DNA of 63,017 nucleotides, filler included, from Octopus bimaculoides (GCF_001194135.2; 5 parts of 4 records of this genome joined end to end with filler, not necessarily neighbours in it); one strand, 5' to 3'; positions 1 through 63,017 are shown, counted from the first letter of the whole stretch. Numbers and translations: made by a program. Notes: generated from the sequence alone by a model not told the origin.

Positions 1-69
1 TCGTCCAACCCATGCTAGCATGGAAAGCGGACGTTAAACGATGATGATGATGATGATGATGATGATCAT

Positions 70-330
70 GGTGAGCTGGCAGAAACATTAGCATGCTGGG
101 CAAAATGCTTAGTGGTATTTCATCTGTCTTTGTATCTGAGTTCAAATTCTGCCAGGGTCGACTTTGCCTTTCATCCTTTCGGGGTCAATAAATTAAGTAC
201 CAGTTGTGTATATTGGGATCGATCTAATCGACTGGTCCCCTCCCCCCAAATTTCAAGCCATGTTCCTCGAGTTGGCAGTTTAGTAGTGACCGAGTTATTT
301 TATTCGGTTCTTTTTTTTCTTTTAAATAAT
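70..330 (+). mobile_element. tRNA-derived SINE, family B (GAGCTGGCAG head, GAGTTCAAAT B-box-like, GCCTTTCATCC...AAGTACCAG core)
   Basis: Recurs at about 5900-6040(+), 17220-17360(-), 19770-19850(-), 23090-23185(-), 42040-42240(-), 50515-50730(+), 55090-55300(-), 55520-55890(+, two copies), 57490-57690(+). Confidence 0.8.
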
Positions 331-1477
331 TGAAACAAAGGCAGTGTATTTCGATAGAAATATGGTAACAAAGAGGATAACCATGGCAATTTGCCTACCT
401 ACTTTTCAAACTTCATTCCACACCCACTTTGTCCAAGAGAAACATGGCAAGGAGAGATTATTTTTGCCATTGAACTAAGACTATTCATTTATTATATGAT
501 AATACTAGTTCAGCATTATTGATAACACATTATTTGAAGCATAAGATTTATCAACAAATGATTTATAATGAAGGAAGGAGAGATGTCATCTGTTTCTTAC
601 TTTGTTGTTTAAATTTCACTACCATTAACCTTGTATTCTAATATAGCTGTTCTGGTTTAGCCCCAGGTCAGTTTCAATCAAGCAAGCTAATGATCAAAAG
701 CATTCCATTTGTAACCATGTTATTTTTCAGTCTCAATGCACCCAAGACCAACTACATTGGTAAATGTCTTTTTGTAAGATGGTTATAATTTAAGAGAGAT
801 TTGACTGCTATTTCTATTCCCAGCAGGTTAAGCAACCATGTCAAAGCTCTTTCAGCAGCTTAGTTTATATGTCAAGTATTTAACTATTTTTTCATTATCT
901 TCTCACTTTCCAGATTCTTTTAAAAGTTTGAATCAAATCTAAGTGTTTTCTATTGTTCTCTTGGTACATAAGGAGTCAAAAAGCATTTGCAGGTTGCTTT
1001 CTTAACGATAATTACTCATAAAACAGAACCCACTTGTAACTACTTAAATGATTTATAACCACTTAAATTGCTATGAAGCACAATTCTAAGCTGATGGTTT
1101 TGCTTGAATTTTTACCATAGATCAATTAAAAACTCAAGTGTTAGCAATTTTGCACACCAGCTACAAACTGTTTTTTATTGCAATTATTTTCTTCACACTT
1201 CTCAGATTTTACAAAACAATATTGTGATCATTAGTTACTTTCTTAACGAAAATTTCTCTACTCTGGTGTTAATCATTTAGACATAGTGGAATTTTAACCT
1301 GACACTTAATATATCCATTGTTATTTTTTCTGGTTCCTTCAAACAGACATGGTACTTCTCTTGCAGGCTTCATTTTCATGTTAACCTCTTCATTCTTGAT
1401 ATGTGTTTAATTTATGCTACATTTTGTTTGTATCATTTTTTTTTTAATTAATTCTTTTATTAATTTTTCTTTTTCAG

Positions 1478-1922
1478 AATGGCTAAAAATGGCTAAAGCT
1501 GGCCAATACACCTTAAAGGAGAAGATACAAGAAGAATTTTTGGAATGTAAAATTTGTTTTGAACCTTATGTGAAACCCAAAGCCCTTCCTTGCTTGCATT
1601 CATTTTGTGCAGAATGCCTAAAGGATTATGTTCGAAAAAATCCTGACAAAAACGCTATGCGTTTTTGCTGTCCAATTTGCCGGAAGGAGATACCAATGCC
1701 ACCTAGAGGCATTGATGACTTCCAAGACAATTTCTGGCTTCTTAGCCTCTCTAATTCTTTGGAAGAAGGCGAAGATGAATGCCGCACTTCTTGCAATGGT
1801 AAAAATGCACGTAGTAATGTGTGGACAACTCAAAAATGGAATCACCAAGCAAAAAATGTAACTACAGCATCAAACCCATTGTATCCACCCTCATTCCAAG
1901 AACTAAAACTCCGTGGATTTGA
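1478..1922 (+). CDS. Exon encoding an N-terminal C3HC4 RING finger of TRIM2/3/56 type (no B-box follows); likely start ATG 1489; spliced at 3' end
   Basis: C-x2-C (CKIC), PCLHSFCAECL, CPICR and TRIM-like tail IDDFQDNFWLLSL. Acceptor ttttcAG at 1476-1477. The ORF-track stop TAA (1924-1926) sits inside a canonical donor GA|GTAAGT (GT 1923-1924, phase 2). Confidence 0.9.
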
Positions 1923-2964
1923 GTAAGTTGTTCATAATTTTTTTTTATCTGATGTTAAGAAACCATTGTTGTGTTGGTTGTCACATTTGCTTTACTTCCT
2001 TGTAGATTTAATAAAACTAAATAGCACAAGAGTAATGTACAACAGTGAGGAAAGTAAACAGTATTAGTTATATACTGGTTCAATCCAGTTCAGTTATTTT
2101 GTTTTCCTTGCTGAGTCTGGAGGAAGGGGCAATGCACATGACTTTCTATGTTGTCCATGACCGAAAAGCTTGGTATCATTAATATTCCATTGAAACTGTT
2201 GTGAGTCAACACCATCAGAGAAGACATGAGCTAGAAGAAGATTGCAGGAGGCCAATGTTCAGGAGGAGGAAGGACTGAGTATATAGGGTAGTGGTGGGTG
2301 CAACTAGAGTGATAGGAGTGGGGAAGACTAGTAAGTCAGGGATGCTTGAGTGGAGGAGGTACTAGTCCAGCCACTTTGTGGAACAGAGGCCATTTCACTT
2401 TGGCCTCTGTTCCTCAGAGGCCATAGTATACAAATATACTTGTCCTTCCCCTTCTCCTTTAGAAATCTATGACCTTGTGCTAGTGTATGTAATCATTATT
2501 TTGGGGTGGTCAAGAAGCTTCTGAGACAGTGAAATTGCTTACTGCTCAATTGAATATCCCCCCAAAAAAGTCATGAAGACCCACAATTCCACAGCTAACT
2601 CATTTCTAATATCCCTAGCACTTCCTAATTAAGAAATTATTATTATTATTACTCTTTTTAATTGTTTATTGCTGTAATTGTTGTTGTTGTTAATCTTGTT
2701 AATCAATTTCCACCATTGATTAGTTTTCAGTTTTCAAAAACAACATTGGTTACAAAAATATAATTTGATCAGATATTCTTATCCTGTGATCTTTGAACTA
2801 TTATTATTAAATTTCAAGAGATCAGTCATTTATACAATAACCCAAGTTTATTTAACCCTTCATAACCATATTTTTAATTGAAATATGCTTTCTATTTGTT
2901 TTTAATCCAAGAATTCAGATGGGTTTAGTAAAATATCATCATTATAGTTTTAATGTCTACATAG

Positions 2965-3250
2965 GCACAGGAGTGGCTGTGTGGTAAGTAGCTTTCTTAC
3001 CAACCACATGGTTCTGGGTTCAGTCCCACTGTGAGTAGATTTGGTAGATGGAAACTGAAAGAAACCCATCGTATGTATATATATATGTATTTGTGTTTAT
3101 GTCTCTGTCACTTAGCAGTTTGGCAAAAAGAGACCAATAGAATAAGTACTAGGCTTACAAAAGAATAACACCTGGGCTTGATTTGTTCAACTAAAGGCAG
3201 TGCTCCAGCATGACCGCTGTTAAATGACTGAAGCAAATAAAAGAATAAAA
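2965..3250 (+). mobile_element. Composite tRNA/CORE-like SINE (family A head, internal microsatellite, family D tail), internally deleted copy
   Basis: GGAGTGGCTGTGTGGTAAG...GGTTCAGTCCC head and ...CCAGCATG...GACTGAAGCAAATAAAAG tail shared with many other copies. Confidence 0.75.
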
Positions 3251-6087
3251 GAATATTCATACTTGCATGGATCAGACAAGAGCATGTGTTGGGGAAGAGC
3301 TTTTATGGCTGGATGCCCTTCTTGATGCCAACTCTCATCTCCAACTCTGCAGACATGGCTAAGAACAATACTGTATGAACAAGTCTTTAGTTCACAAAGA
3401 TTGCTCAACATGTTGAGATATGTCAACAAGCCTGGACATGCTTTTTCAATATCAATCATCATCATAATCATCATTTAATGTTCATCTTCCATGCTAGAAT
3501 GGGTTGGACAGTTTGGCAGAAGCTGGCAAACCAGAGAGCTGCACCAAGCTCCAATCTGTTTCGGCATGATTTCTGTGGTTGAATGTCCTTCCTAACACCA
3601 ACCACTTTACAGAGTGTACTGGATGCGTTTTATGTGGCACCAGCACCAGCGAGGTATATTCAGCATAGCTTTTATAGCTGGATGCACCTCCTAAGGCTAA
3701 CCACTTTTCAGAGTGTACTGGATGCAGTGGGGTGAGATCCAGGATGTTTTTTTTTGGATGTTGCCCAAAGGTTTTGAGAAAAATCGCAATTCGTAACAAA
3801 TGGAGCCATTTGTATGTATTCTAACTTTGTTGTGGCAGACCATATGCATACGAAACAGAAATACTATGAAACTGCTGGAAATAAAATAACAATGTTATTA
3901 TATTTGCAACAGTGCAGTGAGTATTGATTTACCTATGGAAAACTACACTTGTGTATCATCATCATCATCGTTTAACGTCCATCTTCCATGCTAGCATGGG
4001 TGGAATGGTACCACAAGAGCTGGCCAGGCCGAAGCATGCACCAGACTTCTGTGACTATTTTGGCAGGATTTTTACAGCTGGACGCCCTTCCACTCAGCCA
4101 ACCACTCAGCTAAGTGGACTTAGTGTTTTTTATGTGGCACATGCACAAGCAAAGTGAGTAGTGCTTTTTACACGGCACAAGCACAGGTGAGGTCAGTTTT
4201 AGCAAGGTTTTTACAGCTGGATGCCCTTCCTAACACCAACCCTGCAGCAGAGTTGACTTAGTGCTTTATCATAACTTAATAACATGGAAAAAAATATAAC
4301 CATTATTAAAGTTCAAGCTTGTATTTTCAAAATTTGGTCCCGCTTTTTTGGCATCGACTTGGCTAGAAAGAGTGTTGCCCAGGCAACTAGGGCAATAATC
4401 CCTGTATCCGCCACTATAAGTGAATGACACCATCCGTATGAACAGTGAGACCTTTGTTAACAATCACTGAATACATGTGATGACGAAGGGAAATCTGAAC
4501 ACATTTGCAAAAACACACAAACACACATACATATACATTTACATATGGAGATAAGTATACATCAGACTTCTTCCAGTTTTCATCTCCTGAATCCACTCAC
4601 AAGGATTTGATTAACCTGAGGGTACCATAGAAAGCTTTTGCCCAGGGTGCCACACAATGGGATTGAACTTAAAACTGTGTGGTTGGGAAGTGAAATTCTT
4701 TACCACACAGCCATGTCTGGGCCTACAAGGATTTAGTAAAATGATTTTGTCCTAATTAAGCTGGTGCTTGAGGTACATAGCTTAACAAAGTGTTCTTAAA
4801 ATTGATGGGAGTTTTTTCTTAATTTAAATTTGAACATTTTAATAAAAGAAGTGTTGTATACAGAAATTAGAATCAGAAGCAGTCCATAGTGAGTTGGCAT
4901 CAAAAGGGTCAATCTTTTAAAAATTGTTTCTTTGATTTATTTATTTTTTCTTTAAAAATATGTTAATTGGCTTAAAAAATAGTCTGTTATTTTTTTTTCC
5001 TTGAAAAATGTGGCTGTTATGTAGAGTATGGTACATTAAAAAAAAAACAAAAAAACATATGGCTGTTTGCTTGGTGTATGATGCAAATTTCAGATATAAC
5101 ATTCAATGGATTTCTTTGATAAAGGGCAATAAAACTACTTTGGTTATGGAGATAGAGAAAAATGTCTGACTATCAGATAGAGACAAATTTATATCAGTGC
5201 TGATCATTTTGTGCTTAGAAGGCATTCATTGCACTTATAAGCATTACTCCACTCCTATACATGCTCGAACACACACACATACTGTTATACATCTAATTCT
5301 ATTTCACTGAGTCTGTCATAAAACAGTATTTTAGCTTTTTTGATGATGTAGTTTGTTTTTTTCTTTCCAAATAAAGAGTCAGTGTGTGCTTAAGAAGCTT
5401 GCATTCCCCAACCATTTGGTCCCGAGTTCAATCCTTCATGTGGCACCTTGGGCAAGTGTTTTCTACTATAGCCTCGAGCCGACCAAAGTCTTATGAGTAG
5501 ATTCGGTGGACAAAAACGGAAAGATGCCTCCTCGTGTGTATGTGTATGTGTGTGTGTGTGCACGCACGTGTATGTGTGTGAGTTGTCTTCAATAATCATG
5601 ACATCACATGATTATTGTATACAAGTGTCACTTTATCTGTGTCATAAAACCCCCTCCACTTAAAAGACTATCCTCATGGGAGGTGCCACATAAAAAGCCC
5701 CCAGTGCACTCTACAGAGTGGTTGGTGGGGTATTGGGAAGGGCATCCAGCCATAGAAACCATGCCAGAACAGACAATGGAACCTGGTGCTGCTCCTGGCC
5801 ATACCAGCTCCTGTCAAACCACACAACTCCCGCCAGCATGGGAAACAGATAGTAAGTGATGATGATGATGATGACTATTATTATTTAGGACAATCATAAT
5901 GCAGCGAGCTGGCAGAATCATTAGCATACTGGGCGAAATGCTTCACAGCAATTCACATTCTGAGTTCAAATTGTGCCAAGGTCAGCTTTGCCTTTCATCC
6001 TTTCAAAGTCAATAAAATAAGTACCAGTTAGGCTCTGCAGTCAATGGTATGGCCCTAACAGCATGGATGACTACCTTGTGATTGCTT

Positions 6088-6221
6088 ACTCTTTTACTTG
6101 TTTCAGTCATTTGACTGTGGCCATGCTGGAGCACTGCCTTTAGTTGAACAAATCAACCTCAGGACTTACTCTTTGTAAGCCTAGCTGTCAAGCGATGATG
6201 GAGGGACAAACACAAACACAC

Positions 6222-6273
<52 letters not shown>

Positions 6274-6435
6274 GATGGGCTCCTTTCAGTTTCCATCTAC
6301 CAAATCCACTCACAAGGCATTGGTCGGGCCAAGGCTATAGTAGAAAACACTTGCCCAAGGTGCCACACTGTAGGACTGAACCTGGAACCATGAGGTTCGG
6401 AAGCAAGCTATTTGCCACACAGCCACTCCTGCACC
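6088..6435 (-). mobile_element. Composite SINE A-microsatellite-D, near full length
   Basis: Tail, (CA)/(TA)n core and head in fixed order. Similar full or partial copies at about 4555-4730, 5390-5690, 12105-12720, 16881-17222, 18190-18540, 19590-19750, 20455-20820, 49690-50018, 52410-52790, 59050-59245, 59680-59800, 61190-61620, 62770-63017. Confidence 0.8.
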
Positions 6436-6955
6436 TTGTCCAAATGTTTTGCAAAATACTTCTGTGCAAATGCCCTGACCTATCACATTGATAATTTAAA
6501 TGATGTTAGTATTTGTCTTCTCTGTCAGAAGTGACTTTTACTTTCTATTTCTTGCAAATTAATGAAAAAGAAAGAAAAAATTGTAAAAAAATATTTTTAA
6601 AAAATTTAAAAAAGCAGTGACAAAGCAATGAAAAATTTCTGCTCATGTACAACTGGAAAAGTATAAGAAGTGATAAAAGTAGGGAAGTTTAGGAAAATAA
6701 AAACATATTGGTTTTGATTTCTGAGAAGCTGAAGTGGAAAGATTCATGTCTCAGGAGTGTTGGATTTTTTTTCTTGATAGAAATTATATTTTCAAATTTG
6801 TACACTAAAATCAGTCAATATAGGAAAGAGAAAGAGTGAGGAGAGAGAGAGAGAGTTCCTCTCCAACATTATTCCAACCAATGAACAAATTCTCTGGAGA
6901 TTCAAATACATTTACCACTTGCCAATTGCTAAAACTTCATAATTTTCCCAGACAG

Positions 6956-6973
6956 ATTGAAAGAACAAGTTAG
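6956..6973 (+). CDS. Candidate 18-nt frame-preserving micro-exon (LKEQV) between the RING and SH2 exons
   Basis: ttttcccagacAG acceptor, AG|GTGAGT donor, phase 2/2 and stop-free in the RING frame. Confidence 0.25.
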   Translation: MERTS

Positions 6974-7417
6974 GTGAGTGTCGTGATTTAATTATGAAGT
7001 TGACTTTTGTGAAAATTTGTGTTTTGTTAATGGAGTTAAGGAAATCAAAATCCTGACGTCCTTAGACTGGATTCCATTCTATTCTGTTGCAATTATTTTA
7101 GATTGGTTTCAGGGTGTGGTTAACATACTTAATAGTCTTAACTACTTAGCAAATAGGACTTTGTTGCTACAGCTAAAGAGATGTAGTAACTTAATTTGGC
7201 CAGGCGTGTGATGTAGGCATTCTGATTAATTAAGCGTGTGTTCTGATTTAGAAGGTGGTGATGTATTTTGATCATGAACCAGAACACACATGCATGCGTA
7301 TGCACACACACACATGTGTGTGCACACGCACATGTGTACACACATGCACACACTAAGGGTGGGGACACTTTAGTCAGAGAATGGTAAGGTGACTGATGTG
7401 ATTCAGTCAACATCATC

Positions 7418-7810
7418 ATCATTCATCATCGTCGTTTAATGTCCGCTTTCCATGCTAGCATGGGTTGAATGATTTGACTGAGGACTGGTGAACCAGATGG
7501 CTACACCAGGCTCCATCTGATTTGGCAGAGTTTCTACAGCTGGATGCCCTTCCTAATGCCAACCACTCTGAGAGTGTAGTGGGTGCTTTTACGTGCCACC
7601 GGCACGAAGGCCAGTNNNNNNNNNNGTTTCTACAGCTGGATGCCCTTCCTAATGCCAACCACTCTGAGAGTGTAGTGGGTGCTTTTACGTGCCACCGGCA
7701 CGAAGGCCAGTCAGGCGGTTACTGGCAACGGCCACGCTCGAAATGGTGTATTTTACGTGCCACCCGCACAAGAGCCAGTCCAGGGGCACTGGCAACGATC
7801 TCGTTCAGTA
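7418..7810 (-). mobile_element. RTE-tail-related retroposon, family C, (GAT)n tail
   Basis: catcatcgtttaa..tccgctttccatgctagcatggg...ctggatgcccttcctaa motif. Copies at about 1-66, 3461-3800, 3955-4260, 5690-5875, 7895-8205, 9860-10110, 12260-12500, 14290-14430, 23890-24325, 48621-48863. Confidence 0.8.
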
Positions 7811-7819
7811 TCTTTACAG

Positions 7820-8364
7820 CAGGGTTTCTCAACCATTTTTTTACCTATGGACCCCACTTTGTTTTTTATTTTACTCAAGTGGACCCTCTTGGCCATTCAT
7901 CATCATCATCATCTAACGTCCATTGTCGATGCTGGCGTGGATTGGATGGTTTGACCAGGGCTGGCACACTGGAAGGCTGCACCAGACTCCGGTTTGATTT
8001 GGCATGGTTGTCTACGGCTGGATGTCCTTCCTAATGCCAACCTCTCCGAGAGTGTAATGGGTGTTTTTACATGTCACTTGCATGACACCGGTATCTGCCA
8101 CAACTACGATTTTGCTTGGCTTGATGGGTCTTCTTCTCAAGCACGACATAATGCCAAAGGTCTCAGTCATTGCCTCCGTGAGGCCCAACACTCAATGTTT
8201 AAAAATATCCTATTATATTTTTACAATTAAATATTATGAGGAATTGTATAAGAAAAAATGTTAAAATATTTTGTGTATTGTAGAAGTATAACCAATTTAT
8301 CGCACATAAATTTTAACAGCAAAATCTCATATGGACCCCTAGGGGTTTCTGCTGTAAACCACTG
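7820..8364. mobile_element. hAT-like MITE interrupted by a family C insertion
   Basis: Ends CAGGGTTTCTCAACC and ...GTAAACCACTG; flanking 8-mers CTTTACAG and ATTTACAT match at 6/8 (degenerate 8-bp TSD). Confidence 0.5.
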
Positions 8365-10280
8365 ATTTACATGGACATTATTAGGGTATTTATTAAAGTG
8401 AAATCCTTTTTTCTCAATTTCTCTTTTATAATTGGCAAGTATTATATTCACTTTGATGATTAATAATAGACGTTTTAAGACCAAGGCTTTCATATTAATA
8501 AAATAGGACTGTTTATTGCAAAGATACTGGTCTGTTTCTATGATAGACTGCTAAGTTGTTTGGCTATTAACATAAATATTGATCCATTGGGGGAGCAGAA
8601 CCATCAAGTCATTTTATGTTACTTTAAAGGGTTGGGGGGGGGGTACCTCCCTCCTCGCCTAAAAATTTGGAATTCCCTCTTCTTGATTTGTAAGTTTCAT
8701 ATGTTGGCTGTGTCAGATTATTTCTCAATTTCTAACAGAAAAAATAATATATATATGTATATATATATATCCACACACACACACACACACATACGAAAAT
8801 AGTGCTAATAGTTCCTATAAAATACCATATCTTGGAACTATTTTATGGTAATTGAATCAATTATCGTAAAATATCATCATGAACTTGCATTTAGTTAATA
8901 GCTGTCAAAATCTGATTTCAAAGGTCTAATGCATTTTGATTCATTGTGAAATACCAACTGTAGAATTTGGTTTACTAAAAATTAATAGGAGGCATAGCTT
9001 GTATAGGTTATGACATTCACAACAACAGGGAGATATGCCATTTATTTCTTGAAATGGGGGAAAAAAAGGAATTTTTGCATGTTATTCTTTTTAATCTGGG
9101 AAGAAAAAAGAATAAATGAAAAAATAAAAACGTAATAAATTCCCGAATCCAACCATCAACTTTGGTACAAAATCTTGATGCATTAATTGGTATAGAATTT
9201 GAGAGAAAGGAAACAGCTTTTAGTTAGTCGCGTTTGTAGCCAGATCTACTAAGTCAAGTTTTCAACTAAAAAGTTATGTTTACTTTGGAGAATATTATAT
9301 AAGCAGGCTATATATATGCATCATCATCATCATCCAGCATTTTAAATCTGGGTTTTGTCCCTGGTGACAGAGGTGGCCAGATCTACCTCAATGCCATAGC
9401 AACTGAGGTAGGCATGTGCAGCCCACCCCAACCTTTGGGCTGGCTGGCTGATGCCCATTCTCCTTTGCTAGCATGAGGCTCTTTTGGAGCTGGGTTTTCT
9501 ACGGGGAGCATGCTCTTGCTTACCCCAACCTCAGTTTCTAAATATTTAGCTAATTGAAGCAATCAAGAAGTAAATATTAGAAAATAAAAGAAAAAAAAAA
9601 TGAAGTTTTCTTTCTGAAACTGGGATTAAAAGTTCTAATTCTAGTTGTATTATAATATAATGTATTTAACTACCTGAACCTGACTTTGAATTTTTAATGA
9701 ATATAGAAATATATTAAGCTGAGTATCCATATTATGCAAACAACCTTCTAATTGGCTTGATTATATGTGAAAACAGTACAACTGTCTAGTATTCTTCACA
9801 GCATGTATGTAAATATGTTTTGTCATGTGAACATATATGTGTGTGTGTGTTTGTGTGTGGCATGTAAAAAGCACCATTCAAGCATGGTCATTGCCAGTGC
9901 CACCTGATTGGCTCCCGTGCTAGTGGCATGTAAAAAGCACCCACTACACTCTCGGAGTAGTTGGCATTAGGAAGGGCATCCAGCTGTAGAAACTTTGCCA
10001 GATCAGATTGGAGCCTGGTGCAGCCTTCTGGCTTGCCAGTCCTCAATCAAATTGTCCAACCCATGCCAGCATGGAAAGCAGACGTTAAACGATAACGAAG
10101 ATGATGATGATATATATGTATACAGAGAGAGAGAGAGAGAGGGAGAGAGATATGTGTGTACTTGTGTATACATCACTATATAAATAACATTTTTTTACAT
10201 GTATTCACATATGTAGTATATATAATGGGTGCATGCATATTAAAACAGACTCCACCTAGTAACTCAAGTCAATGTTAATA

Positions 10281-10281
<1 letters not shown>

Positions 10282-10356
<75 letters not shown>

Positions 10357-11545
10357 NNNNNNNNNNNNNNNNNNNNNNNNNNNNNNNNNNNNNNNNNNNN
10401 NNNNNNNNNNNNNNNNNNNNNNNNNNNNNNNNNNNNNNNNNNNNNNNNNNNNNNNNNNNNNNNNNNNNNNNNNNNNNNNNNNNNNNNNNNNNNNNNNNNN
10501 NNNNNNNNNNNNNNNNNNNNNNNNNNNNNNNNNNNNNNNNNNNNNNNNNNNNNNNNNNNNNNNNNNNNNNNNNNNNNNNNNNNNNNNNNNNNNNNNNNNN
10601 NNNNNNNNNNNNNNNNNNNNNNNNNNNNNNNNNNNNNNNNNNNNNNNNNNNNNNNNNNNNNNNNNNNNNNNNNNNNNNNNNNNNNNNNNNNNNNNNNNNN
10701 NNNNNNNNNNNNNNNNNNNNNNNNNNNNNNNNNNNNNNNNNNNNNNNNNNNNNNNNNNNNNNNNNNNNNNNNNNNNNNNNNNNNNNNNNNNNNNNNNNNN
10801 NNNNNNNNNNNNNNNNNNNNNNNNNNNNNNNNNNNNNNNNNNNNNNNNNNNNNNNNNNNNNNNNNNNNNNNNNNNNNNNNNNNNNNNNNNNNNNNNNNNN
10901 NNNNNNNNNNNNNNNNNNNNNNNNNNNNNNNNNNNNNNNNNNNNNNNNNNNNNNNNNNNNNNNNNNNNNNNNNNNNNNNNNNNNNNNNNNNNNNNNNNNN
11001 NNNNNNNNNNNNNNNNNNNNNNNNNNNNNNNNNNNNNNNNNNNNNNNNNNNNNNNNNNNNNNNNNNNNNNNNNNNNNNNNNNNNNNNNNNNNNNNNNNNN
11101 NNNNNNNNNNNNNNNNNNNNNNNNNNNNNNNNNNNNNNNNNNNNNNNNNNNNNNNNNNNNNNNNNNNNNNNNNNNNNNGTATGTAGGTATGTATGTAGGT
11201 ATGTGTGTGTGTATGTATTTATGTATATTTATATGTACACACACACACACACACAGATATTCACACACACACACACACACAGATATTCACACACATCCAC
11301 TCTCCTATATATAAGTGTATGTATGTATGTAAATGTGTGTGTGTGTGTGTGTGCATGTTATGTATGTATGTATGTGTGTGTGTATGTATTTATGTGTGTA
11401 TGTATGTATGTATGTAAATATGTATGTTGTGTGTGTGTTTATGTATGTATATATATACTCATATTCACACACATTCACTCTCCACACATCCAACCGTATC
11501 TGTGTGTGTGTGTGTGTGTGTGTGCATCCATATATGAATAAGCTT
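10282..11545. repeat. (CA)n / (TG,TA)n microsatellite block around a gap
   Basis: Visible directly; explains the HT/VC/YI-rich pseudo-ORFs. Confidence 0.95.
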
Positions 11546-12212
11546 GTGTAGCAGTGCAAATGAATGAATGCGTAAGTGAAGGAGATGTGCAAATGAACAC
11601 ATGTCCTGCAGAACAAAATATTATTTTCCTGCAAGATAGTTCCTCTAAAAACTGCATGTGCGTATCGAAATGGTTTACTCCACTCCACAAATAAGAGTTT
11701 AGTCTTCTAACTTACAATAATAATATACATTGAAAGCAAAACTGGTTTCTCTTGTTATTAAAATCATCTTCATTTCAGTGGATTCCTATTATATGAAGAG
11801 GTATTTGCTGACATCTTCGTCATATGGTCGTTATGAAGGACCATCAGTGTTTAAAACTACTTACAATTATAACACACTTATGAATACTTTAAACACTACA
11901 TATGTCCCTTAGTAATTATGTTACCACTTGTAATAGTGTCTCTTATAATTAATGTAATTGCTTCATTTCTTTGATAATGAAGTCTTGATACATTTCATAG
12001 AAAATTTTAATCAAATTTTGTAATGAAAGTATAAAGAAGACAAAAATTGATGTGCCCCAGTATGGCCAAAGCTAAATGGTTGAAACATCTTTATGACTGG
12101 AGTGGCTGTGTGATAAGAAGCTTGCTTCCCAACCCCATGGTTCTGGTTTCAGTCCCACTGTGTGGCCAACCAAAGTCTTGAGAGTGGATTTGGTAGATGG
12201 AAACTGAAAGAA

Positions 12213-12261
<49 letters not shown>

Positions 12262-13460
12262 CATGCAGGCTCTAATCTGATCTGGCAAGGTTTTTACAGC
12301 TGGATACCCTTCCTAACGCCAATCACTCAGAGACTGTAGTTGGTGCTATCATCATCATCATTATCATCTATTCTCCATGGTGACATAGGTTGGATGGTTT
12401 ACAGGAGCTGGCTAGGAAGAAGATTGCACCAGGCTTCAGTGTGCTTTGGCATGGTTTATTACTGCCGGTTGCTCTTCCTAACATCATCATCCTTGCGGAT
12501 ACACACACACACACACGTGTGTGTGTGTGTGTCTGTGTTTGTCTCTCACCACCACTTGACAAGTGTTGGTTTGTTTACATCCCCATAATTTAGCGGTTCA
12601 GCCTAAGAGGCCGATAGAATTAGTACCAGGGTTTTAAAGAAATAGGTCCTGGGATCAATTCATTTAACTAAAAAATTTTCCAAGGTGGTACCCCAGCATG
12701 GCCACAGAAAAGCTAAAAGTTAAAAGACAACCAAGTCAAATACTAAGGTTGATTTAATATTCCTATTAAAGCCTCCTAGCTTTGCATGGAATTATAATAG
12801 AAGACTTGAGACTTAGAAGTGAAAATGCCATAAAAACAACCTGGTATTGATTATCTTACTATAAAGGTTTACCAGTATATTTATTCATCTCGTGCACCTT
12901 ACATATGCATGGCTCTGTGATTAGTTCTCAGCTGGAAGATGTTTAAATACAACTTTAGCAATATAAAGTTTTACTGTGCCTCATAAAATGTGGAACAAGT
13001 TATTCATATGAAAATTAGAGGGAAAAAAAAATTATTTAAAATAGTGAAAGTCAAGTTAAACTGTAACGAGCAACTGAAACAAAATTTCAGGTTACAGTGG
13101 AGATTTTATTAACTTTTACTAATTTACATGTCTAATTAGAACTGAAGCTAGACTGTTATGCGAATGGCCTACTAAAATATCTGCTTCAGGTTTTACAGCT
13201 TGGTTGGTAGGTTGGCATTTCACTTGGTTGGGTTGGTTGATACCTCTCACTTGCAATGTCTCGTTCATAATCTTGCGTATAACATAAATGCAGTTAAATA
13301 ACAGCCTTGCGAAAATTAATCATATATGTTAATTGCCAGGAATGTTGCAGAAAGGAAACTAAAGATGGCAAGGGAAGCAACAATGGCAGCAGCCATCATG
13401 ATGAAAGCAACAATGGCGGTAATAGTGATGAAGATTGCAACAATAACATTGGTGGTGTTA

Positions 13461-13479
13461 ATGCACTGCTGTCTCACTC

Positions 13480-13522
<43 letters not shown>

Positions 13523-14110
13523 GCAATAATAATAAACATGGGTGTTTTGTTCATCATCTGTAAACAAGCCTTATTCAGGGACCTCTTGTGCAAGATGGGC
13601 TACTTGAGCTGAAGAAAATTCTAACTGGGCCCCACCTGCAAGGTCATGCACTGTTTATCTTGATGTAAGATCACCACGTTGCGCACATGTGGTCGTGATG
13701 CATGTGCCTGGTGTATCCTTATCTGATGCGTAGCCGTGATGGATATACTGGGCTTTGTATAATTGTACTCTAGTGTCACTTTGATGGAATGCACTGCTCT
13801 CTCACTCAATAATAATAATAATAAACATGGGTGTTTCGTTTATCATCCTTTAGCAACCCTTATTCAGGGACCTTTTGTGTGAGATGGGCTACTCGACTTC
13901 AAGAAAATTCTAACAAGACCTCACCTGCAATGTCATGCGCTGTTTGTCTTGATATGAGATCACCATGTCGTGCACATATAGTTGTGATGCATATGCCTGG
14001 TGTACACTTATGGGATGGGTAGTCACAATGGGTATACTGGGCTTCATATATTTGTATCCCAGTGTCACTTTGATGGCATGCACTGCTCTCTCATTCAATA
14101 ATAATAATAA
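13461..14110 (+). repeat. Head-to-tail tandem of a ~289-bp unit bounded by (AAT)n (two full units plus a 3' end)
   Basis: aaacatgggtgtt starts at 13534 and 13823; atgcactgct.tctca.tcaataata ends near 13480, 13808 and 14097. Confidence 0.85.
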
Positions 14111-14639
14111 CTATTTCTAACTGTAGCAGAAGGGCATACATTTTTGGATGGAAGAGTAGTGTCAGTTGTAATGATTGCAGTAGATTGAATGTTACCTTAT
14201 TTTATTGATCCTGGAAAAATGGAAATAAACTCTGCTTTGGTGGGATTTTAACAGAGACAGCAATGCCACTAAACATCATAACACACTGTGGTTAGTGTTA
14301 GGAAGGGCATCCAGCTGCAGAAACTTTGCCAGATCAGATTGGAGCTTGGTGCAGCCTTCTAGCTCGCCAGCCCACAGTCAAACTGTCCAACCCATGGAAA
14401 GCAGGACGTTAAACACCGATGAAGATGATTGTGTCATTGCAAATAAGTTATAAATCCTTTAACTCAGATCTGGTAATTTAAACAAATATGTCACTTTGAC
14501 TTCACTTCTGTTCTTTACCGCATATCTAATTGGATTATCTTTGTTATTGCAATAATCACTAACCTCCATTTGTTTTTGTATTGTTTGCAGTATGTATGTA
14601 TAAACACGTTTGTCTGTGTCAATATGTTCTAGGGTAATG

Positions 14640-15610
<971 letters not shown>

Positions 15611-17086
15611 TTCATTTGGTGTTTCAATAATTTTATATTCAGCATGTAAAACTTGTTTTTTTAAACAATCTTTGTGATTTTTACTTATTGCTATTATCAA
15701 TTTGTTTTCAATATGGATTCATTTGTCATCTATGGCTATATCAACTTGCAGTGTAAACTCTGTATATATATATTAGCTTGTATGATTATTTGTTTGTATC
15801 TTAGTCTACATATGCTTCTGTGTTATACACCATCTATTGTTATTTTTATATTTTTCTTTCCGTGGCTCCTACATTAATCTTAATATAGTGTCTGGTTTAA
15901 AGTGCCTAACTTAATATTATCATTATTGATATTGGTGGTAGTAGTAGTAGTAGTGGTAGTAGTAGCAGCAGCAGCAGCAGCAGCAGCATTGCTATTATTG
16001 TTATCATTTTTGTTTTTATTTTCTATTTTTACCGAACTTTTTATCAGAATGCTACCTTTTCTTTTGAACACAAATGTTTGGAATGCAGGAATTAGACGTC
16101 TACATGAAAAGCTTTATGTATTCATTGCTTGGGTGACTTGCATTGCAAAGGATGTAGTAGTATATTACACTGCTTTATATTTTTTTTATTTATTTATTTA
16201 TTTTTTTTTTTTAGACTCTTATCTCCATCACCTTGTTCTCTTTCATCTATTTATCCAGCAATTTCTATTTTCCATGTTAACAATCAAGTGAAAGTAAATA
16301 CGAAGGAAATGATTGTCTGGCTCAACTAGTTTATTTGTGACTTCCAACAGATGCTGATTCAGCTTATGGAGGAGTGTTCAGCTAGAAAACTGCTCTAAAG
16401 AAAACAAACAAACACTATAAGTAAAACTGTTAAATATGCACCATATCAAAAGCAAAATGAACAATGATGAGTTTCAAGGAAAATACTTTAGAGACTGATT
16501 AGAAAGAAATAAACAAAAACCTCCCATTAAAATGATTGTTAGATTAATTAAGGTGAAAACTCGCTTTGATGGAATGTTATATTTCATCTATTCAGATACC
16601 AAATTCTGTGATCTCTGTCGAAATCTGTGTTATATTGATTGATTTTTTAGATAGCGAAACAGCTGTAGAAGTTTTCCCATAATTTACATTTGTTTACTTT
16701 TAATTCAATTTAATTCAAAATTAAGTGGAACAAGATTGCCATTCCCTTGCAGGACAGACAGACAAGACTGAATTCTTCGATAGTTTAAAGTGGGCACACA
16801 CAACTCAGTGTTAAAATCATGCTAAAATTAACTTGACTTTTGGTACTTAAAACAGTTAATATTATAACTACCTATTTTTTTCTTTTACTTGTTTCACTCA
16901 TTTGATTGTGACCATGCTGGAGCAGCGCCTTTAGACTTATTCTTTGTGAGCCTAGTACTTATCCTATTGGTCTCTTTTGCCGAACCGCTAAGTTACGAGG
17001 ACATAAACACACGAGCATTGGTTGTTAAGTGATGTGGGGGGGGGGACACATTGACATGCAAACATACATGCACACACACACATGCA

Positions 17087-17157
<71 letters not shown>

Positions 17158-17839
17158 CGGGCTTCTTTTAGTTTCTGTCTACCAAATCCACTCACAAAGC
17201 TTTGGTCAGCCCGAGGCTATTGTACTTATTTTATCAACCCTGAAGGAATGAAATACCAAAATTGACCTTGGTAGAATTTGAACTCAGAATGTAAAGACAG
17301 ACAAAATGCCGCTAAGCCATTGGCTGAGCATGCTATCAATTCTACCAGCTCGCTGCTTTATCATACAACATAATAATGATGGAAGTACAAAGGTGGAAGT
17401 TTAAGTTTTTGTTTTTTCCGTTTTCATATTTCTGTCCTTTCTTTTTCCTCACAAAGTTTTGTTATGGTCTTTCTTTAGGTCTTCATGGTTTGGAACAATA
17501 AGTACTAGTTTGACTAAGTAGGTTAGTGTGGAACTGACAAGACAATTGATGTAGCAGTTAAATGTGTTGTAATTGCTGCAAATTCCGGTCCTAACTCGAG
17601 CAGTTACTCAATAACTTAGCTGCAATAAACTTGCTCTCCAAGACGGAAAAAAAAAACTTTAGTTCTTTACAGCATTGACATTTATAGTAAGGAAATAAAA
17701 GGAAAGTGAAAAAAAATGAAAATGTCATTCATTCTGAAAGAGAAAATTGAATTCAAGGAAATATGGAAATATTTAAGAACTTTACAAAATTAAATTGTCA
17801 TTAGATTAAGTAATTGAGTTTTTGCTGTCAAGTCTATAG

Positions 17840-17872
17840 CAATGACATTGAAGATTTGTCTTTGCATTACAA
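17840..17872 (+). CDS. Candidate 33-nt frame-preserving exon (NDIEDLSLHY) before the SH2 exon
   Basis: tttttgctgtcaagtctatAG acceptor, AA|GTAACT donor, phase 2/2; the join gives ...DLSLHYNWYFGK. Confidence 0.35.
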
Positions 17873-20005
17873 GTAACTTTAGAAAATGGTATAACACTAG
17901 GCAAAGCGTTTAGCTGATTCACGCTTCTGTAACTTCAGAACTATGTTCAAATCCCACCAGATCTAACTCGATACTTATCTTCAACTGTTTCTAAATTCTG
18001 ATGCGGATTATGACCGAAACAATATCTGTTTTTTGTGAAGTACTGTGTAGCTGGTCTGTGTGCATTAAATTATCTGTTTAATTCATATTTATATCTGGCT
18101 TTTCAGGATAGAAATATTCCTTTTTGATATTGAACCTATGTACACCTACATAACATTGTGTGTGTGTGATGGGGGAGGGCTAAGGGCATGCATCACATCC
18201 CGACAACATGGTTTTCGGTTCACTCTCACTGTGTGGCATCTTGGGCAAGTGTATTCTATTTAGCACCAAACTGGCCAAAGCCTTGTGAGTAGATTTGCTA
18301 GATAGAAAGTGAAAGTAGCTCATCGTGTGTCTGTGCGTGTCTGTTTGTGCCTCCCTCTCTTGACATCACATGGCACTTGTAAACAAGTGCTACCCTCATA
18401 CAAGTGATGTCATTCATTTTCAGTCTTCCATAAAAAACATGTCTCACCATGGGAAAATATTGCCTTGTTTGGTAACAGTAAGAGCATCCAGCTATAGAAA
18501 ATCTGCCTCAAATTCTATCTAATACACGCAAGCTTAGAAAATAGATGTTAAAATATATATTATTTCTCTGCATATGAGCATGTATGTACAAATGTATCCA
18601 AATGTTTATATTTACATATTTTTCCAACTACTATTATAATAATTGGGGATTACCATCTGTAAATTATAAATTTTAATCTTATCTTAATAATTAAAAGAAT
18701 ACTCGATCTGAAATTATTTCATCTATTACTGATCTGCAAAAAAAAAAAAAAAGAGAGAGAAAGAAAGAAAATAAATGATGTTAGTATTACTCACCTTTGC
18801 TGAGAGATCTTTCTTTAAATGCACCTGCTGCTAAGGAATAATCAACCAAACATAGAAATAGAAGGATTTAAATGATTTCATCTGAAGCTGAATCTACACA
18901 CTACAGCTTATCTATAGAGAGCATTGCTAATTTTTTCTTTCATAATGTCTCTTATATTTCATGTATATAATTAGAGAAAGAAATTATTTTTAAATGTCAG
19001 AAAGTTATTCCAACAAATTCACAGTATGTTTCTGAGAAAAGCATCTTTCTAAACATGTTTTGACATTTTCTTAAATTAGATTTTTTTTTAAAGTAGTTTT
19101 TTTTCTTTTTAATTTGATATGGTCATTTTTAGTTTATTACTAAAATAATGAATAAATTAAGAATTTTGGACTTGTGGAGATTGTTTTCATAACGCCATTT
19201 TGTATGAAGGTTGAGCGACATGAAAATAAATTGAACGTGTGTGTGTGTGTGTGTGTAGGGAAAATTTCCTTTGATATATTTTACCATAATTTGAATCTAA
19301 GGACTTCACTTAGTACACTTGGTTTAGTTGTATCTGTCAAAAATTGATAGAAACTACCTTCAACGTTATAATCTTATAAAAAAAACAATTGGAACTTCTA
19401 ATGATGCATAAACATTTAGAAATTCATATAGCCCTGACCATTTGTCATTCAGCAAGATGGCCAAATTGATGGCATACCTTTGAGACAGGTTGGTAGTTTG
19501 CATGCTGTAACATTTTCACTATGGTGTATCAGTGGTCAGAATATTTAGCTCTTTTACTAACTCTAGATTATTTTTTTTAAATATCAGGTATGACTGTTTG
19601 GTAAGAAGCATGCTTCCTAATCACATGGTTCTGGGTTTCAGAACTATATGGCACTTTGGACAAGTGTCTCCTACTCTAACCCCAGACCAACAAAAGCCTT
19701 GTGAGTGGATTTGGTAGCTGTAAACTGAAAGAACTTGTTGTATATATATATATAAGTCTGGAATTTTGGGGATAGGGCCTAGCCGATTACATCAACCCCA
19801 AAGGGGTAAAAGGTAAAGTCGACCTTGGTGGAATTTGAATTCAGAAACAATGTACAATAATAATGCAATGTAAGATAATGAAAAAAGCCAGGTGAATTAA
19901 GCAGCAGAAGATGGGTGGGGATGGACATAATAATTAACCTGAAATGTTAACAGAGAAAAATTATGCATTTTTATTTACATTTCTTTTCTCTTTTTTTATT
20001 TGCAG

Positions 20006-20109
20006 TTGGTATTTTGGAAAAGTGAGTCGGAATGCTTCTGAAGAATGGCTTCTACATCCTGGTCTTCAGAAAGGCTCTTTTCTTATTCGCCAAGGAGAGG
20101 CTCTTCCAG
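20006..20109 (+). CDS. Exon encoding the N-terminal half of a Src-family-like SH2 domain (WYFGKVSRNASEEWLLHPGLQKGSFLIRQGEALP)
   Basis: Pyrimidine tract + tgcAG at 20004-20005; donor G|GTAACT at 20110; 104 nt, phase 2 in and phase 1 out. WYFG motif, alphaA Arg and FLIR (FLVR) motif present. This frame is not in the ORF track. Confidence 0.9.
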
Positions 20110-20632
20110 GTAACTAATTTGTTGTCATTTTTCTGTGCCTTATCTGAGTTTGTAATTGTTTGTTTCCCCAGCAATTTCAAGAATCTCCATCTAATTGTGG
20201 AATTTCAAATTAGTTTCCATAATAGAATTGCGTGTTTTGGTTCATGATTGGATCATTTGATGAATTGTAATCTTATTGATCTGAGGTTAAATTTGTCTTT
20301 AAGATTTCTACATGTATTTTACCAGTTTTGTATGAGAAATGTTTAAGCTAAAAATTAACTGCAATTTAAGACATTTCATTAAAATAATCACTCAGTTTAA
20401 TTATACATTGTGAACCTCAGCCAAGTATTCTAGTATTGTCGAAATATAATAGCAGAGTTGTCTTTTGTATTTCATTTGTCTCAGTCATTGCACTGTGGCC
20501 ATGCTGGAGCTCTACCTTGAAAGGTTTAGTCAAGGAGATCAACTCCAACATTTATTTTAAAATCTGGTATTTGTTCTGTTATTCTCTTTTGCCAAATTTC
20601 AAAGTTACTGGGACATACACAAACCAACACCA

Positions 20633-20676
<44 letters not shown>

Positions 20677-20747
20677 TATGTGTATGTGTATAAATATATA
20701 TATTTNNNNNNNNNNAAAGTTACTGGGACATACACAAACCAACACCA

Positions 20748-20791
<44 letters not shown>

Positions 20792-20817
20792 TATGTGTAT
20801 GTGTATAAATATATATA

Positions 20818-20856
<39 letters not shown>

Positions 20857-20858
20857 GT

Positions 20859-21625
20859 ATGCAGGGTGTGATGGGTAAAATTTTGCCATTTTATATTTTT
20901 AATTTTGCACATGTACATTGCTTGTTTTTGATTTTGTCAACTACACAGTATAGTAGGGTCAGTCGGGCACCGTTTGTGACAAAAACAGCACCATGGCGCA
21001 ATTCACTTTGCCAGAAATTTGGAAACGACATGCTGTACTGCTTGGCATTTGCACCAGAAGCTCCAATATGAACATTTGAAAGTGTTTGGGTATCAATCTG
21101 AGGACAGTGCAGAGGATTCAGAAAGAGTTGGATGAGTCAAATGATGATTACAAAGGTATGGTAGCTCTGATAAGAAAAGAACTTCTGGATTTGTTGGTGA
21201 GATCCAGGCCACGGTTGATAACAATCCCTCCAAGTCAATCAAGTCCATCACCAGGGACATGGGAGTAGTTTCTCATCAAGCAGGTAGTGCATGAAGACAT
21301 TCAGTATTTCTCATACAAGGTGAGAAAGGGCCAGTTTTTATCCCAAGCCATCAAGGACAAGAGGAAAGACCATACTATGAAGCTTTTGAACAAACTCAAG
21401 CATCAGAACATGCTTTGGTTTTTCTCCAACAAGAAAGAGTTCTGCCAGGATCAGATGGTGAACACACAGAACAATCACTGGCTTGCCGTGTCCCCAAAAC
21501 ATGTACCGAGAGTAATAAAAATCAAGCACCCAGTCAACATCACGGTACTTGGAGTGATCACTAGTAATGGCAACATTATGCCTCCAGTCATCTTCCCACA
21601 TGGCCTCAGACTCAACACAGAGCAA
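20859..21625 (+). mobile_element. Decayed Tc1/mariner-superfamily (maT/DD37D-like) transposon
   Basis: TATGCAGGGTG terminus; HTH-like LGINLRTVQRI; WFFSNKKEF..D..VNTQNNHW and KHPVNITVLGVITSNGNIMPP motifs. First catalytic Asp reads N; stops, frameshifts and 3' truncation. Confidence 0.75.
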
Positions 21626-24474
21626 GACACTCTATTTCATGTTGCTCCAGTTCACTCAGCTGTAGAAATGAATTGTGACATCACTGGCACCAAGCTGTAT
21701 CGGCCTTTGCCTTTCCCTTGGATAACATTGAATGCACAAAGAGGGGAGGTTTGTATCCATGGGCGACTGCTGGTCTTCCATAAACANNNNNNNNNNNNNN
21801 NNNNNNNNNNNNNNNNNNNNNNNNNNNNNNNNNNNNNNNNNNNNNNNNNNNNNNNNNNNNNNNNNNNNNNNNNNNNNNNNNNNNNNNNNNNNNNNNNNNN
21901 NNNNNNNNNNNNNNNNNNNNNNNNNNNNNNNNNNNNNNNNNNNNNNNNNNNNNNNNNNGGGTGGGGGGGGGGTCTTTAACCCTATTTTTAATTATGGTTA
22001 TGATGTTGTTTATGATTAATGGTGATGATGATGAGGACAAGGAAGAGAGAAATTTTTTTTTACTTAGTGCCAGCCGATTTCTAGGAATATTTTCAAGTTA
22101 ACAGAATTGATAAAAAAAAAAAAACAAGTAGTAAAATGCCTCAACAAAAAAAAAAGAGAAAAATAAAAATGGTAAAAGAGAGTATTGCTCACAGAATGTT
22201 AAATGGTATGAAACCACAGAACTTTATGTTGAGATATATGTAAGAGACACCAGTGTGTGTGTGTGTGAAGATATTTCCGAACAATTTACACAGCAAAGTA
22301 CAATAACCTTTACTCTGGATCCATTCAGCTCACACTGTACCCATGTCATCAAATGTTAATATATTATTTCTCTTTTAATACTGATGATGATGATACCGTT
22401 TCTCTTTCTCTCTTTTATTTTTGCAATCTTCCTACCACCACCACCACTGCTACTACATGTGATCTCCTAGTTGTAACTATGGGTGCAACGTATAAAACTG
22501 ACTCTCACAATTATTATTGCAATGTATTGTCAGTAGTCGCTGACAGCAGGTAATGGTAAAATTGGGACACTTTGCGCATCCTGTTGTTAGCTTTTCCCCT
22601 TGTCACTAATGATTATTTATACAAACACACACACACACACATGTACACACTCACATACATACATTTTAAATGCATACATACACACACACAACATACATCC
22701 ATACATGTACATACATGTCTACATACATACACTTACATATGTACATTCATGCGTACGTGCCACCATATGTGTGCACACACATACATACACACACACACAC
22801 ACACACACCCAGAGGCATGCACACTCGGGCAAGATAGTTTCGGTTCTAATAACACTGATAGTCTCCAACAAATTGTTTTTTCTGACTTCCTTTCAACATA
22901 TGAAAATCTACCAGCTATATACAAACAACAATAAACATTTTGCTTTTTTTTCATGTTTTTTTTTTTTGAAAATTCACTGGCGCATCACATACACACACAC
23001 CATGGCTTTCCTTAGTTTCATCGTTTAGCTTTTAGACTGAGCCATATCCAGCCTCTCATATCTACCCTGCAATATTCTTTTCTACTTTAGGCACAAGCTC
23101 CAAAATTTTGGGGGAGGGGGCCAGTCGATTAGATTGACCCCAGTATGCAACTGGTACTTAAATTATCAACTCCAAAAGGATGAAAAGCAAAGTTATGATA
23201 ATTTCATGATCATAATATTACTATACATGCACATTATATATATAATACAAATGATAAATGGGTATATGCATATATACATACATGTATGTACATACCTACA
23301 TCTACATGTATATATAGATGCATATCTGGGTACAGGACATTAAAAACAAAACAGACAAAATGAGGAACAGAGTACAGAAAACACACAGGCCACATAGAGA
23401 ACATTTCCTTCATCAGCTGCCACCATTCTAAAACTAAGCATTTCGAAGAGATATATATAATATATGTATCAGGATAAAAGGATAAAATCTATACAAGATT
23501 TATCAAGTAGTCAGCGTGGAAAACCAACTGAGGAAAAAATTAATACAAAGTATATAATTTTTTTCTTAAATATAAAATATATTACTATATCATAGGCTAT
23601 TACTATAAGTAACGCCTCACGCTCTAAAGGGACTCTAAAGTCAAACTACTTCAATAAATATACACAGGCACCGAAATTGTGGGAATGAACCTAGAAGAAG
23701 TTCCATTAAAAAAAGGTTTAGTTGTATATAATTAATGATTTCATGGTCAGCATGTATAATATTCTTTCCAGTCATCAATACGAACATAACCAGAAAATAT
23801 AAATACAAACATCTTTACATACCAAGCAAACGACAATAATGAGACCATAACTGTGGCCTATGTCAGTGCAGCATAACTGGCCCATTTAAGAGGATCCTTC
23901 AATCATTGGACAATAAACTGCACTTGCGAAGACCTGTTGAGGCAAGTGAAATCATTGTTGTGGTTGATGCCAGTACCACCTGATTGGCACTTGCGCCGGT
24001 GGCACATAAAAAGCACCATTTGAGCGTCGTCGATGCCAGTGCTGATTGTTGCTTGTGCCACCTGACTGGCTCCCATGCCGGTGGCACGTAAAAAGTGCCA
24101 TTCAAGTGTGGTCAATGCCAGTACTGGCATGACTGGCCCTTTGCTGATGGCATGTAAAAAGCACCGACTACACTCTCGGAGTGGTTGGCGTTAGGAAGGG
24201 CATCCAGCTGTAGAAACTTTGCCACATTGGATTGGTGCCCAGGGCAGCCTTCTGGCTTGCCAGCCCTCCGTCAAACCGTCCACCCATGCCAGCATGGAAA
24301 GTGGATGTTAAACGATGATGATGATATATATATCTTCGGTCTGACATTAGCAATGCCAACCTTTCTATGACACCCTCTTCTCCTGCTTGACAATGTCACA
24401 TCAGGTTTCAGTAACCTTTTCCTTCAGTAATAGATTAGTTATTCATTTAATTATTAAAGGTATCTTCCATCCTC

Positions 24475-24713
24475 GTTACCACCACCACCACCACTACAAA
24501 CACCATCAACTCCACCACCACCACCACCACCATCATCATCATTGTCATCACCAACACCACTACTATGAACATCACCACCACCACCAACATCATCATCACC
24601 TCCATCATCATCATCATCGTCTAGTCTTTAATGCTGAAGTCTTACTCATCCATTTTATGCGCAAGATTCATTGGATGATATAACTTTGATGTAATCCACC
24701 CCAGCTGCTATTT

Positions 24714-24755
<42 letters not shown>

Positions 24756-24855
24756 NNNNNNNNNNNNNNNNNNNNNNNNNNNNNNNNNNNNNNNNNNNNT
24801 TAATTAATTAANNNNNNNNNNNNNNNNNNNNNNNNNNNNNNNNNNNNNNNNNNNN

Positions 24856-24907
<52 letters not shown>

Positions 24908-25260
24908 TCATATATATATTCATATATATATATATATATATATTTACATGACCCTATACATCACCTCTGTCCAATTAGCTGTCAAGAACTGTCATGATGT
25001 CATAGCTTGGAACAAATTTATTAAATAACATGTGGCAGTGGTAGTGTTGGTGGCAGTGACAGTAGCAATGGTAATAATGGTGGTGGTGATGACGCTGGTA
25101 ACAGTGGTGGTGATAGTGCTAATGCTTCTTGTGGTGCTGAGTAGGTGGATAGAGGCGTGTATTAAGAACAGTGCTGTGAATGTTAAAGTTATACAGTTGA
25201 TAGATGTATACAGTAATGTTGTAGTCATAGTGGCAGTGGTGAAAGTAAAGGGGGTGCTAC
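24475..25260. repeat. (CAC/CAT)n, (TA)n and (GTG/GTA)-rich low-complexity tracts
   Basis: Visible directly; source of the poly-His and poly-Val ORFs. Confidence 0.9.
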
Positions 25261-25344
25261 GGCTGCTTTTCATGTTTTAATATTATGTTGTTTTAATAAT
25301 AAATGCTTTGCTTATTGTATTTGTTTTTGTTTTTGTCATTGCAG

Positions 25345-26049
25345 GTTGCTATTCTGACCCGTTCCAAGAAGCAGTACTGTGGCGGCACTTTGATCTCTCC
25401 TCAGTGGGTTCTGACAGCGGCACACTGCATCCGGAAGCGAGGCAAGAAGCGCAAAGTGATTGTGCGTGTCGGAGAGCATGACTTGCGTACTGCAAATAAT
25501 GGTGGCAGAGGTGGCGAGATCAACCTGATCCTGGAGAAAGACTTCCCCCACCCGAAATTCGACTTCCATACCATTTCTAATGACATTGCTCTACTGAAAC
25601 TAAAGAGACCTGTGCGTCAGAGCCACACTGTTGGGTTTGCCTGTCTGCCAGGCAAGAAGCAGGAGCTACGTGCTGACACCATCTGTAACATCATTGGTTG
25701 GGGCAAAGTGAATGGTGCACACCAACATGGTGCCAGGGTCCTCCATGAAGCCGAGGTACCAATCGTAGACCGGAACAGATGCCAGAAAGCATTCACTTAC
25801 CCAATCACTGGCGATCAGATCTGTGCTGGTTTCAAAGAGGGAGGAGTAGACTCATGTGGTGGTGACAGCGGGGGACCATTGATTTGTGCTGTACAAGCAA
25901 ACAGCACCACCCTCTGGTATGTATATGGCATCACCAGTTATGGAGAGGGCTGTGGACAGAAGAGCAAATATGGTGTCTACACAGATGTGCGCAAATATCT
26001 AAAATGGATTTACAGAACAATCGGTAACAACTGTACCAGGCGACCTTAG
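25345..26049 (+). CDS. Terminal exon of an S1A trypsin-like serine protease (almost the whole catalytic domain)
   Basis: TAAHC (His), NDIALLKL (Asp), GDSGGP (Ser); D189 in DSCGGDS, G216 (SYG) and G226 (KYGVY) indicate Arg/Lys specificity. Acceptor ttgcAG at 25343-25344, phase 0 (PWQ|V position); stop TAG 26047-26049. The IVGG exon was not found. Confidence 0.95.
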   Translation, partial: VAILTRSKKQYCGGTLISPQWVLTAAHCIRKRGKKRKVIVRVGEHDLRTANNGGRGGEINLILEKDFPHPKFDFHTISNDIALLKLKRPVRQSHTVGFACLPGKKQELRADTICNIIGWGKVNGAHQHGARVLHEAEVPIVDRNRCQKAFTYPITGDQICAGFKEGGVDSCGGDSGGPLICAVQANSTTLWYVYGITSYGEGCGQKSKYGVYTDVRKYLKWIYRTIGNNCTRRP

Positions 26050-27319
26050 ACATTGGACCCTTAGTGCCCTAGTTTGATAGTCCAGTAGACTGGTAGGGGT
26101 CCAAATAAATGGGGTGAGAAGATGTTGGGTGAAAGACTTTGGGGATCTGTCATTTGTTAAAATGACCTTACATTGAACAGTTAATACATTGGTCTTGTTG
26201 GTCAGCGATCAGCAACAAGCAAACAACATATATATGTATATATACACACACACATACATATATATATATGTATGTGTATATATATATANNNNNNNNNNNN
26301 NNNNNNNNNNNNNNNNNNNNNNNNNNNNNNNNNNNNNNNNNNNNNNNNNNNNNNNNNNNNNNNNNNNNNNNNNNNNNNNNNNNNNNNNNNNNNNNNNNNN
26401 NNNNNNNNNNNNNNNNNNNNNNNNNNNNNNNNNNNNNNNNNNNNNNNNNNNNNNNNNNNNNNNNNNNNNNNNNNNNNNNNNNNNNNNNNNNNNNNNNNNN
26501 NNNNNNNNNNNNNNNNNNNNNNNNNNNNNNNNNNNNNNNNNNNNNNNNNNNNNNNNNNNNNNNNNNNNNNNNNNNNNNNNNNNNNNNNNNNNNNNNNNNN
26601 NNNNNNNNNNNNNNNNNNNNNNNNNNNNNNNNNNNNNNNNNNNNNNNNNNNNNNNNNNNNNNNNNNNNNNNNNNNNNNNNNNNNNNNNNNNNNNNNNNNN
26701 NNNNNNNNNNNNNNNNNNNNNNNNNNNNNNNNNNNNNNNNNNNNNNNNNNNNNNNNNNNNNNNNNNNNNNNNNNNNNNNNNNNNNNNNNNNNNNNNNNNN
26801 NNNNNNNNNNNNNNNNNNNNNNNNNNNNNNNNNNNNNNNNNNNNNNNNNNNNNNNNNNNNNNNNNNNNNNNNNNNNNNNNNNNNNNNNNNNNNNNNNNNN
26901 NNNNNNNNNNNNNNNNNNNNNNNNNNNNNNNNNNNNNNNNNNNNNNNNNNNNNNNNNNNNNNNNNNNNNNNNNNNNNNNNNNNNNNNNNNNNNNNNNNNN
27001 NNNNNNNNNNNNNNNNNNNNNNNNNNNNNNNNNNNNNNNNNNNNNNNNNNNNNNNNNNNNNNNNNNNNNNNNNNNNNNNNNNNNNNNNNNNNNNNNNNNN
27101 NNNNNNNNNNNNNNNNNNNNNNNNNNNNNNNNNNNNNNNNNNNNNNNNNNNNNNNNNNNNNNNNNNNNNNNNNNNNNNNNNNNNNNNNNNNNNNNNNNNN
27201 NNNNNNNNNNNNNNNNNNNNNNNNNNNNNNNNNNNNNNNNNNNNNNNNNNNNNNNNNNNNNNNNNATATATATATATATATATATATATATTGATATATA
27301 TATACATATATATATATAT

Positions 27320-27366
<47 letters not shown>

Positions 27367-27813
27367 TACATACTTTATATATATGTATATATACACACAT
27401 TATATATATATATGTATATATACACACATTTTATATATATATACATATATATACATTTGCAATTCAGGTAGATTTATCACTTTTATGCATGTTTGCTTAA
27501 AGAAACAGCTAGTAACCTGTTCTATTGTTCAATTGTTTGTATTTTCTGGAAGCTGTGTCTGCTAAGGAGAGACTGAGGGAGAGCAAGAGAAAGAGAGCCG
27601 CAAAGAAAGAATGTGTGAGAGATAAGAGGAGGGGAGAGAGAAAGAAAAAGTAAAACACTTCCAATGATAGAAAAGGAAGATTATGATGCTGATGATGGGG
27701 AGAAGGAGGAGGAGAGCTATACAGCTAATTATGCAAATAGACTAAATAAAATATCTTTTGAAAAGTTTATCTCTAAGGATGGCTAGATGCTTAGTTGAAA
27801 TTTTAGGTGTGTG

Positions 27814-27853
<40 letters not shown>

Positions 27854-28191
27854 NNNNNNNNNNNNNNNNNNNNNNNNNNNNNNNNNNNNNNNNNNNNNNN
27901 NNNNNNNNNNNNNNNNNNNNNNNNNNNNNNNNNNNNNNNNNNNNNNNNNNNNNNNNNNNNNNNNNNNNNNNNNNNNNNNNNNNNNNNNNNNNNNNNNNNN
28001 NNNNNNNNNNNNNNNNNNNNNNNNNNNNNNNNNNNNNNNNNNNNNNNNNNNNNNNNNNNNNNNNNNNNNNNNNNNNNNNNNNNNNNNNNNNNNNNNNNNN
28101 NNNNNNNNNNNNNNNNNNNNNNNNNNNNNNNNNNNNNNNNNNNNNNNNNNNNNNNNNNNNNNNNNNNNNNNNNNNNNNNNNNNNNNNNNNN

Positions 28192-28263
<72 letters not shown>

Positions 28264-28602
28264 CAGATAGATATAGATATATATATATAGAGAGAGATGA
28301 CAAACGAATAATCAATTGTCGTATGAGCTTCATTAGCTTACAGCTGTTTCCACAATATGACGCAGTGGACTCATAGTTGAGTGCCTGAGTAACACCTTAC
28401 AGTTTCATCAGAGCCTCAAACATGATGTGAATCTTATTTGGGAAAACAAATACATTTAAGCATACATACAGGAAGGCATAACCAATGAGAAAGCATATAT
28501 GTGGGGGATGAAATCCAGGGGCTCCTCCCACAATAAGAATAAGATTAATTATATATATATATAAGTTTAGTTGTGTGTATATTTATTTATATACATACAT
28601 AC

Positions 28603-28651
<49 letters not shown>

Positions 28652-28652
28652 A

Positions 28653-28687
<35 letters not shown>

Positions 28688-28742
28688 TACATACATACAC
28701 ACAGATATATACGTAATATAGTAATTCATTTTTGGAATCTTT

Positions 28743-28938
28743 GATCTTGAAGCAGATAAGCTACAAATAATAACATCGAAATATTGGGTTAAGAGAAAAC
28801 TTTTGGATAGATTAAGTTGAAGGCTGCTGGAGATATGGCTTCATGTCCCATGGACACTGTTTAACTTTTCCTATCCAAAAAGGATTTTTTAACCCAATAT
28901 TTGCATGTCATGATCTATAGCTTATCTACTTCAAGATC
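28743..28938. mobile_element. Fold-back MITE-like palindrome (~75-bp degenerate arms)
   Basis: gatcttgaagcagataagct... versus ...agcttatctacttcaagatc; aaatattgggttaa versus ttaacccaatattt. Confidence 0.75.
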
Positions 28939-29486
28939 CAACACTCCCACCCAAAAATTATTTTATGTTTTCTTGAAGTTTACAACTTCTTATGCCGTCA
29001 ATAAATAGGTATATGTATGTATACAATGTGAAAATAAAACCACAAGTCTTGTTAAATAGTTACCCAATTTTTGTATGATTTGAATAATAATTTATTTTTG
29101 CCATTCTTCAAGCTGAGAACAAAACAATTTGTCAGATGACATTTTACCAGGTGATGTTTAAACAAGTGATGCTGTATATAGATATGTATACATGTATGTG
29201 TATGTATGTAATGCATAATACACACACACATATATATAAGTATGAATGTGTATGTCTGTGTGTGTATATATATATATATATATATGTGTGTATGTATATA
29301 AGTATATGTGTGTATAGTTGTATATTAATTATTTCAAGGATATAAATACCTCTTAAAGGGATGTCAGCATCCAGGTTCCCTGGTTTTATCCAGTGTATCA
29401 GTGAAATACTAAAAGATGTGAGTTTCACATTGATGGATATGGGTACATTACCATTTATGTATAAGAAAAAGAAAATGGAGAAATTC

Positions 29487-29942
29487 ATATGCGGACATTA
29501 ACTCATGGAAACATATCTAATTTCAAACAATATCAAACTCATAGATCCTACAATTGTTTCCTTGCCCAATTAATTCAAATTAGAAAAATTAAATTAAAGA
29601 TTCATATTGAATATAGTTAACTGAACATTTCTTTGGGGTGAGAACTTCATAGAAAAGGAACTACATCCAAATGTATTGATATATCATTGGCTAACTCAGC
29701 ATTAAGTGCAGATATGTGCATTTACCAATGATATATCAACACATTGGGACGTAGTCCTTTTTTCTATCAAGTTCTGACCCTGAAGAAATGTTCAGTTAAC
29801 TATATTCAATATGTTCATTCAATATGAATCTTTAATTTAATTTTTCTAATTTGAATTAATTGGGCATGGAAACAATTGTAGGATCTTGGAGTTTGATCTT
29901 ACTTGAAATTGGATTTGTTTTGATTAATTGATGTCTGCATAT
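29487..29942. mobile_element. Long fold-back element (~200-bp arms, 34-nt loop at 29691-29724)
   Basis: Continuous reverse complementarity from atatgcggac/gtctgcatat to tatcattgg/ccaatgata. Confidence 0.9.
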
Positions 29943-30489
29943 CAAGTTTTTCATTTTCTTCTTTTTCTTATATACATATATCTATATCCAAAAACGAGTT
30001 TAAAGGAATATATAATCCTGGCAGTTACCGTGTTTCCTCTTAAATCGGCTTCAGATGCAGGCTAACTACAATGGCCTTTTAGTGATACCCAAGTTAACGA
30101 TAAGTTGTAAACTCTGATAACTATTCTCACTTAGTAAATCCAAGTGTCCTATTCAGGACTGCATAGTTTCTGTTGAGTAAGTAATAGTATTATTAATGAT
30201 AAGGAGAAAGGAGAATTTTCACATTTATAATTTTCTTAAACATCCTGATGTCAGTGTTGGTACAGTTTTATCAGGGTCCTAATTTTACTATTGTTTTGAA
30301 GAGAAACTCATATTTAACAGTGTGCAGTTGATAGAGTTGAAACACGTGCACGTCCAGAAAAGGACACTGTAAATAACTGTTTAATGAAATTATAGATGTA
30401 AAAATTCTCTGTTCTCCTTTAAAAGTTCTCTGTTCTCCTTTTCATTATTAATACTATATATATATATATATATATAGATACATATGTGT

Positions 30490-30921
30490 TATAATTTAGA
30501 ACAAACAGTAAAAGTTGTCATTATAGTACTCGGAGTTTCGAATGTTGGAGCGAAGAGCTACGATACATTAACATTGGCTACTAATGGCAACAGATGTTAT
30601 GAAAACCATTGAATAGAAGGGAAGTTACTCTAATAGGTAGAAAAAGAAAAAAAGAAAGGCAATAAAAAATACACGCAACCATATTCTCACATAGATATAA
30701 ACCTCCTGCGTTCACAAAGCCTTCGTACATACACTCTCACACAAACATGTATATGTACATGCACATACACACACAAACATATATATATATGTACATATCC
30801 ATACATACACATATATCCACACACACACGCACACGCATATAAATATACATATATATATATGTATATGTGTAAGCAACCTCATCCTTATATAAACATATGT
30901 GCTTACATGCATACACGTAAC

Positions 30922-30983
<62 letters not shown>

Positions 30984-31649
30984 ACATACATTATTTATGA
31001 AACCACTGTAAATTCCATGAATGCTAATAATACAGTTTCAACCAAGGGATATGTGGGTTTCACAGAGGGAAATTTCAAAGCAAGATTCAACAATCACACC
31101 TTAAGCTTCACACACTGGAATAAATGAAAACTACCAAATTATCCAGTTATATATGGTTCCTAAAAAAACCAGGTGTCAACTACAGTATTTACTGGAAGAC
31201 CTTAGCCAAGTGTAAACTTTATACCAATGGTAGTGGTAAGTGCGGTCTTTGTAATGTGGAAAGATGGCTCATCTGGAAAAGTTCTTTCGACCCCACTACT
31301 TGTTTAAATTCAAGAACTGAACTTTTGGATCATGTCCACATGTTACAAAATACCTGTTACGGTTTTGGGCACCCCAAGATCATGGCTAGAATCCACATTT
31401 CTACTATGTTCCTGCACAAGCTTTCCCATATGTTTTAACTTCCATTAATTTTTTTAATTTTTTATATATATTTTTTCATTTTTTTCCATTTTCCTTTTTA
31501 ATTGTGTGAGTGTCTACATGTGTGTACATATGTATATGTATATGAGTGTAAGACTGTGTCCAATGCATATGTGCGACTTTCATGTACACGCCCTCTTCAT
31601 TTATACGGCTATGCATATGATTGTATATATGCAGGAATGTGAATGTATG

Positions 31650-31684
<35 letters not shown>

Positions 31685-32010
31685 GTATGCCTGTGTGTGT
31701 AAGTATGTGTGGATGTATGAGTATGTACATACATATATGTTTGTATGTGTGTATGTGCATGTATGTATACATGTTTGTGTGAGTGTGTACATATGTAGAC
31801 ATTGTGAACACAGGAGGTTTATGTCTATGTATTGCGAGAATATGGTTGCGTGTATTTTTTTTCTTTTTTCTTTTTTCTGCCTACTAGAGTAACTTCCCTT
31901 TTATTCAACGGTTTTCATAGCATCTGTTGCCATTAATAGCCGACAAGAATGTATCGTAGCTCTTCGCTCTGACGTTTGAAACTCTGAGTACTATAATGAC
32001 AACCTTTTAC
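30490..32010 (+). mobile_element. Penelope-like element remnant: GIY-YIG C-terminal fragment (31047-~31400) between ~225-bp inverted terminal repeats (30490-30717 and 31803-~32010)
   Basis: YVGFTEGNFKARFNNH..SF, a frameshift, then TKLSSYIW.LK...Y.I.WK.L.K...Y......C.LC..E...I...LNSR.E; arms aligned by eye. Confidence 0.8.
31931..31998 (+). ncRNA. Degenerate minimal type-I hammerhead ribozyme motif (second copy at 30519-30586, minus strand)
   Basis: Stem I CATTA(A)TAG/CTATAATG; core CCGACAA; stem II GAATGT/ACGTTT (ACATTC in the other copy); GAAA; near-palindromic stem III ACTC-T-GAGT; GUA site. The core deviates from CUGANGA. Confidence 0.55.
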
Positions 32011-32075
32011 TATTTGAAAATAGAAATAATATATTTCTAAATATCTCAGAGAGCTTTATGCAGTAGCAGCACAAT

Positions 32076-32425
32076 AAAGTGATAGTATGTTATCAACTTA
32101 ATGTGACAGTCCCATAAAAAGGAAGAATGCTACTGTTATTTAGCCCTAGGAAACACAATTTCTTGTTGGACTCCTGCGTCCTTATGTTTTCAAAGGCATA
32201 TAGGCATCGACAGCTAGCAAGCCATACTGCTCCAGACTGATGATGAGCAATGACTCTGAAACTAGTCTCTGGATGTTGGCTTTTCTGGGTGGAAGTGCAT
32301 ATCTCCACTTTGAAAACTAAGGACACAGGAAATGTGTCAAGTCCAACAGGAACCGGGCTAAATAACAGTAGCATTCTTCCCTTTTATGGGACTGTCACAT
32401 TAAGTTGACAACATACTATCACTTT
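32076..32425. mobile_element. MITE with ~70-bp near-perfect TIRs
   Basis: 32076-32146 versus 32355-32425, about 2 mismatches; TSD ambiguous. Confidence 0.85.
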
Positions 32426-33042
32426 TACTGTTTGTTCTAAATTATAACATATATAAATAATCCTCTATTTATCTAATATCGAGGTCTCATTCTTTTATTG
32501 CTACTTATTATTATTATTAACATTATTATTATTATTNNNNNNNNNNNNNNNNNNNNNNNNNNNNNNNNNNNNNNNNNNNNTTAATTAATTAANNNNNNNN
32601 NNNNNNNNNNNNNNNNNNNNNNNNNNNNNNNNNNNNCCTAACACAACTCTCAATTTCATGCATCCTAATTTTTCCAATTATTATCTACATGGATTACCAT
32701 TAAACTTTAAAAGCTCAAAGACAATATAATGTATTGGTATATTTAATTTTTTATATATTATTTTTTTTTTATATATTATTTTTTACCTTCTTGTAAAAAA
32801 CATTTTCATTCTCCCTCTTCTTGAAAATTTGCCATGCAATGAAAGCTGGTTAGAAATCTAAATTAAAATATGCTTTCAGTTTAGCATCCTGCCTTATTAT
32901 TATTTTCCATTTTCCTATTATTTCTCCACGTGCGGTTAACACAACCCCACTATTTACTGACATATATATATATATACATAAATTAATAGAATGAGATAAA
33001 AATCCAAGGCTGTGAAAGATTTCAGAACATCTATAAATAGAA

Positions 33043-33087
33043 GGTCTTACAGCTGTTTCCGGGATATCTTATATATCCCTTCATTGG
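33043..33087 (-). ncRNA. Degenerate hammerhead-like motif inside a small inverted-repeat Penelope-like fragment (32988-33426)
   Basis: CCAATGA-A-GGGATAT/ATATCCC-G-GAAACAGCTGTA: palindromic stem III ACAGCTGT, GUA site; stem I poor. Confidence 0.45.
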
Positions 33088-33592
33088 AAACGGTGTCAGA
33101 AAATGGTTAAGCAATAGTTTATTCTAGATAAGATATGAAATAGAGAGTGAAGTGGAGGAATGAAAATAGATGTGAGATATACATGGATATTGTATCTTCA
33201 GTTCCATATTTAGGCAGAATGGTATACATATAAGATTCCTGTGCCTTGTGATTAAGTTCCAATAGTATTTAAAATTGGTCATTCCAAGCATAGAGTTTGT
33301 AAGCCGTGTTATTGGATTGAGGGTTATTTTTTAATAACTAATGATTAACCATTTTGTCATACCGTAAGACCTTATCTTTATAAATGTTCTGAAATCTTTC
33401 ACAGCCTTGGATTTTTATCTCATTCTGTTAATTCTTTATATATACACATGCTGATATATGACCTATGTTGGACTTCTCATTCGCATAATCACCAAACCTG
33501 GAGCTTAACTATAGTCTGTCCATAGCACTTACTCAGCATTACCTGACACCTTTGAGTCTTCTTGACACCATTACCTGTCATAACCCCTATAC

Positions 33593-33642
<50 letters not shown>

Positions 33643-34905
33643 NNNNNNNNNNNNNNNNNNNNNNNNNNNNNNNNNNNNNNNNNNNNNNNNNNNNNNNNNN
33701 NNNNNNNNNNNNNNNNNNNNNNNNNNNNNNNNNNNNNNNNNNNNNNNNNNNNNNNNNNNNNNNNNNNNNNNNNNNNNNNNNNNNNNNNNNNNNNNNNNNN
33801 NNNNNNNNNNNNNNNNNNNNNNNNNNNNNNNNNNNNNNNNNNNNNNNNNNNNNNNNNNNNNNNNNNNNNNNNNNNNNNNNNNNNNNNNNNNNNNNNNNNN
33901 NNNNNNNNNNNNNNNNNNNNNNNNNNNNNNNNNNNNNNNNNNNNNNNNNNNNNNNNNNNNNNNNNNNNNNNNNNNNNNNNNNNNNNNNNNNNNNNNNNNN
34001 NNNNNNNNNNNNNNNNNNNNNNNNNNNNNNNNNNNNNNNNNNNNNNNNNNNNNNNNNNNNNNNNNNNNNNNNNNNNNNNNNNNNNNNNNNNNNNNNNNNN
34101 NNNNNNNNNNNNNNNNNNNNNNNNNNNNNNNNNNNNNNNNNNNNNNNNNNNNNNNNNNNNNNNNNNNNNNNNNNNNNNNNNNNNNNNNNNNNNNNNNNNN
34201 NNNNNNNNNNNNNNNNNNNNNNNNNNNNNNNNNNNNNNNNNNNNNNNNNNNNNNNNNNNNNNNNNNNNNNNNNNNNNNNNNNNNNNNNNNNNNNNNNNNN
34301 NNNNNNNNNNNNNNNNNNNNNNNNNNNNNNNNNNNNNNNNNNNNNNNNNNNNNNNNNNNNNNNNNNNNNNNNNNNNNNNNNNNNNNNNNNNNNNNNNNNN
34401 NNNNNNNNNNNNNNNNNNNNNNNNNNNNNNNNNNNNNNTATATATATATATATATATCCTTACCCACTGTCTTTCAACATAAGCATTTACCAAGTTACAT
34501 GCCACAAAATAAAGCTACTTTATGAAACTTCTTTTAAAGTTAGTTGATGATGAATTTTCAAAAACGTTTTGTTGATGATTTATCAGTAGTTACATACACT
34601 TAAATTCTCCTTAGAATCTGCCTTAACCCTTTAGCAACTTAGCTTCCAACTTAAGCAAAACAACTGTAGAGATTCAAATGCTTTCCTTAACTTGACTAAA
34701 GTCAAGGAAATTGGGTATGATAGCAAATTTTAGACACTTGATATACCTGTAACTGTCATACCTTTGTATGAAGTGACTTCATTTGTTGGAGATGTAGTCA
34801 TTTAATAGCTATTTTGTATATTCATAGGTGTATGTTTGCTTTCTTATATTTTTTTTTATTAAAAAACTAAAATTATTGACTACTGATCTATATTTGCAAA
34901 ATCAG

Positions 34906-35139
34906 GCAAGAAGTTACCTGGAACCAACTGAGTTGTTTAAAGGAGAGGCTGATGAAGATATGTGGAAAGTGGTTGACACAGAAAAGATTTTAAGAAGTTT
35001 TAAGGAAGCATATCTGTATGCTGAAGAGTTGGTGCCAACGTATTTTCCAGAAGACAAAGAACCTGATTTGTGGCAGTTCAGTTCAGATGAAGTCTTTGAA
35101 AAATTAGACAAATTTTTCCACAGGATCCTGTTATTGAAG
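34906..35139 (+). CDS. Axonemal dynein heavy chain, outer-arm beta type (DNAH9/11/17-like), N-terminal stem exon A
   Basis: ARSYLEPTELFKGE...YFPEDKEPDLWQFSSDEVFEKLDKFFHRI resembles the DNAH9/17 stem as recalled. cAG 34904-34905, GT 35140, 234 nt, phase 0/0. Confidence 0.9.
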
Positions 35140-35695
35140 GTAGTTATAACCTGCTTCTTTAGAGTCAGAAAATACATTGATCAGTTGCATAAGTGATATT
35201 ATAGGCTCTCAGCCATAATACTTATAAGATCAATATTTTAAATATTGAATATTTGAGATACAGTATGAACTGAAGAAATTGAATGTAAATGGGATGCAAT
35301 TAGACATGACATTTATTGGTACATGAAGGCTGACTACATAGCATAGGTATGTTGTTGTTCAACTCCAAGTAGACCTGTGGTCAAAACCATTTCACTTATG
35401 ATCATCTTGTACCATTGGACTGCATAATCCAGTGAATCCATTTTTTTTTAAATGGTAAGAAATTTTCTGTTATTCTTTACACATTAAACAACTGCATGCT
35501 AGCTCATTTACCAATAATGGTATGGGAAAAATAGTTAGGTGAAAGCTTAAAAGAAATTGTGGACTAAAGACACAAAATAAATATAGATAAATACTTCCAA
35601 ATTACAACAACAGCCAGCTATTTATTTGTTTCGAGTCTGTTTTCAACTACAAACATCTGTCAATTACAATTGTTTAATTTGTTTATGTCTTTCAG

Positions 35696-35863
35696 AAACT
35701 TTTGGAAACATTCACTGAATTCAATAAACTTGAAAAAATTGTTATAGGTGGTCTTAATGGCAAGAGCCTTACAAAGCAAGTTGAAGACATTTTTACAGAA
35801 TTCAAGATTGAGTACAAAGTATTCCAGGATAAGAATTATGATACCTCGGATTGGAATGATCAG
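35696..35863 (+). CDS. Dynein heavy chain exon B
   Basis: KLLETFTEFNKLEKIVIGGLNGKSLTKQV...YDTSDWNDQ; ttcAG and GTGAAA sites; 168 nt, phase 0/0, continues exon A. Confidence 0.9.
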
Positions 35864-37286
35864 GTGAAAGACAAGCATTTAGTTTGGCTTTTCTTAAGAG
35901 ATCATAGGTTTAGATGAAACTACTAATCATATTATTCCACAGTTTAATGTGTGTGTATATGTCTAATTATACTCCATATGTAAATAGGATACTGTTAAGA
36001 AAACTTCTATGAGCTCTATTTGAGCAAGCCTGTAACACAAGAATATGTTATTAAATGTGTGTAATCTATATGTCATGCAACACACAAATATTAATGCGAG
36101 TTGTATTCAGTGTGGTGATAAACTATAATTGAATAGATTAATTTACTCTTTAAAAAGTTCTTGCTTTTTTTATTATTATTATTTTAAGAAATATCATGTT
36201 TTTTACTGTTTATGCTGTAAATTTTCTCAGCAAGCTTACCTACCTCTCCATTCTACTACATACGCACAGCAGCTAGGTATGAGTAATGTTTACATAAAGT
36301 CAAGAATGTGACCAGTCCAGACAGTGTACCATCATTCTTAGGATTCTTCAAGTTTGACCCTGATACTTAATAAATGAGTGTAGCCTATACATCTCTGCTG
36401 TATAAGCCACACTTAATATTTTAGCCTCTTTTTTAAATGTGGTGTTGACACTTACTAGAGTCCTCTTACTTGGACATCAGGAACAAAAACTTCTAGTTTT
36501 TCTCAAATTCTTTCATTTGCATTTCTCTAAATTCATCTGTTGCATTTGCCATTCCCCCAAATCCTCCAACTACCAGCAGTTATGAGCTTTATTTCACATC
36601 CAGCATTGAGGATTACTAGTGTGACTCACTTTTCTCTGAAGGTATCATTCTCAGTGGTATCAACATATATAATTCCTCTGGATTCTGACATATCAACACA
36701 TTTTCTGCACTGACAACACCAACAAGGAGGTAGAATTACTTGATCTTATTGTTTACACCAGTTCCAATGTTTACTTGTCCACAGACTCTCTAAACACTAG
36801 ATCACTATCTTACCTCCAAATATTACCTTTAATCAGCTATTCTGATCTCTGTCTACAATGGATCATTTAATGCAACTCACTTTATACCATCTTACCTTGC
36901 AAGAACTACATTCTATCTTACCTTGTAAGAACTCCTGTTTTAAGCCTGTTAACTGGTTGAAATACAATCTTTTCTGTACTGTCTAATCTTGAGAGCAAAA
37001 CTGCTTATTTGTGATGCACCTGAGACATTTAAATATGTAATCAGTAATGTCTTCTCAGATATGTCCTTTTAATATCCCCATCACAAATTTGCTTTTATAA
37101 ACCCTAACAAGATCACTTTCTATTGTGCTGCAACAACACAGAATACTGTTTACAACACCTTGAGAGGAAGTCCTTTAACACTTGCATGATAGATCGTCAA
37201 CAAGAATGCCAAAATATACCTTTGTACATTACATGGCCTACAAATTCTCTCAACTCCCAAGTCTCCTGGTTTCTTGCAAAGATCTG

Positions 37287-39226
37287 CAGTGTACCTGTCA
37301 TGCCTGCTTGGATTATCTCAGGCTAAACAGAAAAGGCCTGGAAGGGATGAAGCAGGCAGCCACAACGCATGAACAAAACACAACAACCCTTAACAGAAGT
37401 TGTGAAAGGCATATAAGGAGCCTACCTGACAGGACTCTTCTTCTTTTCCCTTTTGGGCAGTCGGCTTGCTAACTGCCCACAGCTAGAACGGCTGGCTCTC
37501 TTTCTTTGCTTCAGTGCCCTACACTTAGTGTCATGATACCTCTCTTACAGTAGGTACTTTCTGACGATATATTTGCTCGCTCTGTTTTTGTTTAAACTGT
37601 ATATGCCAGAATGCCATAACATCCTGCAACGCATCTCCAACAAAATAAAAATCATTACAGTTATACAGAGTTATTCAAAAAGAATGAACTGATTTCATTA
37701 CGCAATATTTTAATAAAGAAAAGCAATAGAAAACTCCAGCTAAGTTACAAGTATTTACTCGCAATCAACTTTTATTTCCTGTCTTACAAGTGTTCAATGT
37801 GGCCACCACCTGCAGTATGGACAACATCAATGTGATAAGAGAATTCCTCCCAGATTCATATCAGTGGCTAATCAGAGGCAAAATAATTTCTCACTCCAAA
37901 GAGGAAGTGTAGTTTTACAGCAGCAAATTTTGGATATTATATATGTCAGGGTACCAGAGAAATCTCCAGAAATTGTGAAATCATGAAACTTGGATTTAGG
38001 CTGTTCATGCTCATAGATGGTTTAGTATTTCAAAATTGTTTCCTGAATATGTATGGCAATTGTCTTGGTGCTGTCGAAGGAAACTAGACTTATATGTTCA
38101 CATAGGAAATTATTTTTAGGTCTCTGTTCATGGAAGCCTACATGAAAAGGCTAGGTTGCATGTGTAGGTGCTTGTGTTTAGAAGGTTTAAGAAGAAGTGA
38201 AAGTGGTATTATTCCACACAAACATGTATCATTTGAAGTAACAATCAGTAAATGATTTAATATGAAAAGTGTTGGAGATGCAACTGAATCATACATAGGT
38301 ACACCAGAGTTGATAGAATGTGGGTCAAAGAGAGCCTGCCAGCATACATTAAGTGAAATCATCTGACTGGAACGTTCTATTCTAGAGATGGAAAAGATAC
38401 ACTGAAAGTAGTAGTGAGTAGTGTCACAGAGACTGCTTGTCTTGTGATTGAAGTACACTATAGTGTTTCAATAGATTGCAACAGATCTCTGCTCAGAGAG
38501 AAAGAGAGCATAGTTTAATGAGGATATGAGCAAACTGTTAAAGAGTAATAAGAAGGACATCATAAGCATCAGTCATCTTGTTGTGATGAAATGTTTACAC
38601 TTGGCAAATTAGGGAGCAAGTTTGTAATATTAACTGTGTGGAGAAGTGTTTGAGAGGATACTTATTATGTATATGCAGCACAGAACTGAAATTAAAATGG
38701 GCAAACCCATCTTGGTTAAAGATTGGCAGGTAAGCAGATTCTCTGAAGTTAGATATTTAGTGAGTATTTGGGTGTTTTTATTATTAGGCCGGCAATGTGC
38801 TAATTAGGTGTGGGCTGTGTGTAAATGAGGAATGAACACTCACTAAATATAACTGTAACAATTTTTATTTTGCTGGAGATGCGTTGCAAGATGTCATGGC
38901 ATTCTGGCATGTGCTATTTAAACAAAAACAGTGAGAGACTATATTGTCAGAAAGTACCTGCTGTGAGAGAGGTATCATGGCACCATGTATAGGATGCTGA
39001 AGCTAAGAAAGAGAGCTAGCAGTCCTAGCTGTGGGCAGTTGGTGAGCTGACAGCCCAAAAGGGAAAAGAAGAAGAGTCCTGTCAATTTGGCTCCTTATAT
39101 GCCTTTCACAACTTCTGTTAAGGGCTGTTGTGTTTTGCACATGCATCGTGGCTGCCCACTTCGTCCTTTCTGGGCCTTTTATGTTTAACCCTGAGATAAT
39201 CCAAGCAGGCACGACGTGTGCACTAT
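37287..39226. repeat. Inverted pair of a ~380-bp repeat (37287-37665 and 38848-39226) in a dynein intron
   Basis: For example cctgacaggactcttcttcttttcccttttggg versus cccaaaagggaaaagaagaagagtcctgtca; the ORF track shows the shared peptide TTxLNRSCERHIRS on opposite strands. Confidence 0.85.
37662..38100 (-). mobile_element. Tc1/mariner-type 3' remnant
   Basis: TIR-like TACAGAGTTATTCAAAAAGAATG and minus-strand GGTGGCCACATTGAACA (GGHIEH C-terminal motif). Confidence 0.45.
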
Positions 39227-39547
39227 AGACTCCCTTGGCAGTCATGAAGTTATGACAACAATGAGAGACGAAAGAATATGTATCTACAGTGCAAAACATG
39301 CCAGAAGCCTTTAAGGTACAAAATAATGAACCAAAGAAAATGTAATATGTAACAATATGACAACAAAAATAGGGTGCAAGCACAATGATGTAAATAGCAT
39401 GCACAAACAATGAATATGGCATGAAAACAAAATATCAATTCAAGGAAAGAGTTCATTCAATATTTCTTTAGATATACTAAGTTTGTGTGGGCTGTGTCTG
39501 TTGTGCGGTGCATGCATAATGTGTAATGGTAGTGGGAACAATTGTGT

Positions 39548-40200
39548 CTATGTGGGCCTTTTTTGTCTATCTACACTGACAGTGCTTTTCACACCTTTAT
39601 AGTCAATAGTGACGCATTTGTCTGCTTGAGATAACACTTGATAAGGTCCTTGGTATGGAGGGGTTAATGGATGGTTAACTGCATCATTCCTCATGAAAAC
39701 ATGAGTCCAGGATGATATGTCCGCAGGAACATAGGATTTAGTGAATTGCTGTCTTGTGTTGGTGGGAGGCAAAGTCACTATGTAGTGTCTAAGACAATCC
39801 ACATAGCTTGAGTAATCTGGTGAATGCAAAGAAGCTGGAGTGATCATGTGGCCAGGTAATGATAAAGGTGATCCAAACAACAATTCTGCTGGGGAAAAAC
39901 CAATGTCTGTTTTAAAAGCAGAATGAAGACCAAGAACAATGGGCAAATATTTGTCCATTTCTGTGAGTTAGGATATGCACACAAAGATTCTGTTACCTGG
40001 CAATGAAATCACTCGATGCATCTGTTTGAGGCAGGATGGTAGCTTGTGATGTGGCTAACCCTGTATTCTAAGATTTATGTCAGATCATAAAAAAGTTGGG
40101 TTTCAAACTGCTGACCTCTGTCAGTTGTAATTATTGCAGGTGTACAAGAAATCCAACCCGATACAAGCACCTAAGTGATGGTTGGTAATGATATATCTGT
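39548..40200 (-). pseudogene. Ty3/Gypsy integrase remnant (catalytic core plus GPY/F region)
   Basis: IITTDRGQQFE...YHPASN...IE*FH with stops, then LPIVLG...SPAELLFG...HVFMRND...PPYQGPYQV...VSVDR. Confidence 0.85.
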
Positions 40201-41079
40201 GATAGTACTGTATCTGTGCACTCAAAAATCCTAAATGAAAACAAAAAACGGCCATTTGGCTTATTGACAAAGGCTCACTTGCCATTAAGCTTACACATTT
40301 GCTTCTAATTTTCCCTGCCTCTTTTACCATTTCCACAATGGTAAACTAAACGAGCAAATTATATGTCTAAACTAGCAAATTATGTGTCACCTCTTCCTTG
40401 ACCCACCTGACACATCCACTTCTCTCTCATGACACCTATTTGCTTCATTGTCCAGCTTCAGCACTACACAGTTTGTTCAGTCATTCTTTCTTAGATTACA
40501 GTCTTCTAGAATTTCTTTACTGGCCACATTTTCTCTAAAGACATTGACCTACACAACTTCTCTCATGTCTTGAGAAGTGAATAATACACATATAAAGATA
40601 CACACACATATTTGGAAATATATCCCCAAAATACCATCTGTCTAATGACTAATCTTTCATGCAGTCAACAATATGCAACAAATATTACTTAGTATTTTGT
40701 TGTATTGCGCCCTCAGTGTCTTTTCTATTGTTCCCTTACTCTTATCAACTGTGTACTACTATCACCACTCAAATATATTCAGTGTGTCTTCTACTGAGTT
40801 CCATCTAATGCTACTAAACACTGCTCAAATTTTCTGGCATTACTACATAGCACTGGCACTTTATTCTTAACTCAGTTCTTCTGACAATTGAACAGAAGCT
40901 GTTCCCTATCACTCAGTTTTAAAAAAAGCTTGAAACTGCTGAAAATACTGTTTAATCCTCCTGGATCAACCATTAAGAAAAAAGAATTGTCACCATATCA
41001 TTAATGGTAATAAGTAATATTTTTTTTTTAATTCTACATAAATACTTTCCATATACTGAAGAATTTTTTTTTTCTTAAG

Positions 41080-41196
41080 GAATTTATGGATGACTATAAT
41101 GCATTCCGGAAAAAAATTTCTGAATTTGATCATCGCCTTGCAACAATTATTTGCAGAGCCTTTGATGAATGTGGTGAACTTGATGCATATTTCAAG
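41080..41196 (+). CDS. Dynein heavy chain exon C
   Basis: EFMDDYNAFRKKISEFDHRLATIICRAFDECGELDAYFK (DxRLxTI..xFDxC motif); taAG and GTAATA sites; 117 nt, phase 0/0. Confidence 0.9.
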
Positions 41197-42317
41197 GTAA
41201 TAGTTAATAGTTGTCATTTATTTTCCATGTTTTTTTTGTTTTTTTTCAGAATTGTTTATATTTAATTTGCTGGATTTTAAAAGCAGAATTGCATAAAATC
41301 ATAGATTTAGTGCTCTAAAGAAAAGGCTCATATTATAATTTCCCAGTTATATGTTTTAGTCATATATCTCCATTCCATGTTATTTAATCTGTTCTATTTA
41401 TTCTAAAAATTTCTTTCCAAGTCTTAATTCTTTCAAAGTAATTTTCATTGGCATTTAAGAGAACATTATCAAAGATATAAACTAAAATAATTTGAAGTAC
41501 TAAACTTGAAACAATAAAATATCCAGCTTTCACTCTCTCTTCCTTTCTCTCTGGTTTAGTGGATTTGATTATTAACCTTTATTACTTGAAAGTAAATCTA
41601 GTTATATCATCATGATAAATCAGCAGATTAATTCTGCTAAGATTTACAGATGAAATGGAATCCTGCATGTAAGGCTATCGACTTGGCATTCTGACACTCT
41701 GTCAAACTAAAATATATTAACAAAAAAATGTGCTTCAAAGTTATTGCATTTGAATTAATTGACCATATCAACTGATTCCATGTTGCCTGCCTATATAAAA
41801 AGCTGTATGAAAAGAAAACTGGAACAAACATATCCACTCTGCAACCTACATAACTAAACATAACTTGGTAGATTATCTTATGTTCTCAGATAAGATTAAA
41901 TTTTTGCACATCTGATGTTCTAAATGTGTAAGTTGCCTACAGATATTTGAATGTCTACTCTTGTACTATAAATCTGCACAAATTGTATCTATCAGCAAAA
42001 AATAACATATGTATTGGTTTCAAATTTTGACACAAGGCCAGCAAGTTCAGGGGAGTAGGGGAGTGGGTAAGCCAATTACATCGACTCCTATACTCAAATG
42101 GTACTTATTTTATCAACCTCAAAAGGATAAATAGTAAAGTCAAACCTAACAGAATTTGAACTTAGAACATATAGACGGACAAAATGCCACAAAGCATTCT
42201 GTCTGGCCTGCTAATGATTCTGCCAGCTTGCTGCCTTAAAAACAAAATATACATTCCAAAGTAATACAGTTAATAAAACTTGCATTATTTTGACTACCAA
42301 CAAATTTTTGATTTCAG

Positions 42318-42583
42318 ATTATAGAAATGATGATTAATCTCTTGGAACGGCCTTTGATTAAGAATTTATTTGATTGTAAATACAAATCAATAACTGAATT
42401 TATGAATAAAGAACTTGATACCCTGGACATCATGTACAAAAAGCAAATGAAGTACTACAATGGAAAACAAGGAATTATCCTCCCAAAGTTTATGCCAAAA
42501 GTATCTGGAAGTTTAAAATGGGCTGAACAGATGAAGAGAAGGATAACATACTTCATAGCTAAGTTTAAAAGTCTTCATCACAA
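42318..42583 (+). CDS. Dynein heavy chain exon D
   Basis: NLLERPLI...MPKVSGSLKWAEQMKRRI (compare LLERPL and NMPPVAGxLxW); ttcAG and AA|GTAAGG sites; 266 nt, phase 0/2. Confidence 0.92.
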
Positions 42584-42607
42584 GTAAGGTGATATTTAAA
42601 TCTCTCT

Positions 42608-42645
<38 letters not shown>

Positions 42646-42698
42646 GTAAATGCCGAGTGATGAAAATGAGTGCTCAATACCGCATTGGTGGTTATAAT

Positions 42699-43088
42699 TT
42701 CTTTATTTGTGAATTAAGGCTATCATTGGTTTCATGTCAAGAAAAGTAGCAAAATATCCTAGTGTCTCAACAATTTTTCAAGCCAATCACATGGAGAAAG
42801 GTGTTCACCTCTATTTTGGAAAACACAGCCTTGTGTAGTTCACAGAGATTCTCGTGAATTCACGTGAATAAAACACTAATCAAGGGACGTTACCATTGGG
42901 TGGCATCTTTTGAATGTTTGTCTCCTTTGGATTTTTTCTTTTGGGCAAATTGTTGTATGGTAAATTTGCTTGCATTATTTTGTTTTTGATCTGATTGTGA
43001 TCAACTTAAAAAATTGTTAAGACACTAGGATATTTTCCTACTTTCCTTAACATGAAACTAATGGTAGCCTTAATTCACAAATAAAGAA
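42699..43088. mobile_element. MITE with ~85-bp TIRs, ~115 bp downstream of dynein exon D
   Basis: ttctttatttgtgaattaaggcta...tatcctagtgtc versus gacactaggata...tagccttaattcacaaataaagaa. Confidence 0.85.
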
Positions 43089-43299
43089 TGGAAGCTAAAT
43101 CTGGAATTGAGAGGCCCTACAATAAATCTAGAAATGTCAAAGCTTTTAGTAAATAGGAAAGGAGACAGGGCCCTAGTATCTTCAGGGAAATGGCCTTGCT
43201 TGATATTCAGAAAAGGAGTAGGTATAAATTCCATATATTGTAAGCTGTGGACACACAAGTGATGTAGTGGCAGATTATCCAAAAATGTAGTCTTCATAT

Positions 43300-43700
43300 G
43301 TAAGTCTCTTAAATGCCAAGATGGTTCACTAGAAGTAATTGATAGCCTTTGTTACTCAGGAGATATAATTAGCAAGGGAAGTGGCTGTTCTGAAAGCATA
43401 GTAGCCAGAGTAAGAATAGGTTGAGAAAAGTTCAGGGAGCTACTACTGCTGCTGGTAACAGACATCTTTTCTCTCACAGTGAAAGGTAGACTATATGATG
43501 CTTGTGTTAGAATTGCAATGCTTCCTGGTAGTGAAACATGGGCCTTTGATGAAAAGGACATGAACAAATCAGAAAGAAACAAAATGCCTTTTTGTTTATA
43601 TCGCTAGAGAGGAGATAAATCCTCAGTCCATCATTGACAAAACCAAACAAGGTTGAAATCACATGATCTGATGGTCTCAGCATTGGAGGTTGTGGGGATT
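43300..43700 (+). pseudogene. RTE-clade LINE RT C-terminal fragment
   Basis: GCSESIVARVRIG*EKFRELL...KGRLYDACVRIAMLPGSETW. Confidence 0.75.
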
Positions 43701-44199
43701 TATTTCCCCACTGGCAATATAAGCAAGAGTGCATTTTGCACCAAAAATCCAATATGTGAGTTTTTCTCATGGCAACTACTGCAGAAAGTTTGTTCTAAAA
43801 GAACATCTGTATTTAAGTGGGAATGAATATCATCTCTCTTTTATATTCAACATAGTGAGAGATCAAGTTGCCATTAATGATGGCTTGAATACTGTAGTAT
43901 CTTTATAAAATGCATATTTAAAATTTTTGAAACAGAACTTCATCCATAGCAAATACATGAAAGTCTATGCACTAAGAGTAAACATAAATTTTTTATTAAA
44001 AAAATTAGATTATATGTTTATTGTCTCATTTTCGGTGCTTTTTTGTTATCAAAGATGTTTTCAAATTGTCTTCATTGATGCTGATGTTTCCTTTATAATT
44101 TGACCAAATGATGCTTGAGATGATTTAATGGAAAACAATTTGAAACAAATAGTATGCAATAAACCATCTAACCCATACCTGCATTCAAGGTCCACATCT

Positions 44200-45500
44200 T
44201 GCTATCCTGCAGCATTACAGTTCTAACATAAGATGCAGACATTCTACCTTGACTCTGGAGGAAAAGGTCTTTATTGCTAGCCATGGTAATAGCTCCCTAC
44301 ATTAATCCAATTCATTTTTATTCTGACTACTATAATTCCTGAACAACCCTAACTACATTTGGGCATTCAAGAAAATCTGTTTCCAGTGTACTCATAGGAC
44401 ATATAATTCTAGTATATCTTGCACATACTAAGCCTACCTTCCTTGTTAGCCTACCTGTGATTACACTATATTTCTTGTGTATCCATAGCTTACATTGCGT
44501 ACAACATATTGAACAAAGCAATTTTCCTGATGATACCAGAGTCTTACCTTCCTTCCTATTTTCAAAAGCCTTAATCTTTGCTTAGTTTACCTTAATGCCT
44601 CCCACTTCTAGATATAGATTCCATTCTAGAATTTCTTCAGCTATATGAACCAGATCATTAGCATATAGGAGTGCCCATGGATAGTCAGTCTTAAACTCCT
44701 CTGTGATGGCCTGTAGGTCTTTGGTGAATAGTAGAGTGCTGAAAACTAAGCTTTAACAAACCACTGCCTGCATGCTAAATTCAGTGCTGAACTCCTACTT
44801 TACTTTTTTCACCTTAATTCATAGTTTATACAGTCCTCACCTATCATTTGTTTACACCTAGTTTAATAGTGACCATCAAATTACAGAGCATAGCACTCTG
44901 TTAAAGGCCTTCTCCAAGTCAATGACTGCCAGGAATAGTGGTTTACTAGCCAAGTATTTAGTTCTGCACTTGTCTCACTTAGAAGATTGTTTATATGGTA
45001 CTTCTGCCAGGTACAAAACTAAACTGCATCTCATCTAGCTTAACTCTACTCTGGATTAGTTGTGTCTTGAACTACAAAGCCTGATCCAACTATTTGATGT
45101 CTCTTAATTTCTTCTGTCTGAAGCATTTCCTGTTTGAGGCATTACTTATCCAAGTATTCATCGTATATACTATCTCATCAGATATTTTGAACATCTCATT
45201 GCCTATCCCTATGGACCATCAGCTTTGTTGTTTTTAATATCTCAATCTACCACATTACAGTAACATGAATTGATAGTTACAGTCAGTATGTGGTAGCACT
45301 TCTTTATCCTATGCTTTCTCCATGTTTAATAACCTCACATAATGGTACTTTTATGCATCTTTCTTGACATCTACAACAATGACAAATGTGCCTTCATAAT
45401 TTCAGCATTTTCTTAAACACACTGTCTCACAATGCACCTCATGCATCTGATCCTCAGATCATAAAACATCTACAAACGTCTTTTCTGGTTTTCCCATAAT
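44200..45500 (-). pseudogene. Decayed RTE LINE fragment
   Basis: SICCTQCKLWIHKKYSVITGRL cysteine motif like that found in RTE ORFs; many stops. Confidence 0.6.
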
Positions 45501-45594
45501 TAGTAATTTGTGAATGACTATTTCATGCTGTCTTTCTTGTAGATACAAAGCAACATTGTAAGTATCCTAAAGGTTATTATGATTTCCTTTTCAG

Positions 45595-45663
45595 CTGTGT
45601 TGAAAATGAAGAGGCAAAAGTTATTTATGAAAGATATGAAAACATGATAAGCCGGCTAACTGC
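45595..45663 (+). CDS. Dynein heavy chain exon E
   Basis: (N)CVENEEAKVIYERYENMISRLT; tttcAG and GC|GTGAGT sites; 69 nt, phase 2/2, matches exon D phase. Confidence 0.85.
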
Positions 45664-45889
45664 GTGAGTTTTCTTGTTTCAAGATTTTGTAAATTAAGCT
45701 TCAGTTTGTGAATAAGTGTTTTCCTTAGATTTAAAAAATACATGAAATGTCATAATTAAAAAGAAATTATACTAAATCATATGTGGCTGCATATTTTATC
45801 CATATCAAGTAAAATTGTTATCAGAGAGTATCCATCAAGATAAGGCAATTGTTTATCTGCTTAGTGACATTGTGTAAACAATTTTCATT

Positions 45890-45910
45890 ACATCATTATC
45901 ATTATCATCA

Positions 45911-45969
<59 letters not shown>

Positions 45970-47780
45970 TATTATTTAATGTTCATTCTCCATGCTGGCA
46001 TGGGTTGGATGGTTTGAAGCATTTATGGTTTATATGGCTGGATGTCTTTCTTAATGCCAGCCACTTTACAAAGTGTACTGGGTGCTTTTAACATGGCACT
46101 ATCACAGGTGCTTTTATGTGGCACTGATACTTGCACTTTTACATGGCATTGGCACAAGCGCTTTTACATGATACTGGCATGGGCACTTTTACATAGCACT
46201 GGCATCAGCATGTGACACCAGCACCTACGAGCCTGCAAAACTAGGATCACTTAGCAGAGAGAAGGATGTATGGATATAGCTGTATATGTGGACAGCCACA
46301 ATTTTACTTAGCTTGATGTCTTCTTAAGCACAGCAAGCTGACAGAAGTCTCAGTCCCTTGTCATCTTCTCTGTGAGGTCCAATGTCTGAAGATTCTTTCT
46401 CACCCCTTCGTCACATCTTCCTGGGTCTACCTCTTCCACATGCTCCCTCCACAATTATAGATCATCCTTTCTTGATGCAACTGTCCTCATCCATATACAT
46501 TACATGACCATACCAGTGCAGTCTTCTCTCTTGCACACTACGTCTGATGTCTTGTATACCCAATTTTTATCTCAAATCATTTACACATATACTAAGACCA
46601 CTTCCTCTGTTAACCTTCCTGTGATACCTCTTATGTGTCCATAGCTTGCATTGGGTATGCTACATGGAGTTCCTGTCAACACCTTTTCTACATATTGAGC
46701 AGTGATTTGTTTGTTTTGATCTGTGATTTGTTTGATCTGTGATTTGTTTGTTTTCCTATTTACTAGGACTTTGTTCTTAGGTAAATTAACTCTAAGGCCC
46801 TTTGATTCCAGGCTTTGCTTCCATACCTGAAATTTCTTCTCTAGTACTGGTGGTCATTCAGTAATAAGGACAAGGTTATCAGTGCAGAGGAGCACCCAAG
46901 AATAGCCTGCCTTAAATTCCTCTGGAGGACTATGATAAACAAGAGGGGAGCTGAGAACCAATGATTGGTGAAATAGATGGTGTACATTGGTGTACTCTAA
47001 ATTCCTTGCTATACTTATTACCTTACTGACAGCATCCCTGTGCATAGCTTGTACAACTTTCAACAACCAGTCATTTATTCCTAGCTTCTACATTTCCTAC
47101 CAGGTAAGGGAATGGGGGACCCTGTCAAAGGTTTTCTCTATGTCAACAAAAACCAAATACAGGAAGATAGCATCAGCAGTGCTTCTTCCTGGCATAAAAC
47201 CAAGTTACATCTCATCTAGGTTAACGTTTTTCCTAATTAATTGAGCTATGACCTTTTGTAACTTTCATTACCTGGTCCAGCAATTAGATTTCTCTGTAAT
47301 TATTTATGTTCAAAGCATCACTTTTACTTTTGTAGCAGTTGACTATAATGCTGCTGCACCAGTCATTAGGCATGACTCCCTCATGAACAACCTAATTAAC
47401 TATACATGTGACTACACAATATCCCACCCTGCCAGATACTTTAAGCATCTTGGTGGTGACTCCTGATGATCTGCAGGCTTTCCCTGTTTTCATATCCTTA
47501 ATTGCTTTATCTACTGAGCTACTATTGATTCAGATAGCTAGTCTATCTGTTAGGTAGGCTCTCCTACCATGCTTTCTCTGCATTTAGCAGTCTTTCATAG
47601 TGGTACTTACGAGCCTCCTTCTTTGCAAAATCACTAACTGCAAGTGAGTCATCATCCATGCACTTCTTTCCTACAACACCATGGTTTTCTTTGACACAGT
47701 CTTGCAATCTGAAACACCTCAAGTTTCTAGTCCACAGAACATTGGCAGATTTCTTCCTTTCTGCTTCTCCCTAACTATAT
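45890..47780 (-). mobile_element. 5'-truncated RTE LINE with (GAT)n tail
   Basis: RT remnant VVQAMHRDAVSKV...LLCTDNLVLITE (YADD-like); 3' end continuous with the family C tail. Confidence 0.75.
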
Positions 47781-48186
47781 ATACCTGTCTTTCAGTGCTT
47801 CCACTGCTAGGCTAATTACAATACCAAGGGGGATATTCTAATAAAGCAGAATTAAACAAATTTGAAGAGATTAATGTATTTGAAATTGATTTACCTGGTT
47901 TATATTGTCATACTAAGTATTTACTATATGCAAGATTCATATACAAGAAAAATTGCCTTTTCCTAAAACATGAGACATATGGCATTTCTAGCTGATATTT
48001 TCTGTGATCATGTCTATCCTCCCTATCAATAAACACTGACAAGTTTATCCAAACTAATATTGATTGCTAAGTGGAAAGGTTTTAATCATTAAACCATTTA
48101 ATAGTATTTCTTGTGCAGTAAAAGGTAGAAACAGCAATCACTATTAATGTCCAGGTTCTTCTAGGATTTAATACTGGGACAAAGTT

Positions 48187-48339
48187 TCATGTTTCAATAT
48201 TTTTTGCCGTATTTAAATTTAATGGTTTGGAAGCCACTCTAGTATTGTCAAATCTTGCTTGTACAAAGATTTCACCAGTTGCATTCTTCACTAATTTAAC
48301 TCCAAATGCCAAATTTATTACCATAGGTACTCTAAATGA
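48187..48339 (-). CDS. Putative terminal exon of an unidentified antisense gene (SFRVPMVINLAFGVKLVKNATGEIFVQARFDNTRVASKPLNLNTAKNIET*)
   Basis: Minus-strand acceptor ttcttgccttatgaatttgcAG, phase 0, 50 open codons to TGA; phase-compatible with the exon ending at 51061. Confidence 0.5.
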   Translation of the reverse strand, partial: SFRVPMVINLAFGVKLVKNATGEIFVQARFDNTRVASKPLNLNTAKNIET

Positions 48340-48963
48340 CTGCAAATTCATAAGGCAAGAAATAAATTAATTACTCAAAGGAGGCATCACAGTAACCAGT
48401 TACTCAATGTGAAGAGCTTACTTGTAGTAACATATCCCCAACATATAATGTCTGGACATTGATTTATCTACTATTCATACTCTTTTTATCTAGTATTGAT
48501 CCTTAAGAACTTTAATACCTATGATCATATATTCATAGCAAGGCAGACATGAATCATGCTTGTTATCAGCTGCTACTGGGGATTAAAGATTGTCATTACT
48601 ACTAACTCGTATCTAATGACATCATCATCATCATCATCATCATCATCGTTTAACGTCCGCTTTCCATGCTAGCATGGGTTGGACGATTTGACTGAGGACT
48701 GGTGAAACCGGATGGCAACACCAGGCTCCAGTCTGATTTGGCAGAGTTTCTACAGCTGGATGCCCTTCCTAACGCCAACCACTCAGAGAGTGTAGTGGGT
48801 GCTTTTACGTGTCACCCGCACGAAAACGGCCACGCTCGAAATGGTGTCTTTTATGTGCCACCCNNNNNNNNNNNNNNNNNNNNNNNNNNNNNNNNNNNNN
48901 NNNNNNNTTAATTAATTAANNNNNNNNNNNNNNNNNNNNNNNNNNNNNNNNNNNNNNNNNNNN

Positions 48964-49735
48964 TTATCTTTTATCATTTACTTGTTTCAGTCATTGGACT
49001 GTGGCCATGCTGGGGCACCACCTTGAAGGGTTTTAGTTGAACAAATTGTGGTATGACGTCAGTGTCTGGGGAGGCTGACCGGAAGGGCGAGTCGACCGGA
49101 AGGGGAAAAAGGGCAGAGGGAGCCTCGATCGGGATTCGTGCCCTTTTCGAACGGGGCTGCGGTCAGGACAAGACGTGTTAAGCGACGGTCTAGGTTTGGG
49201 AAGGTTTGGGAGAAGCAGCTGCTATTCCTGGTGTACTTTGGGTCGGGGCAAGCTTCAAGGATCGGATACCGCAAGACGGACTCGCAGTCGAGGAAAGGAA
49301 AACCGAGGTAAGGCGATTACATCTACTCGTACGCACACACCACACAAATCAATCCCAGTATATCTTTTATCATTTATTTGTTTCACTCATTGGACTGTGG
49401 CCATGCTGGGGCACCACCTTGAAGGGTTTTAGTTGAACAAATCAATCCCAGTATATCTTTTATCTTTTACTTGTTTCACTCANNNNNNNNNNGGACTGTG
49501 GCCATGCTGGGGCACCACCTTGAAGGGTTTTAGTTGAACAAATCAATCCCAGTATATCTTTTATCTTTTACTTGTTTCACTCATTGGACTGTGGCCATGC
49601 TGTAGCACCATCTTGAAGGGTTTTATTTGAACAAATCAATCCCAGTATATCTTTTATCATTTACTTGTTTCACTCATTGGACTGTGACCATGCTGGGGCA
49701 CCACCTTGAAGTGTTTTAGTTGAACAAATTGACCT
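48964..49735 (+). repeat. Tandem array of ~5 copies of a ~95-bp SINE-D terminal unit
   Basis: atcaatcccagtatatcttttatc.tttacttgtttcactcattggactgtggccatgctggggcaccaccttgaagggttttagttgaacaa repeated; one unit spans a 10-N gap. Confidence 0.8.
49047..49344. mobile_element. Solo LTR (298 bp) with 5-bp TSD CAAAT
   Basis: TGTGGT...ACCACA inverted termini; CAAAT at 49042-49046 and 49345-49349; GC- and CpG-rich against the background. Confidence 0.9.
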
Positions 49736-51060
49736 CAGTATTTATTTTTCTTTTAAAGCTTGTACCTATTCTATCAGTCTCTTTTGCGGACATGCTTAGT
49801 TATGGGGACATAAATACACCAACACATTTGCACACACACACACACACATACACACACACAATGGGATTCTTTCAGTTTCTATCAACCATATCCACTCACA
49901 TGATGTTGGGTGGCCTGAGGCTGCAGTAGAAACACCCAAAGTAACACGCAGTAGGACTGAACACAGAACCATGTGGTTTGGAAGCAAACTTCTTACCACA
50001 CAGCCATGCCTGCACCTATGTAGAAAATTTAAAGAATCTGGGATAGTTTGATATGCAAATGCAAAGAAGACGTTAATAGATAACATGAGTGAGTTGTTCA
50101 TATTAAAAAAAAGAGAGAGAGAGAGAGAAAGAGAGAGAGTAAAGGAGAGATAACAGAGTCTAATGTGTGTTCTTCATTGTGCACCTCCACTTCAAATTGA
50201 TAGTTAGTATGAAAAATGAGACTCCATCAGCCAGATGTGATGGGGGTATCCTATCCCAAGTGTTTGTGATGAGCAATGTCTGCTAGCTGTCTACTTTATT
50301 ACCAAATTTACAAGACAGACTTTCTGACAGGTAAGCCATTCACATCAAATGTCTTAAAACTGAATTAATGCTTTTTTCAATGAAGTGGTTTCTGTCAAGT
50401 TTGCTGTTGCAGTTTGGATTTCCAGTTGTTTAGTATAGAGTCAGTTGAGGCTGGACGTCTAGGATTTTGATAATCCTTACAATGTCTTTGGTCGATATTT
50501 CAAATTTAAAAAAGGGCTGTGAGCTGGCAGAATTGTTAGCATGCCAGGCAAAATGCTTGATGGTATTTCGTCCCTCTTCATGTTCCAAGTTCAAATTCTG
50601 CCAAAATTGACTTTGCTTTTCAACCTCTCGGGGTTCATAAAATAAGCACCAGTTGGACACTGGGATCAATTTAACCAACTTAGCTCCATCCCAAAGCTGC
50701 TGGCCTTGTGCTAAAATTTGAAACCAATATTTTAAGTTTAAATACAAGAGAATAATAATTGACAACTTCCACATCATTCTTAACTCCTAACCACCTAAAC
50801 CCGTCATATCCAGTCCAAGTATTCTGTCCTTGTTTTATGTTAAAACCAGCCACATCTGGCCTCTCACAGCTACCCTACAACATCACTCTAAAAATAAACA
50901 ATCATGTCACTGAATTCTTGAAGCTATGAAATCATGGAATATTAATTCAAAAACAATGTGGATAAATAAGGATTGCATTTGACATGAATTAGTTAAGTAT
51001 TGCAGCATGGAAGGTGTTTATAAGCCATTTTAAAACACACAAAATAATTGTTAGACTCAC

Positions 51061-51143
51061 TTCAACATTTGAATGTAATTTGTCAAAATATTTTCGTCTC
51101 TTTGAAACCATGACTTGTTCACTGACAAAATTCTGAGCTGCAT
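51061..51143 (-). CDS. Putative internal exon of the same antisense gene (AAQNFVSEQVMVSKRRKYFDKLHSNVE); 5' end lost at an assembly gap
   Basis: Open frame ending in a canonical donor GAA|GTGAGT (plus 51055-51060), phase 0. Confidence 0.55.
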
Positions 51144-51289
51144 NNNNNNNNNNNNNNNNNNNNNNNNNNNNNNNNNNNNNNNNNNNNNNNNNNNNNNNNN
51201 NNNNNNNNNNNNNNNNNNNNNNNNNNNNNNNNNNNNNNNNNNNTTTTTGCAAGTAAGTCTACTATTATTCTGACGTGACTATCTTTCTA

Positions 51290-51729
51290 TCTTATAACCT
51301 ATCCAACTTATGACCAATCGACCTGACAATGATTGGCATGATGGCTCCCAGCAGCAATAATAAATAGTCCAGTTGAAATCTAATGGGTTTAATTTCTTAG
51401 AAATTAACCTGTCTACAGATGATGTCAGCTAATAAACGCTTCCCCTAGGTTTGGTTATTGATCGCCACTGTGTTGGATGACTTTCCTGTCGCAGAACCAA
51501 CCTCGTATTTGTTTAAAAGACAACTGCTTGAGACTCTGAAATTTTTGACTAATTCCAGTTTAATAGTATAATACAGAATACTGAGTGTGACTTTTAGCTG
51601 AGAATGTACCTAAAGAATGTCAAAACATAAAATAAAGCTATGTAGGTCTATAGGTCGACTTATGACCAAATCGACTTACGACCAGTCAATCAGAACCAAT
51701 TGTGGTTGTAAGTCGATGACAACCTGTAT
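51290..51729 (-). mobile_element. Possible Tigger/pogo-like MITE fragment
   Basis: Minus-strand terminus TACAGGTTGTCATCGACTTACAACC and internal ACTTATGACC/ACTTACGACC repeats. Confidence 0.35.
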
Positions 51730-51823
51730 ATGTATATAGATATAAATATAGTTATATAGTTATATTGAACGTTCTCGTGTCTTCAACAAATGGCAACATA
51801 TCTGGATGGTTGTATATAGATAT

Positions 51824-51872
51824 ATACATACATACATACATACATACATACATACATACATACATACATACA

Positions 51873-51902
<30 letters not shown>
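51824..51902. repeat. (TACA)n tetranucleotide microsatellite
   Basis: Visible directly. Confidence 0.95.
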
Positions 51903-51905
<3 letters not shown>

Positions 51906-51926
51906 GCATATTCTACAAGATGATAC

Positions 51927-51941
51927 CTCCAGGATGACCAG
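51927..51941 (-). CDS. Candidate 15-nt micro-exon ((A)GHPG), phase 1/1
   Basis: Long pyrimidine tract, acceptor ...gtAG, donor AG|GTATCA. Confidence 0.35.
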
Positions 51942-52281
51942 CTACATTCCAATGATTGCAAAAAGTAGAAGAATACGAGAGTGAAAGAAAAATTGTATAT
52001 TGTGTGTTCTTTAAGACGGATCTTGAGTTGCCAATCATCTGTAATCTTAACTCTGTAACTCTACACATTGAAGTTTTGTTTATTGCAACACAGATGTCTG
52101 ATTATTTCTTAACACCATATTTCCTCTCATTTCCACAACTGTTTCTATCCCACTCTCTACTGCACTTCACACAAAGTTGTTCTCATCCTAGATGTTTATT
52201 TTACTTCACACCTTCTTTTACAGGTTTCTTCTAAACAGCTTCTTCTACAGGTTTCTTCATTAAACAATTCATGTAACTTAC

Positions 52282-52302
52282 CTTCCTCAAAATTTGCTAC
52301 TC
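52282..52302 (-). CDS. Candidate 21-nt micro-exon ((G)VANFEE), phase 1/1
   Basis: Acceptor tttatttctaacAG and consensus donor AG|GTAAGT; only the phase-1 frame is stop-free. Confidence 0.5.
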
Positions 52303-53196
52303 CTGTTAGAAATAAAACCATTATTATTTAATGTATATTTATCATTGAGTACCAACAAGAGAACAGAACCAATAATAAACACAATATTCCTTTCAAAAAG
52401 ATATTCTTTCACTTGTTTCAGTCAGCTGACTGCAGCCATACTGGGGCACTGCCTTGAGGGATTTTATTCAAAGAAATTGACCACAAGACTTATTTTTTAA
52501 GCCAGTATTTATTCTATCGGACTCTTTGGCTGAGCCGGTAAATTATGGTTGTCAAGTAGTGATGGCAGGTGGGTGGGGGGCAGATATCGACACACATATG
52601 CATATATATATATATATACTCTTTTACTTGTTTCAGTCATTTGACTGTGGCCATGCTGGAGCACCACCTTTAGTCGAGCAAATCGACCCCAGGACTTATT
52701 CTTTGTAAGCCTAGTACTTATTCTATCGGTCTCTTTTGCCAGCATTGGTTGTCAAGTGATGTTGGGGGACAAACACACACATACATATANNNNNNNNNNN
52801 NNNNNNNNNNNNNNNNNNNNNNNNNNNNNNNNNTTAATTAATTAANNNNNNNNNNNNNNNNNNNNNNNNNNNNNNNNNNNNNNNNNNNNATATATATATA
52901 TATATAGTTGCACAAGGTCACTTAACATACATGCATGAATATATTATTGGTTTAGACAATAAGGAAATCAACGCCGTAGGCTATTTATATATGTAATGTA
53001 AAACTACAGTTGTTTGCAACTCAAGGATACTATTTCGTGTTTTTTTGTTTGTTTTTTTTGGAGAGCAATTGCACGCGCGCTTGTATATGTATGAATGTAT
53101 ATGTATGTGTACATGTGCATATATATGTATGTGTAATACATATATATGTATGTGTAATACATATATTTACAATACATATTTATAAACATACATATC

Positions 53197-54426
53197 ATGG
53201 GTTGGCAACTAAGTTCCCACCGTTCTTTTAAATTTTGGAATCTCTTTTTTTAGAGAATTCTATTTTTGAATCATTTTGGAATCTATTTTGATTTTTTTTT
53301 TCTAGTAAATTTTAGATCATTAAAATGGAATGTCAAGTTAAGAAAAACGAGCATTTTCGACACCTCCTTGTTTTTGCTTTTAATCAAGGTTCTAAGGCCG
53401 CAAAAACTGCTCGCAACATTTCTGCTGTGTATGGAGAGGATGCCATAGCTGAAAGAGCCGCTCGTGATTGGCATGCCGAGTTCCAAAGTGGATATTTTGA
53501 CCTCAAAGACGCACCTCATTTTGGCCATCCAGCTGAGTTCGATGAAGAGCGATTAAACCAACTTTTGCACGAAAATTCTCGTCAAACGACAAGGGAACTG
53601 ATAGAGAAAATGGAATGCTCCCACACTACTATAGAAAAGCATCTTCACTCAATGGGAAAGGTTCATAAGTATGGAGCATCGGTTCCGCATGCTTTAAGTG
53701 ACAACAACAAAAATCAACGAGCCAAAGTCTCCACTGGTTTGCTTGCTCGTCACCGCTCAGCTCATGGACACAAGCAACAATTTCTTTACCGAATCGTTAC
53801 TGGCGACGGAGAATGGTACCTGTAACATCAATATTAAGCCCCGGTAAACAAGCGACACCGCGCGTGAAACAAGATCTTCATCCACGTAAAACGTTGTGCG
53901 TATGGTGGGACTGGGAAGGAATTATCCATTACGAATTGCTTGAACGGAACCAAACGGTCAACGCGGAACTCTTTGTTCAACAGATGAAATGACTCAACAC
54001 GGCTATTCAAGAGAAAAGACCTAATCGGCAGCATGGAGTTCTTCTGCTGCACGACAGCGGCCGCATTCATACCGCCAATATGATCAAGGAAGCCATTGAA
54101 ACGCATGAGTGGGAAGTGCTGCCACACCCGCCGTACTCTCTTGATTTGGCACCAACGGATTTCCACCTCTTTCGATCTCTTTCAAATGCTATGCGCGGAG
54201 TTTCGTTCAATACTGATGCAGAATTGAGAGCTTGGTTGGATCAATTTTTCGTGTCGAAATCGGGTGATTTCTACCAACGAGGTATAGAAAATCTTGTTGA
54301 ACGTTGGGAAGAAGTTGTAAACAATAAGGGTGAATACATTATTGATTAATTAGTTGCTATTTGTTATTAAACCTTTAAAAAAATTTTATTGAAAAAAAAA
54401 CGGCGGGAACTTTGTTGCCAACCCAA
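53197..54426 (+). mobile_element. Near-full-length mariner (DD34D) element, inactivated
   Basis: TIRs (A)TGGGTTGGCAACTAAGTTCCC and GGGAACTTTGTTGCCAACCCAA followed by TA. Transposase 53325-54349 with SVPHAL, VTGD, LLHD and YSLDLAPTD motifs; frameshift and deletion near 53823, and an in-frame TGA. Confidence 0.95.
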
Positions 54427-54757
54427 TAAATACAATATACATACATACATTGTATTATATTATGTTAACATATTGTCTATTTTCTATTGACATGTTAAGC
54501 ACTCTACGTACAGAATATACTGAAATATCTGGTATGAAAGTAAAATTGTATTGCAGTTTTTTCAAATTTTTACATATTTCTGCGGATTTTCTTTTATAAA
54601 GTGGACTGAATGATCTGATGGAATGCATTGTCATTAAAATCTTGTCGCATTCAAGTGAATGTTTATTTAATCGGAATCTTCTAACATCTGAGGAACCAGT
54701 TATTGATATATAATATAATATAATATAACATTTCTCTGTCCTCTTTCTCTCTGTATG

Positions 54758-54803
<46 letters not shown>

Positions 54804-56448
54804 CATACAGAGAGAAAGAGGACAGAGAAATGTTATATTATATTATATATCAATATATATATATATATAAATCTGATCGATCCCAGTACATATTTTTAAA
54901 GCTTGGTATTTGGCTTATCAACTTCATGCACCGAACCACTTAGTACGGAGACGTAAACAAACCAACCGGTTATCAAGCAATATGGGAGAAAAATAGAGGC
55001 ACAAATCAGCCAAACGCACGCCCATATATATAAAGAATTATATAGTAGAAGACCATTTTTATTGTATGATGTTTGCATATTATTTCTTTATTGCCCACAG
55101 GGGGCTAAGCATAGAGGGGACAAACAGAGGGATTAAGTCGATTACATCGACCTCAGTGTGTAACTGGTACTTATTTAATCGACCCCGAAAGGATGAAAGG
55201 CAAAGTCGACCTCGGTGGAATTTGAACTCAGAACGTAACGACAGATGAAACACCGCTAAGCATTTCGCTCGGCGTGCTAACGTTTCTGCCAGCTCATCGC
55301 CTTTGGTGTTTGCATATTGTATGATATTATTATCGTTTTGCGTTGGATATTTGGCTCCGCGGATCGGAATCAAACAGCGAAATTGGATTGCAAATGGTTC
55401 ATTGATATTACATCACTTGTCTGAAGAGATATATAAATGTTCATGTGGATACAGTAATTCATACCTATAAACGAGGGTGGATATATAAATATATTTATGA
55501 ACCGATATATCTGTAGGAAGGCGACGAGCTGGTAGAAACGTTAGCGTACCGTGCGAAATGCTTAGTGGTATTTCGTCTGTCTTTACGTTGTAAGTTCAAA
55601 TTCCGCCGAGGGCGAGTTGGCCTTTCATCCTTTCGGGTCGATAAATTAAGTACCGGTTGTTTACTGGGGTCGATCTAATCGACTGGCACCATCCCCCAAA
55701 ATTTCGGGCCTTGTGCCTAAAGTAGCACGTCGAGCAAAATGGTTAGCGGCCTCTTTACGTTTTGAGTTCAAATTCCGTCGAGGTCGACATTGCTTTTTAT
55801 CTCTTTAGGCTCGATAAAATAAATATCGGTCTATGTGATCGATCTTTCTCCTTCCCGAAATTTACTGGCCTAGTGCCAAAATTTGAAACTAGTATATCTG
55901 TTTAGGTGCATGATTGTATTTGATTGTACGTTGAACATTATAGATGGCTGGTTTTGCTGTGTTTTTCGTACAGAAGTTAGTTACTTATTTGTTTTGTTGC
56001 ATCGGTGCTAATAACAAGATAACCAGCTTTGTTCATCGAGCAAATGAAATAGAAATTAGAGAACAGTACGCTAAGACTCAAATAACAAATATTACATAAA
56101 TCTATACTATTTTACTGAAACGTCATTACGGCCGCTGACTACGTGTTAGGGATATTGTTTATTGATTTCAAGTAAATTTGTCCTCGGAAAGTAGTATTAT
56201 TGATTCAATCGTCAACTTATTGTACTGATCCTACACATTCCTGGTGCACATCTCATCAACTGTAGAAGTTGGACCCATAATGTAATAGAGAAACTTCACA
56301 GTTTATGACGCTCTTCCTTTTTTTATGAACATTTAATATTGATTTCTTTTATTGATTCAAGGCCATCAATTTTGGTGGGATGATTAAATCAGCACTTATA
56401 CTAGACTGCTAACGCTGGTACTTTGTTTCGTATGCATATGCAAGCTTT

Positions 56449-56497
<49 letters not shown>

Positions 56498-56504
<7 letters not shown>

Positions 56505-56659
56505 TGGATGTGTTTCACTCCACAAGCATTACGCACGCTACTAATAGTTTCAAGTACATGGCAAGTACCTTCATCGGGCGCCCGATGAACGTACTTGTCA
56601 TGTACTTGAAACTATTAGTAGCGCGTGTAATGCATGTCGAGCGAAACAGACATTAATAT
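56498..56659. repeat. ~160-bp near-perfect loopless palindrome centred on GGGC|GCCC (56579/56580)
   Basis: The 54-bp inner arms 56526-56579 and 56580-56633 differ at 4 positions; outer arms are more degenerate. Confidence 0.95.
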
Positions 56660-59053
56660 TGGATTCTCATTAGATGGAGTACTCTTCTTGTTGATCATGA
56701 CCTTTTTACGCGGATCAATTTGCTATATATCAATTTGTTAGTTACATAACTAGATGCTCAAATAATCAGATCTCTGAACTTAATGTCATGTTCCATTTGT
56801 AGTGTCTGCACATTTCTCATTAGCTCTCGGCAGATGTCATCTTTTTATTTTTTCTTTGCAATCTTTAACATAATGCTAGCGTCTGTTGGACAATTCATCT
56901 TTCCTATTTATACACAGTTTCTTTTCTGAGTAGCAACGCATCATCTGGTGTGCTGCGCTACACAATTTACAGAAGTTTAAAAGCACATTCTATTACTTTT
57001 CTTTCATATTATGGGCAAGTGTGCCTACCGCACACTGCCACATTGCTGTAACTTCTTATATTTTAATCTTTAGCAGTATCATTTCTACGAATTATTATAT
57101 ACTATAAACACCAGTACAGAGAACGCATTGAGGTCTTGTAGTTTATTGTATGACGAGGAATACGAGGACTACTTTTTGACCTTAGTGTATTATACCTTGG
57201 TTTCGCATTCTTTGTCATAAGAACCACCAAAGGATACATTTTCGTCCACTCTCAAGCATCTGTAGCATTATTTGTCAATTTGCAAAGAAATAGCTAATTT
57301 ATAGCTAGATAAATTACTAGACATGGATTGTAGTTTCATCGTTTAATGATAGGTAAGAATATCTATCCTGACTTGAATGCATCCCTATACTCTTTGAATG
57401 CTGTATGCAGGTAAAGCTTCTTCTTTATATCATTCATATTGAAGAATTTATGGACAAGATGCTATTTTGTGTATTGCTAATTATTTGGTTGATTCGTTAG
57501 CACGCTGGACGAAATCCTTAGCGGTGTTTCGCCCATCGCTACGTTCTGAGTTCAAATTGCATTGAGGTAGAATTTGCCTTTCATCCTCTCGTGGTCAATA
57601 AATTTAGTACCTGTGAAACACTGAGGTTGATGTAATAGACAAGCCCCACCCCCCACAGTTCCAAGCCTTGTTCCAATAGTAGGATTATTATTGCAAAAGT
57701 AAGTACAGCCGTTGTTGGTTAAATCTTTTTCTTTTACTTACATGGAAAGGCAGGTATACAAATACATGAATGATATGATTGGTTGCATCATTTATTTGTG
57801 TACTTTCCATGTAAAAACACGTCTTACGCCTACTATTATTTATTTTCCTTTGCTGCTTCCATATATACTCTATGAAGATCATTCTTATAGATGACCTCCT
57901 ACATCGGAACTAGCCACTGGGGATAAAAGAACTGGAGTTTAAGTTTCGAGAGCACATCATGGTGACATCTTCGCTCTAGCATTCTTCAACTCTGTCTCTC
58001 ACACTCTCACACACACACACATCTATGCGTGCGTTTGCGTATGTGTATGCGTGTGTTATAAACATTGTTTTAAAGTAAAAAGTAAACAAGAAATAAATCA
58101 TGACAGAGAGTTTATCCAGATGCTACACGGGTTACATTTTTTTAATTTCCCGGAAACACTAATTGGTAAATCTACATAATCAGATTGTTGGAAATGGATA
58201 TTGACTGATATAATAATTAGTCCAACAGATGTATGATCCTTACTCAACACAGCAAAGCTAATGAAAGTTTTACACTAGTTGTTAGTCATTTATAAACCTT
58301 AAAAAAACTTTTATACGATATATCAGTCTTGTATAAAGGTTTTATAACGTCTTAAAACTAAAAATAATATCTTATATACAAACAGTTTATATGTTTTGCT
58401 AATATCATTGTAATTCTTCTCCCCCCTCTGTCTCTGACTGTCTGTTCCTCTTCCTGTTCTATTAATTCTGAATTTGATATTTCAAACGCAGATTGAGAGA
58501 TATATAATAATAAATATTTCTGTAATGCAGTGTTAGCACGAGAACGTTATAGGAGAATACGCTCGTGTCATATACATATATAGATTAATACATACTTACA
58601 TACCTACCGACATACATACATGAATACATATATATATATATATATACATATATATNNNNNNNNNNNNNNNNNNNNNNNNNNNNNNNNNNNNNNNNNNNNN
58701 NNNNNNNNNNNNNNNNNNNNNNNNNNNNNNNNNNNNNNNNNNNNNNNNNNNNNNNNNNNNNNNNNNNNNNNNNNNNNNNNNNNNNNNNNNNNNNNNNNNN
58801 NNNNNNNNNNNNNNNNNNNNNNNNNNNNNNNNNNNNNNNNNNNNNNNNNNNNNNNNNNNNNNNNNNNNNNNNNNNNNNNNNNNNNNNNNNNNNNNNNNNN
58901 NNNNNNNNNNNNNNNNNNNNNNNNNNNNNNNNNNNNNNNNNNNNNNNNNNNNNNNNNNNNNNNNNNNNNNNNNNTTGTTTATTTCTTTACTAAAAGGACA
59001 ATAATAACAATATTATCCCTCAGAGGGTTGGAATCACAACTCCTAACTTTCTT

Positions 59054-59093
<40 letters not shown>

Positions 59094-59796
59094 GACGGGC
59101 TTCTTTCAGTTTCCGTCTATCAAATCCACTCACAAGGGTTTGGCTGGCCCGAGGTTGTAGTAGAAGACACTATACCCAAAGTGTCACGCTGTGGGACTGA
59201 ACCCAGAAACCATGTGGCTGGTAAGCAAGCTTACTTACCACGCAACCCCTCCTGTGATGTTCTTGAAATTCCAATGAAGGTACCTTATATCTACCTTAGA
59301 AACCGGTTCTTTCTCTACCGGCAAGACATTTTGAAATAAAACCGAATTACCCATATACATATTGCATACATATTTACCTATTCATATGCATGTATATATG
59401 TATGTATACACACATGCACGCACGTGTGTGTCTACGTTTGAATTTACAAACCAGAAGAAAAGAAAACTTAGTGTATTCTTTTATTTGTTTTAGTCTTTGG
59501 ATTACGTCAATACTGAAAGAATGTCTCGAAGAGTTTTGTCGAAGAAATCGACCCCAGATTTTATTTTAAATCTGGTATTTATTCTATCGATTTTTAAAAT
59601 AATCGAAGCTGCTTATTTATCGGGACGTCGAACACCTGGTGACAAGTGGTAGAGAACAAGTAAAAAGAGATACACATTGGCGCAGTAGTGGCTGCGTGGT
59701 AAGTAGCTTCCTTACCAGTCACATGACTCCGGGTTCATTCCCACTGCGTGGCACCTTGGGCAAGTATCTTCTACTATAACCTCGGGCTGTAGTAGA

Positions 59797-59827
<31 letters not shown>

Positions 59828-60603
59828 NNNNNNNNNNNNNNNNNNNNNNNNNNNNNNNNNNNNNNNNNNNNNNNNNNNNNNNNNNNNNNNNNNNNNNNNN
59901 NNNNNNNNNNNNNNNNNNNNNNNNNNNNNNNNNNNNNNNNNNNNNNNNNNNNNNNNNNNNNNNNNNNNNNNNNNNNNNNNNNNNNNNNNNNNNNNNNNNN
60001 NNNNNNNNNNNNNNNNNNNNNNNNNNNNNNNNNNNNNNNNNNNNNNNNNNNNNNNNNNNNNNNNNNNNNNNNNNNNNNNNNNNNNNNNNNNNNNNNNNNN
60101 NNNNNNNNNNNNNNNNNNNNNNNNNNNNNNNNNNNNNNNNNNNNNNNNNNNNNNNNNNNNNNNNNNNNNNNNNNNNNNNNNNNNNNNNNNNNNNNNNNNN
60201 NNNNNNNNNNNNNNNNNNNNNNNNNNNNNNNNNNNNNNNNNNNNNNNNNNNNNNNNNNNNNNNNNNNNNNNNNNNNNNNNNNNNNNNNNNNNNNNNNNNN
60301 NNNNNNNNNNNNNNNNNNNNNNNNNNNNNNNNNNNNNNNNNNNNNNNNNNNNNNNNNNNNNNNNNNNNNNNNNNNNNNNNNNNNNNNNNNNNNNNNNNNN
60401 NNNNNNNNNNNNNNNNNNNNNNNNNNNNNNNNNNNNNNNNNNNNNNNNNNNNNNNNNNNNNNNNNNNNNNNNNNNTATATATATATATATATATATGCAT
60501 ATATACATACGTATATGTACATACCTACATCTATACGTATATATATTCGCCATGATAGATCGCTTACCACTACACACATTTTATCTCTGTTTGTTTCTCT
60601 CCC

Positions 60604-60647
60604 AGTTTCTTTCTGTGGAAGAGCGTAGGCTCGAAACGTTAAAGACT
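60604..60647 (+). ncRNA. Minimal hammerhead-ribozyme-like motif (variant core)
   Basis: Stem I AGT(TT)CTTT/AAAGACT; core CTGTGGA(A); stem II GAGC-GTAG-GCTC; GAAA; palindromic ACGT stem III; GUU site. Confidence 0.5.
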
Positions 60648-61738
60648 TTTTCAATTCCCGAGCGTTATACTAATACATCTGTTTGTTTTCTACACTACCT
60701 GTCTTCGTCTTTTGTGTTTTTTTTGTGAATTCTCCCTGTATATATGCATACGTTGGCACAGGACGCAATGAAACGTGTACAAAAAAAAAAAGGACGAAGC
60801 ACAAGTACATGGAACATGAACTATTCTTTCGAACAGTGAAAGATGCAAATGGTAAACAAAACAAACAAAATAAAGAACGACCCTTCATCAGTTGTTGGTT
60901 GTTTTTCTAGTCTTGTATTTCGAGCATTTAACAACAATATACACTTTCGATAAAACAGTTCCTCCCGCAAAGCAAATTAAATAAAATTTTTGATTTTTGC
61001 GGAGGGTCAAAATAGGTAACACAAACAAGACAGTGAAAACAAGCAGGTAGGGCTGCTAAGCCTAAACGAGGTTGTGGTGACGAACGCGTAAATCAAGCGT
61101 GGTCAGGAGACAAACAAGAACACGCCTTCCTTGTTCCAGTTACAACAGAGAGAAAGAAACACAACTGAGGAGAAGAAAGATGGCCGATGGTCATATGTGT
61201 GTGCATATATGTTTGTGTGTCTGTGTTTGTCCCCCTAACATCACTTGACAACCGATGCTACTGTGTTTACGTCCCTGTAACTTAGTGGTTTGGCAAAAGA
61301 GACCGATACAATAAGTACCAGGCTTACAAAAATAAGTCCTGGGGTCGATTAGCTCGACTAAAGGCGGTGCTCCAGCATGGCCACAGTCAAATGACTGAAA
61401 CAAGTAAAAGAATACAATCACATAAATATATACTATATGACGCATTTCCAATTCCATCCATGTAATTCATCGATAAGGCAACAGTCGGTCTGGGCTATAA
61501 CGGCTGAGTAGACTGGTGTAAATCGAAGTGTTTTGCGAGGGAATATGCGTAGCACCGGTCTGGGAAATCGAAACCACAGTCTTGCGATCGGGAGTAAAAT
61601 ATCCTATCTACTAGGCCACGCATCACACACAAATATACGCACACATAAATACACACTCATACAAACATACACGCATACGCACTCACACAAATACACATAT
61701 ATATATGCATACATACACAAACATGCATGTGTGTATGT

Positions 61739-61780
<42 letters not shown>

Positions 61781-63017
61781 TCAAACAGTTGTTTGTTGTA
61801 ATTTTAATGATCATCTCTATATTCAGATACACTGATGTCAGTTGGGTGATGTTTGTTGCCCAAAATGAGTAAATGCTACCAAAGTTATCTGGCAGCAGAC
61901 ATTTTCTTCTGCAAACAGAATTTATTCCGTTTGAGACTGAAGATTCTTCAAGAATAGCATAATTTCCTGTCTGTATTTGGATACCACAACTTGTAATCTT
62001 CCATTTTAGAATCCAAATACACACCACTCCGACAAGCAAAGATGGCACCACTTCGATCAGTTGACATAAAGAGTTGGAAATCTGACTGTACAAAAGCATA
62101 GTCAAATTAATGTGCAGCCAATGCCATACCAAAAATGATTATATACTTATTTTGTTTAACACTGCGTCGCCTGACCTAGCAAGCGCAGGTTAAAAGACAG
62201 TCCAACTGTGCCTGTCATATCTTTCTTCAGTCAATGTATATAAAACTGCATCAGCTAATCCTTTTTATCCCTGTTAAAATGGTTAGATGTGACTTGAGGG
62301 CAATCTGGTTCTAAATTCTAATAGGTTCACCCATTATTTAAAATCTCTCTCCGTTGTCTCGAGATGTAATGAACAGCATGTAATGTTATTGTACGTTATT
62401 GCCACTTTTTTTCTAAGACAAAAACAACCGCATTTTAAGAGAACGTAGAATAATTATATGAACAAAACACACAAAAATATACTTTCAAACATATTCCTGA
62501 GATTTCCCATTTCGAAAAATATTTTCTGATCAGGAAATATCTCCAAACAAATTACAAATACTATTAATCACTTAGTTCATAATGAGTTGTAGAATCGCTA
62601 TTGTTCTTTAGTTCACCAGAGACACCCAAAAATAGATAACAGTATTATTCCACGCGAATGTTGAAGACCATTCTATTAATGTCCATTCACCGGAAGTTAA
62701 TAATACAATGTTGGAAGACAATAGTTTAACTCTCCAAACTCTCTCTAAGAATACTTTATTAATATGTATCTTTTATCTTTTATTTGTTTCAATCATTAAA
62801 TAGCGGCCATGCTGGGGTATCGCCCCGAAGAATTTTTAGTCGAATGAATCAACACTAGTGCATTTTTAAAACTTGGTACTTATTCTATCGGTATCTTTTA
62901 CCGAACTGCTATGTTTACTGAGACGTAACCACACCAACGTCGGTTGTTAAGCGGTGTGGGGCACAAACAAAAACACAGACACGCGCGCACCCCCATATAT
63001 ATATATATATATATATA

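What the first reader, a model, noticed from the sequence alone, without database searches (positions are those of the whole stretch)
1478..20109. Candidate RING-SH2 chimeric E3 ligase: TRIM-type RING exon splices in frame to a Src-family SH2 exon
Seen: the RING ORF's stop is part of a GA|GTAAGT donor (phase 2). The next clearly recognisable + strand exon (20006) starts T-TGG, so the join reads ...KLRGF-D-WYFGKVSR...FLIR. No B-box follows the RING, and no SH3 exon was found between the two. Knowledge (recalled, verify): the vertebrate SRC exon starting at WYFG is also 104 nt with phase 2/1, and phosphotyrosine-directed ubiquitin ligases are usually Cbl (TKB+RING) or SOCS (SH2+SOCS box). Inference: exon shuffling may have put a TRIM RING where the SH3 exon was, producing a single-chain phosphotyrosine-targeted E3. 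I do not know of a characterised family with this architecture. Both pTyr-binding arginines appear retained. The second half of the SH2 was not found in the window.
Basis: partly seen in the sequence, partly recalled or inferred. Interest (0 to 1): 0.88.

Follow-up and report, generated by a model that had tools for sequence, protein, structure and literature searches.

The report
Mollusc RING–SH2–dead-Src-kinase gene
The two exons are consecutive coding exons of one conserved mollusc gene in which a TRIM-type RING finger replaces the SH3 domain of a Src-type kinase whose catalytic residues are lost; it is a likely but untested phosphotyrosine-directed ubiquitin ligase that databases currently name as an ordinary kinase.

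Summary
Window 1489-1922 encodes a complete C3HC4 RING and ends at GA|GTAAGT in phase 2. Window 20006-20109 is a 104-nt first half of a Src-type SH2 domain. No window-species transcript exists, but orthologues support the splice. Seven genomic loci (six species) carry the same two exons in the same order, strand and phase, with introns from 339 to 18,083 nt. In Tegillarca the donor GT is kept but no stop codon follows, so the donor is what is conserved. Five transcript contigs carry one uninterrupted ORF joined at exactly this point. In all 12 members checked that domain has HRD→HRN, DFG→GFG (one GLG variant seen), Tyr416→Phe and no C-terminal regulatory Tyr, so it is probably a pseudokinase. 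The RING is closest to TRIM2/TRIM3/TRIM56. The family occurs in at least 11 named gastropods and bivalves. RefSeq names it "tyrosine-protein kinase SRK2-like"; I found no paper describing it. Ubiquitin-ligase activity, phosphotyrosine binding and loss of kinase activity are inferred from sequence only. The three assembly gaps lie inside the repeat-rich intron.

The parts
1478..1488 (+). 5' untranslated start of the RING exon, after the acceptor tttttcag|. It holds a conserved upstream ATG (uORF 1479-1496, MAKNG*) that overlaps the main start.
   Evidence: The AATGGCTAAnnATGGC element is conserved in all loci. Transcript contigs have an in-frame stop just upstream of the MA(K/R) start.
1489..1922 (+). 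Coding part of the RING exon, 144 codons plus 2 nt. It runs MAKAGQYTLKEKIQEEF...LYPPSFQELKLRGF and ends in phase 2 at GA|GTAAGT.
1546..1680 (+). C3HC4 RING core (residues 20-64). It carries the eight zinc ligands, the Ile after the first Cys pair, the Pro of CPxC and the Arg after the last Cys.
   Evidence: Pfam zf-C3HC4 E 5.5e-10. These residues are invariant in alignment A1. The closest solved RINGs are TRIM2, TRIM3 and TRIM56.
1879..1902 (+). Conserved proline motif L-[YAC]-P-P-[ST]-[PF]-x-E, just before the splice donor.
   Evidence: Alignments and sequences. The role of the motif is unknown.
1923..20005 (+). Intron of nominally 18,083 nt. It contains three assembly gaps, microsatellites and many SINE-like interspersed repeats, and no orthologous exon.
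   Evidence: The orthologous introns are 339-6109 nt and hold no intervening exon.
20006..20109 (+). SH2 exon a, 104 nt, phase 2 in and phase 1 out. It encodes WYFGKVSRNASEEWLLHPGLQKGSFLIRQGEALP(G), including the alphaA2 Arg (20028-20030) and the betaB5 Arg (20088-20090).
20110..24755 (+). Start of the next intron, containing two more gaps. The second SH2 exon and the pseudokinase exons lie beyond the piece.

Best explanation
Window 1478-1922 and 20006-20109 are consecutive exons of one gene. It is this organism's copy of a conserved mollusc family whose product is, from N to C: a TRIM2/3-like RING finger with its flanking helices; a low-complexity linker ending in a conserved LxPP[ST]PxE motif; a canonical Src-type SH2 domain; and a Src-like kinase domain that has lost the catalytic and metal-binding aspartates. 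The gene structure is shown. The RING exon occupies the place of the SH3 exons of a Src-family gene and joins the SH2 exon in phase 2.

The mechanism is inferred. The SH2 domain docks the protein on phosphotyrosine sites. The RING, probably as a dimer like TRIM RINGs, recruits a charged E2 and ubiquitinates the docked protein or its neighbours. The dead kinase domain is very strongly conserved and would serve as a scaffold, switch or docking module. It may still bind nucleotide, because the VAVK Lys and the alphaC Glu are kept. The expected net effect is negative regulation of Src or receptor-tyrosine-kinase signalling, working like Cbl or SOCS.
For: Gene structure. The window, L002, L005/L006, L007, L008 (Tegillarca) and L010 (Candidula) all have a RING exon ending GA|GT[AG][AT]GT. 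In each it is followed on the same strand by a 104-nt exon beginning ag|N-TGG. The introns are 339, 747, 1041, 1117/1122, 6109 and 18,083 nt.

The donor, not the stop, is conserved. In Tegillarca (GA|GTATGT) no stop codon follows. The ORF call P0026 also reads on past the terminal Glu.

Transcripts. Contigs L011-L014 (four samples, 1.8-3.2 kb) and L015 (1.8 kb) each carry one uninterrupted 512- or 507-residue RING-SH2-kinase ORF. The junction reads ...CAT GA^C TGG TAC TTT, and an in-frame stop lies upstream of the start.

Gene models with RING+SH2(+kinase) exist in Biomphalaria, Aplysia, Arion, Elysia, Candidula, Patella, Mya, Dreissena and Tegillarca.

Domains. Pfam on the corrected Tegillarca protein gives PK_Tyr 8.5e-83, SH2 3.7e-19 and zf-C3HC4 3e-8, and nothing else.

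Pseudokinase signature. All 12 members checked have HRN, GFG, Phe at Src Tyr416 and no Tyr527 tail, while the VAxK Lys, alphaC Glu and APE are kept. Two extra fragments, Lottia (S-GFG) and P0241 (GLG), also have HRN and lack the DFG Asp. Mean column identity of this region is 81% across gastropods and bivalves.

The family is a separate clade. It scores 489-610 bits against 344 or less for canonical Src and is monophyletic in a neighbour-joining tree.

RING competence. The zinc ligands, Ile22, Pro62 and Arg65 are invariant, and the TRIM2/3/56 RINGs are the nearest structures, including the flanking helices.

Proof of principle. An engineered Cbl-RING plus Drk-SH2 fusion down-regulates EGFR signalling in Drosophila (PMC3038869).
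Against: There is no transcript from the window's own species. The second SH2 half and the kinase-like exons are not in the window, so their state in this organism, including HRN and GFG, is unknown. Three assembly gaps lie between the two exons. The window copy is the most divergent member seen, at 54-63% identity over RING plus SH2a. E3 activity, phosphotyrosine binding and absence of kinase activity are inferred from sequence only. HER3, which also has HRN, keeps weak activity (my own knowledge). The AlphaFold model was too poor to say anything about domain arrangement (mean pLDDT 40.6).
Confidence: 0.75

Rival explanations
1. Two separate genes. In this reading a small RING-only protein ends at the TAA at 1924-1926, and an ordinary Src-family kinase gene lies downstream with its SH4 and SH3 exons hidden in the gaps or repeats.
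For: The RING ORF is followed at once by a stop codon. ORF callers report it as a stand-alone 125-180-residue protein in many assemblies. Three gaps lie between the exons. A phase match alone has a 1-in-3 chance.
Against: In other species the gap between the two exons is only 339-1122 nt, leaving no room for a promoter plus SH4 and SH3 exons. In Tegillarca the stop is absent while the GT is kept. mRNA contigs join the two exons directly. No SH3 exon is found in any locus or family member.
Confidence: 0.03
2. It is a working tyrosine kinase, as the RefSeq name 'tyrosine-protein kinase SRK2-like' says. The RING would be a regulatory or localisation add-on.
For: The whole kinase fold is recognisable (PK_Tyr E 8.5e-83). 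The VAxK Lys, alphaC Glu, GxGxF and APE are kept. Some kinases that lack canonical residues retain low activity (my own knowledge).
Against: The catalytic-base Asp (HRD to HRN) and the Mg-binding Asp (DFG to GFG) are lost together in every member checked. The activation-loop Tyr and the C-terminal regulatory Tyr are also lost.
Confidence: 0.07
3. It is a non-enzymatic decoy or scaffold. The RING would act only as a protein-interaction or dimerisation module, and the protein would damp signalling by competing with Src for phosphotyrosine sites without ubiquitinating anything.
For: A dead kinase shows that the lineage tolerates loss of catalysis. Part of the effect of the engineered RING-SH2 in PMC3038869 was competition with the endogenous adaptor.
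Against: The residues normally needed for E2 engagement are invariant across the family: Ile after Cys1/2, Pro in CPxC and Arg after the last Cys. The nearest relatives are RINGs of the TRIM2/3/56 ubiquitin ligases.
Confidence: 0.12
4. The window copy is broken or an assembly artefact. It would be a pseudogene fragment or a scaffold misjoin that merely places the two exons on one strand.
For: Three gaps lie in the intron. This intron is by far the longest of any orthologue. The window copy is the most divergent. The rest of the gene was not seen.
Against: Both exons have intact reading frames, intact functional residues and good splice sites. Order, strand and phase match all orthologues. One gap is a plain unmerged overlap. 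Another assembly (L009) carries an SH2a exon of the same subtype, 34 of 35 residues identical.
Confidence: 0.05

Closest known systems
Src-family tyrosine kinases (Src, Fyn, Yes, Fgr, Hck; invertebrate Src42A, Src64B, SRK)
   Same: The SH2, linker and kinase fold are the closest match: 345-366 bits to Fgr, Src and Hck. The SH2a exon is 104 nt, and the Tegillarca orthologue has 154- and 132-nt kinase exons that equal SRC exons as I recall them. The two kinase introns sit at the same positions and phases as in a canonical Aplysia Src gene.
   Different: There is no SH3 domain. The protein starts Met-Ala rather than with a myristoylated Gly2, apart from the Biomphalaria isoform X1 model, and an in-frame stop lies upstream. 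HRD is HRN, DFG is GFG, Tyr416 is Phe and there is no Tyr527 tail. The family is a separate long-branch clade.
TRIM2 / TRIM3 / TRIM56 RING domains (TRIM-NHL type E3 ligases)
   Same: The RING core and both flanking helices align over residues 11-92 at E 1e-18. The best hits outside the family are RING-B-box proteins.
   Different: No B-box, coiled coil or NHL/filamin follows, either in the window or in orthologues. So it is not a tripartite-motif protein.
Cbl family (TKB domain plus RING)
   Same: One chain would combine a phosphotyrosine reader with a RING E3, and it is expected to down-regulate tyrosine-kinase signalling.
   Different: Cbl has a divergent SH2 embedded in a four-helix and EF-hand TKB domain N-terminal to the RING, with a regulatory linker helix. 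Here the order is RING then a canonical Src-type SH2, followed by a pseudokinase. The Cbl RING scores only 20-22 bits.
SOCS proteins (SH2 plus SOCS box)
   Same: An SH2-directed ubiquitin-ligase function is expected.
   Different: SOCS proteins recruit a RING (Rbx2) in trans through Elongin B/C and Cullin5. Here the RING is in cis, and Pfam finds no SOCS box.
Tyrosine-kinase-fold pseudokinases such as HER3/ErbB3 (HRN) and JAK JH2 domains; Tribbles-COP1
   Same: The HRD Asp is lost while the fold is kept and strongly conserved. HER3 likewise reads HRNLAARN (my own knowledge). Tribbles pairs a pseudokinase with a RING ligase.
   Different: This family lacks the DFG Asp as well, is cytoplasmic and Src-derived, and carries the RING on the same chain. 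Tribbles recruits COP1 in trans.
Engineered RING-SH2(Drk) chimera (PMC3038869)
   Same: A RING followed by a canonical SH2 on one chain was shown to down-regulate EGFR signalling in vivo.
   Different: That construct is artificial, uses a Cbl RING and a Grb2/Drk SH2, and has no pseudokinase.

Membership tests
Mollusc RING-SH2-Src-like pseudokinase family (RefSeq 'tyrosine-protein kinase SRK2/SRK2-like/SRK3-like') | N-terminal TRIM2/3-like RING with the conserved flanks SLKEKLQEEFL...CPxCRK...F.DNF.LLSL | tested here: met
   The window peptide is 45-63% identical to family RING exons. The first search gave E 1e-34 to 3e-29 for the closest members. Invariant residues are listed.
Mollusc RING-SH2-Src-like pseudokinase family (RefSeq 'tyrosine-protein kinase SRK2/SRK2-like/SRK3-like') | The RING exon ends with the LxPP[ST][PF]xE...R..[ED] tail at a phase-2 GA|GT donor | tested here: met
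   The window reads LYPPSFQELKLRGF-GA|GTAAGT. All seven loci that hold both exons show the same pattern.
Mollusc RING-SH2-Src-like pseudokinase family (RefSeq 'tyrosine-protein kinase SRK2/SRK2-like/SRK3-like') | The next exon is a 104-nt SH2a exon reading WYFGKVSR.ASE.WLL...FL[IV]R.GE..P | tested here: met
   Window 20006-20109 is 74-86% identical to the orthologous exons.
Mollusc RING-SH2-Src-like pseudokinase family (RefSeq 'tyrosine-protein kinase SRK2/SRK2-like/SRK3-like') | Second SH2 half plus a kinase-like domain with HRN and GFG, Phe for Tyr416, and no C-terminal Tyr | not testable with these tools
   These exons lie outside the window. They are present in all 12 orthologues checked.
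Src-family kinases | N-terminal myristoylation signal (Met-Gly) / SH4 | tested here: not met
   The window and nearly all orthologue models start Met-Ala. Transcripts have an in-frame stop upstream.
Src-family kinases | SH3 domain before the SH2 | tested here: not met
   No SH3 exon is found in the window. No SH3 is found in orthologue proteins.
Src-family kinases | Canonical SH2 with the alphaA2 and betaB5 arginines | tested here: met
   The betaD4 His (KHYKI) is seen only in orthologues.
Src-family kinases | Catalytically competent kinase domain (HRD, DFG) with an activation-loop Tyr and a C-terminal regulatory Tyr | tested here: not met
   All four features are absent in all 12 orthologues. 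This is not testable for the window copy itself.
TRIM (tripartite motif) proteins | RING followed by B-box(es) and a coiled coil | tested here: not met
   The RING requirement is met. No B-box or coiled-coil exon is found in the window or in orthologues.
Cbl family | TKB domain (4H, EF-hand, variant SH2) N-terminal to a linker helix and RING | tested here: not met
   The domain order is reversed and the SH2 is canonical. Pfam finds only RING, SH2 and PK_Tyr. The Cbl RING is a weak match.
SOCS-box proteins | SH2 followed by a C-terminal SOCS box | tested here: not met
   The Pfam scan of a full-length orthologue finds no SOCS box.
RING-type E3 ubiquitin ligases (functional class) | E2-dependent ubiquitin transfer | not testable with these tools
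   Only the sequence prerequisites are met: eight zinc ligands and the Ile, Pro and Arg at the positions that normally contact the E2.

The most novel reading that the evidence does not exclude
Molluscs carry a third, independently evolved class of phosphotyrosine-directed ubiquitin ligase, alongside Cbl and SOCS. It was made by putting a TRIM2/3 RING where the SH3 of a Src kinase was and then killing the kinase. The conserved dead kinase domain would keep Src-like docking or regulatory surfaces, so the ligase is aimed at, or switched by, the same partners that control Src. The window extends the family to a lineage outside gastropods and bivalves.
Probability: 0.4. Interest if true: 0.75.

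Novelty: new variant of a known kind. Interest (0 to 1): 0.6.

Why it matters
If the inferred function holds, this is a natural single-chain RING-SH2 ligase. Until now that design is known only as an engineered construct (PMC3038869). It would also be a clear case of exon shuffling turning a signalling kinase into a probable antagonist of the same pathway. It further offers a Src-derived pseudokinase for studying what a dead Src kinase domain is conserved for: 81% mean column identity between gastropods and bivalves. On the practical side, RefSeq and UniProt name these proteins as tyrosine kinases. Several deposited models are also wrong: the Tegillarca model skips three exons, and the Mya GenBank model WAR27446.1 is truncated. 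Kinome and E3-ligase surveys of molluscs will therefore misclassify them.

Tried and rejected
- **More exons in the window.** Orthologous transcripts join RING to SH2 with no extra residues.
- **Upstream coding exon.** I considered an upstream SH4 or myristoylation exon because 'EWLxMA' is conserved before the ATG. I rejected it: transcripts have an in-frame stop there, so the conservation belongs to a 5'UTR/uORF element.
- **Structure prediction.** AlphaFold2 of the Aplysia orthologue with a 12-sequence alignment gave mean pLDDT 40.6 and pTM 0.24. That is unusable, so I ran no fold search.
- **The 104-nt exon in a canonical mollusc Src gene.** The test on Aplysia (L016) was inconclusive. A 2,432-N gap covers the place where the SH3b and SH2 exons should be.
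- **Intronic ORFs.** Pfam on ORFs including 21086-21979 found nothing meaningful. One call failed on wrong coordinates.
- **Failed look-ups.** P0044 was not on record. PMC6997932 is not held.
- **Literature.** Seven full-text searches and two papers read found no description of a natural RING-SH2-kinase family.
- **Relative L009.** It shares only the exon at 84.6% nucleotide identity; the introns do not align. It therefore cannot check the window's assembly.
- **Organism.** The organism of the window was not identified.
Full report
**Observation**

The + strand carries an exon that starts after tttttcag| at 1477/1478, with an ATG at 1489. Its open frame ends at GA|GTAAGT at 1922/1923, and the TAA 'stop' is part of that donor. 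The 144 codons plus 2 nt encode a complete C3HC4 RING (Pfam zf-C3HC4 E 5.5e-10, zf-RING_UBOX E 5e-10).

At 20006-20109 there is a 104-nt exon, ttgcag|T TGG ... CCA G|gtaact. It encodes WYFGKVSRNASEEWLLHPGLQKGSFLIRQGEALP(G). This is the first half of an SH2 domain (Pfam E 2e-7) and is closest to the Yes, Src and Fgr SH2 domains. The phases fit: 2 nt are left by the first exon and 1 nt is supplied by the second, giving ...LRGF-D-WYFGK.

No SH3, B-box, NHL, second SH2 half or kinase exon is detectable anywhere in 1-24755.

**Assembly gaps**

All three gaps inside the finding lie in the intron.
- Gap 7616-7625 is flanked by an exact 86-nt duplicate (7530-7615 = 7626-7711). It is an unmerged overlap, so the sequence is continuous there.
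- Gaps 10357-11178 and 14961-15478 sit in microsatellites.

The rest of the intron is microsatellite and SINE-like repeat. Frame across the gaps does not matter, and only the nominal intron length (18,083 nt) is uncertain. A misjoin cannot be excluded from the window alone. However, the order, strand and phase of the two exons are exactly those of every orthologous locus described below.

**Are the two exons one gene?**

A search with the RING peptide found ORF calls that all stop at the same Glu. Fetching their DNA showed why.

In the Logan contig L002 the RING exon ends GA|GTAAGT. Only 339 nt downstream lies gacag|A TGG TAT TTT GGA..., an orthologous 104-nt SH2 exon. The same arrangement holds in L005/L006 (introns 1117 and 1122 nt), L007 (747), Candidula L010 (1041) and Tegillarca L008 (6109).

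Two facts show that the donor is the conserved feature and the stop codon is not. In Tegillarca the sequence is GA|GTATGT, so no stop follows. The ORF call P0026 also reads on past the terminal Glu. In addition, introns of a few hundred bases leave no room for a separate promoter plus SH4 and SH3 exons.

Transcript-level evidence comes from two sources. Contigs L011-L014 come from four samples and are 1.8-3.2 kb long. I recall the JGI samples and the ERR17194xx/ERR17191xx runs as marine metatranscriptomes, but I did not verify this. Contig L015 (SRR6474597) is 1.8 kb. Each carries one uninterrupted 512- or 507-residue ORF with RING, SH2 and kinase domains. The junction reads ...CAT GA^C TGG TAC TTT, which is exactly the predicted join. 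In genomes the same sequence is split into eight or more exons, so these contigs are spliced mRNA.

**The whole protein**

Orthologous loci continue with a second SH2 exon, a linker and glycine-loop exon, and kinase exons. The corrected Tegillarca protein is 521 residues and scores PK_Tyr 8.5e-83, SH2 3.7e-19 and zf-C3HC4 3e-8, with no other Pfam family. Its SH2-to-C-terminus part is closest to Fgr, Src and Hck (345-366 bits) ahead of Abl (289 bits).

A profile of the kinase region separates the family sharply, at 489-610 bits against 344 or less for canonical Src kinases. Named members are:
- RefSeq 'tyrosine-protein kinase SRK2', 'SRK2-like' or 'SRK3-like' of Biomphalaria glabrata, Aplysia californica, Patella vulgata, Mya arenaria and Dreissena polymorpha.
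- UniProt A0A0B6ZUP3 of Arion vulgaris.
- Elysia chlorotica RUS84391.1, Tegillarca KAJ8310789.1, Candidula CAG5135275.1 and Mya WAR27446.1.
- Kinase-only fragments from Pomacea and Lottia.

**Pseudokinase**

In all 12 members examined:
- The HRD catalytic Asp is Asn (HRN[LI]G.RN).
- The DFG Asp is Gly (AGFGMT).
- Src Tyr416 is Phe (DPDFNF).
- The chain ends just after FLHD, with no Tyr527 tail.

The VAxK Lys, alphaC Glu, GxGxF and APE remain. Two extra fragments fit the pattern: Lottia reads S-GFG and P0241 reads GLG, and both have HRN.

The region is very conserved, at 81% mean column identity between gastropods and bivalves. Identity is 72% within the family against about 42% to canonical Src. 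The family is monophyletic on a long stem, and its internal branching roughly follows mollusc relationships.

Loss of both aspartates together makes phosphotransfer very unlikely. That conclusion rests on established knowledge of kinase catalysis, not on a test made here.

**RING**

The eight zinc ligands are invariant across the family. So are the Ile after the first Cys pair, the Pro of CPxC and the Arg after the last Cys. These are positions that normally contact the E2 or act as the 'linchpin' (my own knowledge).

The nearest solved structures are the TRIM2, TRIM3 and TRIM56 RINGs (63-70 bits), aligned over residues 11-92 and including both flanking helices. The next best, TRIM21, scores 36 bits. 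The best hits outside the family are RING-B-box proteins. In TRIMs those flanking helices mediate RING dimerisation (my own knowledge), so a dimeric RING is a reasonable guess.

**Gene structure**

Tegillarca exon lengths are 412, 104, 171, 165, 260, 154, 132 and 179 nt. As I recall them, SRC exons 5-11 are 104, 150, 156, 180+77, 154 and 132 nt. The differences match the small insertions seen in alignment A2. I could not verify the SRC numbers here.

A canonical Aplysia Src locus shares the two kinase-exon boundaries, but a gap covers the place where its SH2 exons should be.

**Start codon**

'EWLxMA' is conserved in front of the ATG. In the transcripts, however, an in-frame stop precedes it. 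The start is therefore Met-Ala, which gives no myristoylation signal. The conserved AATGGCTAAnnATGGC is a 5'UTR element with an overlapping short uORF, at window 1479-1496.

**Mechanism**

Shown: there is one gene and one chain, in the order RING, SH2, dead kinase. The family is conserved across at least two mollusc classes and is transcribed.

Inferred: the SH2 domain reads phosphotyrosine. The alphaA2 and betaB5 Arg are present in the window, and the betaD4 His is present in orthologues. The RING recruits an E2, and the pseudokinase acts as a scaffold or switch. The protein would then work like Cbl or SOCS as a phosphotyrosine-directed ligase, without belonging to either family. An engineered RING-SH2 fusion behaves this way in flies (PMC3038869).

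Rivals are listed separately: an active kinase, a decoy without ligase activity, separate genes, and a broken copy.

**Placement of the window copy**

The window copy is the most divergent member seen, at 54-63% identity over RING plus SH2a. It falls outside both the gastropod and the bivalve clusters in a neighbour-joining tree. Another assembly (L009) carries an SH2a exon of the same subtype, 34 of 35 residues identical, but only the exon aligns at the nucleotide level. The organism was not identified. A cephalopod would fit the long repeat-rich introns, but that is not shown.

**Novelty**

Public databases hold the architecture as uncharacterised, automatically named models. Seven full-text searches and two papers read found no description of it. 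Subscription-only literature was not searchable. I rate it a new variant of known kinds (RING E3 ligase, Src-family derivative, pseudokinase) and of moderate to high interest.

Noticed in passing
window 1479-1496: A short upstream ORF (ATG GCT AAA AAT GGC TAA) overlaps the main start at 1489. The element AATGGCTAAnnATGGC, with an out-of-frame upstream ATG 10 nt before the main ATG, is conserved in every orthologous locus and in the transcript contigs. It may control translation.
   Followed up: partly
window 1879-1902: A conserved proline motif L-[YAC]-P-P-[ST]-[PF]-x-E lies at the end of the otherwise variable, low-complexity linker between the RING and the SH2. It could be a proline-directed phosphosite or a docking motif.
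   Followed up: no
window 7530-7711 and 20601-20820: Both 10-N gaps are flanked by exact duplicates: 86 nt (7530-7615 = 7626-7711) and 105 nt (20601-20705 = 20716-20820). These are unmerged contig overlaps, not missing sequence.
   Followed up: yes
window 2963-3106, 5439-5546, 6206-6436, 7515-7711, 9918-10117, 12096-12375, 14249-14392, 19584-19754, 24142-24340: Several families of short interspersed repeats occur in both orientations. One has a tRNA-like head (GGAGTGGCTGTGTGGTAAG...GGTTCTGGGTTCAGTCCCACTG). Together with (CA)n, (TTA)n and (GAT)n runs they fill the introns.
   Followed up: partly
window 13519-14096: A tandem duplication of a 289-nt unit, with the two copies 83% identical.
   Followed up: no
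window 21086-21979: Two adjacent + strand ORFs (60 and 230 codons, the second interrupted by the 21787-21958 gap) look like a decayed mobile-element gene. They have no Pfam match.
   Followed up: partly
L007 16918-17209 and L008 74115-74377: In two different species the intron after the first kinase exon holds tandem degenerate copies of that exon's 3' end (...GRLS.YLREG.G..L..SQL..I.AQ). This is recurrent partial exon duplication at the same place.
   Followed up: no
L008 73845-76131; P0025, P0044, P0027: Some deposited gene models are faulty. Tegillarca KAJ8310789.1 skips three intact kinase exons and adds two doubtful upstream exons. Mya WAR27446.1 runs into unrelated sequence after the glycine loop. 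The Candidula model is partial. RefSeq names ('SRK2-like') hide both the RING and the dead catalytic site.
   Followed up: yes
L010 10001-10138 / 12442-12765; P0054, P0061, P0070: Intron gain and loss occur within the family. In Candidula the RING exon is split by an extra intron. Several ORF calls have SH2a and SH2b contiguous but flanked by intron-like sequence, which means either intron loss or partly spliced RNA.
   Followed up: no
L016 13158-15589: The canonical Aplysia Src gene model (P0254, also named 'SRK2') lacks its SH2 domain. A 2.4-kb assembly gap covers those exons.
   Followed up: partly
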